Under the pieces are notes generated by a model that was not told the DNA's origin, did not search any database, and worked only from the letters and a program-made list of their open reading frames with translations. Below are positions 1-64,000 of a DNA stretch of 64,000 nucleotides, piece by piece. Location of the stretch: contig JBBDRP010000002.1 of assembly GCA_040905385.1 (NCBI GenBank), positions 322,937 through 386,936 of the forward strand, in the 5' to 3' direction. A program made the position numbers and the translations under genes. The stretch comes from Minisyncoccota bacterium (GTDB taxonomy: Bacteria; Patescibacteriota; Minisyncoccia; Phycocordibacterales; SW-6-46-9). How positions within the stretch are numbered: position 1 is the first letter of the stretch; every line of letters starts with the position of its first letter.

Positions 1-765
1 ACCGAACTCGACGATGCCAGTGACGGTTCCTTCAACAATTTCACCAACCTCGTGGCTTTCGACAATCTCGGTCTTGTCTTTATCAGTAGAGGTTTTTTCC
101 GAGAAGATCAGCTTCTTCTCCTTTGGATCAGCTGTGATGATGGCAACAGATAGTTGATCACCAATTATATCCTTGAGCTCGCCAAGAATTTTCTCCTTAT
201 CGCCACCCTCAACGCGAGGGTAGTGCTCGGGCTTTAACTGTGAGGCTGGTAGAAATCCGCGAATTCCTTCCCAGGCAAGTAACAAACCTCCCTTATTAGC
301 ATCGGTAACGGTGAGTTTGAAGACCTCGCCGCTTTCCATGGCTTTCTCAGCCTTGGCCCAGACGATGGCCTGTCGCGCCTCTTTCAGAGATAGTTCGACA
401 TAACCTTCTTCATTTTCGCTTTCTACAACCTTAGCAGAAATTGTATCTCCAATCGAAATGTTACGGATGATGTTGCGGGCATTAATAAATTCCCGACCGA
501 AGATAATTCCGGTACTGTGGGGAGGAAGGTCGACGTAGACACTAACGGTGTCAACGGCAACTACCTCACCCTCGACTATCTTTCCGACTTGGGGTCGTGT
601 AATCGATGACTCATACACAGCCTCCATGGGATTATCTCCCAGGTTGTCGGTATCCAGTTCGGGCATTGACTCCTCTTCATCATCCCCGCTATTGCGGGAT
701 TTTGTCTTGCTATCACTCGTCTCAACTTCTTCTGTGTCTTCTAAATCTTTATTTGTTGTTGGCAT
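1..765 (-). CDS. rpsA: 30S ribosomal protein S1 (multi-S1-domain protein). The N-terminus is at 765; the C-terminus runs off the window start.
   Basis: The minus-strand translation has repeated S1 RNA-binding domain motifs (GKIVEGEVVAVD, ISAKVVE...LSLKEA, GEIVEGTVTGIVEFG) with an acidic N-terminal tail. The ATG at 763-765 is the first in-frame start. The gene is absent from the ORF track because it is truncated by the window edge. Confidence 0.7.
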   Translation of the reverse strand, partial: MPTTNKDLEDTEEVETSDSKTKSRNSGDDEEESMPELDTDNLGDNPMEAVYESSITRPQVGKIVEGEVVAVDTVSVYVDLPPHSTGIIFGREFINARNIIRNISIGDTISAKVVESENEEGYVELSLKEARQAIVWAKAEKAMESGEVFKLTVTDANKGGLLLAWEGIRGFLPASQLKPEHYPRVEGGDKEKILGELKDIIGDQLSVAIITADPKEKKLIFSEKTSTDKDKTEIVESHEVGEIVEGTVTGIVEFG

Positions 766-963
766 AAAAAATAAGACAGTTGGCGGCTGCTGACCCCGTG
801 GCTATCGTAATTCTCGGTTAGCAGTTTTACACCGACTGTGGGTTTTTAATGTCTGGTAGGCGCGTGGCACGTTTCCAGCGGCTGCATTGTAGCGGATAGC
901 GACCGTTTCGTCCACCATTTTCTACTACCTGGGAATAGAAGGTGGAATGGATACTTGCATTTA

Positions 964-992
964 CCCACCTACTTAAAGTTTAAGTAGGTGGG
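964..992. promoter_or_regulatory. Perfect 14+14-bp palindrome (CCCACCTACTTAAA-g-TTTAAGTAGGTGGG) followed by TTTATT. Terminator- or attenuator-like hairpin in the rpoB leader.
   Basis: Read directly from the sequence. The U-tract lies on the plus strand only. Confidence 0.5.
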
Positions 993-1268
993 TTTATTCT
1001 CGAGCAAAGTGCCGGCAGACAAATAGATAAATATCCGTTTAGCGGATTGAGAGCTAAAAAAATTTCGAGAGATGTACACAAGTTTGACTATCAAGCAAAG
1101 CGAGTAAAATAAACACTTGTATTTATTTTCGAGCGCCGCGCCGATAGACAAATGAATAATTACCCGCGATAGCGGGGAAGCGGTTATTGACTGCCAAACG
1201 GAGCGAGTAGAATGAACGCTTGCATTTATTCTCGAGCAAAGTGCCGGCAGACAAATAGATAATTTTTC
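992..1268. repeat. Three spaced direct repeats (~45-bp core TTATTCTCGAGC..GCCGGCAGACAAATAGATAA) at 992-1036, 1120-1165 and 1224-1268. Each is preceded by a related GAGCGAGTARAATRAAC-RCTTGYATTTA segment.
   Basis: Read directly from the sequence. Copies 1 and 3 are near-identical; copy 2 is diverged. Confidence 0.65.
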
Positions 1269-1649
1269 TTTTAGCTTTAGCCTAAAAGAAAAGGAATGAA
1301 GAGTTTTCAGCTCTTCATTAAAAGGGAGTCCTTTATTATCTATTTGACAACAAACACTCGTGCGTATACACTAACCCTTGTAAGTTGTGTAGCAACATTT
1401 TTTCATACGCGACGAGTTAGCTTCACAATTTCACATTACAATCAAAATGTTCGTCTATTGTCGCACCGGCTTAGCTGGTGCGAGTCTTGTGCATTTATGT
1501 GCAAAATAAATGTACGCTACACAAAAAGTTAACTCTTCTTTCTGTTTCTAGTCATTATTATATCGCAGACCATCGATTGACTACCAGCAAAGAAACCATT
1601 CTCCTTTCTTTCCGCTGCTTTATCGGCAATAAAATTACCTCACAATCCC

Positions 1650-4600
1650 ATGGAACAAAAAGTTTTCTCTAAGCACCAAAAACCACTTGTAGATTATCCA
1701 AACTTTGTGCGCGACCAGCTTGAATCCTTTCAGTGGATAGTAGATGAAGGACTCGAAGAACTGTTTGCAGAATTCTCACCAATCGATGATCACTCAAATG
1801 AAAAGTTTTCATTTGAGTTTAAAAAGATCGAGCTTGGCGAACCGCAGGTAACCCCAGAGTACGCTCGTCAGAACGAGATGACTTACGCGGCACCACTGCG
1901 GGCCACAATAAAACTGACAAATAAATCTATCGGCTCTGAAAAGGAGCAGGAGATTTTTATGGCGGACTTTCCTCTAATGACCAACTATGGTTCCTTTATT
2001 GTGAACGGTATTGAGCGAGTGGTGGTTCCACAGTTGATCCGATCCTTTGGAGTGTTGTTTGTGACTAACGAAAAGCGTGGCAATGAGTATTTTGGAGCCA
2101 AGATCATTCCGGCTCGTGGGGCCTGGATTGAGATTGAGAGTGATCACGAGAATGTTGTCAGTGTTCGTATTGACCGCAAGCGCAAGCTGCCGGTTACAAC
2201 GCTGTTGCGGGTACTCGGAGCTGCAACGACTGAGGAAATAGAAGAGCTCTTTGCAGATGATGAAGAGGCGATGCGGTACATTAAGGCTACGCTGGCCGAT
2301 GATTCATCCGAGAATGAAGAGGATGCCTATGTAGCGGTGTACAAAAAGCTTCGCGAGGGGGACATTGTGTCCTACTCAAACGCCAAGGACTACATCGACT
2401 CACTCTTTACCGATGAGCGTTATGACATCTCTGATGTGGGTCGCTACCGCTTCAATGATCGTTTTGATAAGGGAATGGATGAAGAGTCGCTCTCTAAGCA
2501 GGTGATTGATCTTGATGACGTCGTCACAATTGTTAAGCACATTGCGAAGCTTAATAATGATGATGAAGCCAAGGCTGATGACATCGACCACCTCGGAAGT
2601 CGTCGTGTACGCTTTGTGGGAGAGACCCTTAAAAAGAAGATTCGTGTTGCGATGACACAGATGAAGCGTAACATTCAGGATCGCATGAGTACGGTTGATA
2701 TTGACACGACGCTGCCGGTTAAATTTCTCAGTCCGCGGCCACTACAGGCGCGACTAAAGGAATTTTACGCTACCAACCAGCTGTCGCAGTTTATGCATCA
2801 GGACAACATTCTGAACGAGATAGAACACCTGCGTACGCTGTCTGCTATGGGGCCAGGAGGTCTGAACCGTCAGCGAGCTGGATTCGAGGTTCGTGACGTT
2901 CACCCGTCTCACTACGGACGTGTCTGTCCGATTCATACACCTGAGGGTGCTAACATTGGGCTTATTCTGCGCCTGGCTACCCGAGCCCGCGTAAATCACT
3001 TCGGAATGGTGGAGACACCGTACGCGGTGGTTAAAAACGGTAAGGTGACCGACGAGATAAAGTATTTAAACGCGTTTGAGGAGGAGAAGTGTAACATTGC
3101 TCACGCTGCCATGGAGCGAGACAAGAAAGGAAAGATTGTTGACGAACGAGTGGAAGTTCGTCACCAAGGAAATCCACTGGAGGTGCTACGCGAGGAGGTG
3201 GACTACATTGACGTTGCGGCTGACCAGGCCTTCTCGATTGCGACCTCGATGATTCCGTTCTTGAATCACAACGATGCCAACCGTGCTCTGATGGGATCTA
3301 ATATGCAGAAACAAGCTACGCCGTGTATTGTGCCGGAGCGACCATTGGTCGCAACTGGTATTGAGGGACCGGCGGCTCGTAATACGGGGCGGGTTGTGTT
3401 GGCTCAGGCTGATGGTGAGGTTACTGAGGTTGACGGCAAGCACATTACGGTGAAGCGAAAGAATCCAAAGCGCGGTGAACCAAAGCAGGATGAGTATCCA
3501 TTATCTATATATGAAAGAACCAATGCTTTTACGGCCTTTCACCAGCGTCCGACCGTTAATCTCGGCGACAAGGTAAAGAAGGGTGATGTGCTGGCGGATA
3601 CGTCATCCAGTGAGGGTGGTCAGATGGCACTAGGGAAAAACGCTAAGGTTGCGTTTATGTCTTGGTACGGTGCCAACTACGAGGACGCGATTGTGATCTC
3701 GGAAAAGCTCGTGAAGGAAGGAACCTTCACCAGTGCACATATGGAGAAGTTTGATGTCAACGTACGTGATACGAAGCTAGGTCCTGAGGTAACCACGCAT
3801 GATATTCCGAACGTTTCCGAGGAAAAGCTATCCAATTTAGACGAAGATGGAATCATTCGCATCGGTGCCGAGGTTGAACCGGGCGATATTCTGGTTGGAA
3901 AGATTACCCCGAAGGGTGAGTCACAGCTGACACCAGAGGAGCGACTTCTCCGTTCTATTTTTGGAGAGAAGGCACGTGATGTAAAGGACTCATCCAAGCG
4001 AATGGAACAGGGCAAGAAAGGACGTGTTGTAGGAGTGAAGGTTTTCTCCCGCGAGAATGGTGACGAGCTAGAGAGTGGTGTGCTGAAGCGTGTCGTGGTT
4101 GAAGTTGCACAGCTACGGCCACTTCGGGTTGGTGACAAGCTGGCTGGACGGCACGGAAACAAGGGAGTCATCTCGATGATTCTTCCGGAAGAGGAGATGC
4201 CATACGACGCTAATGGTGAGCCGGTAGAAATTCTGCTGACACCACTCGGTGTACCAAGCCGTATGAACCTCGGACAGATTTTCGAGCTTCACCTCGGACT
4301 GGCCGCGAAGGATCTTGGTTACCAGGCGATTGTTCCGCCATTTATGGGAGCCACCAGCGAAGAGATTCGTAATGAGCTTGAGAAGGCTGGTTACCCACGC
4401 AGTGGAAAGGTAAAACTGTACGACGGCCGGACTGGAGACGCCTTTGAGCAGGATGTTGCAGTTGGGTATATGTATATTTTGAAGCTTCACCATATGGTGG
4501 AGGACAAGCTACACTCTCGCTCGATTGGTCCGTACTCACTGATTACACAGCAGCCACTGGGTGGTCGAGCACAGAATGGTGGTCAACGATTTGGAGAGAT

Positions 4601-4826
4601 GGAGGTCTGGGCACTCTTGGGCTATGGTGCAGCCTACACACTTCGGGAGGTGCTGACTATTAAGTCTGATGACATTCTTGGCCGCTCAAGTGCCTTTGAT
4701 GCCATCATCCAGGGTAAGCCGATCGAGCACATGAATACACCTGCCTCATTTAACGTACTGCTTAATAACCTACGCGCTCTGGCGCTGGATGTTGAGGTCA
4801 AGCTTGATAGTGAAGCCAAAGCTTAA
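1650..4826 (+). CDS. rpoB: DNA-directed RNA polymerase beta subunit
   Basis: 1058 aa. Conserved RpoB blocks (GSNMQ.QA.P, NYEDAIVIS, rif-cluster region). Confidence 0.97.
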   Translation: MEQKVFSKHQKPLVDYPNFVRDQLESFQWIVDEGLEELFAEFSPIDDHSNEKFSFEFKKIELGEPQVTPEYARQNEMTYAAPLRATIKLTNKSIGSEKEQEIFMADFPLMTNYGSFIVNGIERVVVPQLIRSFGVLFVTNEKRGNEYFGAKIIPARGAWIEIESDHENVVSVRIDRKRKLPVTTLLRVLGAATTEEIEELFADDEEAMRYIKATLADDSSENEEDAYVAVYKKLREGDIVSYSNAKDYIDSLFTDERYDISDVGRYRFNDRFDKGMDEESLSKQVIDLDDVVTIVKHIAKLNNDDEAKADDIDHLGSRRVRFVGETLKKKIRVAMTQMKRNIQDRMSTVDIDTTLPVKFLSPRPLQARLKEFYATNQLSQFMHQDNILNEIEHLRTLSAMGPGGLNRQRAGFEVRDVHPSHYGRVCPIHTPEGANIGLILRLATRARVNHFGMVETPYAVVKNGKVTDEIKYLNAFEEEKCNIAHAAMERDKKGKIVDERVEVRHQGNPLEVLREEVDYIDVAADQAFSIATSMIPFLNHNDANRALMGSNMQKQATPCIVPERPLVATGIEGPAARNTGRVVLAQADGEVTEVDGKHITVKRKNPKRGEPKQDEYPLSIYERTNAFTAFHQRPTVNLGDKVKKGDVLADTSSSEGGQMALGKNAKVAFMSWYGANYEDAIVISEKLVKEGTFTSAHMEKFDVNVRDTKLGPEVTTHDIPNVSEEKLSNLDEDGIIRIGAEVEPGDILVGKITPKGESQLTPEERLLRSIFGEKARDVKDSSKRMEQGKKGRVVGVKVFSRENGDELESGVLKRVVVEVAQLRPLRVGDKLAGRHGNKGVISMILPEEEMPYDANGEPVEILLTPLGVPSRMNLGQIFELHLGLAAKDLGYQAIVPPFMGATSEEIRNELEKAGYPRSGKVKLYDGRTGDAFEQDVAVGYMYILKLHHMVEDKLHSRSIGPYSLITQQPLGGRAQNGGQRFGEMEVWALLGYGAAYTLREVLTIKSDDILGRSSAFDAIIQGKPIEHMNTPASFNVLLNNLRALALDVEVKLDSEAKA

Positions 4827-4850
4827 GAAATTAAATTAATACATATTATT

Positions 4851-8525
<3,675 letters not shown>

Positions 8526-8565
8526 TCTCGGTATTTAATCGGATACGTGTAACCTAGCAGTCACA

Positions 8566-10314
8566 ATGGCCTCGGATGTAGAAACAATCAAAGAGCGCCT
8601 TGCCATCGAGGAAGTGGTGGGTTCATACGTTGAACTGAAGCAGTCAGGAAAGTATCTTACCGCCAAATCACCCTTCACAAATGAAAAGACGCCGTCGTTC
8701 TACGTCTCTCCGGACAAGGGACTGTTTCACTGCTTTTCAAGCGGTAAGGGAGGAGATGTCTTTACCTTTATCCAGGAGATGGAGGGCGTTGAGTTTCGGG
8801 AGGCATTGAAGCTCCTGGCAGACCGAGCTGGGGTGACGCTTTCTGGCGGTAGTGGTGATTCTGGTCGCAAGCAGCGTCTGCGCGACATCATGGCCGCGGC
8901 TCGAGATTTTTACGTAGCCCATCTCAAGCAGCAGAACGAGGCCAAGGAGTATCTGAAAAGTCGCGGTGTGACCGGAAAGACGGCCGCCACTTTTTCTCTG
9001 GGACAGGCTCCGGATGACTGGCGACAGCTGACTACACATCTGGAATCCGAGGGCTTCAAGACCGCCGACATTATTGAGGCTGGCCTTGCCAAGCAGCCCG
9101 ATGCGAATAAGTCGCCCTACGATCGCTTCCGTCACCGTCTGATGTTTCCGATGAATGATCCGGCCGGCCGGACGGTAGCCTTTTCTGGCCGTCGCCTGCG
9201 CGAAGAGGACAATGCCAAGTACATTAACTCGCCGGAGACACCACTGTTTCGTAAAAAGGAGGTTCTGTATGGATTCAATCAGGCCAAGGACGCACTACGC
9301 GATCAGGATGCCGCGATTCTGGTAGAGGGACAGCTTGATCTGGTACTGGCACACCAGGCTGGTTTCCAGAATGCCGTTGCTGTGTCTGGTACTGCTATTA
9401 CGAAAAAGCACTTGTCCCTTATCAGTCGGTTTACAGACAATCTTATCTTTGCGCTGGATACCGATCGGGCTGGCCGAGACGCAACGCTTAAGTCAGCTCG
9501 ATTAGCCCTGACTGAGAACATGAAGCCGAAGGTGGTGGATATGCCGACCGACAGCGACCCAGCTGATATCATTACTGGAGAAGGTAAGGAGGTATTTTCC
9601 AAGCTAGTAGCCGAAGCTCATGACGTGATCGATGCAGTGCTTGGGTGGGCAGAGGCTGAAACGGATACTCGAGAGGAGTATCTCGACATGGTCCAGCAGC
9701 AGGTGTTTCCGCTGCTGCGAAGTATTGAAAACAAAATAAATCAGGATCACTTTATTTCCCGTGTGGCTCAGATGTCCGATATTCGCGAAGAGACGTTACG
9801 TAATGAACTAGCAAAAACGATGTCAGAAAAACAGTCTTCACAATCAGGTATCCCTCAGGCTAAAGAGCAGTCGCCGCTGGCAGCTGCCAAGGAGAATGAC
9901 CGCCTGACTCCTGATGAGCAGAAGCACGAGATCCATAAGCAACTGCGAGCTTTCTGCGAGTGGCAGTCGCAGCAGAAGCAGTCGGTTGTAGATATCAATG
10001 AGACTAAAACCCGGATTGGTGAGATTGTAGCGTATGATATGAATGACGGCTTTGAAGACGTAGAGATTACTGAGGATCAGGTAATGGCGCTTGATATTGC
10101 CTACAATGAAGCTGCGGATAAGATTATCCGCCGTGACTTAGAAGAGCTGCTGCTTCATTTTGAGGCCCGAATTTTACAGGATACGTATGAACAGGCCAGC
10201 CGGCAGGTGAAGCGCGAAGAGGATAAGGAGAAGAAGAAGGAGCTTCTGGAGAAGTGTCAGCGCATCTCTCGGCGAATCCATGAGATACGCGAGACGGTAC
10301 GTGATCTTATATAG
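8566..10314 (+). CDS. dnaG: DNA primase with a degenerate N-terminal zinc-binding domain
   Basis: The NEKTPSF primase motif and TOPRIM region (EGQLDLV, DTDRAGR) are present. The CHC2 zinc ligands are mostly replaced (SPFTNEK...HCFSSG). Confidence 0.9.
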   Translation: MASDVETIKERLAIEEVVGSYVELKQSGKYLTAKSPFTNEKTPSFYVSPDKGLFHCFSSGKGGDVFTFIQEMEGVEFREALKLLADRAGVTLSGGSGDSGRKQRLRDIMAAARDFYVAHLKQQNEAKEYLKSRGVTGKTAATFSLGQAPDDWRQLTTHLESEGFKTADIIEAGLAKQPDANKSPYDRFRHRLMFPMNDPAGRTVAFSGRRLREEDNAKYINSPETPLFRKKEVLYGFNQAKDALRDQDAAILVEGQLDLVLAHQAGFQNAVAVSGTAITKKHLSLISRFTDNLIFALDTDRAGRDATLKSARLALTENMKPKVVDMPTDSDPADIITGEGKEVFSKLVAEAHDVIDAVLGWAEAETDTREEYLDMVQQQVFPLLRSIENKINQDHFISRVAQMSDIREETLRNELAKTMSEKQSSQSGIPQAKEQSPLAAAKENDRLTPDEQKHEIHKQLRAFCEWQSQQKQSVVDINETKTRIGEIVAYDMNDGFEDVEITEDQVMALDIAYNEAADKIIRRDLEELLLHFEARILQDTYEQASRQVKREEDKEKKKELLEKCQRISRRIHEIRETVRDLI

Positions 10315-10349
10315 TGAGATAGTAGATAATTTCTTAATAAATTTTTACA

Positions 10350-11468
10350 ATGCCTCGATCAAAACCAAAAGAAGAAAATAGAGAGTTCGACCTCACTGAG
10401 GAAGAACGTCACGTGCAGGATAAGGTAAAAAACCTTACCTCTACCGGGCAGCAGCGTGGGTTTGTTACTCATGAACAGATACTTAAAAACTTTCCGTTCA
10501 TTGAGGATGACATTGACTTTCTTGAGGAGCTTTTAGATAAATTTGATAATGCCGACATCGACGTTCGCAAGGAGGCTGGTCTTTTTGATATTGAGGATAA
10601 CAGTGACAAGAATGTCTACCGACGTGGTAGTGCTGCTAGTTTTGATTCGGTGCAGCAGTACCTGAAGGAGATTGGAAAGTACAATCTGATTGATGCTCAG
10701 ATGGAGAAAGACCTGGCCAAGCGAATTCAGGCTGGTGATGATGAGGCAAAGAATATTCTGGCCCGAGCGAATCTGCGGCTGGTGGTATCGATTGCCAAAC
10801 GCTACGCCTCGCGTTCTTCTAATCTGTCGCTTCTGGATCTGATTCAGGAAGGGAACATCGGTCTCTTCAAGGCCGTAGATAAGTTTGACTGGACACGTGG
10901 TTTCAAGTTCTCGACGTACGCTACCTGGTGGATTCGCCAGGCAATCACGCGAGCCTTGGCAGATCAGTCACGGACAATTCGTATTCCGGTACACATGGTG
11001 GAGACCATCTCCAAGTACAAGCGCATTACGCGCCAGCTTAGTCAGGACTTGGGCCGGGATCCTCTTCCGGAGGAGATTGCGGTGGAGATGGGGATCGAGC
11101 TGGAGAAGGTGCTGCAGATTCAGAAGATTCGCCAGAATACCGTATCACTCGAGACACCGGTTGGTGACGAGGGTGATGACCGCTCCACATTCGGTGACTT
11201 TATTCCCGATGAGGAGCTGGATGATCCCGACAAGGAGACGTCACACCGCATTCTTTCCGAGCAGCTTGAGGAGGTGCTGAGTGAACTGACAGATAAAGAA
11301 CGACGTATTCTCGAGCTACGTAGTGGATTGATCGGTGGTGTCAGCCATACGCTGGAAGAGGTAGGGAAGGAGTTTGATGTCACCCGTGAACGTATTCGTC
11401 AGATTGAGGCCAAGGCGCACGAGAAGATTCGCCAGAATGAGAAGGCGCCGCGGCTTGAAAACTACTAA
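10350..11468 (+). CDS. rpoD: Primary RNA polymerase sigma factor (sigma-70 family)
   Basis: Region 2 ([39 protein letters not shown]) and region 4 HTH ([20 protein letters not shown]). Confidence 0.93.
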
Positions 11469-11491
11469 TAAGAATCTATTGCGTCTTTTAA

Positions 11492-11656
11492 GGTGCGTAC
11501 ATTCTTGCGCACTTGAGTGCTTCGGGAAAATGACCGTCTCCTCGACGGCCATTTTTGTGGTTGAACTATCTACAGCAGACAGTGATGTTCGTGCATTCGT
11601 GCCCACATGAGTGGTTGGATTAATTAATGTTTCGATAGATAAGAATCCGAGTTTAG
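11492..11656 (-). repeat. Copy A of intergenic repeat family R1 (inverted relative to copies B and C)
   Basis: The reverse complement contains GGATTCTTATCTATCGAAA..ATTAATTAATCCAAC and ..CAAGTGCGCAAGAATGTACGCA. Both are shared with 15850-16006 and, for the first, with 19590-19760. Confidence 0.6.
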
Positions 11657-11885
11657 AAAGTCGCTCAGCACTCCGCAAGTCGAAGCGCTGAGCTTATACT
11701 GACAGACCATGCCCGCTCGCCCTGTGAAGCCCGAACAAAACAGGGGTGCTCACTCGGTTGTTCATGTCTATACTTTAGTTTCGTTGATAAGTTTTTAGTA
11801 AGGAAGTACGTTATTTTAACAAAAGCGCAGATTAAATCATATATGGTTTATTTTGGCGATATATTGGGAAAATAGCATTTAGTAC

Positions 11886-11913
11886 TTGACAAATGTATAT
11901 TTAGCAGTACTAT
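11886..11913 (+). promoter_or_regulatory. Sigma-70-like promoter (TTGACA, 16-bp spacer, TACTAT) for the small gene at 11957
   Basis: Read directly from the sequence. Lies in an AT-rich segment. Confidence 0.45.
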
Positions 11914-11956
11914 ATATTCAGAAGTTGCGTTAATATCAAACAAAAAAGGGGTCACG

Positions 11957-12334
11957 ATGTCCAATCTAGATAAATGTCCAAATTGCGGTTGCGATTTGGA
12001 GGAAGAACAGAAGAAGATAGAGAAAAAAATCGATCAGATAATCGAAGAAGAACACGGGGAAGCATTAAAAGGACCGAGGAAAAGATCTAAGTCGATCACC
12101 TTTTTTTCTGGCCTTTTAGTAGGTCTCGTTTTAGGAGCTTTAATAGCTGGTTTACTTGTAGTTACATTGTTGAAGTTAGGTGTTAATAACGGTGCTATAC
12201 TTGGCTTTATCGGTATCTCAGTCAATGCATTGATTGCGTATAACTGTGGTATATATATTTCAAGTTCTGCCATACCAAAAGAAGAACGGTACTTACGAAA
12301 GAAGCTCAGAACCGAAATAGAAAATAAATTGTAA
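11957..12334 (+). CDS. Small hypothetical protein with an N-terminal CxxC zinc ribbon and two transmembrane helices. Low-GC gene.
   Basis: 125 aa (MSNLDKCPNCGCDL.., hydrophobic LLVGLVLGALIAGLLVV). Markedly more AT-rich than its neighbours. Has its own promoter and terminator. Confidence 0.55.
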   Translation: MSNLDKCPNCGCDLEEEQKKIEKKIDQIIEEEHGEALKGPRKRSKSITFFSGLLVGLVLGALIAGLLVVTLLKLGVNNGAILGFIGISVNALIAYNCGIYISSSAIPKEERYLRKKLRTEIENKL

Positions 12335-12340
12335 CCTAAT

Positions 12341-12371
12341 AAGACCAGGTTTTTGCAGTCTGGTCTTTTTT
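12341..12371 (+). terminator. Rho-independent terminator (AAGACCAG..CTGGTCTT plus T-run)
   Basis: 8-bp stem followed by TTTTTT. Confidence 0.6.
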
Positions 12372-12377
12372 AATACC

Positions 12378-12391
12378 TGCATACTGAAGCT
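12378..12391 (+). promoter_or_regulatory. Extended -10 element (TGtTATAAT) ending 14 nt before the ATG at 12406, which suggests a leaderless helicase mRNA
   Basis: Read directly from the sequence. There is no room for a Shine-Dalgarno sequence. Confidence 0.4.
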
Positions 12392-12405
12392 GTTATAATG
12401 GCGGT

Positions 12406-15400
12406 ATGGATAAAGCTCTCTCGGATGAATTCAAAAGCCGCTACGATAAACTTAACGACGCGCAGCGTGAGGCTGTTGATGCGGTGGAGGGACCGGTGCT
12501 GGTCGTGGCCGGGCCAGGGTCGGGAAAGACCGAGCTTCTGAGTGTGCGGGCGGCCAATATTCTGGACAAGACGGATGCCTACGCCTCGGACATTCTGTGT
12601 TTGACATTTACCGATGCGGCCGAGGTGAATATGCGTCGCCGCCTGACCGAGATTATCGGTGGGGAGGCAAACTACATTAAGGTGCATACCTTTCATAACT
12701 TCTGTCGGCGGGTGCGTGAGAATCATCCCGAGCACTTCGGCGTCACCACCGACTTTTCTGTGGCTGATGATATCGTTAAGACCGAGATACTCGAGGAGAT
12801 TTTTACGGATATGTCGCATGACAATCCGCTGCGTAGTGAACACCCGGAATTCGGTTTTGTCTTTCGTAAGCCGGTCCTGCGCGCCATTGGAGACATCAAA
12901 CAGGCCGGTCTCAGCCCGGATGAATTTGCTGCTGTCCTGAAGGCTAATGAACTTTTTCTGGATGCGGTCGCTGATGAGGTGCATGAGGTCTTTTCTCAGC
13001 GAGTTTCCAAGAGTATTTTTAAGGATGTCCGAAATCTTCTCCAGAGCTTCGAGGCCAAGCAGGATAAAAGTCCGGTGCCACATTTTCGCTCCTTGGCGTA
13101 TGCTATCAGCTCCAATCTGACACGGGCCCTGCAGGCGGCCGAGGAAGAGGATTCAACCAAGCCGATCACTGAGTTTAAAAAGCACTATCTGCGCAAGGAG
13201 GGTGGTCGCCACGTCTTGAAAGAGGAGCGAGACCGCGCGAAGATGCAGGGACTAGCGGATGTCTATGCGCAGTACGAAAAGCGCAACTACGATTTAGGTT
13301 TTTATGACTTCGATGACATGATTCTGGAGGTGATTCATAAGCTCGAGGAGGAGTCGGATCTTCGGGCCGAGGTTGCCGAGGCTAATGGGTACATCATGGT
13401 GGATGAGTTTCAGGACACCAATGATGCCCAGCTGCGTCTACTGCTGGCGCTGGCGCAGGAGGAACCGGATGACCGGCCGAACCTGATGGCAGTCGGTGAT
13501 GACGACCAGGCCATTTTTCGCTTTCAGGGTGCCGAAGTTTCTAATATTTTAAATTTCAAGCATACCTTTCCGGATACAAAAGTGATTACGCTGACAAAAA
13601 ATTACCGCTCACACCAACGGATTCTTGATACTGCTCAGGCAGTCATTGCTCAGGGTGCAGAGCGACTGCACACCATTATTGATGAGGTTGAGAAGAATCT
13701 GGAGGCGGCTGGAGAAATCAGTGCCGAGGTGTCGGTGGCGAAACGTGTGGTACCGACGCGTACGCATCACAATCACGCCATTGCACTACGAGTACAGGAG
13801 TTGATTGGCAGTGGAATTTCACCAGGAGAGATTGCTATTCTTGCCCGGCGGCATCAGGATCTGGAGGCACTTGTGCCGTATCTGCATGAGGTTGAGGTGC
13901 CGATAACCTACGAACGCCAGCAGAACGTTCTGGCACAGCCGCATATACGGCAGCTAATATCCATGTGTCGGCTGGTAACGCATCTCGGCGCGCAGGATAT
14001 CGAGCGAGCTGAGAGCTTCTTGCCCGAAGTGCTAACGTACCCCTTCTGGGGGCTGGATCGCAGCGTTGTTTGGAAGGTATCACTGGAGACACGCCGAGCT
14101 GGCAGCAGCTGGCTTGAGGCGATGCGCGAGCGTGGTGGTAGACTAGCCGGAATCGCTGACTTTTTTATTGCGCTTTCGGGGCGGGCTACGCATGAGCCGG
14201 TCGAGTATATTCTGGATTCACTGGTCGGTGCGCATGAGCTGCCAGCTGCTGATTCTGGCCAGGCTGATGAACTGGATTTTCCGGATGCCGACGAGACACT
14301 GCTGGTAAGTCCATTCAAGGACTTCTACTTCTCTCGCGATAAGCTGGCTGATGATCCGGCCGAGTATCTGCGCTTTCTGTCCAGTCTTAAGACCTTTGTA
14401 TTTGCACTGCGTGAGCACAAGGAAGGCACGATTCTGACAACAACCGATCTGGTTTCATTTGTAGATACCCATGAGGATAATGACCTCGTGGTTACTGATA
14501 CCAGTCCGTTTGTGAATGCCACCGATGCCGTGCATCTCATGAGCGCCCACAAATCTAAGGGGCAGGAGTTTGGTGCTGTGATTATTGCCGGGGCAGTAGA
14601 TGACATCTGGGCTAATACGACCAACCGTTCAAAGTTGAGCTTTCCGGCCAATCTACCAATACAGTTTGCCGGCGATACGACCGATGATCAGCTACGTCTG
14701 CTTTTTGTGGCTATGACGCGAGCCAAGCACACGCTGGATATCTTCTCCTTTGCGGTGGATGACAATGGTTCTGAGCAGGTGGACCTATCTTTTCTTGGTA
14801 ATGCCGAGATTGACCGTCATGAGGTTGGTGATGAGCTGCCGTCAACCGAGTCACTTCTGGAGTCGACGGTGCCGATTTATCACGGCGGTCCGTACCTGCC
14901 GGACGAGAAGGCGATTCTGTCGCCACTGGTTGAGGACTACCGGCTGAGTGTGACCCATTTAAATAACTTTCTGGATGTTCGCTACGGTGGACCAGAGAAT
15001 TTCTTGACCTCTAATTTGCTACGCTTTCCGCAGCCGATGAGTAAGCATCAGGTCTACGGATCAGCTATTCACACCGCTCTCGAACGTGTATATGTATACC
15101 TTGCCCAGCAGGATAAGCCGCCAACGCTGGAGCTAATTTTAGAATGGTTTGAAAATCAGATCATACGTAGCCGGCTGCCGGAGAAGGATCGTACGTACCT
15201 GTTGGAGCGAGGAAAAGACGCCTTAGAGAATTTCTGGCAGGAGAAGGAGGGTGAGTTCAAGCCCAATCATATTAGTGAGTACAACTTCCGTCCGGAGAAT
15301 GTTGTGGTAAATGGTGTGCCATTGGCGGGAAAGATCGACAAAATGGTACCGGATGGAGATGTGATGACGGTACATGACTTTAAGACTGGGACGGCCTTCA

Positions 15401-15720
15401 ATCGCTTTACCGCCTCTAGCGTGAAGGCAGAGAATTACAAGCGGCAGCTTATTTTTTATAAACTACTGGTTGAACACGCTGCACCGTTTAAGGATATGCA
15501 TGTTAGCCAAGGAGTGCTGGAGTTTGTGGAGCCAAAGGATAATGAGATTGTAACGCTTCCGTATGAAATTACCCAGGAAGATGTAGACGAGCTTACGGAG
15601 CTTATCTCTGTGGTGCATGATCATATCGTGAATCTGAATTTCCCGGATACGGCTGGCTACAAGCAGACCGCCAAAGGCGTACGGAAATTTCAGGAGGATC
15701 TACTTGCGGGCGATGTGTAG
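12406..15720 (+). CDS. UvrD/PcrA-type SF1 DNA helicase fused to a C-terminal RecB-family (PD-D/ExK) nuclease domain. AddA-like helicase-nuclease.
   Basis: Walker A AGPGSGKT, DEFQDT, VGDDDQAIFRFQGA and TKNYRS helicase motifs. C-terminal nuclease motifs GSAIHTALE, GKIDKM, HDFKTG and YKRQLIFY. No Cas4-type Cys cluster. Confidence 0.85.
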   Translation: MDKALSDEFKSRYDKLNDAQREAVDAVEGPVLVVAGPGSGKTELLSVRAANILDKTDAYASDILCLTFTDAAEVNMRRRLTEIIGGEANYIKVHTFHNFCRRVRENHPEHFGVTTDFSVADDIVKTEILEEIFTDMSHDNPLRSEHPEFGFVFRKPVLRAIGDIKQAGLSPDEFAAVLKANELFLDAVADEVHEVFSQRVSKSIFKDVRNLLQSFEAKQDKSPVPHFRSLAYAISSNLTRALQAAEEEDSTKPITEFKKHYLRKEGGRHVLKEERDRAKMQGLADVYAQYEKRNYDLGFYDFDDMILEVIHKLEEESDLRAEVAEANGYIMVDEFQDTNDAQLRLLLALAQEEPDDRPNLMAVGDDDQAIFRFQGAEVSNILNFKHTFPDTKVITLTKNYRSHQRILDTAQAVIAQGAERLHTIIDEVEKNLEAAGEISAEVSVAKRVVPTRTHHNHAIALRVQELIGSGISPGEIAILARRHQDLEALVPYLHEVEVPITYERQQNVLAQPHIRQLISMCRLVTHLGAQDIERAESFLPEVLTYPFWGLDRSVVWKVSLETRRAGSSWLEAMRERGGRLAGIADFFIALSGRATHEPVEYILDSLVGAHELPAADSGQADELDFPDADETLLVSPFKDFYFSRDKLADDPAEYLRFLSSLKTFVFALREHKEGTILTTTDLVSFVDTHEDNDLVVTDTSPFVNATDAVHLMSAHKSKGQEFGAVIIAGAVDDIWANTTNRSKLSFPANLPIQFAGDTTDDQLRLLFVAMTRAKHTLDIFSFAVDDNGSEQVDLSFLGNAEIDRHEVGDELPSTESLLESTVPIYHGGPYLPDEKAILSPLVEDYRLSVTHLNNFLDVRYGGPENFLTSNLLRFPQPMSKHQVYGSAIHTALERVYVYLAQQDKPPTLELILEWFENQIIRSRLPEKDRTYLLERGKDALENFWQEKEGEFKPNHISEYNFRPENVVVNGVPLAGKIDKMVPDGDVMTVHDFKTGTAFNRFTASSVKAENYKRQLIFYKLLVEHAAPFKDMHVSQGVLEFVEPKDNEIVTLPYEITQEDVDELTELISVVHDHIVNLNFPDTAGYKQTAKGVRKFQEDLLAGDV

Positions 15721-15750
15721 AAGATCTGCAAGTCTTCTTCAATAACAAAA

Positions 15751-15773
15751 AACACCACGTCTAACGTGGTGTT
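15751..15773 (+). terminator. Terminator hairpin AACACCACG-tctaa-CGTGGTGTT. Member of a conserved hairpin family.
   Basis: 9-bp perfect stem immediately after the helicase stop. A weaker second hairpin lies at 15818-15832. Confidence 0.5.
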
Positions 15774-15849
15774 TCGCTTCTTAGATATTGGTTTCAAACG
15801 GTTAGATAAGCTCATTGCCACGTCAGACGTGGTGCTGAGCGGCTTTCTT

Positions 15850-16006
15850 GGTTTAGGATTCTTATCTATCGAAAAACCAGGAAGTCAAAGCACTTGAATG
15901 AGCACCCGATATCTCTTGCTGCTTAGCAGAAAGAGAACGGTTGTGCGAATTTATGTCCGGAAATTACATGTAATTTCCCTGGACCAAGTGCGCAAGAATA
16001 TACGCA
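15850..16006 (+). repeat. Copy B of repeat family R1, including the 20-bp perfect palindrome GGAAATTACATGTAATTTCC at 15959-15978
   Basis: A 46-bp segment (15945-15990) is identical to 19707-19752. The 5' part matches copies A, C and D. Confidence 0.7.
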
Positions 16007-16030
16007 GATCACTTCCCGCAATAGATCGGC

Positions 16031-16810
16031 TTACTGCTGGCTTTCAAACACAGCATCAGCGTAGTCCCAGAAGGCTTCGTTGCCTTCGATATCGGCAATG
16101 CACTCAGAGGCCTGTGCGTAGCGTGGTGCCTGTGGGTGAAGCTGTGGAATCGGGAACTGGCGGTATACCCAGGCCACCTGATTCTCATCGTAACTTTCAA
16201 TAATACTCTTCATTGTCAGGTGGAACTGACCACAGAATGGGCAAAGGAAGTCAGAGTACTCGACAACGATGATTTCGGCATCAAGACTGCCACGGATGTG
16301 GTCATCCTCATCTACAGGATTGATGGCAATATCATCTGAGTTCGGTGTCTCGGATCCTTCTGAAGAGGCATCCGCCTGAATGATATCAATTATCTGTGTC
16401 ATGGCAGGAAATGGAATAGCACCACTAATGGAGACACGCTTTCCGTCCTGGCTAATGGAGAGAAGGTCAGGACTGTTGATGAGATCAATGATTTCGGTTT
16501 GAGAGCTTTCGGTTAGTGGGTCGTTGATAACCAGTACGTTGAAGGGTGTTCCACCACCTCCAGCCTGGGCGGCATCATTTACATCCTCCTCAACATCAGA
16601 CTGAAAATCAGTTGATTCGATACAGCTACGGAATGCGTCACTGTCGACACCAGCCACCTCGGCAGCGGCGATGACGCCATCATTGCTGGTAGCAGTGCTG
16701 TTTTCTGAACCACTACTGTTACCAAAGAAAATTCCGGCGGCAATCAGAAGCCCGGCAAAAACAACGGCTCCGGCGATAATCAATGTATTACTATTTGTTG
16801 ATGTACTCAT
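16031..16810 (-). CDS. DsbA-family thiol:disulfide oxidoreductase (thioredoxin fold, CPFC active site) with an N-terminal membrane anchor/signal
   Basis: SDFLCPFCGQFH motif. Hydrophobic N-terminus. Confidence 0.75.
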   Translation of the reverse strand: MSTSTNSNTLIIAGAVVFAGLLIAAGIFFGNSSGSENSTATSNDGVIAAAEVAGVDSDAFRSCIESTDFQSDVEEDVNDAAQAGGGGTPFNVLVINDPLTESSQTEIIDLINSPDLLSISQDGKRVSISGAIPFPAMTQIIDIIQADASSEGSETPNSDDIAINPVDEDDHIRGSLDAEIIVVEYSDFLCPFCGQFHLTMKSIIESYDENQVAWVYRQFPIPQLHPQAPRYAQASECIADIEGNEAFWDYADAVFESQQ

Positions 16811-16862
16811 ACGTTATAATAGGCAAACTAATAATTGTCTTTCACCTACGTATCATAACAGA

Positions 16863-17486
16863 ATGAACCAATCTACGCACAATGATGACTGCCGAATAAA
16901 GAACGCACGTTTCGTGAAGGGTATTCGTGGTGAGGATTTGATTCTACAGGAGTCGGTACCACAGATTGTTTTTGCTGGTCGTTCTAATGTCGGCAAGTCT
17001 AGCACTCTAAATAAGCTCCTTGGTCAGAAGATTGCCCGCATCAGTAGCACACCCGGAAAAACGCAGGAGATAAACTTCTTCTCGATCGAGGGCGGTACGG
17101 CGTATGTTGTTGACCTGCCGGGTTATGGTTACGCCAAGATGAATGGGAAGCAGGCAGAAAGTATGCGCAAGCAGATGATCTGGTACCTAGGCTCATCAAA
17201 GGCACCGATTGCGCTGCTGTGTCTGGTGATTGACATTCGCCGCGGGTTGGGAGGTCTGGACCGTGATCTGCTGGACATCGCCTCTGGAGAAGCCATCCCG
17301 GTACTGATTGTTGCCAATAAAGTTGATAAGTGTAACCAGAAGGAGCGAACAGCAGCGGAACGGAAGCTGGAGGCTGATCTCGAGTCGCATCCAGGTATTA
17401 TTCAGGGCGTTATTGCCTTCTCAGCAGAGACCGGACGAGGTCGCAATACATTATGCGAGGTAATACAATCAATCTATGCCGTTTGA
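16863..17486 (+). CDS. engB: Ribosome-biogenesis GTP-binding protein EngB/YihA
   Basis: G1 motif GRSNVGKSS plus VVDLPGYGYAK. The start is moved to the ATG at 16863 because the track ORF (from 16671) overlaps dsbA. Confidence 0.8.
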   Translation: MNQSTHNDDCRIKNARFVKGIRGEDLILQESVPQIVFAGRSNVGKSSTLNKLLGQKIARISSTPGKTQEINFFSIEGGTAYVVDLPGYGYAKMNGKQAESMRKQMIWYLGSSKAPIALLCLVIDIRRGLGGLDRDLLDIASGEAIPVLIVANKVDKCNQKERTAAERKLEADLESHPGIIQGVIAFSAETGRGRNTLCEVIQSIYAV

Positions 17487-18270
17487 TATAGCAATAATTT
17501 TGGGAATACTGCAGGGAATTACCGAGTTTATCCCGGTATCATCCTCAGGTCATCTTATTCTGGGTCGAGAATTGTTCTCGGTTTCCAATGCTGGTGGTCT
17601 CGCCTTCGATGCGGTGATTCACCTGGCGACAGCCCTGGCGATTGTGGTGTACTTTCGCCGGGATATCTATCGGTTTGTTCGTGGAAAGGGAAGTCTGATT
17701 GCCGGCACAAACATTACGCTGTATAAAAAAACCGTTTTAATTATCATTGTCGCGACCATTCCGGCAGCAGTACTGGGCTTGTCGCTGGAGTCGATTATCG
17801 AAACGGTGTTTCGCAATACCGAGGTAGTGGCCGTTGGTCTGGTGATCGGTTCACTGTTAATTTTGGCGGCTGAGCATATTCCAGCTCCGGGCAACAAGAA
17901 GATCACATTGCGTCGGGGTCTGGTGATTGGGTTGTTTCAGTGTCTGGCACTGCTTCCGGGAATGAGTCGATCCGGGGCGACCATTTCTGGTGGGCTCTTT
18001 TCTGGTTTTAGTCGGGAGACGGCCACGAGCTTCTCCTTTCTTTTAGGGCTACCAATATTTATCGGGGCTGGTGGTGTGCAGCTATTTGAGCTACTCCGCG
18101 CGGAGGGTGCTGCAGCCATTGATGTACCATTGATTCTGGGCTTTGCAGCTGCCTTCGTGGCTGGGTTGGCAGCTATGCACTTCCTTATGCGATTTGTGCG
18201 CAGTCACCGACTGGACTGGTTCGCTGCCTATCGTATTTTGCTAGCGGTGGCGGTACTTCTTTTCCTCTAG
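17476..18270 (+). CDS. uppP: Undecaprenyl-diphosphatase (BacA/UppP)
   Basis: GITEFIPVSSSGHL signature. Multi-pass membrane protein. Confidence 0.85.
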   Translation: MPFDIAIILGILQGITEFIPVSSSGHLILGRELFSVSNAGGLAFDAVIHLATALAIVVYFRRDIYRFVRGKGSLIAGTNITLYKKTVLIIIVATIPAAVLGLSLESIIETVFRNTEVVAVGLVIGSLLILAAEHIPAPGNKKITLRRGLVIGLFQCLALLPGMSRSGATISGGLFSGFSRETATSFSFLLGLPIFIGAGGVQLFELLRAEGAAAIDVPLILGFAAAFVAGLAAMHFLMRFVRSHRLDWFAAYRILLAVAVLLFL

Positions 18271-18698
18271 TTGTCCTCTGGACTCATGGATACGGCAATC
18301 AGGTAGTAAACAATGCCGGCAGCAAGCAGTAATCCTAGTGGCAGAATTGTACACCAGACCTCGGCCATGATGGCGATCAACATCCAGAGAATCGAGCCTC
18401 CGATGTAGAACTGCACACTACCGCGTCTGATCTCGTCTCTGGTCATGGTTTCGTGCTGTCGCTGTGGATGCCAGATTTCATGGAAGATGTACATCGTCAC
18501 CAGCATCAGGATAACGATGGCCAGGCAGGTAAAGGAGAGGTTGGCGCCACCTACGGCTGCCAGCAGGTTCTCGGTTGGTGGGGTTGGTTCTCCACCAAGA
18601 ATTGCCGCGCCATTTTCATCATAGGTCACTGCCTGAGTAATAATTGGCAGTGCCAGCGAAGTGAGACTAGCTAGGATTGTTGTGTATGACTTTTTCAT
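18267..18698 (-). CDS. Hypothetical membrane protein (signal peptide plus about three transmembrane segments)
   Basis: 143 aa. Hydrophobic segments. No recognised domain. Confidence 0.5.
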   Translation of the reverse strand: MKKSYTTILASLTSLALPIITQAVTYDENGAAILGGEPTPPTENLLAAVGGANLSFTCLAIVILMLVTMYIFHEIWHPQRQHETMTRDEIRRGSVQFYIGGSILWMLIAIMAEVWCTILPLGLLLAAGIVYYLIAVSMSPEDN

Positions 18699-18737
18699 GT
18701 TTTTTATTATACCAAGGATTCGCTCTTACTACTGTTT

Positions 18738-18827
18738 TGCTACGCACGAGTAAACGCCACAGGCGTTTCTCTCTGCTCGCACTGCTTCGCGGGCTGCACA
18801 AGGCTAGGCAAAACAGTAGTACTCGCT
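18738..18827. other. Structured element: 14-bp perfect inverted repeat (TACTACTGTTTTGC / GCAAAACAGTAGTA) enclosing ~55 nt with an internal hairpin AAACGCC-aca-GGCGTTT
   Basis: Read directly from the sequence. Lies in a divergent intergenic region. Confidence 0.4.
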
Positions 18828-18883
18828 ATAAGGTAAATCTTCTCGTATCTAAAAGAACTGGATAGGGTGGGAGTGAATTTATT

Positions 18884-18911
18884 TTGACAATACATATCAG
18901 AATTGTATACT
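18884..18911 (+). promoter_or_regulatory. Sigma-70-like promoter (TTGACA, 16-bp spacer, TATACT) for the gene at 18951
   Basis: Read directly from the sequence. Confidence 0.45.
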
Positions 18912-18950
18912 AATAAACGAACGTAATCTTAATAAAAGAAAGGAGCAAAT

Positions 18951-19451
18951 ATGGGTGGTGGAACTGGAGCTATATACAGCAAAGGTAAAAATCTTTTTAC
19001 CGAAGCACAGGCAAAAATTAATAAATGGATAGAAGATCAGTCAAAAAACTGGCCGATAAAAGATAAAATCGAAGGGGTGCAATATGGTGATATTACAAAC
19101 TTATATACCCCAAATCAGCTTTCGGATGCGCTGGTTGCTGAAGTGACTCAGTATGTACCGAATAGATATCCCGGCCACGGAGTAACCACAAACCTTGATG
19201 GACATTTCGTTCTTACGTACTGGTTGGTAGATATGGAGTCTAAAAGTGCAGAAAAACTTAGTGTTAAGTGCTGGATTTATGCTGGTTTGGATTACAAAGA
19301 ATCTGGTCTAGAGTTTGAGGGCGAGTTGCTGCGGTATGACACTAGAGTTACTGGTGTTGAATTTATACACACAACTAACGGAGCTCTGGAAAAGCTTCGA
19401 TTTGAGTTGAGGCCTCGTAAAGAGGGCTTCAATTCTGAAATCAATTTGTAA
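18951..19451 (+). CDS. Hypothetical protein, low-GC gene
   Basis: 166 aa. No recognised motifs. AT-rich relative to its surroundings. Has its own promoter and terminator. Confidence 0.55.
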   Translation: MGGGTGAIYSKGKNLFTEAQAKINKWIEDQSKNWPIKDKIEGVQYGDITNLYTPNQLSDALVAEVTQYVPNRYPGHGVTTNLDGHFVLTYWLVDMESKSAEKLSVKCWIYAGLDYKESGLEFEGELLRYDTRVTGVEFIHTTNGALEKLRFELRPRKEGFNSEINL

Positions 19452-19454
19452 AAT

Positions 19455-19488
19455 TATAATGAAAACCTGGCTTACAAAAGCCGGGTTT
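19455..19488 (+). terminator. Rho-independent terminator (CCTGGCTT-acaa-AAGCCGGG plus TTTTTTT)
   Basis: Read directly from the sequence. A second hairpin GGCTGCAAT-tta-ATTGCAGCC follows at 19498-19520. Confidence 0.6.
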
Positions 19489-19589
19489 TTTTATTAAGGC
19501 TGCAATTTATTGCAGCCGCTATTAAAGCGAACTTACCTCTACTCACTCTACTCAGCTACTTCTTGAAAATAATTACATAGCAGTTCTGT

Positions 19590-19760
19590 GGGTACCAGTC
19601 GGCTTATCGAGGTTTAAATACTTATCTATCGAAGTATTAATTAGTCCAACGACTTGAATGAGGGCTGGAAAACTTTTATCTGCTAAGCAGGTAAAAGTAC
19701 CATTGCCCGAATTTATGTCCGGAAATTACATGTAATTTCCCTGGACCAAGTGCACACGTC
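19590..19760 (+). repeat. Copy C of repeat family R1, including the palindrome GGAAATTACATGTAATTTCC at 19721-19740
   Basis: Shares CTTATCTATCGAA..ATTAATTAGTCCAAC..CTTGAATGAG and the 46-bp identical core with copy B. Confidence 0.7.
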
Positions 19761-19892
19761 AGAAAAAGCTTTGCGTTCCGACTAGCGGAATGCAAAGCGG
19801 CTTTCTGAGGCTAGAAACGTATCTCGCAAAATATGTTAATCAACACCTTCGACTCAAGTCAGATACAAGACTGGTGCCCTTGAGGAAAGGGT

Positions 19893-19970
19893 GCCAGTCG
19901 GCTTCCAAAAGTATAAACTTCTTATCTAGCGAAATATTAACTTGTCCAACGACTCAAGTCGGCACAAATA
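19893..19970 (+). repeat. Partial copy D of repeat family R1 (CTTATCTAGCGAAATATTAACTTGTCCAACGACTCAAGTCGGCAC)
   Basis: Matches the 5' part of copy C, including the CCAGTCGGCTT prefix. Confidence 0.55.
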
Positions 19971-19998
19971 TACATATATTATTTTTTGTAGTAGACCC

Positions 19999-20574
19999 TT
20001 AAAACGGCATCGAATGCGTCATACCATTACTTTCTGGACGCTCCCACCCGCTGGTGTCGATAGGTATTTCGCGTGTCTGTTTGCCCTGCGTGTACTTGAG
20101 ATGTCCGTGCTCGATGGCGTAGTCATAAATTCGCTTCGTAACCCGCACATCCTGAATACAGTACTCGCGAATTTTGTCGATCTCGCCATTTTTCCACCAG
20201 GTAATTGCCTGGAGACCGTGTCCGGACTTTTTTTCGCCAAGCGTGGCCTGGGCTACATCATCAAGCTTGATCCGTCGACCAAGACTGTCCTGAATTGATT
20301 TCATAATATCAACACTCTTTATCTGCGTGAGGTCCCCAGGGTAGTACTTGTTGAGGAGAGGAATATCAAAATGCTCGGAGTTGTAGCCAATCAGGCTGCC
20401 GGCGGACTCAAGAATCGGCCACAGCTTGGGAAAGTCTTCCTGTAAAAAAGAGATGTACTCATCCGTTTTGGAGTCATGAATAGCCAGGAGCGAAATATCA
20501 AGATCGACCGCCTCACGCGAGCCGACGTCTCGGAAGGTGTTTTTTGTTTCGATATCAAATACAATCTTGCGCAT
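19999..20574 (-). CDS. DEDD-family (DnaQ-like, RNase H fold) 3'-5' exonuclease, standalone
   Basis: Exo I FDIET, Exo II YNSEHFDIPLL, Exo III YCIQD. 191 aa. Confidence 0.65.
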   Translation of the reverse strand: MRKIVFDIETKNTFRDVGSREAVDLDISLLAIHDSKTDEYISFLQEDFPKLWPILESAGSLIGYNSEHFDIPLLNKYYPGDLTQIKSVDIMKSIQDSLGRRIKLDDVAQATLGEKKSGHGLQAITWWKNGEIDKIREYCIQDVRVTKRIYDYAIEHGHLKYTQGKQTREIPIDTSGWERPESNGMTHSMPF

Positions 20575-20763
20575 ACTGAAATAGTTTATTTTGGATAACT
20601 TCTTCGTCTCTCACTGCGGTTCTCAATCACCGTATTGTCTATACGTCTAATTTTAATCCTCGTTCGTTACTCGAATTTATCACAAACTAAAAATATTTCA
20701 GCCTATTGTGATAGTGAACCGTGCTTTAAGCTCTGCTGGATAGGGTTCAATTATAGCAAAAAA

Positions 20764-22077
20764 TTACTCTTCTTCATTGATGAAGAAGTCAGCAATATCG
20801 GCTTTCTTGACCGTGGCTTCTTCACCAGAGGAAAGCTCCTTGATGGTGACTTTCTCGGATTCAAGCTCGTCATCACCAATAACGATGACGTAATTAGCTC
20901 CGTCCTTGTCGGCATTTTTTAGCTGCGTGCCGATGTTCTTTCCGGAGATATTGACGCGGGTATTCATTTTGACTTGTCGCAGAAAGCCTGCAATCTCGTA
21001 GCCAAAGCCACTATGCTTTTTAGTATCAATCAGACAAATGTCTACATCGAGATGTGAAGCCAGATCCGGCCAGAGCTCATGTGCATCCATAAAGTCAGCC
21101 AGCGTGACATCACCAGCACCAAAGCCAACGGCCGGAACCGGATCAACATCAAAGACTTCCATCAGGTCATCGTAACGTCCACCACCAAACAGTGACCGAT
21201 TGTTTTGTGGGTGGGTGTCGAATATTTCGAACACCACGCCGGTGTAGTAAGCTATTCCGCGAATGAGATTCGGGTCGAAGACGGCGTTGCCGATATTCCG
21301 GTTGGCAAGGCTCTCAAGTATTGAATCGAGTTTGTTCAGCGGCTTGGCCAGCATCGGGAAGGTTTCGTTCATCTGCTCGGTGTCGGTAATGGACAGATAG
21401 GTGAAGAGCCCTTCGGCCTGATCTTCGGAAAGTAGGTCATGCACAGCACCAGTAAAACTGTCTTTGTCGATCTTGGTTTTTTTGTCAATTAGGCCGGCAA
21501 GATCAGCATAGAGATCATCATCAATTTTAAGAACGTCGGTACAGAAGTCAGAAAAAAGTGACCGCGAGCTGATGTGGATCACAAAGTCATCCTCGGCGGC
21601 TCCGAGATTTTTCATCAGCTCGTGCGCAACCGAGATTATCTCGGTGTCAGCTATGGAGTCTTCGATACCAAACAGGTCAACATTTAGCTGCCAGTGCTCG
21701 CGTAATCGTCCACGTTGTGGTCGCTCGTAACGAAAGACATTGGGAATGGCATACCAGCGTACTGGGAATGATAGCGTCTTGGCCTGGGCTGCCACCATGC
21801 GGGCAATGCTGGGCGTCATTTCCGGCCGCAGCATAACCTCGCGATCGCCACGGTCGGTGAATCTGTATGACTGTTCTCCGGCAAGTTCTTCACCGCTTTT
21901 GGCATCATAAAGCGCAGCCGGTTCCAGAATGGAGGCATCAACGGCTTCGTACCCGAAGCTTTCGACGGTTTTCTGCATAATCTTCTCGAGGTAGCGTCGT
22001 CTTCGCAGATCTTCGGGATAGAAGTCACGTACTCCTTTGTAGGCATCGGTGCTAATTTTGTTATTTGAATTACTCAT
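20764..22077 (-). CDS. hisS: Histidyl-tRNA synthetase
   Basis: Class II aaRS motifs. The ...RYERPQRGRLREHWQLNVDLFG block is typical of HisRS. Confidence 0.9.
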   Translation of the reverse strand: MSNSNNKISTDAYKGVRDFYPEDLRRRRYLEKIMQKTVESFGYEAVDASILEPAALYDAKSGEELAGEQSYRFTDRGDREVMLRPEMTPSIARMVAAQAKTLSFPVRWYAIPNVFRYERPQRGRLREHWQLNVDLFGIEDSIADTEIISVAHELMKNLGAAEDDFVIHISSRSLFSDFCTDVLKIDDDLYADLAGLIDKKTKIDKDSFTGAVHDLLSEDQAEGLFTYLSITDTEQMNETFPMLAKPLNKLDSILESLANRNIGNAVFDPNLIRGIAYYTGVVFEIFDTHPQNNRSLFGGGRYDDLMEVFDVDPVPAVGFGAGDVTLADFMDAHELWPDLASHLDVDICLIDTKKHSGFGYEIAGFLRQVKMNTRVNISGKNIGTQLKNADKDGANYVIVIGDDELESEKVTIKELSSGEEATVKKADIADFFINEEE

Positions 22078-22215
22078 ATTTTTTTAAAAACGTTGCAGAT
22101 TATATTTACAGCACATCTCGCCCCGTAGCTCGAGCTTTGTGAGATGGTACCGGGGTAGGCATCAGTTGAGATTGGCTGTTTATCCTTCATACTGTTATGG
22201 TAGCACCAGAACGGG

Positions 22216-22968
22216 GTGATCTCAATAATGTATATATACGAGAAAAAAATTGGTGAGACACCACTGGCGGCGCTGAATCGATTTCGCAAGGAAAATAGCA
22301 TTGCTCCAGATATCCGCTTAAGTTACGCCGGGCGTCTGGATCCGATGGCGTCCGGCAAGCTGTTGATTTTAGAAGGAGAGGAGAATGATCGCCGTGAAAA
22401 TTATCTGAGACTAGATAAAACGTATGAATTTTATATTTTGTTTGGTGTCTCAACAGATACGTTTGACCTATTGGGTATGGTAGATGATTTCGATACTGCA
22501 CCTACGCTTACAAAGAAAGATGTAGAGAAAACACTTAGGTCCTTTGTCGGTACCTCAAGGATGATCTACCCATCATACTCGGCAAAAACAGTTGCGTACA
22601 AAGGGGACATGGTACCGCTGTGGCAGCTGGCAAAGGAAGGAAAAATAGATGAGGTTACGCTGCCAGAAAAGAAGGTTGAGGTGTACAAGGCTTTGTGTAT
22701 GGACCTAGAACTGGTTAACCAGGATTATATATATAATTATATAAATAATTATATAAAAAAAGTTTCGGGTGATTTTCGCCAGCAGGAGATACTCGAGCGG
22801 TGGAAATCGGTGCTCTTACAGCAGGAGGGTGAGTTTCCACTGGCACGGTGCAGCGTTTCTGGCTCATCCGGGCTGTATGTGCGTCGGCTAGCACATGAAG
22901 TTGGGAGAGAGCTTGGTATTCCAAGTCTAGCTTTTTCTATTAGGCGTACAAAGATTGGTGATCAATAA
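22216..22968 (+). CDS. truB: tRNA pseudouridine synthase, TruB family
   Basis: GRLDPMASG catalytic-Asp motif and KTYEFYILFGVSTDTFDLLG block. Contains an AT-rich low-complexity insert (DYIYNYINNYIKK). Confidence 0.7.
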   Translation: MISIMYIYEKKIGETPLAALNRFRKENSIAPDIRLSYAGRLDPMASGKLLILEGEENDRRENYLRLDKTYEFYILFGVSTDTFDLLGMVDDFDTAPTLTKKDVEKTLRSFVGTSRMIYPSYSAKTVAYKGDMVPLWQLAKEGKIDEVTLPEKKVEVYKALCMDLELVNQDYIYNYINNYIKKVSGDFRQQEILERWKSVLLQQEGEFPLARCSVSGSSGLYVRRLAHEVGRELGIPSLAFSIRRTKIGDQ

Positions 22969-23018
22969 AAAATTGCCCTCAAGGAAGGCGGTTTTTATTA
23001 GCCTTTGATTATTCCTGC

Positions 23019-23506
23019 TTATTGTGCGGCCTCTTCCTTGGCTAATCTGCTAATGCTTTCACGGACGGTTTCAAACATCTGAGTGTGGAACCCAAGACCG
23101 CTTCCAGCCAGCGCAGTTAGATCAGCTTCGTGTATGCTTTCGCTAACTCCTTCGATTAGACTCCAGTGGACGACAGCGCCACCAAAGAAGAATCCTGACC
23201 ACTCAAGCAGCTCCATGCCGTCGGCCCAGTCATCCTCATTGGCGAGGTAGCGTCCCTGCATGTCTTCTAGCTTGCTACCGGTGGCTTTCGACTTGGTATC
23301 AACAATTTTGGTTGCATCTGCGGCCCCGGCGATTTTGTCAATTTTTGCAATGTGATCCTCGTTTTTGTTTACGAATTGCTCGATTTCCTCGGCAGTAAAA
23401 ATGTCGGCGCCGATGAATCCATCCTTTCCGCGGGAGAGAAAGTCAGCGCAGGCCCGAGCAAATGCCTTTACCTCACCTAGCTTTTTCCAAATATGTTCAT
23501 TCATAG
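23019..23506 (-). CDS. Hypothetical protein
   Basis: Start taken at the internal Met (MNEHIWKK), because the longer track ORF overruns the atp promoter. No recognised domain. Confidence 0.4.
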
Positions 23507-23563
23507 TTATGTAAATTAATGTCTTCTTAATGCGCTTCAGGCTGAGTGTAACACATTTCGTGG

Positions 23564-23591
23564 TTGCCCATTGCCTGGGCATTTGTATAAT
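23564..23591 (+). promoter_or_regulatory. Candidate atp operon promoter (TTGCCC, 16-bp spacer, TATAAT)
   Basis: Read directly from the sequence. Confidence 0.45.
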
Positions 23592-23635
23592 GAGTGCGTT
23601 CGAGCAAAACATGCGCTATTGCTCGAACATTTTTT

Positions 23636-23908
23636 ATGGCTACTGACAGAAAAAAAGATCGTGCGAAAAAAAAGCAAGAGCAGCTGCGCTCCAAGGCGTT
23701 CTGGATTGCCTTTGAGATGATATTCGTATTCGGACTTCCGGCTGCGGCTGCTGTTGTGTTGAGTCAGTGGCTGATTGCTGATGGGATAATTCCAGACTGG
23801 GGACTTTACCTGGCGCTTGGGTTGGCATTCATTATCTCCTGGGTAATCGTGTTTCTTCGTGTCAGGCGGCTTTCTGATGAATTTCAAGAGGTCGAGAGGG
23901 GGCAGTAA
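23636..23908 (+). CDS. Small two-TM membrane protein upstream of atpB (AtpI/AtpZ-like)
   Basis: Position at the head of the F-ATPase operon. Hydrophobic hairpin. Start at an internal ATG. Confidence 0.45.
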   Translation: MATDRKKDRAKKKQEQLRSKAFWIAFEMIFVFGLPAAAAVVLSQWLIADGIIPDWGLYLALGLAFIISWVIVFLRVRRLSDEFQEVERGQ

Positions 23909-23916
23909 AGAATTAT

Positions 23917-24738
23917 ATGGATTTTCTCCAATTACAACGCGAGCAGGTCAGTATCGAACCCCATACCTTTATGGAGCTGGCTGGTGTTCCGATTACGAAT
24001 ACACTTATTACGGGTATTTTGGTGATGCTGCTTTTGGCAGTCTTCGGAATTTGGGGGCGAAGCGCTTTTTCCTTAATCCCTGGTAAGGTTCAGAATGCGT
24101 TTGAGATGCTGTACGAAGGAATGCTATCGCTGATTCAGCAGGTGGCGGTAGACAGAACGCTGGCCGAGCGAGCCTTTCCTTTGGTGGCAGCTCTGTTTGT
24201 CTACATCGGTCTGGCGAATCTGATTACGCTGGTACCGGGGCTGGGAAGTATAACGCTCTCGGGTGAGTCGCTATTGCGGACACCTACCTCGGACATTAAT
24301 CTACCACTGGCGCTGGCAGCCGGAAGTGTGCTGCTGGTGAATATCGAGGCGGTGAAAGTAGCTGGTTTTTTCTCCTACGTCGGGCGGTACTTCAAGTTCA
24401 AGGAGCTGATTGCAGGTTTTCGCAATGGTGTCCAGGCAGGCTTCGTGGCCCTGGTCGAGTTTTTTGTTGGCCTGCTGGATATCCTGTTTGAGTTCACAAA
24501 GGTTATCTCACTTTCTTTTCGTCTGTTTGGTAACATGTTTGCTGGGGAACTGCTGGCGGTCTTGATTCTCGGCGCAGTTGCGTACGCCGTACCAGCATTG
24601 TGGATGTCATTGAACCTATTGTTTGGTATTGTGCATGCGCTGGTGTTCGGTGCCCTGGCAACCGCCTACTACGCGCTGGCGGTGCGTCCGGAAGAGGATG
24701 TTACTGCACCAACATCAGGGATGGAGGAAGTGTCTTAA
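23917..24738 (+). CDS. atpB: F0F1 ATP synthase subunit a
   Basis: LSFRLFGNMFAGE motif. Polytopic membrane protein. Confidence 0.9.
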   Translation: MDFLQLQREQVSIEPHTFMELAGVPITNTLITGILVMLLLAVFGIWGRSAFSLIPGKVQNAFEMLYEGMLSLIQQVAVDRTLAERAFPLVAALFVYIGLANLITLVPGLGSITLSGESLLRTPTSDINLPLALAAGSVLLVNIEAVKVAGFFSYVGRYFKFKELIAGFRNGVQAGFVALVEFFVGLLDILFEFTKVISLSFRLFGNMFAGELLAVLILGAVAYAVPALWMSLNLLFGIVHALVFGALATAYYALAVRPEEDVTAPTSGMEEVS

Positions 24739-24801
24739 AGATTTTTTAATCATTTACATTAACTAACAGCTAACGGCTAATAGCTAACAGCTAGAAAATA
24801 T

Positions 24802-25017
24802 ATGGAGGAAGAAGCAGCACGCTTAATAGGAAAAGGAATTGCCACCATCGCCATGTTTGGTTCTGGAATCGGTCAGGGGTACCTGATCGGAAAAGCGCTG
24901 GAGGCAATGGGGAGAAACCCTGAAATGTCTGGGGAGCTATTCACGCGGATGATTATTGGTGTTGCGCTGGTTGAGTCAACGGCTATCTACGCCCTAGTTC
25001 TTTTCTTCCTTATCTAG
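24802..25017 (+). CDS. atpE: F0F1 ATP synthase subunit c
   Basis: 71-aa hairpin proteolipid. GIGQG and the conserved acidic Glu (..VESTAIYALV). Confidence 0.85.
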   Translation: MEEEAARLIGKGIATIAMFGSGIGQGYLIGKALEAMGRNPEMSGELFTRMIIGVALVESTAIYALVLFFLI

Positions 25018-25250
25018 CTAGTAAATTTTAGAAACTTCTTCGTTACTCCCAGCGAGTCTCGAACGCGGTATCCACATACCGCTTATCTCGATTCTTGAGA
25101 AAGCCTCGAATTTCTCCAAAATTTCCACGCTATATAGGACAAGAGGATTCAGTCGTGAAATTCACACAAATCCATTGTCTAAACAACAGAGAGCAAGATC
25201 AGGCAGTTATGTAAACCTTTAACTTTTGACTTTTAACTTTCGACTAGCCT

Positions 25251-25763
25251 ATGGATATTCTTACGTCTCTACAATCTATTGGGTTTGACTGGCAGCTGGC
25301 GCTGGCCCACACGATCAACTTTTTGATTGTGGTGGCGCTTCTGAATCACTTTCTCTTCAAGCCGCTGCGTAAGCGCCTGTCTGATAGAAAGGAGGTAATC
25401 GAAAAAGGCGTAGAGGACGCACGAGCCGCCGAAGATGAACGATATCAAGCCAAAGAAAAAGGTGAGAAAATAATTAGGGCTGCAAAAGCTCAGCGTCGTG
25501 AGATTATCACTCAGGCACAGGAAGAGGCAACTGCGTTGATTGCTCAGTCTCGTGACGAGGCCTCCTCCGAAGCAGATGATATTCTCAACAAGGCGCGAAG
25601 AAAAATTGCTGCGGATCGTGAGCGGATGACTCGAGAGCTCGAAGGGCAGGTAGGAGACTTGGCAATTCTGACTGCCGAGAAGATTATGGAGCGAGAAGTA
25701 ACCACCGATGATCACAAGAAGCTCGTGGCGTCGGTTATTAAAGAAGCGGACAAGCATGCGTAA
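25251..25763 (+). CDS. atpF: F0F1 ATP synthase subunit b
   Basis: N-terminal TM plus a long charged coiled coil. Operon position. Confidence 0.8.
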   Translation: MDILTSLQSIGFDWQLALAHTINFLIVVALLNHFLFKPLRKRLSDRKEVIEKGVEDARAAEDERYQAKEKGEKIIRAAKAQRREIITQAQEEATALIAQSRDEASSEADDILNKARRKIAADRERMTRELEGQVGDLAILTAEKIMEREVTTDDHKKLVASVIKEADKHA

Positions 25764-26133
25764 CGTTAAGGATACAACTGATGCGCTTATTCGCTGGTGC
25801 GAAGACCGCGGCGTAGATACCGGCGTTGCTGAGTTTGCCGCCTATATGTTAGATAGTGGTAGCGATTATCTACTACCGGTGGTCCTTGAGGAACTAGAGT
25901 CCCGAAGCAGAGAAGATGCCTTTTACGACCGATTACAGGTGACATCCGCGCAACCACTGGTCGACAAGGAGAAGGAACAGCTGACTTCTGGTTTTGGAGT
26001 TGATATTGCGGATCTCTCGCTCGAGACGGACCAAACACTTCTGGCTGGTGTGTCTTCTGAGTATAACGGAATACAGATAAAGGATAATTTACACGGTCGG
26101 CTACAGGCATTTAAAAATCGTTTATATACATAA
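25756..26133 (+). CDS. atpH: F0F1 ATP synthase subunit delta (short form)
   Basis: Operon position between b and alpha. Start taken at the ATG at 25756. Only 125 aa. Confidence 0.6.
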
Positions 26134-26135
26134 AT

Positions 26136-27656
26136 ATGAGTAACGTAGAAGATATAACTAAAGCGCTCAAAGATCGGATTAAGCAGCATCAACCAAAAGC
26201 TGAAACTACCGAGGTTGGTCATGTGGTTTCTGTTGGTGACAGCATCGCGCGTATGTCCGGACTTGATAACTGCATCTCTCAGGAGAAGCTACGGTTTGAA
26301 GATGGCACAATCGGCGTGGCGCTGAATCTAGACAAAAGCACTGTTGGGGCAATTATTCTTGGTCCGTTTGAGCATATTTCGGAGGGCGATGTTGTTCGCC
26401 GAACTGGTGAAGTGCTGTCAGTACCGGTTGGTGACGCGCTCTTGAGTCGGACGGTGAGTAGCTTACTGGAACCAATCGATGAGCAGGGTGATATCTCGGA
26501 CACGCAGCTGCTTCCAGTGGAGACAGCTGCGCCAGCCGTTATGGATCGTCAGCCAGTTTCCCAGCCGCTACAGACCGGGATAAAGGCCATTGATGCGATG
26601 GTACCGATTGGTCGTGGTCAGCGAGAGTTGATAATCGGTGATCGTCAGACGGGTAAGACTACGCTGGCGATTGACACCATCCTGAATCAGAAAGGTAAAG
26701 ACGTAAAGTGTGTGTACGTTTCGATTGGGCAGAAGCAGTCTAATGTTGCCCAGATTCGAGCGTTGTTGGGTCGAGCTGACGCGTTGGAGTACACCACGAT
26801 TGTGGCGGCCAACGCGGCTGATGGTGCGGCGGCTCAGTATATTGCACCGTACGCGGCGACGTCGCAGGCAGAGTACCTTATGAACAAAGGCGAGGATGTG
26901 CTGGTTGTTTATGATGATCTTTCTAAGCACGCTGTTGCTTATCGAGAGATTTCTTTGCTTCTTCGACGTCCACCGGGCCGGGAGGCGTATCCGGGAGATG
27001 TTTTCTACCTGCACTCACGACTGCTGGAGCGATCCGCACGGCTTAGTGATGAGCGTGGCGGTGGTTCGATTACTTCGCTGCCGATTATTGAGACCAAGGC
27101 CGGAGATATTGGTGCCTACATCCCGACCAATGTTATCTCCATTACAGATGGGCAGATTTACCTTGAGTCAGGTCTGTTTAATAAAGGAGTTCGCCCAGCC
27201 ATCAATACTGGTAACTCGGTTTCGCGTGTTGGTTCGGCCGCACAGATTCCGGCTATGAAGAAGGTGGCCGGTAAGGTGCGTACGCAGATGGCACAGTTCC
27301 GCGAACTTGAAGCCTTCACCCAGTTCTCGTCTGATCTCGATACCGCCACCAAAGCCAAGTTGGAACGAGGACTGCGTATCCGCGAACTTCTGAAGCAGCC
27401 ACAGTATAGTCCGGTGGCGGTTGGGGTGCAGGTGGTGATCTTTTATGCCATCCGGGAGGGATACATCGATGAGCTTGCGGTTGAAACCCTGGCTGATTAC
27501 CAGCAACAGTTGGTTGATTATCTGCAGTCTACTCAGCGAGAACTTCTCGAGGATCTTGCAGGTGACTGGACGGATGAGCTAGAAAACCGGGTTGAGAAAG
27601 TCGTGAAGACCTTTACCGATAGTTACAGTGTGCAGGTTAAAAAAGAAGATGAATAA
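26136..27656 (+). CDS. atpA: F0F1 ATP synthase subunit alpha
   Basis: GDRQTGKT P-loop and alpha-family blocks. Confidence 0.95.
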
Positions 27657-27658
27657 TC

Positions 27659-28555
27659 ATGCCGGCATCCACGAAACAAATTAAAGGAAAGATTCAGTCG
27701 GTTGATAACATTAAGCAGATCACCAAAGCGATGCAGCTTGTCTCGGTAAGCAAGATGCGTCGGGCAGCTGATCGAGTTGTGCAAACAAGAGAGTATGCCA
27801 ATCGGGCACGAGAAATTCTTGAAAATCTCACAACCCACGAAACACTGTCACATCCACTCCTGACGTACAACGACACCGATCCCGTCCTGGCCATCGTGGT
27901 GGCTTCCGACAAGAGTCTTTGTGGTAGCTTTAACGCCAACGTAAAGAAAACCCTGTCTCGATTCATTCAGGCAAGCTCCGGTGATCAGGTTGATGTGGTC
28001 GCTGTCGGTAAGCACAGTCAGCGAATGGCACGGCAGATGGGGTGTGAGGTCGTGGCCAGTTATAGTGATTTTTCTGAACATGTATCCGTCGGTGATGTTG
28101 GTGGAATTTTCGAGTTTCTCTATAATCGCTTTACCCAGGCCGCCTACCGACGGGTAGTCGTAATTTACTCGCATTACGAAAGTACGCTGTCGTATAAACC
28201 GCTGGTTAGCCAGCTGCTGCCAGTAGATGCTGCCAGTATGGGAGATACACTGTCGCATATGGTTGATCGTGATCAGGAGATGCAGACCGAGATTATGTCA
28301 CGGTATCTATTTGAGCCCTCGGAAGAGACCGTGCTGTCGGCGGTGATTCCGCGGCTAACCAAGGTGCGACTTTTCCAGGCCTTGATGGAGTCACAGGCAT
28401 CAGAACACTCGGCCCGGATGTTTGCCATGAAGAATGCTACCGAGAACGCTGAGGAGGTTTCTGAGGATCTAGAGCAGAGTTACAACCGAGCCCGACAGCA
28501 GGCCGTGACACAGGAGATATCCGAAATTGCGGCGGCTTCGGACGCGCTTGCCTAA
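27659..28555 (+). CDS. atpG: F0F1 ATP synthase subunit gamma
   Basis: Operon position and gamma-like N- and C-terminal helices. Confidence 0.85.
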   Translation: MPASTKQIKGKIQSVDNIKQITKAMQLVSVSKMRRAADRVVQTREYANRAREILENLTTHETLSHPLLTYNDTDPVLAIVVASDKSLCGSFNANVKKTLSRFIQASSGDQVDVVAVGKHSQRMARQMGCEVVASYSDFSEHVSVGDVGGIFEFLYNRFTQAAYRRVVVIYSHYESTLSYKPLVSQLLPVDAASMGDTLSHMVDRDQEMQTEIMSRYLFEPSEETVLSAVIPRLTKVRLFQALMESQASEHSARMFAMKNATENAEEVSEDLEQSYNRARQQAVTQEISEIAAASDALA

Positions 28556-28564
28556 TTTTAATAA

Positions 28565-29988
<1,424 letters not shown>

Positions 29989-29989
<1 letters not shown>

Positions 29990-30408
29990 TGAATACCTTT
30001 TCCGTCTCAATTGTTACACCATCGGGCCGCATCTTCTCTACCCAGAAGGCTGAGAAGTTGTCGGTGCGAACACAGGCTGGTCAGATACAGATACTGGCAG
30101 GTCACACGCCGCTAGTGTCTGTGCTGAAGATTGGGCAGCTGGTGGTGGAGATGCCTGATGACGAGCACCGCTCGGCGGTGTTCGGTGGTTTTCTGGAGGT
30201 GCGCGAAAGTGGCGAGGTAATTATTCTGGCTGACGAAGCAGAGCAAGGAGCTGATATTGACGTAGCCCAGGCGGAGGCCGCACAGAGGGAGACGCAGCGA
30301 CTTATCTCTAGCCACAAGAAGAAGGACGCAACCTTTCATCAGCTACAGAGTGATCTACAGCGAAGCATTGCCCAGGTACAGGTCGGCAGCTGGTATCAGG
30401 ATAGGTAA
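29989..30408 (+). CDS. atpC: F0F1 ATP synthase subunit epsilon
   Basis: Operon position. 139 aa. ATGA overlap with atpD. Confidence 0.8.
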
Positions 30409-30490
30409 GAATAAATCCTTTCTTTATTTTTTGTTTGTGGCATAATATAGTTAGAACATTCGTTAACAAGAACCAAAAAATGAGGTATAT

Positions 30491-30820
30491 ATGGTAAGTT
30501 CTGTATCAGATTCAATATTCCAAGATATTAAGGATAAAATTAAATCCAAAGACCTAGATAGTAAAGAATCCTGCCAAGAAATTAGTGAAATGATTAATGA
30601 GATGTTGGATTCTCTATCCTTAACTAGCAGAGTAGATCGGAAGAGGATTAAAAGTAAGATATATAATATTGAGCAAAAATTGCTCGAAAAATTTAATCTG
30701 AAAATTCATGTCGATGATTATCATGAAAAGCATCGATTAGAATTCAGTCCTCAAAATGAAATAGCAAAAGCTCGAAAGGATTTACTTGATGAGGTAAATG
30801 ACAATCTTAAACTTTTATAA
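30491..30820 (+). CDS. Hypothetical coiled-coil protein, low-GC gene
   Basis: 109 aa, K/E/D-rich. Strongly AT-rich. Extended -10 (TGGCATAATAT) upstream. Conserved-family terminator downstream. Confidence 0.5.
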   Translation: MVSSVSDSIFQDIKDKIKSKDLDSKESCQEISEMINEMLDSLSLTSRVDRKRIKSKIYNIEQKLLEKFNLKIHVDDYHEKHRLEFSPQNEIAKARKDLLDEVNDNLKLL

Positions 30821-30826
30821 CAAAAA

Positions 30827-30857
30827 ACCACCACGTCCGACGTGGTGGTTTTATTTA
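30827..30857. terminator. Bidirectional terminator ACCACCACG-tccga-CGTGGTGGT flanked by an A-run and a T-run. Conserved hairpin family.
   Basis: Lies between convergent genes. Confidence 0.6.
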
Positions 30858-30878
30858 TTCAACTATATCTAGAAGTGA

Positions 30879-31325
30879 TTACGTAGCTTTACTGATCTGT
30901 TCGATAATATCCTTAGGATGGCTGTCGACAAAGTTTCCGGAAATTTCTGCAGTGATCTTGTCCTGGAGTTCTTTCGGCAGCTCGGCCTTGGTGGTTGCCT
31001 TGTCCTGCGGTGACGAGATCAAGATCACCTGATCGATTTCGCTCATAGAGATATCATTAAGCGTTAATTCTAGTGCATCGTGGAACTTCTTTTTAATCTT
31101 ATCCGCTTCATCGCGTTGTGGTTCGTTCGATCCGAGTGTCTTTCCGCCGCTGCGGCGCTGGAAGGTACCCGGCTGGTCATCATGCTCGATACCATCTATA
31201 CGTATTTCTGCCACCGTCTCAATCTGACTTTCATACGCAATGTGAAGGTCAGCTGACTGTGAGCTCGCTACAATAATAAGGGTTTTATCGTCGGCAAACT
31301 GGGGAAATTTGTCTGGTATAAACAT
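30879..31325 (-). CDS. Hypothetical protein, possibly baeRF1-like / 'host attachment protein' family
   Basis: 148 aa. The pattern TLIIVASS..PGTFQRRSGGKTLG..IDQVILISSPQ..SHPKDIIEQI resembles that family, recalled from memory only. Confidence 0.35.
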   Translation of the reverse strand: MFIPDKFPQFADDKTLIIVASSQSADLHIAYESQIETVAEIRIDGIEHDDQPGTFQRRSGGKTLGSNEPQRDEADKIKKKFHDALELTLNDISMSEIDQVILISSPQDKATTKAELPKELQDKITAEISGNFVDSHPKDIIEQISKAT

Positions 31326-31337
31326 ATAAAGTATTGA

Positions 31338-31760
31338 TTAGGTGTTTAGTGTAGCTGTACAGTGTGGGCAGCGAGAGGCTTCATCAGCAATCGGCTCCTT
31401 GCAGTGGTCGCATTTTCGTACCGGTGCCTCAGCCGTATCATCGTCGGCGCGTTTGAGTTTATTTATGTAGCGAATGACAAGAAAGACAGAGAAGGCGATG
31501 ACCGCAAACTCGAAAATGGTGCTGATAAAGGTGCCGTAATTAATCGTCACAGCTTCGGTTCCGTCACCGGCAGACCTGATCACTAGATCCAGATTGGTGA
31601 AGTCAATATCTCCAACCAGAATTCCAATCGGGGGCATAATCACGTCCTCAACCAGTGAGGTCACAATCTTGGAGAATCCAGCACCGATGATGATACCGAC
31701 AGCAAGGTCGATGGCATTTCCACGAATGGCAAACTCCTTGAACTCATCAATGATCTTCAT
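31338..31760 (-). CDS. mscL: Large-conductance mechanosensitive channel MscL with a C-terminal CxxC..CxxC zinc-ribbon extension
   Basis: N-terminal MKIIDEFKEFAIRGNAIDLAVGIIIGAGF is a classic MscL signature. C-terminal CDHCKEPI...CPHC. Confidence 0.85.
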   Translation of the reverse strand: MKIIDEFKEFAIRGNAIDLAVGIIIGAGFSKIVTSLVEDVIMPPIGILVGDIDFTNLDLVIRSAGDGTEAVTINYGTFISTIFEFAVIAFSVFLVIRYINKLKRADDDTAEAPVRKCDHCKEPIADEASRCPHCTATLNT

Positions 31761-31855
31761 TACAGGTGTTGTTGGTTATAGGTCGAGTAAAGACAGTTCG
31801 GTATAATCTATCTATTCTTTCTGTGTATCTGATTATACCTGATTTGGAATCTTTT

Positions 31856-32257
31856 TTAATTATCTGTCTCGGGTGAGAAGTCCAAAGCGCATGAATTTAT
31901 ACAGAATCGCTTTCCACTAGCAGGCTTTCCGTCGGCGCGCCTTTCTGGGCCATCATTAAATACGTGTCCGAGATGGGCGTCGCAGTTGACGCAGCGTACC
32001 TCGGTTCGTTCCATACCGAGAGAGGTGTCTGTTTCCAATGTAATCTTTTCGTCATCTACAGCTGTATGAAAGCTGGGCCAGCCAGATCCGGAGTCAAACT
32101 TTGAGTCTGCAGAGAAAAGCTCTTCGTTGCAGACAATACAGTGATACATTCCATCACGATCTTCTTTAAGAAGTGCTCCGGAAAAAGGCGGTTCAGTGGC
32201 GGTGTTTTGAGTTACGTCACGACTACGTGGAGATAAGTTATTTTGATTCTTCTTCAT
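31856..32257 (-). CDS. msrB: Peptide-methionine (R)-S-oxide reductase MsrB
   Basis: Two CxxC zinc pairs plus the RCVNCDAHLGHVFNDGP catalytic block. Confidence 0.85.
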   Translation of the reverse strand: MKKNQNNLSPRSRDVTQNTATEPPFSGALLKEDRDGMYHCIVCNEELFSADSKFDSGSGWPSFHTAVDDEKITLETDTSLGMERTEVRCVNCDAHLGHVFNDGPERRADGKPASGKRFCINSCALDFSPETDN

Positions 32258-32364
32258 ATACCTCTATACTAGCATCTTTTGGCCATTATATTGACTGGTT
32301 GACAATTATGGAGTTGTGATAACATAGATAGTGTAGTAATGATTTATTAAATAATACTATTGTT

Positions 32365-32670
32365 ATGGAAGAACAACACAACACACCAAACGACCAGGAG
32401 CACGCCACGGAGCACCAGAACCCACAGTCAGGACATTCTGAGGAGGCAGCAGGATCAAATACTATCCTGATCGTCCTTTTGATTATTATCGTCCTGGTTA
32501 TTGGTTTCTTCCTGCTGAGTGGAGCCGAGGATGTTGATGTACCGGTGGATGACCAAACAACCGAGGTACAGGAAGAGGAAACAACCACTGCTGATGATGA
32601 AACTACAACGGAAACTGAGGCTGGTGTTGAGGTTGAAGTTACTGACAGCAACAACGAGTCAGCAGAGTAG
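32365..32670 (+). CDS. Hypothetical small protein with one TM helix and an acidic Thr/Glu-rich tail
   Basis: 101 aa. ILIVLLIIIVLVIGFFLL transmembrane helix. Conserved-family terminator downstream. Confidence 0.45.
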   Translation: MEEQHNTPNDQEHATEHQNPQSGHSEEAAGSNTILIVLLIIIVLVIGFFLLSGAEDVDVPVDDQTTEVQEEETTTADDETTTETEAGVEVEVTDSNNESAE

Positions 32671-32694
32671 ATTTTTCTACATCTAAAGAAGGAA

Positions 32695-32720
32695 AACACC
32701 ACGTCAGGCGTGGTGTTTTT
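32695..32720 (+). terminator. Terminator AACACCACG-tcagg-CGTGGTGTT plus TTTTT. Conserved hairpin family.
   Basis: Read directly from the sequence. Confidence 0.6.
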
Positions 32721-32822
32721 ATATACGACGGAAAGTAAAACGGGCTTTTGTTGACGATATGGTAAAAGTTATACTATAATTAAATGAGATCAAAAAGGAA
32801 TTATTACTTAATCTACTTGAAT

Positions 32823-33068
32823 ATGGGTATTATTTTATGGATCATCTTTGGTGGTTTGGCTGGATGGGTAGCATCTGAATGGATTCTTGTTGGTGGTGAT
32901 GATGGTATTGGGGTTCTTGGGAATATTATTGTGGGTATTGTTGGTGCCGCTGTTGGAGGCTGGATTGCCGATAGTCTTGGTGCCAAGCAGGGAGGGTTAC
33001 TACTTAGCTTCCTATGGGCGGTTGTTGGAGCCGTGATTGTTCTTGTGATAGTAAACTTTATCTTCTAG
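32823..33068 (+). CDS. GlsB/YeaQ/YmgE-family (transglycosylase-associated) small membrane protein
   Basis: ILWIIFGGLAGWVASEWILVGGD..GIVGAAVGGWIA glycine-zipper pattern. Start taken at Met14 of the track ORF. Confidence 0.7.
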   Translation: MGIILWIIFGGLAGWVASEWILVGGDDGIGVLGNIIVGIVGAAVGGWIADSLGAKQGGLLLSFLWAVVGAVIVLVIVNFIF

Positions 33069-33085
33069 TTAAATTCGAGCAAAAA

Positions 33086-33120
33086 AACAAGAAACATCCC
33101 CGCAGACGCGGAGATGTTTT
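33086..33120. terminator. Bidirectional terminator hairpin (AAACATCCCCGC-agac-GCGGAGATGTTT) between convergent genes
   Basis: Read directly from the sequence. One mismatch in the stem. Confidence 0.45.
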
Positions 33121-33124
33121 CCTA

Positions 33125-33379
33125 TTACTTGTTTAGCTGCTGCTGAATGTAGTCGATGACAGAAACTGTAGAAACTTTTCCGTCAGCCGTCTGCTGGCTG
33201 ATCTGCCTAAGTTTCGGAATATCAATAACATCACAGTCAAGGTTTAGTTGGAAGTAGTCGCCGGGCGGGTTGGTGAGCCGCTTGTCATCAATTCGCTCCA
33301 TGATTTTTATCTGCTCTGATTTCGGTAGCGTGTATGGATTGATGACGTTGCCGTACTTGTCCGGGTTCAGGTTCGTCAT
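33125..33379 (-). CDS. Hypothetical small protein immediately downstream of vanY (TAGTATG stop/start junction)
   Basis: 84 aa (MTNLNPDKYGNV...). The 5' part of the longer track ORF overlaps vanY out of frame and is discounted. Confidence 0.4.
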   Translation of the reverse strand: MTNLNPDKYGNVINPYTLPKSEQIKIMERIDDKRLTNPPGDYFQLNLDCDVIDIPKLRQISQQTADGKVSTVSVIDYIQQQLNK

Positions 33380-33380
33380 A

Positions 33381-34268
33381 CTAGTCTTCAAATATTTCAC
33401 CACGATACTCATCAATCTCACGCTGCGGCCAGTCGTAAAAGAAGGCATCATCATCGTGTAGATCCTCGGCAAGTTCAATACCAACGAAGCGCCAGTGCCA
33501 TGGCTCAAACTGGTAGAAATGATTGTCTTCTGGGTAGGAAAGTACAAAGCCGTACTTATGGGCGTTATCCAGCAGCCACTGGTACGCCTCGGTAGTGGAG
33601 AAGTCCGTGTAATTGATTCCCATTTCCGGTGTTGTGAAGTCAACTGTTGTTCCCAGCTGGTGCTCGGAGTAGCCCTGCTCTGCAGAGAACTGATTGGCAG
33701 TGCCAACCCCGTAGGTGATAATGTAACTGCTTTTTAGCTGCTGCTGCCTGCTGAAGGAGCGGAAGGCCGAGATAATACGTAGATTGATGTCATCATCCTC
33801 AGCATCCTCGATCATGTCTTCCAGGAATGGGTAGGCCCGCTCATGAAATTCTTCAGTATCCTCATCGTATACATATTTTGAATCGATTTCTTCCAGGTCA
33901 GACGGAACATAATTTTCACTAAGAAAAAAGACTCGTGAGTACTTCTTCAGCAGCTCCGGGTCAACCGAGGTATAACGGGAAATATCCCCAACGGTGTCGG
34001 TAATATCCTCGATCTGTTCCTCAAAGTCTTCGTTTCGTTCCTCGGCCATCTGTAGCTCTTCGGACAGCACCTGAATCTCATTATTAGCCTGTTCAAGTTC
34101 ATTTTCAGTGGTCTCTAACTGCTGGCTGAGTTGATTATTTTTGACTCGTTCTTGGTCGAGTTCTACAGTGATTGTTTTAGCAGCGTAGACACCGTAGCTT
34201 CCGGCGGCAATACCAATAATGAGCGCGGTTGTAAGCAACCAGTGACTATCCGAAAAGATATTATTCAT
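33381..34268 (-). CDS. M15-family D-alanyl-D-alanine carboxypeptidase (VanY-like) with an N-terminal TM and a coiled coil
   Basis: SEHQLGTTVD and EPWHWRFVG metal-ligand motifs of LAS/M15 peptidases. Confidence 0.75.
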   Translation of the reverse strand: MNNIFSDSHWLLTTALIIGIAAGSYGVYAAKTITVELDQERVKNNQLSQQLETTENELEQANNEIQVLSEELQMAEERNEDFEEQIEDITDTVGDISRYTSVDPELLKKYSRVFFLSENYVPSDLEEIDSKYVYDEDTEEFHERAYPFLEDMIEDAEDDDINLRIISAFRSFSRQQQLKSSYIITYGVGTANQFSAEQGYSEHQLGTTVDFTTPEMGINYTDFSTTEAYQWLLDNAHKYGFVLSYPEDNHFYQFEPWHWRFVGIELAEDLHDDDAFFYDWPQREIDEYRGEIFED

Positions 34269-34395
34269 ATCGTTCAGTATAACAGGATTCAGTCGTTTCG
34301 TAACCAGATCAGTTTATACGTGAAGCAACAGGTGTATCATTTACATGTAAAAGTGTGGATTTCTTCTCCCTAATCCTACGGTATAATACAACCAT

Positions 34396-35481
34396 ATGAA
34401 AATACGTATCTCGAATCGGATCTTTCTTTACTTTATTCTTATGATGGTAGGTTCAGGAGGGTTCTTTTTTATACTTTTTATACCGAAACCAACCGGCTTT
34501 TATGCGTTCATCGCCTTAGCGGCAGTGGCTGGATTTGGTGTAGCGGCGAATATTTGGGACTCAAAACGGAATAATCGTGAGCTGGCCTGTCCGACTGGAT
34601 CCGACTGTAATGCAGTGGTGAACAGTCACTACTCGAAATTTTTAGGGGTCCATCTTGAGTACTGGGGGATGGGATACTTTGGAATTTTAATTCCAACCTA
34701 CGTAACGCTTATGTTTGCACCAGCGCTCTTCTCTTCGTCAATGATTTGGGGTGTAGTGGTGTTTTCGTTGCTTGCGGGACTTTTTTCTTTATATCTGCTG
34801 TTCGTACAGGGTATACTGTTGCGTAAATGGTGTATCTGGTGCTTACTGGCCGCGGCGATGTCGTTGACGGTTTGTGTACTGTCGGTGGTGAGTATCGAAG
34901 CAGCACCGGAGTTTATTCTTCGTGGTCTTCCAATTCTTATTTTTGTACAGTACCTTGGGTACACGTTTGGTGTTGGTGGAGCAACAGCCGCCGTTTTTCT
35001 GTTTGCAAATTATCTTGATGATGCCCAAATTGACGAGAAGGAGTTGTCCTCTCTGAAAGGGGTTCTGGAAATGGGTTGGGTAGGGTTAATTTTGGTACTC
35101 GTTAGTCAGTTTCTTCTACTAATTGGATTTTCGTTACTTGGTCAGATACCAGCCTTTATTATGCAGATTATTGCATTGTTGATAGCTGGCATATCGACGG
35201 CCGTAATGATGGTAATACTTAGCCCGTTCTTAGTATATGTTCCGTTTGCTCAGAAGGGGGAGAAAGTTGTTGATTCGAAAAAAAATAATACGTCTTCATC
35301 CTTTAATTCGCTGCGGGCACCGATTGTGATTTGCGGAGCGGTGATTATATCTTCGTGGTATATGGCACTTGTTGCTAGTTCTTTCTTATCTCTGTCATTG
35401 ACAGCACTCGTGAGTACATACGTGATGATTTTATTACTGATAACAAGCAGTTTTCTATATCTTACGCGACCCAAAAAATAA
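34396..35481 (+). CDS. Vitamin K epoxide reductase (VKOR) family membrane protein, a DsbB functional analogue, with an additional C-terminal multi-TM domain
   Basis: CPTGSDCNAVVNSHYSKFLG loop-Cys pair and a CIWC active-site CxxC in a TM helix. Confidence 0.7.
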   Translation: MKIRISNRIFLYFILMMVGSGGFFFILFIPKPTGFYAFIALAAVAGFGVAANIWDSKRNNRELACPTGSDCNAVVNSHYSKFLGVHLEYWGMGYFGILIPTYVTLMFAPALFSSSMIWGVVVFSLLAGLFSLYLLFVQGILLRKWCIWCLLAAAMSLTVCVLSVVSIEAAPEFILRGLPILIFVQYLGYTFGVGGATAAVFLFANYLDDAQIDEKELSSLKGVLEMGWVGLILVLVSQFLLLIGFSLLGQIPAFIMQIIALLIAGISTAVMMVILSPFLVYVPFAQKGEKVVDSKKNNTSSSFNSLRAPIVICGAVIISSWYMALVASSFLSLSLTALVSTYVMILLLITSSFLYLTRPKK

Positions 35482-35585
35482 GATCTCTTACATACGAAGA
35501 GGTTTTATCACTATGTATTTTTACTAAAAAAAATCTGCGGGCTGGAAGTATTTATAATGATTGATGGGTGTAATTTGTATAAAAA

Positions 35586-35620
35586 AATACTCGGGGGTGA
35601 TTATCCCGAGTATTTGAAAT
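35586..35620. terminator. Bidirectional terminator (AATACTCGGG-9 nt-CCCGAGTATT) flanked by A and T runs
   Basis: 10-bp perfect stem between convergent genes. Confidence 0.6.
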
Positions 35621-35622
35621 AT

Positions 35623-36006
35623 TTAGCATTTTATTGTTTTACACTGCTCAGCTGACTCACTATAGACAGCAACAAATGTTAGAAGGAAGCACATAAGACT
35701 AGTAGCTATCCAGGCACTGTTCACTTCTGGTACTGTGATTAGTAAACTAGAAACAAGGAAAGATGATACTGCTAGTATTAGGTTTGGGTTTATTTGCACA
35801 CCACCTTTACGCTGTCGCCAGTGATCAAATAAAATAAAACCACTGAATACTATTGCCACACCAACTCCTATCAACTTGGTGGTCGCGATCGTTTTTCCTA
35901 GATAAAAACTATCCAGAAGAATGAACCAGGCTAGAAACAGTACTACAATGGTTGAAAGTACATTTGCTCCGAAGATTAAGGTCGGTACAGATTTTTTTTT
36001 ATGCAT
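35623..36006 (-). CDS. Hypothetical membrane protein (four TM segments)
   Basis: 127 aa, hydrophobic. No recognised motif. Confidence 0.45.
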   Translation of the reverse strand: MHKKKSVPTLIFGANVLSTIVVLFLAWFILLDSFYLGKTIATTKLIGVGVAIVFSGFILFDHWRQRKGGVQINPNLILAVSSFLVSSLLITVPEVNSAWIATSLMCFLLTFVAVYSESAEQCKTIKC

Positions 36007-36189
36007 TTTATTGCTCCGTTTGTGAAAGATTTCTACTAACTAAATAGTATTAAATAATATTTTATGTGTCAAATAATGTTTCCCTGATTTTCTAAGGGCG
36101 AGGCTGGCTGGAATACTCACATAAACACAATTTCGTTCCCGACCCCTTCACTTTGAAAACCCTCGGTTTTCAATACTTTCCAACACGGG

Positions 36190-36226
36190 AACGAAGGGTT
36201 CGAATCCAGTCCGCTCGCCTCATAAA
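36190..36226 (+). pseudogene. tRNA-like fragment: an inverted 18-nt duplicate of the tRNA-Asn T-arm/acceptor 3' half (GGTTCGAATCCAGTCCGC). Probable pseudo-tRNA or att remnant.
   Basis: Perfect 18-nt match to 36267-36284 in the opposite orientation. No complete cloverleaf could be built. Nested hairpins lie upstream at 36137-36195. Confidence 0.45.
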
Positions 36227-36262
36227 AAAGCGGCCCTGACGGACGGCTTTCTATCTATTCGG

Positions 36263-36334
36263 CTCCGCGGACTGGATTCGAACCAGTAACATCCTCCTTA
36301 ACAGGGAGGCGCTCTACCGTTGAGCTACCGCGGA
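36263..36334 (-). tRNA. tRNA-Asn (anticodon GUU); CCA not encoded
   Basis: Manual fold: acceptor TCCGCGG/CCGCGGA, D-arm GCTC..GAGC, anticodon loop CTGTTAA, T-arm ACTGG-TTCGAAT-CCAGT. Confidence 0.85.
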
Positions 36335-36620
36335 ATATGTTTCAATCATTTTATTCGCAATGATTGAGAGATCAATCTGTTTTCTTTCCACTTGCCCCGT
36401 GTCTTTTTCGGGGCCGCGGAATGTACAAGTAGTAATATAGCAAAGATACACGCATTTTTCTAGTTATTACCAAGACCAGATTTTACTCATTCTCTAGCAT
36501 GCTATAATCAAGTTGTTCACGGGATGAGCGCTACTGTTTACACCTACTGCCATGAATTCATTCACGCCAACATTGTACACTTCTGAAGTAAGGCGAATTT
36601 GGTAACTATCTAATATAATT

Positions 36621-37004
36621 ATGGCTCTAAACACAAATCTTAAAACTACAAATATTGAAGCTGGAGATGATCTGCAGGACTATCTGGCTAAAAAACTTAT
36701 CAAACTAGAGCAGTTTATTGATGAAGATGATACGACGGCGCATGCTGATATCGAGTTGGAAAAACGAGCCGGTCAACAGACTGGGCAAATATACCGTGCA
36801 GAGATTAACTTACAAATAACTGGTTCATATCTGCGTTCAGAAGAGGATGCAGATGATATTCGTGATGCAATAGCGGCTATGCAGGAAAGTATCATTCGTA
36901 AACTCCGTAAGGTAAAGGAGAAGCGTCAAAGTCGTATCCGCTCCGGAGCTCGAAAGATGAAGCAAATGATTCAAGGTTGGTACGGAAGAAAAGGGGATAA
37001 GTGA
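36621..37004 (+). CDS. hpf: Ribosome hibernation promoting factor / ribosome-associated inhibitor (HPF/RaiA family)
   Basis: 127 aa. The pattern is typical of sigma-54-modulation / YfiA proteins. Basic C-terminal tail. Confidence 0.55.
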   Translation: MALNTNLKTTNIEAGDDLQDYLAKKLIKLEQFIDEDDTTAHADIELEKRAGQQTGQIYRAEINLQITGSYLRSEEDADDIRDAIAAMQESIIRKLRKVKEKRQSRIRSGARKMKQMIQGWYGRKGDK

Positions 37005-37029
37005 TTGTATATCGTGATATATTGATTGT

Positions 37030-37245
37030 ATGACCAAAATGAGCGTATCAATGAGTCCACGTGCTTTGCAGCATATAGCCTTCACGGCTGTTGTACTTTT
37101 CGGGTTAGTGATGTCACTTGCTATTCATGTAACCGAAAAAACTGTGGCTGAGGTTGAGAAAAACCGCTATATTTCCATCGAAGCGACTTTGGATGAAGCG
37201 TTCCTGAATGATAAATCTATATCTACCACTACTATGCGGCAGTAG
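37030..37245 (+). CDS. Hypothetical small membrane protein
   Basis: 71 aa. One TM. Weak support. Confidence 0.3.
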   Translation: MTKMSVSMSPRALQHIAFTAVVLFGLVMSLAIHVTEKTVAEVEKNRYISIEATLDEAFLNDKSISTTTMRQ

Positions 37246-37264
37246 TATTATTTATACTACTGTA

Positions 37265-38128
37265 CTACTGATTCTTTTTTATAAAATTTTTGTATGATAT
37301 TTCTTTATCGCCACTTGGTTTTACGCGATCAATTACTAACTCTCGATCTTCAAGGTGAGCCTTTGTGATTAGTACACGTTTTCCTTCTACGTAGAAGTGT
37401 GCTTTTGGCCAGTCGGTAAAAGCACTGATTTTGCGGATATTTCTTTCTGCGTCGTCATCAAGATTAATCTCTCCATCGCTTGAGCTAAACTTCTGACTGT
37501 AGGTAGCTATGTCATCATTCTGCGTCGTGGTTTGAATTGATCCGGATATCCAGGCCGGAATTGTTTCGGCCAGCAGTGTTCCACCGGCTATCATCAGTGC
37601 ATTTTTAAGGTCTGGGTAGGAAGGTGGCCAGTTTTTCGTCCGAATCTCTCTCTGTGCCACAATTGGACCATGATCCATCTGTTCATCCAGCTCAATAATG
37701 GTGACTCCGGTCATCTTTTCTTGCAGAATTGCGGAGCGAATAGGCGCCGGTCCACGCAGTTTGGGCAGAAGAGAAGGATGTAGATTCAGAGTGTTGTGCG
37801 TTGGTGTATAGATCAGCTCGGCCGGCAGTATCTTTCCGTAGGCAACCACTATAAATAGCGGCCAGACATCGTCAGGTGATAATTCATCAAGTTTTTCTAC
37901 AAACTCTTTATTTATGTTCTCTGGTTGGAGTATGGGTATCTGTCGTTTTTGCGCCCATTGCGCAACTGGTGGTGGAGATAATTTCATTCCCCTACCACTT
38001 GGCTTATCCGGTGCAGTTACCACTACATTCGGCGTCAGGTCGTGTTGCTGGAGGATATCTAAAATATCGACCGAAAATGGCGGGGTTCCAAAAAAAGCAA
38101 AGGATATATTTTTGTTACTGCTGCTCAT
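37265..38128 (-). CDS. fmt: Methionyl-tRNA formyltransferase
   Basis: NLHPSLLPKLRGPAPI motif. Start taken at MSSSNKN, so the 5' end overlaps def by a few nt. Confidence 0.85.
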   Translation of the reverse strand: MSSSNKNISFAFFGTPPFSVDILDILQQHDLTPNVVVTAPDKPSGRGMKLSPPPVAQWAQKRQIPILQPENINKEFVEKLDELSPDDVWPLFIVVAYGKILPAELIYTPTHNTLNLHPSLLPKLRGPAPIRSAILQEKMTGVTIIELDEQMDHGPIVAQREIRTKNWPPSYPDLKNALMIAGGTLLAETIPAWISGSIQTTTQNDDIATYSQKFSSSDGEINLDDDAERNIRKISAFTDWPKAHFYVEGKRVLITKAHLEDRELVIDRVKPSGDKEISYKNFIKKNQ

Positions 38129-38639
38129 GATTATTTTGGTCTTGAGGTACCTCACGTAAATTACTCGCTTTGTCGAGAAATAACACTCCGTCAAGGTGAT
38201 CAGTTTCGTGTTGAAATATTTGTGCCAGTAGACCGCCGGCACCCATTTCGAAGGTGTCACCATTCTCATCTAGAGCTTGTATAGTGACCTGAGTAGAACG
38301 TTCTATCTCTCCGTACGTATGACGAACCGATAGGCAGCCTTCATCAAGAATCAGAGTTTTCTTTGAGTGACTGATTATTTTTGGATTTATAAATATCTTG
38401 TCCGCGTTCGGAACGTCAGCGCGGTCGCGCAGGGCGTTTTCATGCACTACAAATATGCGAACTGAGGCACCAATTTGCGGAGCGGCAATAGCCACGCCGT
38501 CATCGGTAGCATGGAGCGCTTGCTTCATCTGAGTGATAATTTTTTGCATGCGATCAGAATTTATATCTGCTGGTTCTATTGGTGCAGCCACTTCACGTAG
38601 AACTGGATCGCCCGCCTGTCTTATGTCGTCTTCATTCAT
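38115..38639 (-). CDS. def: Peptide deformylase
   Basis: GxAAPQIG, EGCLS and QHETDHLDG motifs. Confidence 0.92.
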   Translation of the reverse strand: MNEDDIRQAGDPVLREVAAPIEPADINSDRMQKIITQMKQALHATDDGVAIAAPQIGASVRIFVVHENALRDRADVPNADKIFINPKIISHSKKTLILDEGCLSVRHTYGEIERSTQVTIQALDENGDTFEMGAGGLLAQIFQHETDHLDGVLFLDKASNLREVPQDQNNHEQQ

Positions 38640-38670
38640 AATGGTTTTATTCTATCAGTTTTGAGGTTAC

Positions 38671-40548
38671 TTATAAAAGCGTCTTGGGATGTGCGTTGAT
38701 CTCTATGGCCAGTGGAAGTGAGTGGAGTTTCTCTAAAATATCCTCATCTACCCACTTTTCTCGGTCTATTTGAAGCAGTGCGTGTGCTTCGTACCGACGA
38801 CTGGAGCTACTGGGATAGATGCTTATTTTTTGGTCAGAGAAGAGTTCCTTTACCTGCTTCATGTATTTTTTTACCGTTGCTTCTTTTCCTCCTGAGGTTA
38901 GTTTTATGAGGTAGGAGAAGGGTGGGTAGCCAAACTTTTCTCGCTCCGCAATTTGCTGTCGATAAAAACTCTTTACATCTCCGTTTAGCGCATGAGTAAA
39001 TATATCTGTATGCTTTGAACGCGACTGAATAAAAAACTTATCTTTCGTCAGCTCGCGAATTTGAAGCAGGAGAGCGAACAATTTTTCTGGAATGGATAGA
39101 TCAGGTAATGCTAGTAGGGAGTCTGCTGTTATGATGGCGCTGACATCAATTTTGTGTGCGAGGCGGTTGACACCGAGCTGAGTAGTAAGCAAGATACCAC
39201 TATCGGCCGTACGGAATTCCTCCAAAACTTTGTTAAGTTTCTTTTCCGTATCGGTAGTTGATCCATCTACTTGAAATACAGCTAACTCCGGTATCTTTTC
39301 TCTGAGTATATCGGCCACAAAGTCGATACCAACACCGAGCGCTTCCAGTCTCCAGCTTTGGCAATTCTGACACCGGCGTAAGCTTTCCTCGGTAGTGCCG
39401 CAGGTACTGCAGGCAAAAACTCTATTTTCACTTTCGTTATCAATCAGAACAAGTGGATAACCACAGCGTTTACAGGTGACCGTTTCACCGCAATCATTAC
39501 ATACGGTAAATGGACGTCGACCACGTCGAGCAACAAAAAGTAGCATTTTTCTATTCTTCTGAATCGTACGACGAATCTCTTTAGCAACCGGTGAGCTAAA
39601 AATTTTCACACCACTCGTACCTGATCTAGTTATTTCCTTCATATCAATTAGCTCTCCTGATGGTGTTTTTCCATAACGAAAGGTTGGTTTGTAAGCCGCT
39701 GATAGCTGGTCATTTCTATATGCCCAGATTGTCTCTGTCGAGAGGACAGTCCCGGAAATAATACAATCACGTTTGTATGATGCGGCAACTTCCATTGCAA
39801 ACAGATGCTTGTCCAGATGTGGTCGTCCGATCATTTTATACGCCTCGTTAATTTCATCCATAATAATAATCAGACCAAGATCAGATCGTGGAATGGATAA
39901 AAACGATGCTGTACCGACAATTACAATTGGTTTCTGAGTGGTGACTATCTCACGCCAGCGAGAAAGTAACGTATTTTTTGTGAGTGTACTATCAATATAA
40001 ATAACGGTTGTTTCTGTACTAATCGCTGAAGCCATCTCTTTTGCTTTGTAGTTTGTGGGTGTGCAAATAAAGATTGATTCCTTATTTTTAAGGTGTTTTT
40101 GTACAAGTGAATCTACGTATCCATACTGCTGCTCCTTAGTAGCCTGAATTATTTTTGGTTTTGGGGCTGTGATATCAGGAAGAAAAATATCAGAGGTAAT
40201 TTGTGGTAAATCATTATTATTTGTAATGATCGGCTTAGGTGTCAGAGCGGCGATGACACTGCCGGCAGTAACACCACTAAAGCGAGCAAATAACTGACAG
40301 GTTGTTATGAATTGGGTAAAGAAAATTTGATTTTCAATTTCATCAATTCCTTTCATCTCATACGGTATTTTCTTGAGAGCTGCTTTCATGTCGGCTGCCT
40401 TACGGCATCGGTGAACAACCCCACGTATACTGCGTGATCGCATCGGAGCTTTGACAATCGTGCCTTTTGTCACTGACTGCGGTGAGAAATATGAGAGCGA
40501 ATCAGCCCTCACCCCTTTGGCAAGTGGTAGTATATCGACAACATACAT
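38671..40548 (-). CDS. priA: Primosomal protein N' (PriA helicase), compact form
   Basis: SF2 helicase core plus Cys-rich insertion CNDCGETVTCKRCGYPL..CSTCG..CQNCQS. Confidence 0.85.
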   Translation of the reverse strand: MYVVDILPLAKGVRADSLSYFSPQSVTKGTIVKAPMRSRSIRGVVHRCRKAADMKAALKKIPYEMKGIDEIENQIFFTQFITTCQLFARFSGVTAGSVIAALTPKPIITNNNDLPQITSDIFLPDITAPKPKIIQATKEQQYGYVDSLVQKHLKNKESIFICTPTNYKAKEMASAISTETTVIYIDSTLTKNTLLSRWREIVTTQKPIVIVGTASFLSIPRSDLGLIIIMDEINEAYKMIGRPHLDKHLFAMEVAASYKRDCIISGTVLSTETIWAYRNDQLSAAYKPTFRYGKTPSGELIDMKEITRSGTSGVKIFSSPVAKEIRRTIQKNRKMLLFVARRGRRPFTVCNDCGETVTCKRCGYPLVLIDNESENRVFACSTCGTTEESLRRCQNCQSWRLEALGVGIDFVADILREKIPELAVFQVDGSTTDTEKKLNKVLEEFRTADSGILLTTQLGVNRLAHKIDVSAIITADSLLALPDLSIPEKLFALLLQIRELTKDKFFIQSRSKHTDIFTHALNGDVKSFYRQQIAEREKFGYPPFSYLIKLTSGGKEATVKKYMKQVKELFSDQKISIYPSSSSRRYEAHALLQIDREKWVDEDILEKLHSLPLAIEINAHPKTLL

Positions 40549-40562
40549 ATATAGCTGAGAAA

Positions 40563-41372
40563 TTAGATATCGCTGACAGTTATCCGGTCACCGTACAGAA
40601 CAAAAATGTTTCCGTCGCTTGTCGTGAAGGAAGGGTTTCGTACGCTCTCTACAACTGGTTGGAAGTTTTGGGTTTCTCCACTCGGATTAATCTCCATTGC
40701 GAAGACACCGCTTGGTGTAGCGAAGAATATTACGTCATCACGACCCGGATAGAATTCAATTTGGTTAATAGAGAGCTGGTTAAAGACACTGACTCCACAG
40801 GTGTCTTCATGACAGTGAAAGAAGTCAGGAGCAGTTGAGGTGCTCCTATTCCACTGGGCAATGATGTTGGTTTCCCCGTCAACATATACCCGGATGTCTT
40901 CATTTTCGGAAAGGAGAGGTGATTCCTGGCTTGGAATTGGTTCATCTCGTGCTGCCATAAGATTACTTCTGATCTCTTCGGTGGTCTGCAGTACCTGTCG
41001 ACTGGATTGCTCGATGAGGAATGGCTCTATCCCGATTGTTTCTCCCGGTCCAATCGTAATCTGTTGACTCCATGGCCAGTAATTATCCTGTGCAACGAGT
41101 ACCTGATGGCTACCACTTGATACCTCGTAGGTTGTTGGGCTGGAGGTTGACTGTAGTGGTTTCATACTGCTTCTGTTGATAAAGACACTTGCCTTCTGGC
41201 CAGTTGGGGTAATAGAGATAACCCCGTTTTCTTCACCTCTTTGAAACATGAAGATTACGAGTAATATGACAATAACGCTGCCGATGGCCCATATTAATCC
41301 TGTCTGTTTCGTTTGGGTGTTTTTTTGGGTATTCATTACCCGTATAGTCGCAGAAAACAGACATAAGTTCAA
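40563..41372 (-). CDS. Hypothetical membrane-anchored protein with a PEGA-like domain
   Basis: N-terminal TM. ASVFIN..SGSHQVLVAQDNYW..ITIGPGE resembles PEGA. The 5' end of the track ORF overlaps mreB, so the true start is probably an internal Met near 41336. Confidence 0.4.
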   Translation of the reverse strand: MNLCLFSATIRVMNTQKNTQTKQTGLIWAIGSVIVILLVIFMFQRGEENGVISITPTGQKASVFINRSSMKPLQSTSSPTTYEVSSGSHQVLVAQDNYWPWSQQITIGPGETIGIEPFLIEQSSRQVLQTTEEIRSNLMAARDEPIPSQESPLLSENEDIRVYVDGETNIIAQWNRSTSTAPDFFHCHEDTCGVSVFNQLSINQIEFYPGRDDVIFFATPSGVFAMEINPSGETQNFQPVVESVRNPSFTTSDGNIFVLYGDRITVSDI

Positions 41373-41400
41373 GGAGTTGTTTGTATTTTCCGCTGACGGT

Positions 41401-42423
41401 ATGATGGAAGGTATGAAGTTAGTACCACGTATCGCAATTGATTTTGGTTCTCACATGATTCGAGTTGTAGCTGATGACACTGAAAAGAATGTGTTTTCTG
41501 AGCGTTCACTTTTAGTTCGCAAAGTAGTGTCTGGAGAAATTTTAGCTATTGGTGAGGCTGCAGAGGATCACGTTCTGGTTTCGGGAGAGGAGTTGGTTGC
41601 TCCGATTCGGAATGGAATTATGGTTGATTACGAAGGCGCTTCTGCGCTGATTGCTTACGTATTGCGTCAGATTGCTTCGTGGTGGCATGTTTTTAAACCG
41701 CATGTGGTTATCGCGGAGAGTCTCTCTCTCAGCAGGGCACTTTCCCAGGCGCTGGGCGAAGTAGTCCAGGTGGCCGGCGGCGGAAAGGTGTACATGACCC
41801 CGGTTCCTTCGCTGGCAGCACTCGGAGCAGGAATCGACCCTCGCGACTCAGTCGGTAATTTAATTCTTGATATTGGGGCTGGAACCACTGAAGCGGCCAT
41901 AATAAGTCGTGGAAGCTCAGTGTCGGCGACGTCAGCTCCGATTGGTGGGTATGATCTCTCTCAAGCGGTAGTTGTGTATCTTGAGAACAAGTACGGTGTA
42001 GACATATCTGACTCAACAGCAGCTGATATTATCCAGACGGGGGGTTCCGCGCTTCGCCGAGATGACGATGGCACACACGAATTTTATGCTAATGAAAAAG
42101 ATACCGGTGAAGCCAAGGTGTTGACCATTACCGGAAATGAGATTACTGAGGTGATCGCTAAACCTTTGCAGCAGATTCTTGGTACGGTTAGTTGGGTTGT
42201 TCACCGAACGCCGACAACGCTGCTTTCAGATATTGCACAAAATGGTATTACGGTTACGGGTGGGGTAGGTAACTTGCGTCATGTTGATACCTACCTGAAG
42301 CGTGAGCTGGCGTTGCCGGTGCGGGTGGTGCAGCGACCAGAGGATGCGGTCATATCTGGTGGTCGTGAAGCACTTCGTTTTGTATCTCGTTTTAAGCAGA
42401 CGGTACCACAGTCATCTGCTTAA
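41401..42423 (+). CDS. mreB: Actin-like rod-shape protein MreB, paralog 1
   Basis: IAIDFGSHMIRV phosphate-1 and ILDIGAGTTEAAIIS phosphate-2/connect motifs. Start taken at the ATG at 41401. Confidence 0.8.
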   Translation: MMEGMKLVPRIAIDFGSHMIRVVADDTEKNVFSERSLLVRKVVSGEILAIGEAAEDHVLVSGEELVAPIRNGIMVDYEGASALIAYVLRQIASWWHVFKPHVVIAESLSLSRALSQALGEVVQVAGGGKVYMTPVPSLAALGAGIDPRDSVGNLILDIGAGTTEAAIISRGSSVSATSAPIGGYDLSQAVVVYLENKYGVDISDSTAADIIQTGGSALRRDDDGTHEFYANEKDTGEAKVLTITGNEITEVIAKPLQQILGTVSWVVHRTPTTLLSDIAQNGITVTGGVGNLRHVDTYLKRELALPVRVVQRPEDAVISGGREALRFVSRFKQTVPQSSA

Positions 42424-42430
42424 TCTATAT

Positions 42431-43084
42431 ATGTTTCAAATTCCACTACATCACTGTTACCTGATTCAAGCGGCGTCTATCGAAGACTGTGCGGCGGTTG
42501 TGATGCGTCAGCTACAAGATATCCATGCCGATGTTGCCGTACCTACTACGTTTGATATTGATACGGTTGATATCTTTACTATTGAGATGGCGAGAGAAGT
42601 TCGTCAGCGCGGACAGCAGAAAGCTGGAGGCGAGGCGTTTTGTATTGTGCGCGGATTTGATTCCATTACGACCGAGGCGCAGAATGCTCTTCTGAAGATT
42701 ATTGAGTCACCAGCTAGCGGTGTGCATCTTTTTTTTCTGACTCCTCAACCAGGAGAACTTCTTGAGACTATTCAGTCAAGAACGCTACGTCTCGATGGTA
42801 TTTGTGATGATGCTGATCAGGAGATTACACAAAGACTCGTTGATGAATTTACAGCCGGTATTAATTTTCAGGATCGGTTGGAGGTAGTTGAAAAGATAAC
42901 TACCAGACGCCAGCTGCGAGTCTTTGCTAAGATTATTTCTACAACAAAGCTGCCACGAGAAAATCCAGATTTTGGAAAAGCGCTCGAGTTGGTGGTTGAC
43001 TGGGGAAGAGATAGTGGCAGCTCTGTTAAGCTGCTCGGTCAGTATTTAGCTACGACCGCGGGTCGTTCGCACGAACGAGAGTAA
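42431..43084 (+). CDS. DNA polymerase III delta'/delta-like clamp-loader subunit fragment lacking the Walker A region
   Basis: AQNALLKIIESP..LFFLT..LLETIQSRT matches the sensor/lid region of HolB/HolA-type AAA+ proteins. No P-loop. Confidence 0.45.
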   Translation: MFQIPLHHCYLIQAASIEDCAAVVMRQLQDIHADVAVPTTFDIDTVDIFTIEMAREVRQRGQQKAGGEAFCIVRGFDSITTEAQNALLKIIESPASGVHLFFLTPQPGELLETIQSRTLRLDGICDDADQEITQRLVDEFTAGINFQDRLEVVEKITTRRQLRVFAKIISTTKLPRENPDFGKALELVVDWGRDSGSSVKLLGQYLATTAGRSHERE

Positions 43085-43101
43085 TTTGTTACCATAGTGA
43101 T

Positions 43102-43653
43102 ATGAGTTACGATTTCTCGAAATTACATACAAAAATAGTAGAGACGAAAAGTTGGTTAACTACTGAGCTTGAGAAAATTCGTGCTGGGCGAGCTTCGGCC
43201 AGTGTACTTGATGGTATTACCGTCGAGTCGTACGGTTCCCAGATGCCACTGCAGCAGCTGGGTAGTATTGGAAACGAAGGACCGCGCACGCTGCGGGTTG
43301 ACGTGTACGATGCGTCGCAGATTGATGCAGTTGAAAAGGCTTTGCAGCAGTCTGATATTGGTGCCAGTATTGCCAAGGATGACAGTGGTTTGCGACTTAA
43401 TTTTCCTGAACTAACCCAGGAAAATCGACAGCGGTCACTTGACCAGGCCAAGGCTAAGTTTGAGGAAGCTAAGGTATCGTTGCGTGGTGTGCGTGAGGAT
43501 ATCTGGAATGAGATTAAGAATCTTGAAGATGACGGAGAAATTCCCGAGGATGAGAAGTTTCGTCTCAAGGATAAGCTGGAAGAGAAAATAAAAGGTGCCA
43601 ATGATGAGATGCAGAAGCTGATGGAGGCCAAGCAGGAGAAGCTCAAGGCGTAG
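43102..43653 (+). CDS. frr: Ribosome recycling factor
   Basis: 183 aa. Conserved RRF blocks (LRVDVYD, RLNFPELTQENR). Confidence 0.9.
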   Translation: MSYDFSKLHTKIVETKSWLTTELEKIRAGRASASVLDGITVESYGSQMPLQQLGSIGNEGPRTLRVDVYDASQIDAVEKALQQSDIGASIAKDDSGLRLNFPELTQENRQRSLDQAKAKFEEAKVSLRGVREDIWNEIKNLEDDGEIPEDEKFRLKDKLEEKIKGANDEMQKLMEAKQEKLKA

Positions 43654-43680
43654 TATTACCCGCATAACTAAACCCATTTC

Positions 43681-44799
43681 GTGACTACGATTCTTATTTT
43701 TATTGCTGTGCTAGCTGTGTTGGTGTTTGTACATGAACTTGGGCATTTTTCTGTTGCGAAGTGGTTTGGAATGCGAGTGGATGAGTTTGGTATCGGGTTT
43801 CCACCGCGGGCAGCGGCCCACAAACCAGAAGGGAGCGAAACCACATACAGTCTTAACTGGCTACCACTAGGTGGGTTTGTAAAGATTTTTGGTGAGAACG
43901 GAGCCGAGGAGGATGATCCCGATCATCCTCATTTTGGACGGAGCTTTGGCGACAAGCCGTGGTATGCCCAAATTGCGGTGCTGGTTGCTGGTGTGGCAAT
44001 GAACATGCTCTTGGCCTGGGTACTTTTCTCGCTGTCTTTTATGTTTGGAACACTGGCGGCACCAGATGCAGATGATCCGGATCGAGTGACGGATGTCGGG
44101 ATCATTGTGACACAGGTGCTGCCGGATTCTCCGGCTGATGAGGCAGGGATTGTGCCCGGCGACAAAATCACCGACTTTCGCCTTGCCGATAGTACATCTA
44201 CAGCTACCGTGACGGCCGATGTACTGCAGCAGACGGTCCTCCAGGCCAGCTCCTCGGCTGTGGTGCTGGAGCTGGAGCGTAGTACAGAAGGAGTCGTAGC
44301 CACATCTACTGCCACCGTTACACCGACTGTTTTAGATAGCGGAAACACGCAGATTGGTATCGCAATGGCCGAAGCCGGTATTCTGAAGCTCGGCTTCTTT
44401 CCGGCCCTGGCCGAGGGGTACCGGTCAACGGTCTCTCTGACCGAGCAGACGTATACTGGTTTTAAGAATTTGGTGATGGATGCAATTTCTGGTGGTGGAG
44501 AAAGTCTCAAGCAGGTGGCTGGCCCGGTCGGTATTGCTGGTCTGGTTGGTGATGCTGCCGATCGCGGTCTGGCACCACTGCTGTCATTTATGGCGCTGAT
44601 TTCAATCAACCTGGCCATCCTGAATCTCCTGCCATTTCCGGCCCTGGACGGAGGACGAATTGTATTTGTACTTATTGAGACAGTTACTCAGCGGAAGATC
44701 CCGGCTAACGTGGCTGGTATTATCAACGGCATCGGTATGCTACTGCTGCTTCTCCTGATGGTGCTGGTGACGTACCAGGATATTGTGCGGCTGTTTTAG
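43681..44799 (+). CDS. rseP: RIP metalloprotease RseP (site-2 protease, M50) with a PDZ domain
   Basis: HELGHF zinc motif and NLLPFPALDGGRIVF motif. Confidence 0.9.
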   Translation: MTTILIFIAVLAVLVFVHELGHFSVAKWFGMRVDEFGIGFPPRAAAHKPEGSETTYSLNWLPLGGFVKIFGENGAEEDDPDHPHFGRSFGDKPWYAQIAVLVAGVAMNMLLAWVLFSLSFMFGTLAAPDADDPDRVTDVGIIVTQVLPDSPADEAGIVPGDKITDFRLADSTSTATVTADVLQQTVLQASSSAVVLELERSTEGVVATSTATVTPTVLDSGNTQIGIAMAEAGILKLGFFPALAEGYRSTVSLTEQTYTGFKNLVMDAISGGGESLKQVAGPVGIAGLVGDAADRGLAPLLSFMALISINLAILNLLPFPALDGGRIVFVLIETVTQRKIPANVAGIINGIGMLLLLLLMVLVTYQDIVRLF

Positions 44800-44951
44800 G
44801 GGAAATATGTAGCGTATAACGTGTAGCGTGTAACTTATAACTAAATCGATTAGCCAAGCAGATATGGAGGATTTGTGATTTTTAATTAGAAATTACTAAT
44901 TGGATATTACGTCCGTGTCTTTGAAAGACGCGGAAAAATCAAGTACTATGG

Positions 44952-46211
44952 ATGCATATGCGGCAATCACAGCTTTTCTCTAAAACCAGAAAGAACGCAC
45001 CAGCTGATGAGGTGGCCAAGAATGCCCAGCTTCTGATTCAGGCTGGCTTTATTCACAAGGAGATGGCCGGTGTTTATGCGTATCTACCACTTGGTCTGCG
45101 GGTCCGTAATAAAATTGAGGAAATAATTCGTGAGGAGATGAATGCTGTCGGCGGTCAGGAGGTGGAGCTCACCGCCCTTCAGCGGGAGGAGCTCTGGCAG
45201 CGCACGGATCGCTGGAGTGATGAGTCAATCGATGTCTGGTTCAAGACCAAGCTGAAGAATGATACCGAGGTCGGTCTGGCTACGACCCATGAGGAGCCGC
45301 TTACCGAGCTTTTGACCCAGCATATCAACTCCTACCGAGATATGCCGCTAGCCGTCTATCAGTTCCAGACCAAGTTTCGCAATGAGCTACGCTCGAAAAG
45401 CGGCATCATGCGTGGCCGGGAATTTCTTATGAAGGATCTGTACTCTTTTTGTCGTACACAGGATGAGCATGATGATTTTTATGCTGAAATGAAGTCTGCC
45501 TACGAACGGGTCTTCAGGCGCGTTGGAATTGGTGAAGACACTTTTTATACCTACGCCGATGGTGGAAGCTTCTCTGATTACTCTCATGAGTTTCAGACGG
45601 TCTCTGATGCCGGTGAGGATACAATCTATATCGATGATGACAGCGGAATCGCTATTAATAAAGAGATGCTGAACGAGAGTACGCTGAAGGAGCTTGATGT
45701 TGAAAGGGAGGATCTGCGTGAGGCTCGTGCTATCGAGGTGGGAAATATCTTTCCGCTGGGGACGAAGTTTTCCGATGCTCTGGGATTGGTGTTTAAGAAC
45801 GAAGACGGTGAGGAAAAGCCGGTGATTATGGGATCCTATGGTATCGGCGTCGGACGACTAATGGGAACGATTGTTGAGATTATGGCTGCTGAAGATGGTT
45901 TTATCTGGCCAGAGAACATTGCACCGTTTCGGGTACATCTCCTGGCACTCGGTGGTAGTGATGATGTCCGCCAGGCAGCTGATGGGGCCTACGAAGCCTT
46001 GCAATCTTCCGGTATCGAGGTTCTGTATGATGACCGCGACGCGAGTCCGGGCGAGAAATTTGGCGATAGTGATCTGATTGGTATTCCGACACAGATCGTT
46101 ATCGGAAATCAGACGATTAACAAGGATGGGGTCGAGGTGACGAATCGATTAGATAAAGACAGTACTTCAGAAATTTTACCCCTTTCGGAGGTCATAAACA
46201 GTCTTTCCTAA
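44952..46211 (+). CDS. proS: Prolyl-tRNA synthetase, bacterial-type N-terminus, short form apparently lacking the INS editing domain
   Basis: N-terminal MRQSQLFSKTRK..AGFIHK..YAYLPLGLRV matches bacterial ProRS. Only 419 aa. Confidence 0.8.
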   Translation: MHMRQSQLFSKTRKNAPADEVAKNAQLLIQAGFIHKEMAGVYAYLPLGLRVRNKIEEIIREEMNAVGGQEVELTALQREELWQRTDRWSDESIDVWFKTKLKNDTEVGLATTHEEPLTELLTQHINSYRDMPLAVYQFQTKFRNELRSKSGIMRGREFLMKDLYSFCRTQDEHDDFYAEMKSAYERVFRRVGIGEDTFYTYADGGSFSDYSHEFQTVSDAGEDTIYIDDDSGIAINKEMLNESTLKELDVEREDLREARAIEVGNIFPLGTKFSDALGLVFKNEDGEEKPVIMGSYGIGVGRLMGTIVEIMAAEDGFIWPENIAPFRVHLLALGGSDDVRQAADGAYEALQSSGIEVLYDDRDASPGEKFGDSDLIGIPTQIVIGNQTINKDGVEVTNRLDKDSTSEILPLSEVINSLS

Positions 46212-46212
46212 C

Positions 46213-47277
46213 ATGAAAATGACCAAGAAAATACGGAACTGGTTTGCCATTAATCAGCAAATCGGCCTGGACCTCGGTAGCTCAACAGTTCGAATTACGT
46301 TGCCTGCTCAGGAAAAGCAGGTCACGCAGGCGGCTGTTGTGGCGCGTAATATGCGTACGGATCAGATCGTGGCCATCGGCGACGCCGCCGAAAAAACCCT
46401 TGGTCGAACTCCGGCACATATCGAGACAATGTATCCGATCGTCGAAGGAGTAGTTGATGACTCTGCTTCACTAGAGTCTTTAATTTCGATGCTGCTGTAT
46501 CAAAACACCTCAGGACTGTTTCAGTTTATTGGTCGTAATATTCTTGTAGCATTACCTGCGTCGGTTACGGATGTGGATGTACGAATTATTGGTAATACCC
46601 TGCAGAAATCTGGTGCCCGTGAGGTGATGGCAGTACCGGCTTCTATTGCTGGTTTAGTTGGAGTTGGGGCTCCAGTTGGTGACCCCACTACACAGCTGGT
46701 GGTCAATATCGGTTCTGGAATTACCCAGATTGCGGCGGTTTCTGATGGAAGTGTGGTAACGGAAGCTTCATCCTCAGTGGCTGGTAATCAGTTTGATTTG
46801 ATGATTGTTCAATACATCGCTGATGACTTTGGGTTGCGCATTAGTAGTCAGCAGGCTCGTAGAATCAAGCATGAGCTTGGGGCCGTTCGTGGCTGGAGTG
46901 ATGAGCCAGGCGAAAAGACAGCCGTTAGTGGTCAGGATGAGGCCAGTAGCCTACCGCGTGAAATAAATATTGCTCGTATAGATATCACAGAAGCTATCGA
47001 TCCACTTATTAGTGATCTGGTCGATTTTATCCAAGCTTTTATCCGTTCGCTTTCGGCGGACATGGTGGCGGATATCTCGTCTCATGGTCTTCATCTGGTA
47101 GGCGGCGGTTCACGTCTAGCTGGCTTGGGTGACCACCTGGCCAGCGTACTTGATGTGAGTGTTCATGAGCGTGTTAATCCGGAGCAGGTAATTATGGAGG
47201 GATTGGGATACATTATAGATCGTGAGGATGGCGATCAATTTACACAGTTAATACGTGCGTATGAATCCACGAAATAG
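46213..47277 (+). CDS. mreB: Actin-like rod-shape protein MreB, paralog 2
   Basis: LDLGSSTVRI, RTPAHIETMYPIVEGVVDD and LVGGGSRLAGL motifs. Followed by mreC and mreD. Confidence 0.8.
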   Translation: MKMTKKIRNWFAINQQIGLDLGSSTVRITLPAQEKQVTQAAVVARNMRTDQIVAIGDAAEKTLGRTPAHIETMYPIVEGVVDDSASLESLISMLLYQNTSGLFQFIGRNILVALPASVTDVDVRIIGNTLQKSGAREVMAVPASIAGLVGVGAPVGDPTTQLVVNIGSGITQIAAVSDGSVVTEASSSVAGNQFDLMIVQYIADDFGLRISSQQARRIKHELGAVRGWSDEPGEKTAVSGQDEASSLPREINIARIDITEAIDPLISDLVDFIQAFIRSLSADMVADISSHGLHLVGGGSRLAGLGDHLASVLDVSVHERVNPEQVIMEGLGYIIDREDGDQFTQLIRAYESTK

Positions 47278-47974
47278 CAGCTTTCCGTATGCAGCTCTTT
47301 TCTTGGCTGTTATCTCAATTGCGGTCGGTGTGTACTGGTATGGTCCGGCAGTTCATCGAGAAGTTTCTTATCTGCTTCCGGACACAGTCGGGGCTACTTC
47401 TACTGTTGTTATCACCTCCGATCGGTTAGCACGACTCCAGCAGGAGGCAGCCATTGGACGCCGCTTGCAGCGTGTGCAGGATTCCTTACTGGTGGCTGCC
47501 GGTACCTCATCAGTAATGAATTGGATTGGCACCTCAACCCCGCATCAGGCCGAAGTAATTGGGCGACCACCACAATCTCCGTACGATACGCTGGTTATTA
47601 GCATTGGAGCTGATAGGGGGGTTGAGCTTGGAGCCGGGGTCTGGTGGCCGGCTGGTGTGTATCTTGGTGAAGTGGTTGATGTGCGCTCCGAGACGTCCAT
47701 TGTGCAACTAGTTTCATCATCCGGTGTAGAGCACCCGGCTTTTGTGGGGCAGACGCCAATTAAGCTTCATGGTAGAGGTGGTGATGAGCTGTACGCAGAA
47801 GTATCGGAAAATCTCGATATTGCCATTGGTGATGCGGTGATCTCTGACGTATATGAGCTACCGATTGGGGTGGTGGCGACGATCAGGGAGCTACCAACTA
47901 CCAACCAAAAAGCGCTTTATATCGCACGTTTTATTTCATCTTCAGTATTACAGAATGTTTATGTTGAATCGTAA
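47255..47974 (+). CDS. mreC: Rod shape-determining protein MreC
   Basis: N-terminal TM/coiled coil and C-terminal beta-rich region. Synteny with mreB and mreD. Confidence 0.7.
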   Translation: MRMNPRNSSFPYAALFLAVISIAVGVYWYGPAVHREVSYLLPDTVGATSTVVITSDRLARLQQEAAIGRRLQRVQDSLLVAAGTSSVMNWIGTSTPHQAEVIGRPPQSPYDTLVISIGADRGVELGAGVWWPAGVYLGEVVDVRSETSIVQLVSSSGVEHPAFVGQTPIKLHGRGGDELYAEVSENLDIAIGDAVISDVYELPIGVVATIRELPTTNQKALYIARFISSSVLQNVYVES

Positions 47975-48221
47975 TCAAGTAATCTCCAGGGCGCTTTTCA
48001 CGGCGCTGCTCCTTCTGGCAACATTTATCCTGCCTTGGTGGTGGACGGCGCTTTTGGCACTAGTCGGCATCTTCTCTTTCTACCTTTTTCTGGAGGCGGT
48101 GTTCGTGGGAATTTTAGTAGATGTGATTTATTCTGCTTCCTGGCTGCCAATAATGGGCTTGGTGGCACTGGGAGTATTGCTTATGATAGGTTTGGTAACG
48201 TACTATATTTCTTATCAATGA
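47955..48221 (+). CDS. mreD: Rod shape-determining protein MreD (small polytopic membrane protein)
   Basis: Hydrophobic 88 aa between mreC and PBP2. Start chosen at the ATG at 47955; start uncertain. Confidence 0.5.
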   Translation: MFMLNRNQVISRALFTALLLLATFILPWWWTALLALVGIFSFYLFLEAVFVGILVDVIYSASWLPIMGLVALGVLLMIGLVTYYISYQ

Positions 48222-49945
48222 GTATCTTTTCCTACATGTATAAAAGAGTCAGGGAAAGAATTGTTCGCAATCATTCTTCGATTCATGATGATTTGAGTAT
48301 GGTTTTTGGCGAAGCTGATACACCCACTGCAGATCCAAATCGTGGAACAGCCTTCTGGACAGCTGAGTCAGGTGGTCAGATTCGTCAGCGTATAGCTTAT
48401 CTTTCGGTGCTTGTGCTGATAGCCGTGACTGTATTTATCTTTCAGTTATGGAATTTGCAGATCCAGAAAGGCGAGGCCTTCACGATTGAGAGTGTACAGA
48501 ATTCGCTTTCACAGACTCCACTGTTTCCTGAACGCGGTAGTGTTTCCGATCGTGACGGTACCCGTTTGGCCTGGAATACGGCGACTGACACACAGGATTT
48601 CTTTCTGCGGTCATACGCAACGTCAACCGGTTTTGGACATCTGCTCGGGTACGTCAAGTACCCACGGCGTGATAACAACGGAAATTATTACCGGCAGGAG
48701 ATTATTGGTCAGGCTGGAGTTGAGCGTCATTTTCAGGATTTCTTGGCAGGTCAGCCAGGAAGAAAGATTGTTGAGTCTAATGCTCTCGGTCAACAAGTGT
48801 CAGAAAGTGTAGTCGATGAAGCAAGAGCCGGTGAAGATATGCGGCTTTCTATTGATGCTGAGGTACAGCATCAGTTATTTTCGTTAATTCAGATAACTGC
48901 TGAGGAACGCGGTTTTTCCAGTGGTGCCGGAGTAATTATGAATGTCGAGACTGGCGAGCTTCTGGCGGCAACAGCTTATCCAGAGTACCGTTCGAAATCC
49001 TTAACGGTGGGTGAAGAAGGTTATATACAGGAACTACTGGATAACCATGCACAGCCTTTTCTTAACCGTGTCTCAGCTGGGCGATTCACTCCTGGATCTG
49101 TCGTAAAGCCGTTTATGGCGGTGGCTGCACTGGCCGAGAATATCATCGATCCGCGTACCACCATCCTCAGTACTGGTTTTTTACGGGTTCAGAATCCTTA
49201 TGAACCAGATCTCTTTACTATATTTCCCGACTGGAAGGCACACGGATTGGTTGATATGCGCGATGCATTGGCCGTCTCATCTAATGAGTATTTCTACCAG
49301 ATTGGTGGTGGTTATAAGGATCAGGAAGGGCTCGGGATTACACGTATCGCTGCGTATAGTCAGGCGTTTGGACTGGCGGAGGAGACCGGGATCCAGGGTA
49401 TGTCCGAGGTAGCCGGGGTTATCCCAACACCGGAATGGAAGCGAGAGAACTTTACAGATGGACTGTGGCGACTAGGAGATACGTACAACACGTCGATTGG
49501 TCAGTATGGTTATCAGGTAACACCGCTACAGATGGTACGAGCGGTAGCGGCAATTGCTAACTCTGGAACACTAGTGACACCAACCGTCCGGACTGATATT
49601 TCCGCACCGTCGGTTTCGGTGCCGAAAGATATTTCAGAGGCCGATTATCAGGTGGTGCGCGAGGGTATGCGGCAGGCAGTGACTGACGGCACAGCCGGTG
49701 GACTGAATGTGCGATACGTCGATGTGGCCGCCAAGACTGGTACTGCCGAGCTTGGTGGCAATAAATCAAGACTAAACTCCTGGATTATTGGATTTTACCC
49801 TTATGATGACCCACAGTATGCCTTTATCGTCGTTATGGCCGAGGGTCCACGGTCCAATGTAGTAGGAGGTTTATATGTGATGCGGCAGCTGCTGGACTGG
49901 ATGCATCTAAATAGTCCTACCTACATTAGTGGAGAAAGTAGGTAA
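48218..49945 (+). CDS. mrdA: Penicillin-binding protein 2 (elongasome transpeptidase)
   Basis: SVVKPF (SxxK), SSN and KTGTA motifs. Start taken at the ATGA overlap with mreD. Confidence 0.85.
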   Translation: MSIFSYMYKRVRERIVRNHSSIHDDLSMVFGEADTPTADPNRGTAFWTAESGGQIRQRIAYLSVLVLIAVTVFIFQLWNLQIQKGEAFTIESVQNSLSQTPLFPERGSVSDRDGTRLAWNTATDTQDFFLRSYATSTGFGHLLGYVKYPRRDNNGNYYRQEIIGQAGVERHFQDFLAGQPGRKIVESNALGQQVSESVVDEARAGEDMRLSIDAEVQHQLFSLIQITAEERGFSSGAGVIMNVETGELLAATAYPEYRSKSLTVGEEGYIQELLDNHAQPFLNRVSAGRFTPGSVVKPFMAVAALAENIIDPRTTILSTGFLRVQNPYEPDLFTIFPDWKAHGLVDMRDALAVSSNEYFYQIGGGYKDQEGLGITRIAAYSQAFGLAEETGIQGMSEVAGVIPTPEWKRENFTDGLWRLGDTYNTSIGQYGYQVTPLQMVRAVAAIANSGTLVTPTVRTDISAPSVSVPKDISEADYQVVREGMRQAVTDGTAGGLNVRYVDVAAKTGTAELGGNKSRLNSWIIGFYPYDDPQYAFIVVMAEGPRSNVVGGLYVMRQLLDWMHLNSPTYISGESR

Positions 49946-50018
49946 AAGACGAGAAATTACTTACTGTCAAAGGGTTTTTACGGTATGATAGGGCATAATT
50001 AAAAATTTGCTTTAATAT

Positions 50019-50498
50019 TTGTCTATGAGTAAAAAAGATCAGAAAAAATACATCACGGAAGAAAAGAAGCAGGAGCTTGAGGATGAACTCGATTATCTGA
50101 TGAATACCCGTCGTGAGGAGATTGCCAAAGAGATTGAGCGCGCCAAGTCAATGGGTGATCTATCTGAGAATGCTGAGTACCAGCAGGCACGTGAAGACCA
50201 GGCTAATGCAGAGGGGCGGATTGTGGAGATAAAGAATATTCTTAAGTCAGCCGAGATTGTTAATCATAAAAAGTCTGATACTGTCGAAGTGGGCTCAACG
50301 GTTGCGGTGCGTAAAAAGTATAGCTCTACTGATCAGTCCTTTCAGATCGTAGGGTCTGAGGAGACTAATCTGGCCGAAGGGCGCGTATCACACACTGCAC
50401 CACTGGGTGAGGCTTTACTCGGTCACAAAGCTGGTGATACGGTGGAGGTAAAGACGCCGGGTGGTGAGGTGGTTTATCACATCGAGTCGGTAGAGTAG
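50019..50498 (+). CDS. greA: Transcription elongation factor GreA
   Basis: Coiled-coil N-terminal domain with GDLSENAEY and a C-terminal FKBP-like domain. Confidence 0.9.
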   Translation: MSMSKKDQKKYITEEKKQELEDELDYLMNTRREEIAKEIERAKSMGDLSENAEYQQAREDQANAEGRIVEIKNILKSAEIVNHKKSDTVEVGSTVAVRKKYSSTDQSFQIVGSEETNLAEGRVSHTAPLGEALLGHKAGDTVEVKTPGGEVVYHIESVE

Positions 50499-50524
50499 AG
50501 CGTTATTCGTTAATTTCCAATCTC

Positions 50525-51991
50525 ATGGCTTCAATTGAAGAATTGAGAAAAGAGCGCAAAGAGAAAAGAGATCGGTTACGGGCGGGCGGAATAGACCCGT
50601 ATCCGACATCTTCAATGCGTACGCACGCAATTAATGATGTACTGAATGACTTTTTGGCGCTAGAAGAAGCCGAGACAGAGCTGTGGTTGGCCGGTCGGAT
50701 ACTGGCAATTCGTGAACATGGTGAGATGGTGTTTTTTGATATGTTTGACGGCACCGGCGAGATTCAGGTGGTGATGAAGCGGGACGAAATTTCGGATACC
50801 AATTTGTTTGATCTCTTTATCGATACAATTGATGTTGGTGACTTTGTAGATGTAAATGGCACGGTTTTTAAGACAAAAACCGGTCAGGAGTCGCTTGTCT
50901 TGCTCCAGTGGCGGATTATCTCTAAATCGATTCGCCCGATCCCAACCTCATTTCACGGATTGAAGGACCAGGAAACCCGCCTCAGGCAGCGTTATCTGGA
51001 TATTTTAATGAATAATGAAGTACGTGAGATGGTACAGATGCGCGCTCGATTCTGGCGGTCTATGCGGTCATTTCTCGAGAAGGATAATTTTATGGAGGTG
51101 CAGACCCCGGTTCTGGAGACAACACCAGGAGGAGCCGATGCAAGGGCTTTTGCATCTCATCACAATGCACTTGATATGGAGGTATTTCTGCGTATTTCAG
51201 CTGGGGAGTTGTGGCAGAAGGAACTTCTGATAGCCGGTTTTGATAAGGTCTTCGAGATCGGGCGCATATTTCGCAATGAGGGCATTTCACCCGAGCATGC
51301 ACAGGATTACATGCAGATGGAGTTTTATTGGGCATATGCAGACTATGAGGACGGTATGACGTACGTAGAGCAGCTTTACAAGCATGTTGCGGAGGAGACC
51401 TTCGGAACGCTGGAGTTCAGTATCCGTGGTCATGAGGTCAATCTTGATGACCAGTGGGAGCGGTATGACTATACTGAGACAATCGAACAGATGACCGGTA
51501 TCGATATTACGGAGGCAACCCATGATGAGCTACTTCTTAAACTAAAGGAAGAAAAGGTATCAATCGAGGAGGCCGAAAAAAGTCGAGTACGAGCTATTGA
51601 TACACTATGGAAACTCTGCCGCCAGGAGATTGGTGGTCCCGGATTTTTGGTAAATGTGCCAAAAGAGTTGTCGCCACTCGCAAAGACGCAGACACCAGAG
51701 GCTGAAGTTGTAGCTCAGTTTCAGCCACTGATTGCTGGTAGCGAGGTAGGGAAGGGTTACAGCGAGTTGAATGATCCCGAAGAGCAGGCGGAGCGCTTCA
51801 GTGAGCAGGAGCAAATGCGCAAAGATGGTGATGATGAAGCGCAGCGGTATGCACATGAGTTCGTTGATGCGCTCGAGTACGGTATGCCACCAGCCTGTGG
51901 ATTTGGTGTCAGTGAGCGTTTGTTTGCTTTCCTGATGGACCTACCAATTCGAGAGGCGCAGATATTTCCACTACTGAAACCAAAGAGGTGA
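50525..51991 (+). CDS. lysS: Lysyl-tRNA synthetase (class II)
   Basis: OB-fold N-terminus, FMEVQTPVLE, IGRIFRNEG, YGMPPACGFGVS. Confidence 0.92.
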   Translation: MASIEELRKERKEKRDRLRAGGIDPYPTSSMRTHAINDVLNDFLALEEAETELWLAGRILAIREHGEMVFFDMFDGTGEIQVVMKRDEISDTNLFDLFIDTIDVGDFVDVNGTVFKTKTGQESLVLLQWRIISKSIRPIPTSFHGLKDQETRLRQRYLDILMNNEVREMVQMRARFWRSMRSFLEKDNFMEVQTPVLETTPGGADARAFASHHNALDMEVFLRISAGELWQKELLIAGFDKVFEIGRIFRNEGISPEHAQDYMQMEFYWAYADYEDGMTYVEQLYKHVAEETFGTLEFSIRGHEVNLDDQWERYDYTETIEQMTGIDITEATHDELLLKLKEEKVSIEEAEKSRVRAIDTLWKLCRQEIGGPGFLVNVPKELSPLAKTQTPEAEVVAQFQPLIAGSEVGKGYSELNDPEEQAERFSEQEQMRKDGDDEAQRYAHEFVDALEYGMPPACGFGVSERLFAFLMDLPIREAQIFPLLKPKR

Positions 51992-52242
51992 TTGTCGTTT
52001 TCTGTCGCAACGATGTCTATTACTAAAAGACATTACTTTAAGACATCATTCTTGTCTTTAAGAAGTCGTTTAGTATGTCGCAAGCGGCTTTAAGCGGTCT
52101 ATTAAGAGACAATTAAATATGTCGTTTATAAAAGCCCTCAACATAGGGCTATTTTATTTGACACCCTATGCCAGGAGAGTATTATTTGCCCACACCAAGA
52201 GCGGTAATAATTATACATATTCTACACGTAATAAATAACGAC

Positions 52243-53793
52243 ATGAAAGACTCAAGCAAAACATTTAATCTGACACTCGCGGCATTTTTATTTCCAATTT
52301 TTGTCCTCGGAATTATCTTGACCGGAATTTTTGTTGTTGACCAATCAATTTTGGCACAGGCATCAACCGAAATGGATTCTGAGATTGATGAATCTTATTT
52401 CGTGGATGATGACACCACACTGGCTCAGTCGGGTGGTCTTCTCCAGCCACGCAATTCTTCAGACGAAGAGGAAGCAACCTCATCAAAGGATTCCTCTGAG
52501 CTTGCTTCTTGTAATGACGTCTATATAGAGGATGATTTACGAATTGATTTTGATAACGACGAAGAGTCAGTGCTGAAGCTTCAGTCTTTCCTGAAAACGT
52601 ACGAAGGCTACAATTACGTTGAGCTAAATGGAGACTTTGATGAAGATACATTGCAAGCTGTGCAGGCGTTTCAGACTCGGTACGCCGAAGATATTCTGGA
52701 GCCGTGGGGATACCAGCCAGATGAAGCTACAGGTTATGTATACATAACTACCAAGCAGAAGATTAACGAAATTCACTGTGATGAGCGTTTCAGCCTTACA
52801 CAAGCGCAGCAGCAGGAGATTCGTGAGTTCCGTGAGCTTGTAAACCAGCTTCGATCTGAGGGATACAGCTTTGAAACTCCCAACTACCTGACCCAGTACT
52901 ATGCAGACATGAATGGATCAGTACCGGAATTTGATGACGAAGTCCCTTCTGAGGAGCAAAGCGACGACAGCGGGGATGAAACGGCTACCACCACAGCCTC
53001 AACAACCGAGGAAGATGAATCAACTACCGATGACCGTAACTTCTTCCAGCGTCTATTTGGATTTGGTGATGACTCATCTGAAACCGAAGAGGAAGCAACA
53101 TCAACCGCAACAACCACAGACGATTCAGATGAAGACGAGGATACAACTACCGCTACTACATCTGCCACAACATCAGAAGGGAATACTGATGACCGTAACT
53201 TCTTCCAGCGACTGTTTGGGATCGGTGGAGATACTGACAACAATGAGGCTACAACAACCGACGAAGGGGAGTCATTGGATGATGACGAAGTCCCGTCTGA
53301 GGAGCAAAGCGACGACAGCGGGGATGAAGTAGCCAATGAAGACGAGGACGAAACTGATGAAAGTGCTACTACATCTGCAACAGGTACCGCTGCTACCTCG
53401 GCCGCAACGACCAGCTCTCTTGGTGATGTAGCTGCTGGTGTTTACAACGGAGTAAACAGTATATTTAACTTCCTGCTATCTCCGACATTTCTGTTAATTG
53501 TGCTGGTAATTTTGATTCTTCTACTTGTGGCTACAATTATCGAGAGTGGTGATGATGAAGCTGAGGACGACGATACAGATATGGATCCATGGGCCGAGTA
53601 TGACGAAACCCAGTCGGTTGAGGAGGAAGGTGAGGTTGAGTCATCGGAAGATGACGAAATCCCGTCTGCTGAGGAGCAAAGCGACGACAGCGGGGAGGAT
53701 GTTCCAACTCCGCCTGAGGATGATGACAATATCAGTCTTGATGAGCTTGAGGCTGACGATGATGAGGACGAGGATGTGTTCACACGTAACTAG
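52243..53793 (+). CDS. Acidic repeat protein with N- and C-terminal TM helices and a PG_binding_1-like peptidoglycan-binding domain
   Basis: LKLQSFLKTYEGYNYVELNGDFDEDTLQAVQAFQTRY resembles PG_binding_1. The DE[VI]PS[EA]EEQSDDSG block occurs three times and TDDRNFFQRLFG[FI]G twice, with near-identical underlying DNA. Start taken at the Met preceding the TM helix. Confidence 0.6.
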   Translation: MKDSSKTFNLTLAAFLFPIFVLGIILTGIFVVDQSILAQASTEMDSEIDESYFVDDDTTLAQSGGLLQPRNSSDEEEATSSKDSSELASCNDVYIEDDLRIDFDNDEESVLKLQSFLKTYEGYNYVELNGDFDEDTLQAVQAFQTRYAEDILEPWGYQPDEATGYVYITTKQKINEIHCDERFSLTQAQQQEIREFRELVNQLRSEGYSFETPNYLTQYYADMNGSVPEFDDEVPSEEQSDDSGDETATTTASTTEEDESTTDDRNFFQRLFGFGDDSSETEEEATSTATTTDDSDEDEDTTTATTSATTSEGNTDDRNFFQRLFGIGGDTDNNEATTTDEGESLDDDEVPSEEQSDDSGDEVANEDEDETDESATTSATGTAATSAATTSSLGDVAAGVYNGVNSIFNFLLSPTFLLIVLVILILLLVATIIESGDDEAEDDDTDMDPWAEYDETQSVEEEGEVESSEDDEIPSAEEQSDDSGEDVPTPPEDDDNISLDELEADDDEDEDVFTRN

Positions 53794-53865
53794 ACTGTGC
53801 CATAAATGTGGATAGCTTCCGTCGGTATATTTATACAGAAAAATAAATGATGTGAAAAATCGCTC

Positions 53866-53895
53866 TTTTGAGCGGTTTTTCTTTTTACGCACAGG
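53866..53895 (+). terminator. Rho-independent terminator (AATCGCTC-tttt-GAGCGGTT plus T-run)
   Basis: Read directly from the sequence. Confidence 0.5.
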
Positions 53896-53925
53896 TTACT
53901 ACGAGAGTTATGATTTGTGGATAAC

Positions 53926-53981
53926 GTGGGTGCAGCGTGGTATAAGTGGTGTATAATAATAACTAAGTGGGATAGAGTGGG
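53926..53981 (+). promoter_or_regulatory. mraZ/dcw promoter region: TATAAT at 53952-53957 and GTGGG repeats (53926, 53967, 53977; the last two separated by a 5-nt spacer) resembling MraZ operator boxes
   Basis: The repeats are read from the sequence. E. coli MraZ binds GTGGG-type direct repeats. Confidence 0.45.
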
Positions 53982-53995
53982 AAAGAAATATAGCC

Positions 53996-54430
53996 ATGTT
54001 TATCGGTGAATACACACACACAATGGACCTCAAGCGACGTGTATCTTTGCCGCAGGTATTTCGTGAGGAGCTGGATGAGACGGTAGTGCTGACGCGGGGA
54101 CTGGATAGTTGTATCTTTCTTTTTCCCGAGGAATCCTGGCAGCAGATTGCTGATGAGTTGGCGAGTCTCTCATTCGGAGATGCTGACTCACGAGGATTAA
54201 ACCGATTTCTCTTGTCCGGGGCTCGGGAGGTAAAGATTGATGCTTCTGGAAGAATTCTGGTACCTGATTTTCTGTCTGATTTTGCTGACCTCGAAAAAGA
54301 AGTTGTTTTTACCGGCGTGCACTCTCGGATCGAACTGTGGGGAAGTGATCAGTGGAAGGACTACACGAACAAGGTTGAGTCTCAAGCTGATCTTCTGGCC
54401 CAGACATTAGGTGACGTTGGCATGATATGA
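53996..54430 (+). CDS. mraZ: Transcriptional regulator MraZ
   Basis: Duplicated SpoVT/AbrB-like halves (DLKRRVSLP and DASGRILVP). Confidence 0.9.
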   Translation: MFIGEYTHTMDLKRRVSLPQVFREELDETVVLTRGLDSCIFLFPEESWQQIADELASLSFGDADSRGLNRFLLSGAREVKIDASGRILVPDFLSDFADLEKEVVFTGVHSRIELWGSDQWKDYTNKVESQADLLAQTLGDVGMI

Positions 54431-55350
54431 GCAAGCACGTTCCAGTTCTACTACCAGAAGTGCTGAGGTATCTAAATCCCGAAAGTGGCGAAACGATACT
54501 TGACGCGACGATCGGTGCTGCCGGGTACGCCCAGGCAATCGCAACCCTTATCGGTGAGTGGGGAAGACTGATTGGGATCGATGCTGACGCCAGTGCAATT
54601 ACGGCCGCAGAAGAGAAGTTGCGTGTCGAGGAGGCAGAGATCTGTCTTCAGATAGCTAACTTCCGCACGATTGAGCATGTGCTGAAGAACTGTGAGGTTA
54701 AGGAGCTTGATGGTGCCGTCTTCGATCTCGGATTTCGCAGCGAGCAGCTGGAGATGAAGCGAGGATTTTCATTCCAGGAAGACGCACCGCTATTGATGAC
54801 CTTCTTGCATCCAGATGATGTCAGTGAGGCTGATGTGACTGCTTATGATGTGGTTAATGACTGGGAGAGAGACAGTCTGGAAAGCGTTCTTTCCGGCTAC
54901 GGTGACGAACGCTATGCTGCCCGGATTGCCGACGGCATCATCACTGCTCGTGAAAAAGAGCCGATTGAGACCACCGGGGAGCTGGTACGAGTAATCAAGA
55001 AATCAGTACCACTTCATTACCGTAACGGCCGGCGACATCCGGCTACCCGCACCTTCCAGGCCCTTCGTATCGCCGTTAATGATGAAATGAATGCCTTGGC
55101 AGAAGGATTACAGGCCGCTTTCGAAGCACTGACGGAAAATGGTCGATTGGTGGTTGTTTCCTTCCATAGTTTGGAGGATCGAATGACCAAAGACTTCTTT
55201 ACTGAGCTGACCGAAGCTGGCCGGGCCGATCAACTGACCGACAAGCCGATTACAGCCGGGCCAGAGGAGCTCAACTTTAATCCACGCTCACGCTCAGCCA
55301 AACTACGCGCCGTTAAGAAACTATCTGAAAATGACCGACTTGCAGTGTAA
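54427..55350 (+). CDS. rsmH: 16S rRNA (cytosine1402-N4)-methyltransferase
   Basis: HVPVLL..DATIGAAGYA SAM-binding start and dcw position. Confidence 0.9.
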   Translation: MSKHVPVLLPEVLRYLNPESGETILDATIGAAGYAQAIATLIGEWGRLIGIDADASAITAAEEKLRVEEAEICLQIANFRTIEHVLKNCEVKELDGAVFDLGFRSEQLEMKRGFSFQEDAPLLMTFLHPDDVSEADVTAYDVVNDWERDSLESVLSGYGDERYAARIADGIITAREKEPIETTGELVRVIKKSVPLHYRNGRRHPATRTFQALRIAVNDEMNALAEGLQAAFEALTENGRLVVVSFHSLEDRMTKDFFTELTEAGRADQLTDKPITAGPEELNFNPRSRSAKLRAVKKLSENDRLAV

Positions 55351-55429
55351 TTAGTCGAGACTTTATACAGTTTCCAAGAAATGTCCAGCTGCTTGATTTT
55401 ATTCACCTTATATAATTCACCACTATCCT

Positions 55430-55750
55430 ATGAGCCAGTATATTTACTCTCGCATCTACCGAAAGCGTATTTTTATAACCCTTATAACCCTATTTGTTTT
55501 ATCCGCGGGGTTATACGGTTTTTTCCTGCAGCAGACCATCAGTCATGTTGTTGAACGGACAACTTTAGATAATAATATCGCCTCGCTTCATTCACAGATT
55601 GGTGATGCAGAGTATAATTATGGTAGCTCAATTAGTTCGATTACGATGGACAAGGCCTTGGCTCTTGGATTTACACCAGTTGATTCAACGACCTATGTAA
55701 CTCGTGCTGATCGCGGCACCTTTGTAAGTCTCAATGTTTCTGGCGAATAA
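55430..55750 (+). CDS. ftsL: Cell division protein FtsL-like (single-TM)
   Basis: Small bitopic protein between rsmH and ftsI. Confidence 0.5.
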   Translation: MSQYIYSRIYRKRIFITLITLFVLSAGLYGFFLQQTISHVVERTTLDNNIASLHSQIGDAEYNYGSSISSITMDKALALGFTPVDSTTYVTRADRGTFVSLNVSGE

Positions 55751-57449
55751 CTCCATACGGATAAAGATTATAGCGGGTATCGCAGTACTACTAGCGCTTT
55801 CACTGGTGGTTCGTTTGTATTTTGTACAGATTGTTAACGGAGCCGAGTATAAAGAGATCGGACAGGCGCAGTACGTCCAGTCCGATAATCAGCTGTACAA
55901 TCGTGGGTCAATATCCCTGACAGCTAAGGATGGCACCAGCCGGGTAGCGGCGTTGCAGGAATCTGGTTACATACTGGCAGTGAATGCACAGCTGATTGAT
56001 AACGTGGCGATGGTATATACAGCATTATCTAAAATAATTGATATTAACGAAAATTATTTTATGACAGCTGTGGCGGATGTGGATGATCCATACATCGAAA
56101 TCGCTAGTGAGATACCGGAAGAAGCAGCTATTGAAATTCAGGAGGCGCAGATCAGAGGTGTTGGTGTTTATCCGGAAAAATGGCGTCGGTATCCGTACGG
56201 ACCGCTAGCGGCACATGTACTGGGGTATGCCGGGTATGCGGATAAAGGAGATCAGCGGGTTGGAACCTATGGCATTGAGAAGCAGTACGACAGCATTTTG
56301 GATCATGATGGTGGTGGTTCGTACCTGAGTTTTCCGCAGGTTTTTTCTGGTATCGGTAGTGCACTGACCGGCAGTACGATCAGTCGGGATGGTAGTGTCT
56401 TACTAACGCTTGAACCGGATGTACAATCCTATCTCGAGCGACTGTTGTCTGATCTGGCCGAGGAGTGGAACGCACCGCAGACAATGGGAATTGTGATGGA
56501 TCCAAATACCGGAGCTATCCGCGCCATGGCGGTTCATCCAACCTTTAATCCCAATACGTATAACGAAGAGGAGAACGTATCAGTCTTCACTAACCCGACG
56601 GTTCAGAGTCGCTACGAGATGGGATCAATTATCAAGGCCCTTACCATGGCGGCCGGACTGGATGCTGGCGTGGTGACGCCGGAGACAACATATGTAGATA
56701 AGGGAAGCATAACACTAAATAATGCCACAATTTATAATTATGATGGCAAGGCCCGTGGTCGAGTGAACATGCAGGAGGTACTTAATCAGTCGCTGAACAC
56801 CGGGGCCAGCTACGTGGCACTGGAGCTAGGGCATGAACGCATGCGTGACTACTTTTACCGCTTTGGTTTAGGAGAAAAGACTGGGATCAAGCTTCCAGGT
56901 GAAATCGCTGGCGCCGTGTCAAACCTAGAGGTAGACAGAGACCTGGCGTATGCAACAGCTTCCTTTGGGCAGGGAATCGCCTTGACTCCAGTTGCTACCA
57001 TTCGAGCTCTGGCGACGTTAGCGAATGGCGGACGGCTGGTGCAGCCGCATGTAGTTGACTCAATCGACTGGCGACTTGGTGGGTCGAGCGATGTCTCACC
57101 AGAAGTAGGGGATCGCGTGCTCAAGCAGGAGACATCCGAGGAGATATCGCGTATGCTGGTAAAGACCACTGACGAGGCGTTGGCTGGTGGTGACTACTCG
57201 CGTGAGCGTCACAGTGTCGCGGCAAAGACCGGTACGGCTCAGATTGCTCAGCCGGGCGGCGGCTATTACGACGATATCTTTAACCACACATTTTTTGGGT
57301 ATTTTCCGGCCTATGATCCGGAGTTCATTGTGTTCTTGATGGTGCGTGAGCCGCAGGGAGTGCGCTACGCCTCCCAGACCCTGACTGATCCCTTTTTTAA
57401 CATGGTTGATTTTTTGATAAATTATTATAATATAGCTCCAGACAGATAA
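55734..57449 (+). CDS. ftsI: Penicillin-binding protein (FtsI/PBP3-type transpeptidase)
   Basis: SIIKA (SxxK), SLN and KTGTA motifs. dcw position. Confidence 0.85.
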   Translation: MFLANNSIRIKIIAGIAVLLALSLVVRLYFVQIVNGAEYKEIGQAQYVQSDNQLYNRGSISLTAKDGTSRVAALQESGYILAVNAQLIDNVAMVYTALSKIIDINENYFMTAVADVDDPYIEIASEIPEEAAIEIQEAQIRGVGVYPEKWRRYPYGPLAAHVLGYAGYADKGDQRVGTYGIEKQYDSILDHDGGGSYLSFPQVFSGIGSALTGSTISRDGSVLLTLEPDVQSYLERLLSDLAEEWNAPQTMGIVMDPNTGAIRAMAVHPTFNPNTYNEEENVSVFTNPTVQSRYEMGSIIKALTMAAGLDAGVVTPETTYVDKGSITLNNATIYNYDGKARGRVNMQEVLNQSLNTGASYVALELGHERMRDYFYRFGLGEKTGIKLPGEIAGAVSNLEVDRDLAYATASFGQGIALTPVATIRALATLANGGRLVQPHVVDSIDWRLGGSSDVSPEVGDRVLKQETSEEISRMLVKTTDEALAGGDYSRERHSVAAKTGTAQIAQPGGGYYDDIFNHTFFGYFPAYDPEFIVFLMVREPQGVRYASQTLTDPFFNMVDFLINYYNIAPDR

Positions 57450-57542
57450 TATATGATTCTCTATATACTACTTACATTTGCGGTCATATCGCTTGGTTGG
57501 TTGTACCACTGGATGTGACACACCTTACATAGCGTGTCACTA

Positions 57543-57611
57543 ACCACGTTTGACGCGGTGTCACTACCACGACGACTGGTGATTTTGTAAAGCTACATAA
57601 GTACAGGGTGA
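57543..57611. repeat. Left flank of imperfect direct repeats bracketing the GIY-YIG gene (CACGTTTGACG..GACTGGTGA..TAAAGCTAC..GGTGAG)
   Basis: Aligns with 57905-57983. The right copy additionally carries the tRNA-Glu 3'-end-like CCCCGAC segment. Confidence 0.5.
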
Positions 57612-57613
57612 GA

Positions 57614-57892
57614 TTACATTTCATCTTCAAGATTTGAAAATGTATTTTTCAGTATAGATCTTAATTGTTTTCTTCCATATCCACTCTTAAGATATTTTTC
57701 TCTAGATTTAGCATCTTTTTTAGAAGTGAATGCTTCGTAATATATTAATTTAATAGGTAATCTATCTTTGGTTGATAGACAGGTGCCAAACTTATGCTCA
57801 CTTATTCTTCTACTTAAATCTTTTGTATAGCCAATATATAAACCACCATCCTTCTTGCTGTGAAGAATGTAAACATAGAACATTAAGTTCAT
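57614..57892 (-). CDS. GIY-YIG nuclease family protein (small standalone, UPF0213/YhbQ-like), low-GC gene
   Basis: YVYILHSKKDGGLYIGYTKDLSRRISEH matches GIY-YIG. AT-rich ORF flanked by direct repeats. Confidence 0.75.
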   Translation of the reverse strand: MNLMFYVYILHSKKDGGLYIGYTKDLSRRISEHKFGTCLSTKDRLPIKLIYYEAFTSKKDAKSREKYLKSGYGRKQLRSILKNTFSNLEDEM

Positions 57893-57904
57893 TATAGTAT
57901 ACGG

Positions 57905-57983
57905 TGAGCACGTCGAACGTGCTACACCGCGATGACTGGTGACCCCGACCCTCCTTCGCTAAAGCTACGGTAGGGCACGGCGA
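57905..57983. repeat. Right flank of the direct repeats bracketing the GIY-YIG gene. Contains TGGTGACCCCGAC, the tRNA-Glu 3'-end sequence (57937-57949).
   Basis: Read directly from the sequence. Confidence 0.5.
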
Positions 57984-58137
57984 GATTTCCTTACGATAGA
58001 TTGACTGACGTCAATCTTCTCCAGGTCGGCTCTCGTGATGCTCGCCTGCTACGCAACTCGCATAACACTGCGAGCTTCAAATCTGTCGCGAGTGCAGAAA
58101 TGCACTCGCTCGGAGTCAAAATTCACTTCGTTCATTT

Positions 58138-58152
58138 GTGACCCCGACGAGA
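58138..58152. repeat. Second duplicate of the tRNA-Glu 3' end (GTGACCCCGACGAGA). att-like repeat.
   Basis: 15/15 identity to 58325-58339. The surrounding ~250 bp is hairpin-rich, with a degenerate T-arm-like GAGCTTCAAATCTG. Confidence 0.5.
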
Positions 58153-58322
58153 ACATTCACATCGTCACTCTGTTCCTCTTTCGAAACCACTCGGTTTCGA
58201 AGGCTTCCTCCACGAGAGAAACTACAGTTTCTCTCGACCTCTCTTAGTGTTCAAATCTCTCCCAGTTATCTACTAAAAGAGACACAAATTTAGATCAACA
58301 TTCAGTTAATTATTAGACTATT

Positions 58323-58400
58323 TGGTGACCCCGACGAGATTTGAACTCGTGTTACTAGGATGAGAACCTAGCGTCCTGGACCGGGCTAGACGACGGGGCC
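58323..58400 (-). tRNA. tRNA-Glu (anticodon CUC) with encoded CCA
   Basis: Manual fold: acceptor GGCCCCG/CGGGGTC (one G-U pair), the TCGTCTAG...CCAGGAC D-region typical of tRNA-Glu, anticodon loop TTCTCAT, T-arm ACGAG-TTCAAAT-CTCGT. Confidence 0.8.
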
Positions 58401-58530
58401 GAGTATCTAATTTTACTACAAACTTGTTCTTAGAGAGATTTATAGGGCCAATAAGCAACGTTAAATATAATACAGACTTTTTGCTTCATTCGCAATGTAT
58501 TAACCCATATCCTTACGAGCGAATGGTATT

Positions 58531-58887
58531 ATGGTAATAGTAAAACAACCTAATCAAAATATTGCGATGACAAATCTTATACTGGGAATAATAATTGGTG
58601 CAATAATCACGACTTTTACGCTTTCTGCAGCAGATCGTGCGCGTGATCGGGTGGTGGGTGCGTGCAAGTTCGTGCTTGGACAAAATGAAGATAAGGAGAA
58701 GAATAAGCAGCAGATTTTAGAATTTTTAGCAGCTAATGACGGCCAGGCAAGCAACAGCGAAATCAGCGAGCACCTTGGTGTCAGCAGCCGCACCGTCGTC
58801 CGCTATATGGATGAGCTAGAGGCCACTAGGGAGGTAACCCAGGTCGGCGAGACCGGTCGCGGCGTCACCTACCGCCTCACCCGCTAA
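58531..58887 (+). CDS. Hypothetical membrane-anchored winged-helix DNA-binding protein
   Basis: N-terminal TM (LILGIIIGAIITTF). C-terminal HTH-like ISEHLGVSSRTVVRYMDELE..GRGVTYRL. Confidence 0.5.
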   Translation: MVIVKQPNQNIAMTNLILGIIIGAIITTFTLSAADRARDRVVGACKFVLGQNEDKEKNKQQILEFLAANDGQASNSEISEHLGVSSRTVVRYMDELEATREVTQVGETGRGVTYRLTR

Positions 58888-58937
58888 ACACGACAACTGG
58901 CTGTCGTGTTTAGTGATTACTTGAAATAAGGAGCCAA

Positions 58938-60266
58938 TCAGCTAGTTAGAATATCGACAGCCAGGGCGGCCGACCAAGAGAAGTGCTCGGCACCAATACC
59001 TTCAAGCGTTTCTGGGTTGTAGTATTCCCAAATTCCGTGATTTTCTAATAGATTGATAAGATTGTTACGTAAGCCGCTGGCGTACTCGTCAGCGCCAGCA
59101 TTTTCTAGTCCATCCAGCATCAGCCAGTTGGTATTGATCCAGACAGGCCCGCGCCAGTAACGGTCAGGAGTAAATTTATTGCTGAATAGACTTGTTGATG
59201 GGAGTAGCGTTGCTCGGCAGCTTCCTTCACCACAAAATAGTTTTTCATCCAAGGTATCAAAAAGGTTTTCAACCTCCTCCTCATTCATATCGCCACCAAT
59301 GAGTGGGGACATGGCGGCAATAGTATTCTCTTTTAGTAATTTACCACTCAGAAGATCGCGGTCGTAAAAAAGTCCGTTCGACCTGTCCTGACATCGAGTG
59401 TTAATATTTTCTCGAAAGCGCTGCTGCCAGGTGGTTATCTCTTCAGTATTTTCATTTAGTGTATCGGCAATGCGCAGCAGGTAGCCGTTGGCGAGGTGCA
59501 GAACCGAGGAGAAGAATACATCCTCTACCTGGAACGGATGCACTTGGCGCAGTTTTTCATCATCATATCCTGCCTCTCGCATCTTTTCGGCGAGGTATAC
59601 GTACGTATCGTAATTAGCATTGCTGGGCCGGAAGCGGGCATCAACAAAGCCGGTATCACGTCGCTCATACAACGCTTTTTCCTTTATAGAGATATTTTTC
59701 AGTGGCGTATCCCAGCGGGGTGAGTTGTCCATGCCTGACTCCCACGGATGGTAGATGGTTATCAGCCCGGTGTTGCCCTGGTCACGCTGGCGGTAGAGAT
59801 ACGTATGCAGACTCAGAAGCTTTGGGTACATCAGCTCCAGCCAGTCTAGAGCTAGCTCAGAATCCGTTTTTTCCAGTGTCTCAAATACCTTCCAGACCGA
59901 GATAGAATGAATCGGCGGCTGGGTCATCCCGGACGTCTCCATTCCTTCTGGCGCTTGATCAGAGGTATCCTGCACCTGCCAGAAGGTTTCATTAGGGAAG
60001 TAGTTATCTGAAGGTATGTGAAAGATGACATGGGGAAGAAAACCATTTTTCCACTGACCGGAAAATAAGGTCTCGATTTCCGTCATCGCTCTCTGTATAT
60101 CGATATGTCGCCAGCCAATAGCGGAAAACCCAGAGTCCCAGTTCCACTGGTAGGGATACACATCTGCGGCCGGCTTAGTGAAGCCCGACCCTTCGTCTAC
60201 CTGAACCCAGTTATCCTGAAGAATTTTTACGGCCTCCTCCTGAAGTTTATTACTATCGGTGGTCAT
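58938..60266 (-). CDS. (alpha/alpha)6-barrel glycoside hydrolase, GH63/GDE_C-like (glucosylglycerate or mannosylglycerate hydrolase-like)
   Basis: YPYQWNWDSGF and overall acidic-Trp-rich pattern. 442 aa. Confidence 0.45.
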   Translation of the reverse strand: MTTDSNKLQEEAVKILQDNWVQVDEGSGFTKPAADVYPYQWNWDSGFSAIGWRHIDIQRAMTEIETLFSGQWKNGFLPHVIFHIPSDNYFPNETFWQVQDTSDQAPEGMETSGMTQPPIHSISVWKVFETLEKTDSELALDWLELMYPKLLSLHTYLYRQRDQGNTGLITIYHPWESGMDNSPRWDTPLKNISIKEKALYERRDTGFVDARFRPSNANYDTYVYLAEKMREAGYDDEKLRQVHPFQVEDVFFSSVLHLANGYLLRIADTLNENTEEITTWQQRFRENINTRCQDRSNGLFYDRDLLSGKLLKENTIAAMSPLIGGDMNEEEVENLFDTLDEKLFCGEGSCRATLLPSTSLFSNKFTPDRYWRGPVWINTNWLMLDGLENAGADEYASGLRNNLINLLENHGIWEYYNPETLEGIGAEHFSWSAALAVDILTS

Positions 60267-60316
60267 TTATCTCTACTGTATCATAGGTATTTTCAGATGT
60301 TCTGCCTATAAAATAA

Positions 60317-60345
60317 TTGACATAGGTGCTAATGTAAGCTATATT
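60317..60345 (+). promoter_or_regulatory. Sigma-70-like promoter (TTGACA, 17-bp spacer, TATATT) upstream of the efflux operon
   Basis: Read directly from the sequence. Confidence 0.4.
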
Positions 60346-60430
60346 TAGAGGTGAAACGCGGCTATTTTTAACTTCAGATGAATCCTCATCACTGTCTTGG
60401 CGGTGGTGTTATTTTTTACTTCCAACCCCT

Positions 60431-61906
60431 ATGAAATTAATTCTAAAAAAATCAAAATCCATCTTCCTAATAACTGGCATTGTTGTTATTGCTGGTATTC
60501 TCTTCGTGCAGGCCGCAGGTAATGGAGAGACTAATTCAGCAGAGGATAATCAATCTACTAGCCAAGCAACTGCCGTGACGGTGTACGAGATAAATACATC
60601 TGCTAAATCGGATCGGATCACAACCAGTGGAACGGTTGAGTCTTATCTACAGGCGTCCTTAACTGCTGAGTCGGGTGGGCAGGTTCAGCAGGTGATGGTT
60701 GATATTGGTGACAGGGTTGGCCGCGGCGAGGTTCTTGTGCGCTTATCTTCGGATGATCAGCAGGCATCACTCGCACAAGCTGAGGCTGGCCTTATGTCGC
60801 AGGAGGCGCGATTGAATGAGTTACGGGTGGGAGCGCGTCCCGCTGAGCTTCGCAATAGCGAGCTGTCCCGAGACGAAGCCCGTCGGGCATTTTTGAATAC
60901 TGATTTACAGGCTTATGTCGAGGATGAGGACACTTTTTCTTCTCGCGGAACGTTTGCATCTCCGCAGATTTCTGGGGTATATAATTCTCTAGAAGAAGGA
61001 GCTTACAATATCGAGCTGTATCGATCGGGCAGTGTCTCTGGCTACTCATTTCGGTACACCGGACTCGAGACTGGTGTAGCAGCAGTACGGACAGACATTC
61101 CACAAGCACTGGGAAGTCGTGGTTTATTTATCGAGTTTCCAGAAAATTTTGCCACCAATCGAGATCTGGAGTGGGTAGTACCGATTCCAAACACACGATC
61201 AAGCCAGTATACCCAGGCTCGCACGAATTTCCAACGGGCTGATAATAATCTCGAAATAGCGACTGATGGAGCCCGAGTCGAACAGATTCAGGCCCAGGAG
61301 GCGGCGGTTGCACAGGCACGGGCTGGAGTTGATGCAGCTCGCTCCCAGCTAGCTAAAAAGACGATCCGGGCACCGTTTGCAGGTGAAGTGACGGCGGTGC
61401 GGGTTAATATTGGTGAGTACGTAAGTCCTGGTCAGACGGTGGTTGAACTGGTCGATGCGGATAATCTTCAGGTAACTACCTACGTCTCTAGTCAGGAAGC
61501 AAAGCGAATATCTGTAGGTGATGCAGTTATAATTGATGACAGATTCAATGGCCGCGTTGCTAACATTGCAGCAGCGATTGATACTCAGACCGGGAAAATC
61601 GAGATGACGATTGAGATTACTGACTCAGAGGCGCAGCTAATTGTGGGAGATTTTGTTCCGGTTGAGATACTGGCCGGTACCCGCGAAAGTGGACAAACTG
61701 CTGTTCCGCTAACGGCTGTTAAAAATGATAGCCAGGGAGCCTATGTTCTGCGTATCAATAATGACGGAGTAGCAGAGCGAGTTGTTGTAGAGACTGGCCG
61801 TATCAGCGGAGACTCCGTGGTGATAACCGACAGCCTTAGCGGCACTATTGAGATAATTCGTGATGCTCGGCAGGTAACGGCTGGTACAGCGGTAAAGACT
61901 AATTAA
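60431..61906 (+). CDS. Efflux RND transporter periplasmic adaptor (HlyD/membrane fusion protein family)
   Basis: N-terminal TM, lipoyl/beta-barrel-like segments (VMVDIGDRVGRGEVLVRL) and coiled-coil hairpin. Confidence 0.75.
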   Translation: MKLILKKSKSIFLITGIVVIAGILFVQAAGNGETNSAEDNQSTSQATAVTVYEINTSAKSDRITTSGTVESYLQASLTAESGGQVQQVMVDIGDRVGRGEVLVRLSSDDQQASLAQAEAGLMSQEARLNELRVGARPAELRNSELSRDEARRAFLNTDLQAYVEDEDTFSSRGTFASPQISGVYNSLEEGAYNIELYRSGSVSGYSFRYTGLETGVAAVRTDIPQALGSRGLFIEFPENFATNRDLEWVVPIPNTRSSQYTQARTNFQRADNNLEIATDGARVEQIQAQEAAVAQARAGVDAARSQLAKKTIRAPFAGEVTAVRVNIGEYVSPGQTVVELVDADNLQVTTYVSSQEAKRISVGDAVIIDDRFNGRVANIAAAIDTQTGKIEMTIEITDSEAQLIVGDFVPVEILAGTRESGQTAVPLTAVKNDSQGAYVLRINNDGVAERVVVETGRISGDSVVITDSLSGTIEIIRDARQVTAGTAVKTN

Positions 61907-61911
61907 TTCAT

Positions 61912-64000
61912 ATGAATTGTTTCTGGAATTTTTTTATAGATAACTTTCGTGTTACGTACTTGCTAATTGCAGGGATTATTATTTTTGGCCTGATATCAAT
62001 AATGCAGATGCCGAAGGAGTCGAGTCCAGAGGTGGAGATACCGGTGGCGGTGATTACGACAACGCTACCCGGAGCCCCGGCTCAGGATGTCGAGGAGCTG
62101 GTTACCAATCCGATTGAGGATCAGGTGCAGAGCATCTCCTCGATTGAGACGCTTACAAGCTCATCTGCAACCGGTTTCTCGCAGATAACGGTAGAATTCT
62201 CAATTGGTACTGATATTGATCAGCTGGTTACAGAGCTGCGCGATCGTGTGGAGCGTGCTAGCGCGGACCTGTCGTCTGATGCTACAAGCCCGACAGTGCA
62301 GAAAGTGAGTTTTGCCGATCAGCCGATTCTGTCACTTTCAATTTCTGGGCCATATGAGCCAATTGAACTCAAACGCTTTGCAGAAACAATCAAATCCGAG
62401 GCCGAGGGGGTGGCAAATGTGTCGCAGGTAAATGTACTTGGTGCACCAGAGCGGGTTGTGGAGGTGGTGCTTGATACGAGTCGTGCTGCACAGTTTAATC
62501 TGTCTGCAAATGATGTTATCCGCGCGATTCAGCAGTCAAATAGTGATATTCCGGTCGGCTCCATCACTACTGCCAGCGGTGTCTACAACCTTCGTTTTAC
62601 GGGACGATTAATGACGGCTGCGGATGTGCGCTTGGTGCCGGTGTCGTCACCAGGTGGGACGGTGGTGATGGTTGATGATGTGGCGGACGTACGTGATACC
62701 ACCAAACGCCAGAATGTACTTACGCGCCTGAGTGTTGACGGTCAGCAGCCACAGACAGCCGTAGGTATGCAGATTTTTAAGGAGGGCGGAGAAGGGGACA
62801 TTCTTTCTATAAATGATGAAATTATTTCGCGCATTGATGGAGCAATAAGTAATGAGCTTCCGTCTGATCTGGTAGTTAGTGAAACAGATAATTCTGCTGA
62901 GCTGATTCGGACCGACCTCAGTAATCTTGTCAGTAGCGGTGCCATAACGATGGTTATTATATTTCTCTTGCTGCTGGTTTTTCTGGGTTATCGCGAGGCA
63001 ATTCTCGCCAGTCTTTCCATTCCTACCACATTTCTCCTGGCCTTTATTGCACTAAACTATTTAGGGTACACCATTAACTTCCTGACGTTGTTTTCATTAA
63101 TTCTTGCCCTCGGTATTCTAGTCGACGCCGCAATCGTGGTGACCGAAAGTATTTCTTCATACCTGCGTCGTGGCTACCAGCCAGTGGCTGCGGTTAAGGA
63201 GACGATTCATGAGTTCGCCCGTCCACTTACAGCTGGGACACTGACAACGGTATTTGTATTCTTTCCGTTGCTTTTGGGATCAGGTCTTATCGGTGAGTTT
63301 ATTAAAAGCATTCCGGTGACAGTTATTTCTGTACTTCTAGCGTCGCTTTTTATTGCATTGGCAGTTATAACAACACTCGCCAGTCGATTCTTCTCTGCAA
63401 ATGGTGCAAATAAAAAAGAAAGCAAGGCTAATCGATACATCCAGCGGGTATACAACTGGTACAGCGGATACATTTCAGGATTACTGGATCAGACCAAGCG
63501 AGGGAAGCGTTTTTTGATAATCATAAGTGTGCTGTTTGTACTGACCTTGTCGTTTCCATTTGCAGGCATCCTGTCTCTGGAGCTGTTTCCGCAGCCTGAT
63601 GTTGATTCGGTTACGATTGGAGTCGAGTTACCGGCCGGTACACCATTAACAGAGACCAGTGCGGTAGTGACTGCTATAGAGTCTTATCTGCAGAATGATC
63701 AGGAGATAGCATCCTTTGCGACCACGGTTGGCTCACCGGCTAATCCGGGCAGTCTGACCGCCGGAACCAGCAACGCTAGCGAGGCTGGTATTGTGGTTAA
63801 TTTGCGTGAGGACCGAGAGCGAACCAGTACCGAGGTTGTCACTGATCTCGAGGATGCGCTGCCATCGCTACTAAAGGCTGGTGATGTAACAGTTAGCCAG
63901 CAGGGGGCCGGACCGCCACAAGGGAATCCAGTACAGATTCAGGTGATTGGAAACGATCTTACCGAGCTCGAGTCGGCGGCTATTTCTGTGGCAGATCTTC
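61912..64000 (+). CDS. RND efflux permease (AcrB/HAE family). 3'-truncated at the window end.
   Basis: N-terminus FIDNFRVTYLLIAGIIIFGLISIMQMPKES..PGAPAQDVEELVTNPIED matches AcrB-family TM1 and the porter domain. Confidence 0.8.
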   Translation, partial: MNCFWNFFIDNFRVTYLLIAGIIIFGLISIMQMPKESSPEVEIPVAVITTTLPGAPAQDVEELVTNPIEDQVQSISSIETLTSSSATGFSQITVEFSIGTDIDQLVTELRDRVERASADLSSDATSPTVQKVSFADQPILSLSISGPYEPIELKRFAETIKSEAEGVANVSQVNVLGAPERVVEVVLDTSRAAQFNLSANDVIRAIQQSNSDIPVGSITTASGVYNLRFTGRLMTAADVRLVPVSSPGGTVVMVDDVADVRDTTKRQNVLTRLSVDGQQPQTAVGMQIFKEGGEGDILSINDEIISRIDGAISNELPSDLVVSETDNSAELIRTDLSNLVSSGAITMVIIFLLLLVFLGYREAILASLSIPTTFLLAFIALNYLGYTINFLTLFSLILALGILVDAAIVVTESISSYLRRGYQPVAAVKETIHEFARPLTAGTLTTVFVFFPLLLGSGLIGEFIKSIPVTVISVLLASLFIALAVITTLASRFFSANGANKKESKANRYIQRVYNWYSGYISGLLDQTKRGKRFLIIISVLFVLTLSFPFAGILSLELFPQPDVDSVTIGVELPAGTPLTETSAVVTAIESYLQNDQEIASFATTVGSPANPGSLTAGTSNASEAGIVVNLREDRERTSTEVVTDLEDALPSLLKAGDVTVSQQGAGPPQGNPVQIQVIGNDLTELESAAISVADL

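Follow-up and report, generated by a model that had tools for sequence, protein, structure and literature searches.

What kind of element recurs in the intergenic spacers of this locus, and does it act as DNA or as RNA? Genomes of the CPR/Patescibacteria are tiny and densely packed and, to our knowledge, hardly any non-coding RNAs or repeat elements have been described in them. The preliminary description of the window (the whole stretch of 64 kb analyzed here) reported an intergenic repeat in four copies, with an identical 46-bp core that holds a 20-bp palindrome, and proposed a MITE-like mobile repeat, a multicopy small RNA or the site of a dimeric DNA-binding protein. Based on the evidence collected from the window and from related contigs (numbered with the prefix L), it is best read as a non-autonomous, duplicative structured-RNA repeat.

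The repeat family is real, and it is larger than had been reported. Five units are found at three sites (11.47-11.79, 15.81-16.03, and 19.58-20.00 kb), all of them within 8.5 kb, the remaining 55 kb of the window being devoid of units; this count covers 64 kb of a 784-kb contig. An nhmmer profile constructed from the three long copies matched only 11472-11692 (-), 15811-16028 (+), 19578-19787 (+), 19889-19979 (+), and 19774-19843 (+) in the 64 kb, the last being the fifth copy that was overlooked before. The extents had also been drawn too short, as a covarying hairpin lies upstream of the left ends. The 46-mer CGAATTTATGTCCGGAAATTACATGTAATTTCCCTGGACCAAGTGC is present in exactly two places (15946-15991 and 19708-19753, + strand in each case; matches in 0/100 shuffles), confirming the exact identity of copies B and C over this length, and includes the perfect 20-bp palindrome (15959-15978 and 19721-19740), which is also identical in L034. 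The motif CTTATCTAKCGAA was observed four times vs 0.23 expected, at 11631-11643 (-), 15861 (+), 19621 (+), and 19921 (+). Short-read assemblies break because of the identical core, as exemplified by the Logan contig L001, which stops inside copies B and C. Copy A lacks the module that contains the palindrome and carries the rpoD terminator hairpin (11527-11556) in its place. Convergent spacers hold B and the C-E-D group but not A, which is placed in a co-directional spacer between rpoD and ORF 11957.

The basic unit, of about 100-170 nt, shows the order T, P, H, Q on its forward strand. T is a hairpin of 11-16 bp with a near-invariant G.U pair, P is a conserved single strand (GGCUUUCU-N10-CUUAUCUAUCGAA-N10-GUCCAAC), H is a 4-bp hairpin with the loop UCAA and Q is a tail with an AUAGAU end which stops 2-4 nt short of the converging gene's stop codon. 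Specifically, 4 nt separate Q1 of copy B from the stop codon (16031-16033) of a DsbA-like gene and unit D ends 2 nt from that (19999-20001) of an RNase_H_2/exonuclease gene; in copy A, Q1 ends 2 nt from the second TAA of the tandem TAA TAA stops of rpoD, an H-Q1-stop order that is the same in L046, L047, and L048. Complete units finish with a hairpin and a U-run, and forward terminators were located downstream of complete units in copy A, L046, L047, L048, and L051. The hairpin "term" (Table 1) is the rpoD terminator on the + strand, whereas on the - (forward) strand it gives the short unit of copy A a terminator-like 3' end; the G.U formed on the forward strand corresponds to a mismatched A.C in the rpoD direction. 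At the A locus, homology reaches to about 11791 and comprises an upstream extension without Rfam match, in which a 53-nt segment is common to the window and L049. The core of P (TTATCTAT) and the end of Q (ATAGATAA) constitute an inverted repeat of 6-9 bp that is internal to the unit, since T and GGCTTTCT, which lie outside it, are also conserved. A putative RNA helix between P and Q would have a core (TATCT/AGATA) that hardly varies among the copies; copy E alone is informative, with a compensated change (GTATCT/AGATAC). Outside T, H, and the module, whole-unit MFE folds disagree with one another.

Some units contain an optional module of 90-92 nt, consisting of two hairpins (P2 and P3), which interrupts the H loop precisely at its U/C step (GCACU^CAAGUGC; the loop without module is GCACTCAAGTGC), H then closing a three-way junction. 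In copy B, P2 is a long irregular hairpin with a UGAAU/AUUUA outer helix, tandem G.A and covarying inner helices, separated by a 1-nt linker from P3 (GUCC...GGAC). The palindrome is the stem of P3, and the 46-bp core corresponds to the conserved module junction, P3 and half of H, i.e., the 3' half of the module region. That this core belongs to a separable module within the hairpin loop of a larger repeat had passed unnoticed in the preliminary description. Outside the arrays, the base preceding the module is T in most copies (B, C, L042, L051, and two cases in L049) and C in L034, and no longer word is fixed. Block B is bordered on either side by TAGAT, yet TAGAT is also conserved at unit ends elsewhere.

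Table 1. Features of the repeat units in the window and of one module array in a related contig. R1 and R2 are the search models that gave the matches.
Feature	Position	Strand	Components and support
Copy A, 3' end	11474-11520	-	Hairpin H (GCAC-UCAA-GUGC, 11509-11520) and tail Q1 (11474-11508)
Hairpin "term", AAAAAUGGCCGUCGAGGAGACGGUCAUUUU	11527-11556	both	Stem covariation; conserved in L046, L047, L048
Copy A, complete short unit	11566-11693	-	R2 match 11599-11692, 84.9 bits
Copy A, parts of short unit	T 11663-11693, GACUUUCU, P 11614-11643, H' 11603-11614, Q2 11566-11602	-	
A locus, upstream extension	11705-11791	-	Degenerate P CTTATCAACGAAA (11779-11791) and conserved 53-nt segment (11705-11757)
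Copy B, 5' part	15810-15894	+	T 15810-15840, GGCUUUCU, P 15861-15890, H 5' half (GCACU); R2 match 15811-15905
Copy B, two-hairpin module, 90 nt	15895-15984	+	R1 match 97.8 bits; fold; covariation
Copy B, 3' part	15985-16026	+	H 3' half and Q1
Copy C, 5' part	19586-19654	+	Weak T, GGCUUAUC, P 19621-19650, H 5' half; R2 match 19585-19653, 25.8 bits
Copy C, two-hairpin module, 92 nt	19655-19746	+	Palindrome 19721-19740; R1 match 111.4 bits
Copy C, H 3' half, then short unit E	19747-19870	+	E: R2 match 19769-19866, 85.9 bits
Short unit E, parts	T 19770-19796, P 19818-19844, H 19851-19860, tail ...CAGATACAAG	+	
Short unit D	19871-19996	+	R2 match 19870-19965, 82.2 bits
Short unit D, parts	T 19871-19897, P 19921-19950, H 19950-19961, Q 19962-19996	+	
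Module array in L049	10051-10374		

The preliminary description had suggested folding the copies in search of covariation, and this was detected in the module, T and H. Every module copy gives the same MFE architecture, for which RNAalifold predicted 31 pairs, 15 of them compensated. In the module alignment 93% of the cells are paired and 16/31 pairs change on both sides, values reached by none of 500 shuffles; slid controls were only 28-47% paired. In T and H, 11/15 pairs are compensated and one T position holds G.U in 9/9 sequences, and in 17 model-aligned units 94% of the cells are paired, with 12/15 pairs compensated and the T G.U present in 11/12; the base of the covariation analysis was 8-17 related sequences from few genomes, partly picked by eye and partly model-aligned. 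The folding is, in addition, strand-specific: G.U exceeds A.C in the module cells of the forward strand (24 vs 8, p = 0.007), and in all 15 T and terminator hairpins examined G.U (1-3 per hairpin) is restricted to the forward strand, whose fold is the more stable one by 2-10 kcal/mol. A G.T-tolerant single-stranded DNA hairpin would yield an identical strand bias. Since all helices covary and G.U is almost limited to the forward strand, the palindrome is a single-strand hairpin and not an operator. The elements work as single-stranded structures on one defined strand, most probably as RNA. The forward (folding) strand is presumably transcribed, which is certain only where a co-directional gene and the terminator of that gene enclose the element (L051). 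Against its transcription, a sigma-70 scan of this strand found no promoter at any copy, and the only obvious transcription at the A locus and in the rpoC-dnaG spacer of L049 runs antisense to it.

Comparison with related contigs revealed that units have been gained and lost. Copy B is an insertion of ~225 bp (block 15811-16026) that the syntenic contigs L042, L046, L047, and L048 lack. At the exonuclease site L042 contains only an orthologue of unit D, with C and E missing, pointing to copies C and E as additions beside an ancestral D. In L049, the helicase/DsbA spacer, which holds copy B in the window, contains two modules in the orientation opposite to that of B, and the rpoC-dnaG spacer carries a tandem of three, insertions that are independent of those in the window. 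Module subtypes are common to different genomes at non-orthologous sites; the P2 domain of copy C has 92% identity with an L049 module vs 72% with copy B, the nucleotide identity between the window genome and L049 being 79% in rpoD and 66% in dsbA. The unit downstream of rpoD keeps its position in L042, L046, L047, and L048. The family was absent from L172-174; scans of genome and metagenome collections with CTTATCTAKCGAA-N10-RTCMAA retrieved 34 loci, only two of which (L005 and L034) are real, and two viral collection scans produced chance matches only. The family is confined to a narrow Candidatus Paceibacterota (CPR) clade. The genes between the copies are housekeeping genes, not cassettes.

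No known family accommodates this repeat. Rfam 15 gave no match at the gathering threshold over the whole window, and relaxed searches (E <= 10 on 11300-20200, on 15780-16040, and on the L049 array; E <= 5 on entire L049) returned nothing relevant. In agreement with a MITE (Correia/CREE, RUP or BOX type), presence/absence polymorphism was found at orthologous sites (B; C and E; L049); the MITE-like suggestion is supported as to behavior (insertion of B, extra C and E, L049 insertions, shared subtypes) but not as to structure, as the terminal inverted repeats of MITEs (roughly 10-30 bp) are lacking, there is only the internal TTATCTAT/ATAGATAA repeat, and a clear target-site duplication was not seen. 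In behavior the family resembles REP/BIME or BOX elements. REP/BIME and REPINs of enterobacteria and pseudomonads are mobilized by RAYT and, like the family described here, they are extragenic, mostly at 3' ends or between converging genes, clustered, built of hairpins as mosaics of motifs, and lineage-specific, being gained and lost among relatives. REPs, however, are imperfect palindromes of 20-40 nt headed by a conserved GTAG; a genome has hundreds of them, frequently alternating in orientation or paired as inverted doublets, and with a RAYT gene alongside. The present units have 100-260 nt, several unlike hairpins, head-to-tail arrays and a near-invariant G.U, GTAG is present only in some Q ends, and no RAYT was seen in the window proteins scanned or in the Pfam tables of the fetched contigs; the hairpins are thus not of the REP/REPIN kind. 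BOX elements of Streptococcus pneumoniae (boxA-boxB(n)-boxC) are similarly modular, with a repeatable optional middle, 100-300 nt long, intergenic and non-autonomous, and have a stable predicted RNA structure. They differ in their copy number (>100) and in that their boxA and boxC ends are long complementary terminal repeats, in contrast to the 6-9-bp inverted repeat and the optional module within a hairpin loop found here. The PATEs derived from IS200/IS605 share strand-specific hairpins, the lack of TIR and, as for the module, insertion without target duplication, and may also be alike in inserting beside a short fixed sequence (in PATEs, 3' of one tetra- or pentanucleotide). Here, however, no TnpA/TnpB was detected, the module consists of two dissimilar hairpins and orientation is not tied to one replication strand. 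Families of sRNAs such as LhrC1-5 of Listeria and Qrr1-5 of Vibrio also comprise paralogous copies, some in tandem, with terminator-like 3' ends and a conserved single strand between hairpins; unlike the present copies, which come and go and for which no promoters were found, they have a promoter per gene and stable positions.

The alternative that deserves most attention, possible although in our opinion unlikely, is that the repeats are single-stranded DNA mobile elements (REP/REPIN- or PATE-like), the forward hairpins being recognized in trans, and inserted or excised, by a HUH/Y1 or other enzyme with its gene elsewhere in the genome, and being selected for transposition, not as RNA. Insertion of the module precisely in the H loop (GCACT^CAAGTGC) without duplication, the head-to-tail arrays, the insertion polymorphism, the subtypes common to several genomes and the strand-specific folding agree with it, as do the antisense copies in an operon spacer, without promoter, and the inverted repeats of the P core and the Q end with their compensation in copy E. 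However, neither the 20 window proteins scanned nor the Pfam tables of the fetched contigs include a Y1 transposase, RAYT, recombinase or reverse transcriptase, and the former include no other transposase; orientation relative to GC skew is not uniform (A on -, B-E on +), abundant G.U, tandem G.A and branched helix expansions are more typical of RNA, and complete units have terminator-like ends. The units could also be paralogous genes of a trans-acting sRNA, with T as 5' stem-loop, P as seed, H as second hairpin and an intrinsic terminator, in which the copy downstream of rpoD would be ancestral and B, C, and E recent duplicates of it. The conserved position of that unit, the forward terminators, and P as the most conserved and apparently unpaired segment are in line with such genes, and ATAGATAA, complementary to the P core, is more frequent in the non-coding DNA of the window than expected (8 observed vs about 2). 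Against them, a sigma-70 scan of the forward strand found no promoter at any copy, in a genome that uses TTGACA/TATAAT-type boxes (11886, 18884); in the arrays the next T starts within about 10 nt of the preceding tail, leaving no space for a promoter, and most arrays close with a unit that lacks a terminator and continues into the converging gene. Gain, loss and loop insertion are atypical of sRNA genes. Of the proposed multicopy small RNA the structural part is supported (covariation, strand-specific G.U, forward terminators), whereas no promoter was found; a family of trans-acting sRNA genes is improbable.

Two further readings carry much less weight. The module might be a new small self-cleaving or catalytic RNA whose tandem arrays are processed to monomers, which we judge very improbable. 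Its junction nucleotides (UGAAUGA, CGAAUUUAUGUC, GGAC) are conserved while the helices vary and covary, the arrays are head-to-tail, and AUGAG...CGAA looks, by eye, superficially like the hammerhead core with its tandem G.A. The hammerhead core is CUGANGA / GAAA / UH at a three-helix junction; in the module, though, the conserved G.A lies inside helix P2, five pairs off the junction, and C3, U4, and G5 vary (GGAAUGAG in the L049 arrays, UAAGUGAG in L051), so this ribozyme was discarded. The ribozyme models of Rfam 15 (hammerhead, twister, pistol, hatchet, HDV-like) had no match, even at E <= 10 on the 261-nt query 15780-16040. Scarcely credible is, finally, the proposed operator of a dimeric DNA-binding protein, in which the identity of B and C would result from selection on the site. 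The identical palindrome in B, C, and L034 would suit an operator, but at the same position L049 and L051 hold unrelated sequences that still pair, L042 combines a compensatory change (G-C to A-T) with an asymmetric A to G that yields G.T, and both copies are situated where genes converge 3' to 3' and there is no promoter to control.

Various other candidates were rejected. A K-turn is not compatible with the lack of a 3-nt bulge beside the G.A pairs, there is no tRNA or tmRNA near the copies from which they could originate, and P does not contain TTGACA/TATAAT-type boxes of a sigma-70 promoter. A short ORF in the module (AUG UCC GGA AAU UAC AUG UAA) was ruled out because P3 varies through compensatory changes. 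An integron attC site would require the inverse core sites R'' (RYYYAAC) and R' (GTTRRRY), one at each end of the single strand when folded, and an integrase close by; P does offer an RYYYAAC word (GTCCAAC), but a GTTRRRY partner is missing at the other end, and housekeeping genes separate the copies. Part of Q1 (GTGCGCA..AATGTA..TTAAA) resembles E. coli dif, but a dif/Xer-like site seems unlikely: not every copy shows the likeness, and a genome with several such sites in both orientations would be unstable. Presumably, TTCTTATCT resembles the nick region of pC194-type plasmids.

Thus, the explanation that we favor, with somewhat better than even confidence, is that these are lineage-specific modular non-coding repeats of a narrow Paceibacterota clade which work single-stranded, most probably as RNA, and spread by local duplication or insertion. 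According to this model, the elements would multiply through local duplication or insertion and not by vertical inheritance alone, and they may persist as tolerated or co-opted selfish repeats, like REP/BIME and BOX. The hairpin arrays between converging genes might conceivably serve as transcript-end structures (terminator, insulator or stabilizer), a conjectural role. The A.C mismatch on the rpoD strand of the rpoD terminator counts against a terminator role. It is also conceivable, though rather doubtful, that the module represents a new class of structured RNA, with a three-way junction, near-invariant junction nucleotides and tandem G.A, that is itself the mobile unit, entering the H loop precisely and without target duplication and able to form head-to-tail arrays. 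If true, this would imply a novel insertion mechanism at the RNA or ssDNA level in CPR, or else a small RNA of a new type, either a ribozyme or one that binds protein.

In a streamlined CPR genome, a repeat that multiplies, abuts stop codons, covaries on one strand and has no match in Rfam would be either a rare selfish element surviving extreme streamlining or a lineage-specific RNA device that ends or insulates the transcripts of converging genes.

The intergenic repeat family R1 reported in the preliminary description is real, as evidenced by the 46-mer, its palindrome, the recurrence of CTTATCTAKCGAA (four occurrences observed vs 0.23 expected) and a profile search. The 46-bp identity of copies B and C is exact, with the 46-mer occurring exactly twice (15946-15991 and 19708-19753) and no matches in 100 shuffles, and the 20-bp palindrome within it was confirmed. 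With a profile of the three long copies, the 64 kb yielded five matching places and no others, namely the four copies initially described, whose sites were right but whose extents had been set too short, and a fifth, E. The conserved palindrome segment is absent from copy A, where the rpoD terminator hairpin occupies that place. A short-read Logan contig (L001, 3760 bp) carrying the window genes of 16.0-19.7 kb has both ends inside the identical core of B and C, indicating that the repeat breaks assemblies.

Repeat units located in the window by the profile search
Copy	Positions	Strand	Remarks
A	11472-11692	-	profile match
B	15811-16028	+	profile match
C	19578-19787	+	profile match
E	19774-19843	+	profile match; previously overlooked
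D	19889-19979	+	profile match

The anatomy of the unit was deduced from all copies together with those of relatives, read on the "forward" strand (window plus for B, C, E and D, window minus for A). It comprises T, a hairpin of 11-16 pairs with a 5-nt loop; P, formed by GGCUUUCU, about 10 nt and then CUUAUCUAUCGAA-N10-GUCCAAC, with four variants of its second half; H, a 4-bp hairpin with the loop UCAA (GCAC-UCAA-GUGC, CGAC-UCAA-GUCG, CCAC-UCAA-GUGG or CGGC-UCAA-GCCG); and Q, a tail of about 40 nt with the 3' end (A/G)UAGAU, followed in complete units by AAAA-hairpin-UUUU (A and copies in the contigs L046, L047, L048 and L051). In B, C and copies in L034 and L042, the H loop is split exactly between U and C (GCACU^CAAGUGC), with no duplication at the insertion, by a module of 90-92 nt with the layout (U)GAAUGA - P2 - GAAUUUAU - GUCC - P3 - CUGGAC. 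P2 is a long irregular hairpin whose outer helix, UGAAU/AUUUA (AUUCA in L034, where a G.U becomes G-C), is followed inwards by a tandem G.A, helices of 4 and 3 bp with a UU bulge between them, an internal loop and a distal hairpin, and P3 is the stem formed by the palindrome; the 46-mer consists of the 3' strand of the P2 outer helix, P3 and the 3' half of H. Each module copy folds individually into this same P2-P3 architecture.

The module is separable from the unit, since L049, a MAG contig from a relative whose DsbA is 61% identical, carries it without P. In this contig two modules are bounded by the DsbA terminator on one side and, on the other, by a half-H plus Q1 adjoining the helicase stop codon, and three are arranged head-to-tail, antisense to the operon, in the rpoC-dnaG spacer, where the last, a truncated module and not a Q tail, ends at the rpoC stop codon. 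One further copy was detected in L051. The P3 sequences of the L049 and L051 copies are quite different while pairing is kept (GAAAAUCAUAUAUGAUUUUUC; UGACAAAUGCUUGUGUUUGUCA), and one copy has a P3 with additional helices branching from it.

The repeat structure is under selection. Folding and covariation analysis (RNAalifold; pair counts vs controls) revealed that the module, T and H covary. Of 31 pairs predicted by RNAalifold in the module, 15 show compensatory changes; pairing extends to 93% of cells and two-sided changes to 16 pairs, a result reached by 0 of 500 shuffles (slid controls, 28-47% paired). For T and H, compensation was seen at 11 of 15 pairs, and G.U occupies one T position in 9 of 9 sequences; the corresponding values on 17 model-aligned units, an alignment fitted to the model and therefore biased towards structure, are 94% of cells paired, 12 of 15 pairs compensated and G.U in 11 of 12. 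Two differences separate the L042 palindrome from that of the window: a G-C pair replaced by A-T (a double change) and an A-T pair turned into G.T. The module contains 24 G.U cells vs 8 A.C cells (p = 0.007), the T and terminator hairpins tested (15 of 15) have 1-3 G.U on the forward strand and 0 on the other, and the forward fold is more stable in every case, by 2-10 kcal/mol. The evidence for strand-specific structure is thus strong: selection acts on the hairpins of a single strand, whether RNA or single-stranded DNA, rather than on duplex DNA, ruling out the earlier proposal of a dimeric DNA-binding-protein site.

Comparison with syntenic contigs of relatives, retrieved via DsbA homologues, provides strong evidence of recent gain and loss. 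The helicase/DsbA spacer spans 310 bp in the window vs 57-83 bp in L042, L046, L047 and L048, and alignment revealed a single block of ~225 bp inserted in the window within a few bases of the DsbA stop codon; TAGAT flanks this block B on either side, but is a conserved unit end. In L049 this spacer holds an independent insertion in the opposite orientation. The exonuclease 3' end in L042 has one unit, orthologous to D, and C and E are additions in the window lineage. The rpoD 3' end carries units, varying in number and content, in every relative down to a DsbA identity of 61-63%; relatives at 54-55% (L172-174) lack them. Subtypes of the module are shared across genomes: C has a P2 domain with 92% identity to one L049 module and 72% to B, and B is 81.5% identical to L034, the DNA identity between window and L049 being, for comparison, 79% for rpoD and 66% for dsbA. 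Gain and loss between relatives agree with the mobile nature of the MITE-like repeat first suggested, but not the classical MITE form, as the sole inverted repeat is of 6-9 bp (TTATCTAT/ATAGATAA) and the module was inserted without target duplication. No transposase, recombinase or reverse transcriptase was detected among 20 window proteins scanned.

The genes are ordered rpoB, rpoC, dnaG, rpoD, a small ORF, UvrD/PDDEXK helicase, DsbA-like gene, EngB, UppP, two small ORFs, RNase_H_2-type exonuclease, HisRS, TruB and then ATP synthase genes; the DsbA-like protein (16031-16810) is 100% identical to a protein of the NCBI MAG Candidatus Paceibacterota bacterium (784-kb contig). The last unit of an array, usually without the terminal hairpin, lies 2-4 nt from the stop codon of the converging gene in the window (rpoD, DsbA-like gene, exonuclease) and, by reading of the sequences, 1-5 nt in the relatives fetched: at rpoD in L042, L046, L047 and L048, the exonuclease in L042 and L046, the helicase in L049, an M23 peptidase gene and a helicase gene in L034, and, in L005, a sugar transferase gene. 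Exceptions are both L051 elements, one located between a co-directional gene and that gene's terminator. Protein C-termini are unaltered by the adjoining units. At the rpoD end (11463-11471) there are two in-frame stops, TAA TAA, with 2 nt separating the second from the conserved end of copy A.

The family is most likely a duplicative repeat that is non-autonomous, with units acting, on the forward strand, as structured RNA. Of the multicopy small RNA initially put forward, the strand-specific structure and the terminator-like ends of complete units were borne out; from folding on one strand we infer transcription, and from this a role as terminator or insulator. Complete units would resemble small transcription units or 3' UTR appendages ending in intrinsic terminators, and arrays would occupy the spacers of converging genes. 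The most economical putative function is that of a transcript-end structure (two-way termination, insulation, protection against 3' exonucleases). REP/BIME and BOX elements are held to persist as tolerated or co-opted selfish DNA, and a similar persistence may be suggested here. The main rival reading is that of an element of single-stranded DNA, which an enzyme encoded elsewhere in the genome would move; this accounts for insertion in the loop, for the arrays and for the antisense copies no less well than the preferred reading as structured RNA. A REP-like form is ruled out by the several kinds of hairpins and the head-to-tail arrays, the repeat is not an attC site, and P was rejected as a sigma-70 promoter.

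Other repeats and hairpins were noted in the window. Three copies of a 51-nt repeat (TTTATTCTCGAGCAAAGTGCCGGCAGACAAATAGATAA...) upstream of rpoB (993-1275, plus strand, and 1330-1350), each between small hairpins, have the motif AATAGATAA in common with the tail end of R1 units. The word ATAGATAA/TTATCTAT occurs 8 times vs ~2 expected (six between genes, one in rpoB and one, at 61936, in the gene running off the window end), one copy being immediately 5' of a TTGACA box that lies upstream of rpoB. The 51-nt repeat and this word may represent a distant relative of the R1 family or a common protein- or RNA-recognition word. A 53-nt segment upstream of copy A (11705-11757, minus strand; CCGAGTGAGCACCCCTGTTTTGTTCGGGCTTCACAGGGCGAGCGGGCATGGTC), with no Rfam match, is conserved in L049 (6830-6960, plus strand), where it starts a ~150-nt stretch that is closed by the long-range helix CUCCUGUUUUGUUCGG / CCGAAACAAAAUAGGGAG and abuts the rpoD stop codon. 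Near-identical bidirectional terminator hairpins, AAAACACCACGTC-N3-GACGTGGTGTTT, are located at 15749-15774, 30825-30850 and 32693-32718, the hairpin that follows the helicase gene being conserved in L046 and L048. Acidic repeats of 49 and 44 nt (D1, D11; 52932-53700, plus strand) lie in a 541-aa ORF (52168-53793) with a peptidoglycan-binding domain. The ARAGORN tRNA-Pro(cgg) at 45177-45258 (plus strand), inside a class II aminoacyl-tRNA synthetase gene (44952-46211) and with no match to the Rfam tRNA model, is probably a false positive.

Hairpin-forming intergenic repeats are already known as a kind. The R1 repeat had no match in Rfam 15, even with short queries and lax filters, and no literature on such elements in CPR bacteria was found. 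Within the bounds of a narrow clade and few copies seen, the significance of the finding is moderate to good. The family is real, well defined and apparently undescribed, and its architecture, in particular a separable three-way-junction module in a hairpin loop together with a near-invariant G.U in the T hairpin, is not a known one.

Follow-up and report, generated by a model that had tools for sequence, protein, structure and literature searches.

SegB, a free-standing GIY-YIG homing endonuclease of phages T4 and T6, is a protein of about 220 aa that carries a DNA-binding region, and it is the closest known analogue of the gene described here. The gene lies among or beside tRNA genes of many isotypes, and the enzyme cuts inside tRNA genes at the sequence RAWTSGAAC and promotes its own copying with flanking DNA, together with tandem segmental amplification (PMC2330249; PMC13096335). 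By our reading, RAWTSGAAC is the reverse complement of T-loop sequence. Tyrosine-integrase islands (Islander) insert into the 3' portion of a tRNA or tmRNA gene, regenerating the tRNA and leaving the displaced 3' fragment in direct orientation (PMC4383910). The locus examined here, the 3' flank of a tRNA-Glu gene within a 64-kb stretch of DNA from a Minisyncoccota bacterium (the window), belongs to a very large cassette family of Patescibacteria (CPR), in which a leader and a Slx1/UPF0213-like GIY-YIG gene of 85-95 aa together span about 330-400 bp. There are thousands of such units, with the nuclease as their constant content, and no description of the family was found in the literature searched.

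ARAGORN and Rfam (RF00005, 57.6 bits) place an intact tRNA-Glu gene with an encoded CCA on the minus strand at 58323-58400, confirming the tRNA-Glu(CUC) called in an earlier note on this DNA; its anticodon is written CTC below, and its T-arm is ACGAG-TTCAAAT-CTCGT. The features that follow are also on the minus strand unless marked. Directly beyond the tRNA 3' end is an ORF-less spacer unit of 170 nt (S1, 58153-58322), delimited by folding and repeat analysis (inverted repeats I4 and I5), with an inverted 11-nt copy of the tRNA T-loop and T-stem at 58249-58259 and hairpins at 58213-58236 and 58180-58201. It is followed by an exact 15-nt copy of the tRNA 3' end (copy A, TCTCGTCGGGGTCAC, 58138-58152), whose first base is the final base of the T-loop. 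The second spacer unit, S2 (57950-58137; 188 nt, no ORF; repeat analysis and folding), contains a T-loop-like inverted motif at 58075-58085, hairpins at 58088-58109 and 57999-58016, and an end motif, GTAGCTTTAGCGAAGGAGG, at 57950-57968, after which comes an exact 13-nt copy of the tRNA end (copy B, GTCGGGGTCACCA, 57937-57949). Both copies are on the same strand as the tRNA, just as previously noted. Copy B abuts the cassette leader (57893-57936), in which a degenerate hairpin (HP1), an intact one (HP2, AGCACGTTCGACGTGCT, 57907-57923) and an AT-rich, TATAAT-like stretch precede the ATG of a stand-alone GIY-YIG nuclease gene of 89 aa, identified by Pfam and its homologues (57614-57883; alternative ATG at 57892). 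Leader and gene together make a cassette of roughly 330 bp. Folding shows strong structure across the 430 nt that separate the tRNA from the ORF (z-score -7.3).

On the far side of the gene is a second junction and leader, decayed and without an ORF (57500-57611), recognised from direct repeats D1 and D2 and from leader similarity. It retains an end-motif remnant (GTAGCTTTAC, 57587-57596), a tRNA-end remnant with the leader start (TCACCAGTC, 57574-57582), an HP1-like stretch (CACCGCGTCAAACGTGGTTAG, 57540-57560) and a hairpin at 57515-57540, and it is 95% identical over 21 nt to HP1 of the L002 and L106 cassettes. The repeats of about 70 bp said to bracket the nuclease gene are real, if imperfect (D1 and D2, 64-76% identical), but they are better read as this decayed-leader junction. 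The tRNA-end copies become shorter with distance from the tRNA (15, 13 and 6 nt). In our reading, the locus holds a single intact cassette, a second leader that has decayed, and two spacer units that lack an ORF and each terminate in a displaced tRNA 3' end.

The final dcw gene here, ftsI (PBP transpeptidase; 55734-57449, plus strand; Pfam, synteny in relatives), is convergent with the tRNA-Glu 3' flank, across a gap of 870 bp to the tRNA-Glu(CTC) gene. This tRNA gene lies no more than 550 nt past ftsI in 11 of 80 relatives and within 4 kb in about half, so that the ftsI/tRNA-Glu junction is ancestral, and the idea that the cassette interrupts the dcw cluster is not upheld. A GIY gene stands beside the tRNA in only about 3 of the approximately 45 relatives that have tRNA-Glu(CTC) near ftsI. 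Exact-protein look-ups with ftsI and an HTH gene returned a single 4.7-kb contig, from the same organism, and no empty site for this genome. An existing contig breaks off at window position 57968.

The product of the ORF carries a GIY-YIG domain (Pfam PF01541, E = 7.5e-16), and the low GC content of the ORF (28%, where the window has 47% and ftsI 50%) agrees with what had been reported for the frame 57614-57892. Homologues begin MFYVY or MYYVY, so the likelier start is at 57883, giving 89 aa. Residues of catalytic type are conserved, with Y5, Y16, R26, H30 and E62 invariant or nearly so among 36 sequences, and the window protein has all the invariant residues of the family. Its AlphaFold2 model (pLDDT 93.6) has a GIY-YIG-like fold, comprising a single domain with no additional DNA-binding module. 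The nearest solved relatives are UPF0213 proteins (1zg2, E = 1.5e-11, also ranked first by Foldseek; 1ywl, E = 3e-10) and the structure-specific nuclease Slx1. No NCBIfam model reached its cutoff for the CPR proteins (TIGR01453, 22 versus 56 bits). An identity as an anti-phage defence system was considered and rejected on unconvincing PADLOC results, with no match for the window protein and only marginal ones for two homologues.

Leaders of the family carry two or three short, covarying hairpins with the core CGT-NNN-ACG, from the tRNA 3' end onward. The windows upstream of 83 ORFs contain 142 of these hairpins and the downstream windows 4, with a background of 0.025 per 250 nt. Among 94 unique instances, anchored on GTNNNAC only, stem positions 1-4 are paired in 89-94%, and each of these positions shows at least four pair types. 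Over 28-29 nt, the window leader shows 93% identity to those of cassettes that accompany tRNA-Glu in L029, L090, L091 and L092. The leader begins with CC, resembling a CCA tail, and the first hairpin pairs with the N-C-C tail of the tRNA. Searches with Rfam 15 of the window (56500-59500 in E-value mode, all 64 kb in gathering mode) and of 28 related loci returned tRNA, tmRNA and rRNA as the only meaningful matches; neither ribozymes nor group I introns nor any further known motif covered the leader or spacers, and no promoter could be placed convincingly in the leader. The hairpins most likely serve expression, insulation or binding of the nuclease itself, and their confinement to the upstream side fits a role in expression equally with one in mobility. 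In many database entries, the 'ETSDVS' N-terminal extension is the translation of a leader hairpin, and these annotations can be corrected.

Our survey took in 80 metagenome loci with 84 GIY ORFs. Some 70% of these ORFs follow, at 24-150 nt and in the same orientation, an intact gene for a tRNA (46 of the 84, with the tRNA ending 24-139 nt before the ORF) or for a tmRNA (12); the background density is 0.06 tRNA genes per kb. The associated tRNAs represent more than 15 amino-acid types, and some loci hold several copies of the cassette. For 29 of 56 ORFs the nearest GIY neighbour has the same tRNA type, against 5.6 expected. The family does not behave as a YhbQ orthologue conserved everywhere between the same flanks, the scenario that the earlier note had set against its own reading. 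Viral contigs yielded only 7 homologues, all distant, making phages no obvious vector.

The boundaries of the cassette are evident from five pairs that are near-identical (78-89% protein identity) but stand behind different tRNAs: Asp/Trp, Glu/Val, Tyr/Ala, Glu/Ser and Glu/Leu. DNA homology begins at the tRNA 3' end in four pairs and at the second hairpin in the fifth (Glu/Leu), and in all five it ends at about the stop codon. Presence and absence can be compared at one tRNA-Leu gene, where L097 has a cassette with a 15-nt repeat, while L186 and L187 have none; upstream, L186 is 91.5% identical in nucleotide sequence to L097, and colinearity extends precisely as far as the tRNA 3' end. The search recovered no clean empty site whose downstream flank also matched. 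Repeats of the tRNA end, 10-18 nt long, occur past the stop codon in L093, L097, L120 and L137, that is, in 4 of 62 loci against 0.4% under the null, and in L093, L097 and L137 they are tight direct repeats 15-24 nt beyond it. Only 4-5 of the 62 cassettes have flanking direct repeats. The 2.7-kb insert after tRNA-Ala in L002 was searched for a distal repeat, which yielded a 10-mer only, an unconvincing match. One family member, P0038, has an unchanged context in each of the 10 places shown, out of 24 contigs read, indicating that it is stable within its species; recent mobility of this particular cassette was rejected on that basis.

The displaced tRNA ends point to insertion as well. An exact 13-15-mer would recur in 64 kb with a chance that we estimate at roughly 1e-3 to 1e-4. 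The architecture of the window is found again in L029, L098 and L160, from unrelated genomes, in each of which the copies match the host's own tRNA, and of 12 displaced copies, 9 have their first base within the T-loop, findings that bear out the view of these repeats as traces of insertion. An intact tRNA with a displaced 3' fragment in direct orientation is seen in the window and in L029, L093, L097, L098, L120 and L160. A layout like that of S1 follows tRNA-Glu(CTC) in L011, L021, L029 and L070, with an inverted T-loop copy at +47 to +67 and a direct tRNA-end copy at +105 to +170, and in L049 the inverted copy alone follows this tRNA. Four of these five loci have no GIY gene at the tRNA; S-type spacers at such GIY-less genes imply that the duplications need no cassette in cis and could have another cause. 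Neither S1 nor S2 has a further copy within the window, and the sole similarity found against 167 loci is a short end motif. Motifs related to the end of S2 precede displaced tRNA ends in L029, L098 and L097, and in L078 such a motif comes after the GIY gene. The end motif AGCTTTAGCGAAGG precedes some displaced tRNA ends as well as two tRNA-Glu 5' ends. Inverted T-arm copies lie downstream of both tRNA-Glu and tRNA-Asn in this genome, and in L107, L143 and L005 a tRNA 3' fragment before the leader matches no neighbouring tRNA.

We lean, with a little more than even confidence, toward reading the locus as an insertion hotspot at a tRNA 3' end, occupied by a CPR cassette that spreads in a homing-like manner driven by its nuclease. 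The anatomy, the family-wide link to tRNA and tmRNA genes, the covariation of the hairpins, the limits of the cassette and its presence/absence polymorphism are directly shown; we infer that the protein acts as a nuclease, where it cuts, how the break is repaired and what the hairpins do. The nuclease would break tRNA-gene DNA at or near the T-loop or the 3' end, and repair of the break would copy the cassette from an occupied copy, as phage SegB does in tRNA clusters. Ectopic repair would push the 3' piece of the recipient's own tRNA behind the insert, which would give rise to direct repeats beginning in the T-loop. Serial events at one tRNA could have built the array in the window, presumably in the order, from oldest to newest, of the decayed leader by ftsI, the intact cassette, S2 and S1. 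Two observations sit awkwardly with this proposal: a protein with no DNA-binding domain leaves target specificity unexplained, and the mostly flush junctions with an intact tRNA are not easily accounted for by a T-loop break and ectopic repair. A bolder version, possible but doubtful, is that these cassettes form a new class of autonomous, integrase-free mobile element of about 350 bp that targets tRNA and tmRNA genes. In such an element the Slx1-like nuclease of about 89 aa might recognise the structure of the T-arm and acceptor, perhaps as extruded DNA hairpins; the T-arm-like hairpins of the leader might serve self-regulation or the immunity of occupied sites; and several per cent of CPR tRNA genes would be occupied, with arrays and spacers as by-products of repair.

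The same repeats could instead be the footprints of a tyrosine integrase, formerly encoded in cis or now acting in trans and crossing over in the tRNA T-loop, in which case the repeats, S1, S2 and the cassette would be miniature or eroded integrative elements and the GIY-YIG gene a mere passenger. An intact tRNA followed by direct displaced 3' fragments, with identity starting in the T-loop, is the signature of integrase islands (Islander, PMC4383910); tmRNA genes are targeted here besides tRNA genes, and S units with displaced ends exist where there is no GIY gene. We nevertheless judge this explanation unlikely. Integrases were found neither among the four neighbouring window ORFs scanned, consistent with the earlier note, nor by Pfam among the called genes of L001-L007 and L169-L178; the unit between repeats can be just 350 bp or so, with a sole ORF that is always of the same nuclease family; most cassettes have no distal repeat; and a passive passenger would hardly be the constant content of thousands of units. 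The earlier note had taken the GIY-YIG gene for leftover cargo of eroded integrase islands, and that claim is not supported: leader plus ORF is itself the recurrent unit, it sits at tRNA or tmRNA 3' ends in most of the 80 loci, homology is limited to it in four of the five near-identical pairs, tight direct repeats lie 15-24 nt past the stop codon in L093, L097 and L137, and no integrase was called in the contexts with listed Pfam domains.

If, on the other hand, the gene were a vertically inherited resident of the host, expressed through tRNA and tmRNA transcription units, the hairpins would be signals for processing, termination or translation control, and the repeated tRNA ends would stem from local tandem duplication or template switching at a structured tRNA 3' end. 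The confinement of hairpins to the leader, the pairing of the first one with the N-C-C tail, the stable context of P0038 (the 10 places of 24 contigs noted above) and the tracking of tRNA type by GIY lineage all suit such a module, and the inverted T-arm copies past tRNA-Glu and tRNA-Asn suggest local template switching. It is contradicted by patchy presence in close relatives, by similar cassettes behind different tRNAs with homology only within the cassette, by an ORF of 28% GC in a genome of 47-50%, by multiple copies at some loci and by the unmatched tRNA fragments before the leaders of L107, L143 and L005, and we regard it as quite improbable. Because the cassette starts at a site of tRNA 3' processing and stops where the ORF does, copying back from RNA could also apply, with a leader-ORF RNA, or a co-transcript of tRNA, leader and ORF, being reverse-transcribed behind another tRNA by an enzyme supplied in trans. 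A left boundary at the mature tRNA 3' end, a right boundary at the stop codon and a leader beginning with CC like a CCA tail are what this would produce, yet the loci examined contain no reverse transcriptase, displaced copies begin in the T-loop and not where the tRNA ends, and no other sign of an RNA intermediate is present, so that we give this route very little credence.

If homing-like spread of the cassette is correct, the 3' flanks of CPR tRNA and tmRNA genes host one of the smallest known protein-coding selfish elements, a single-domain nuclease in about 350 bp. The cassette would give phage SegB a cellular counterpart, one that reaches the targets of integrase islands without a recombinase, and would account for many of the tRNA gene fragments, contig breaks and variable tRNA-adjacent regions in CPR assemblies. 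It would also add a conserved hairpin motif that is not in Rfam, and offer biochemistry a very small nuclease directed by structure or by tRNA genes.

Several known systems share part of this design. Integron cassettes and type III toxin-antitoxin loci were considered and rejected, given that the contexts examined show no integrase, the hairpins stand 5' of the ORF rather than 3', and a tandem RNA repeat unit is lacking. REP/RAYT and IS200/IS605 elements likewise combine a small nuclease gene with short conserved palindromic hairpins, but the cassette protein is a GIY-YIG nuclease and not an HUH (Y1) transposase, and the cassette is fixed at tRNA 3' ends; a model of this type was rejected because the hairpins are one-sided. 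UPF0213/YhbQ proteins (1zg2, 1ywl), also single-domain GIY-YIG proteins of about 90-100 aa, are the best match in sequence and fold, although identity is about 30-40% at most, and the literature searched gave no indication that they are linked to tRNA genes or have a hairpin leader. Integrase islands resemble the cassettes in the identity block that starts in the T-loop and in arrays formed by serial insertion (PMC4383910), whereas the cassette has no integrase, is only about 330-400 bp long with the nuclease as its sole gene, and mostly lacks a distal repeat. Compared with the phage protein SegB (about 220 aa, DNA-binding region included), the CPR protein consists of the catalytic domain only (85-95 aa) and is nearer to UPF0213 and Slx1 than to I-TevI; its gene belongs to cellular genomes, with few occurrences in viral contigs, and the cassette directly abuts the 3' end of a tRNA or tmRNA gene, in the same orientation, and has a conserved multi-hairpin leader. 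The displaced tRNA-end copies in CPR begin in the T-loop, which recalls the T-loop cleavage by SegB, and the cassettes share with Seg-like homing genes an intergenic position beside a conserved target gene and presence/absence polymorphism among relatives.

The tRNA-Glu(CTC) gene of the window (58323-58400, minus strand) is intact, as called by ARAGORN and confirmed by an Rfam score of 57.6 bits. Along the minus strand it is followed directly by a 170-nt spacer (S1, 58322 to 58153), 15 nt repeating the tRNA 3' end exactly (TCTCGTCGGGGTCAC, 58152 to 58138), a second spacer of 188 nt (S2, 58137 to 57950), an exact 13-nt copy of the same end (GTCGGGGTCACCA, 57949 to 57937), a leader of 44 nt with the hairpin AGCACGTTCGACGTGCT (57907-57923), and an 89-aa GIY-YIG ORF (57883 to 57614, with an alternative ATG at 57892). 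The roughly 110 nt past the ORF form an imperfect repeat of the junction region upstream of it, and the last feature met is the ftsI stop codon at 57449. The ORF has a GC content of 28% versus 47% for the window, and the 430-nt stretch from tRNA to ORF folds far above shuffled sequence (z = -7.3). The earlier note was correct on the tRNA, its 3'-end repeats, the low-GC ORF and the repeats around it; in line with its remark that no integrase remains, no integrase domain was found in the four neighbouring ORFs scanned. A further ARAGORN call, tRNA-Pro(CGG) at 45177-45258, is unsupported by Rfam at the gathering threshold, resembles coding DNA and is probably spurious. Just one other contig of this organism is public (Logan contig L001/L168, SRR27977661, 4,670 bp); it terminates exactly at 57968, where the short motif closing S2 before the 13-nt copy starts, which hints at an assembly-graph branch, that is, population heterogeneity or a repeat.

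The host genome falls in the Paceibacteria/Parcubacteria part of the candidate phyla radiation (CPR), and in a search of 185,579 species genomes no FtsI came closer to its own than 55% identity. In about half of 80 relatives tRNA-Glu(CTC) follows ftsI at a distance of up to 4 kb (within 550 nt in 11 of the 80). The two genes are therefore ancestral neighbours and, contrary to the earlier note, nothing interrupts the dcw cluster here. What is peculiar to the window is the content of the intergenic space.

AlphaFold2 confidently predicts a GIY-YIG-like fold for the window protein (pLDDT 93.6), which has no DNA-binding module. Among solved structures, UPF0213 proteins BH0048 and EF2693 are its best relatives, followed by T4 endonuclease II, Slx1 and UvrC; fold comparison places BH0048 first and the Slx1 nuclease domains next, with I-TevI and UvrC weaker. 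No NCBIfam model reached its cutoff, PADLOC gave no convincing match, and PHROGs only weak ones. Homologues number in the hundreds, every source name shown being patescibacterial, and at E<=1e-10 a profile search returned 5,152 representatives of clusters built at 50% identity.

Using the family alignment, 80 metagenome loci with 84 GIY-YIG ORFs were gathered. An intact same-strand tRNA ends 24-139 nt upstream of 46 of the 84 ORFs, a tmRNA gene takes that position in a further 12, and in six a tRNA lies 151-450 nt upstream, at least three of these (L098, L107, L160) having a tRNA 3' fragment in between; most of the remainder are on contigs cut too short or show a tRNA-like 3' fragment. Given a background of 0.06 tRNAs per kb in CPR loci, we estimate the enrichment at more than 100-fold. 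The host tRNAs span more than 15 amino-acid types, and one cassette of leader and ORF (L002) sits behind tRNA-Ala within an rRNA operon. That operon (L002 3872-6670) reads 16S, tRNA-Ile, tRNA-Ala, insert, 23S, its 2.7-kb insert comprising the cassette, an HTH/SocA-Panacea gene, a 112-aa ORF and a gene with a mechanosensitive-channel domain (MS_channel). In L013 (~7447-7800, minus strand) a more distantly related GIY-YIG gene (37% identity) ends flush with the 5' end of tRNA-Glu(CTC), and a duplicate of the tRNA 5' end (GGCCCCATCGT) precedes it; this layout in mirror image suggests another lineage targeting the 5' part of tRNA genes.

The leader starts directly at the tRNA discriminator/CC. In its common form it comprises two or three hairpins built on the core CGT-NNN-ACG (for example HP1, CCGCGTCAAACGCGG or CCGAGTCAAACTCGG; HP2, GTCGCGTTTGACGCGAC or GCACGTCAGACGTGC; HP3, GAAACGTCTGACGTTTC), and a second type carries two longer ones whose tips are AT-rich. 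Such hairpins number 142 in windows upstream of 83 ORFs and 4 in the downstream windows, against a background of 0.025 per 250 nt. With only GTNNNAC as anchor, base pairs form at the four flanking positions in 89-94% of 94 different instances, each stem position using four or more pair types; the hairpins are real covarying stems, in RNA or single-stranded DNA, and match no family in Rfam. In one subfamily HP3 is translated as an N-terminal 'M-x-ETSDVS' (alignment A1; e.g. P0044, P0074), which explains the 'ETSDVS' extension of many database proteins. In the window leader HP2 is intact and HP1 degenerate, with 93% identity over 28-29 nt to leaders of other tRNA-Glu-associated cassettes. The CCACGT-NNN-ACGTGG core also occurs in long window hairpins at 15750-15774, 15818-15832 and 30824-30852, just past gene ends in terminator-like positions, and 4 of the window's 18 CGTNNNACG sites have extended stems versus an estimated ~0.3 expected; the leader hairpins may be part of a wider palindrome class in this genome.

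In 29 of 56 cases, versus 5.6 expected, the nearest GIY-YIG relative shares the tRNA type, and different tRNAs also host cassettes of 78-89% protein identity (Asp/Trp, Glu/Val, Tyr/Ala, Glu/Ser and Glu/Leu pairs). At the DNA level, similarity sets in precisely at the tRNA 3' end in four pairs and at HP2 in the fifth, Glu/Leu, and in all five it ends at about the stop codon, so the mobile unit is leader plus ORF, ~330-400 bp, with no terminal inverted repeats. In a Levybacteria locus (L097) tRNA-Leu(TAA) is followed by a cassette and then a 15-nt copy of the tRNA end; L186 and L187 (91.5% and 79.6% upstream identity to it) have the same tRNA and no cassette, and colinearity stops exactly at the tRNA 3' end in all three. 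One homologue (P0038) has an unchanged context in all 10 places shown, out of 24 contigs read, so turnover is not fast.

Direct copies of the tRNA 3' end (10-18 nt) occur 15-109 nt past the stop codon in 4 of 62 loci (L093, L097, L120, L137) versus a null rate of 0.4%. An intact tRNA, a spacer and a displaced 3' end abutting the leader, the layout of the window, are also found in L029, L098 (with two spacer units) and L160, each displaced copy matching its own host tRNA. The leader is preceded in L107, L143 and L005 by a fragment that matches none of the adjacent tRNAs and so apparently moved along with the cassette. Nine of 12 displaced copies start inside the T-loop, and those of the window shrink away from the tRNA (15 nt, 13 nt, then a 6-nt remnant), which fits serial insertion with the newest proximal. 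The repeats around the window ORF, which consist of the end motif, tRNA end and leader start, are indeed present, intact upstream and decayed downstream. Rather than as one side of a simple bracket, the downstream copy is better read as a second cassette that has lost its ORF, because it continues into an HP1-like stretch (57540-57560) 95% identical to HP1 of other cassettes. In L161 (2758-2930), tandem ~40-nt pieces with a tRNA 3' part (GTCTCCAATCCCGCAGCTGCGGGACGAATCCTCATGGGCCTGC) past the stop codon make up another serial array. A AGCTTTAGCGAAGGAGG-like motif recurs in the window (57950-57968) and in L029, L051, L072, L078, L091, L097 and L098; it stands just before displaced 3' ends and, in L051 and L091, also just before the tRNA-Glu 5' end.

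ORF-less units resembling S1 and S2 follow tRNA-Glu(CTC) in L011, L021, L029 and L070, with the T-loop copied in inverted orientation at +47 to +67 and the tRNA end repeated directly at +105 to +170; L049 has the inverted copy only. Such units may be non-autonomous inserts or repair scars. L029 carries its unit twice, nearly identical. These ~205-nt copies after tRNA-Glu (10075-10290 and ~11110-11290; one mismatch by eye) are each bounded by GTAGGGTCAC, begin with an inverted tRNA 3'-end copy broken by a 22-nt hairpin, and enclose a GIY-YIG cassette and a 78-aa ORF. At 52 nt downstream of the window tRNA-Asn (36261-36334, minus strand), the T-loop, T-stem and acceptor start of this tRNA recur in inverted orientation as a perfect 18-nt match (GGTTCGAATCCAGTCCGC; 36197-36214, plus, and 36267-36284, minus); no shuffle of the window gave two matches. 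Both real tRNAs of the window are followed by an inverted T-arm copy; across 151 tRNAs, seven have one at +38 to +67, ~10 times the null rate.

Our preferred model, which we hold to be somewhat likelier right than wrong, is a homing-like spread in which the predicted nuclease would break tRNA-gene DNA near the T-loop or 3' end. Allelic repair would leave flush junctions and ectopic repair displaced tRNA ends, and the hairpins would serve expression control or as putative binding sites of the nuclease. Against this model, few cassettes have a distal repeat, a T-loop break does not readily account for flush junctions behind different tRNAs, and S-type spacers occur at tRNA-Glu genes with no GIY-YIG gene at all. 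Its rivals are an integrase acting in trans, a resident host gene linked to tRNAs and accompanied by local duplications, and spread through an RNA intermediate.

The literature searched holds no link between small GIY-YIG genes and tRNA genes in CPR. A study of CPR rRNA insertions reported GIY-YIG proteins in non-intron inserts and judged them outside homing (PMC11270868). Integrase-borne islands leave the same signature as the cassette loci, a regenerated target with a displaced fragment (PMC4383910), whereas the cassette has no integrase and measures a few hundred bp. Among known systems phage SegB, the GIY-YIG homing endonuclease of a tRNA cluster, comes nearest (PMC2330249). According to a 2026 paper, SegB is associated with many tRNA isotypes, its cleavage site within tRNA genes is RAWTSGAAC, in our reading the T-loop sequence in reverse complement, and it drives tandem amplification (PMC13096335).
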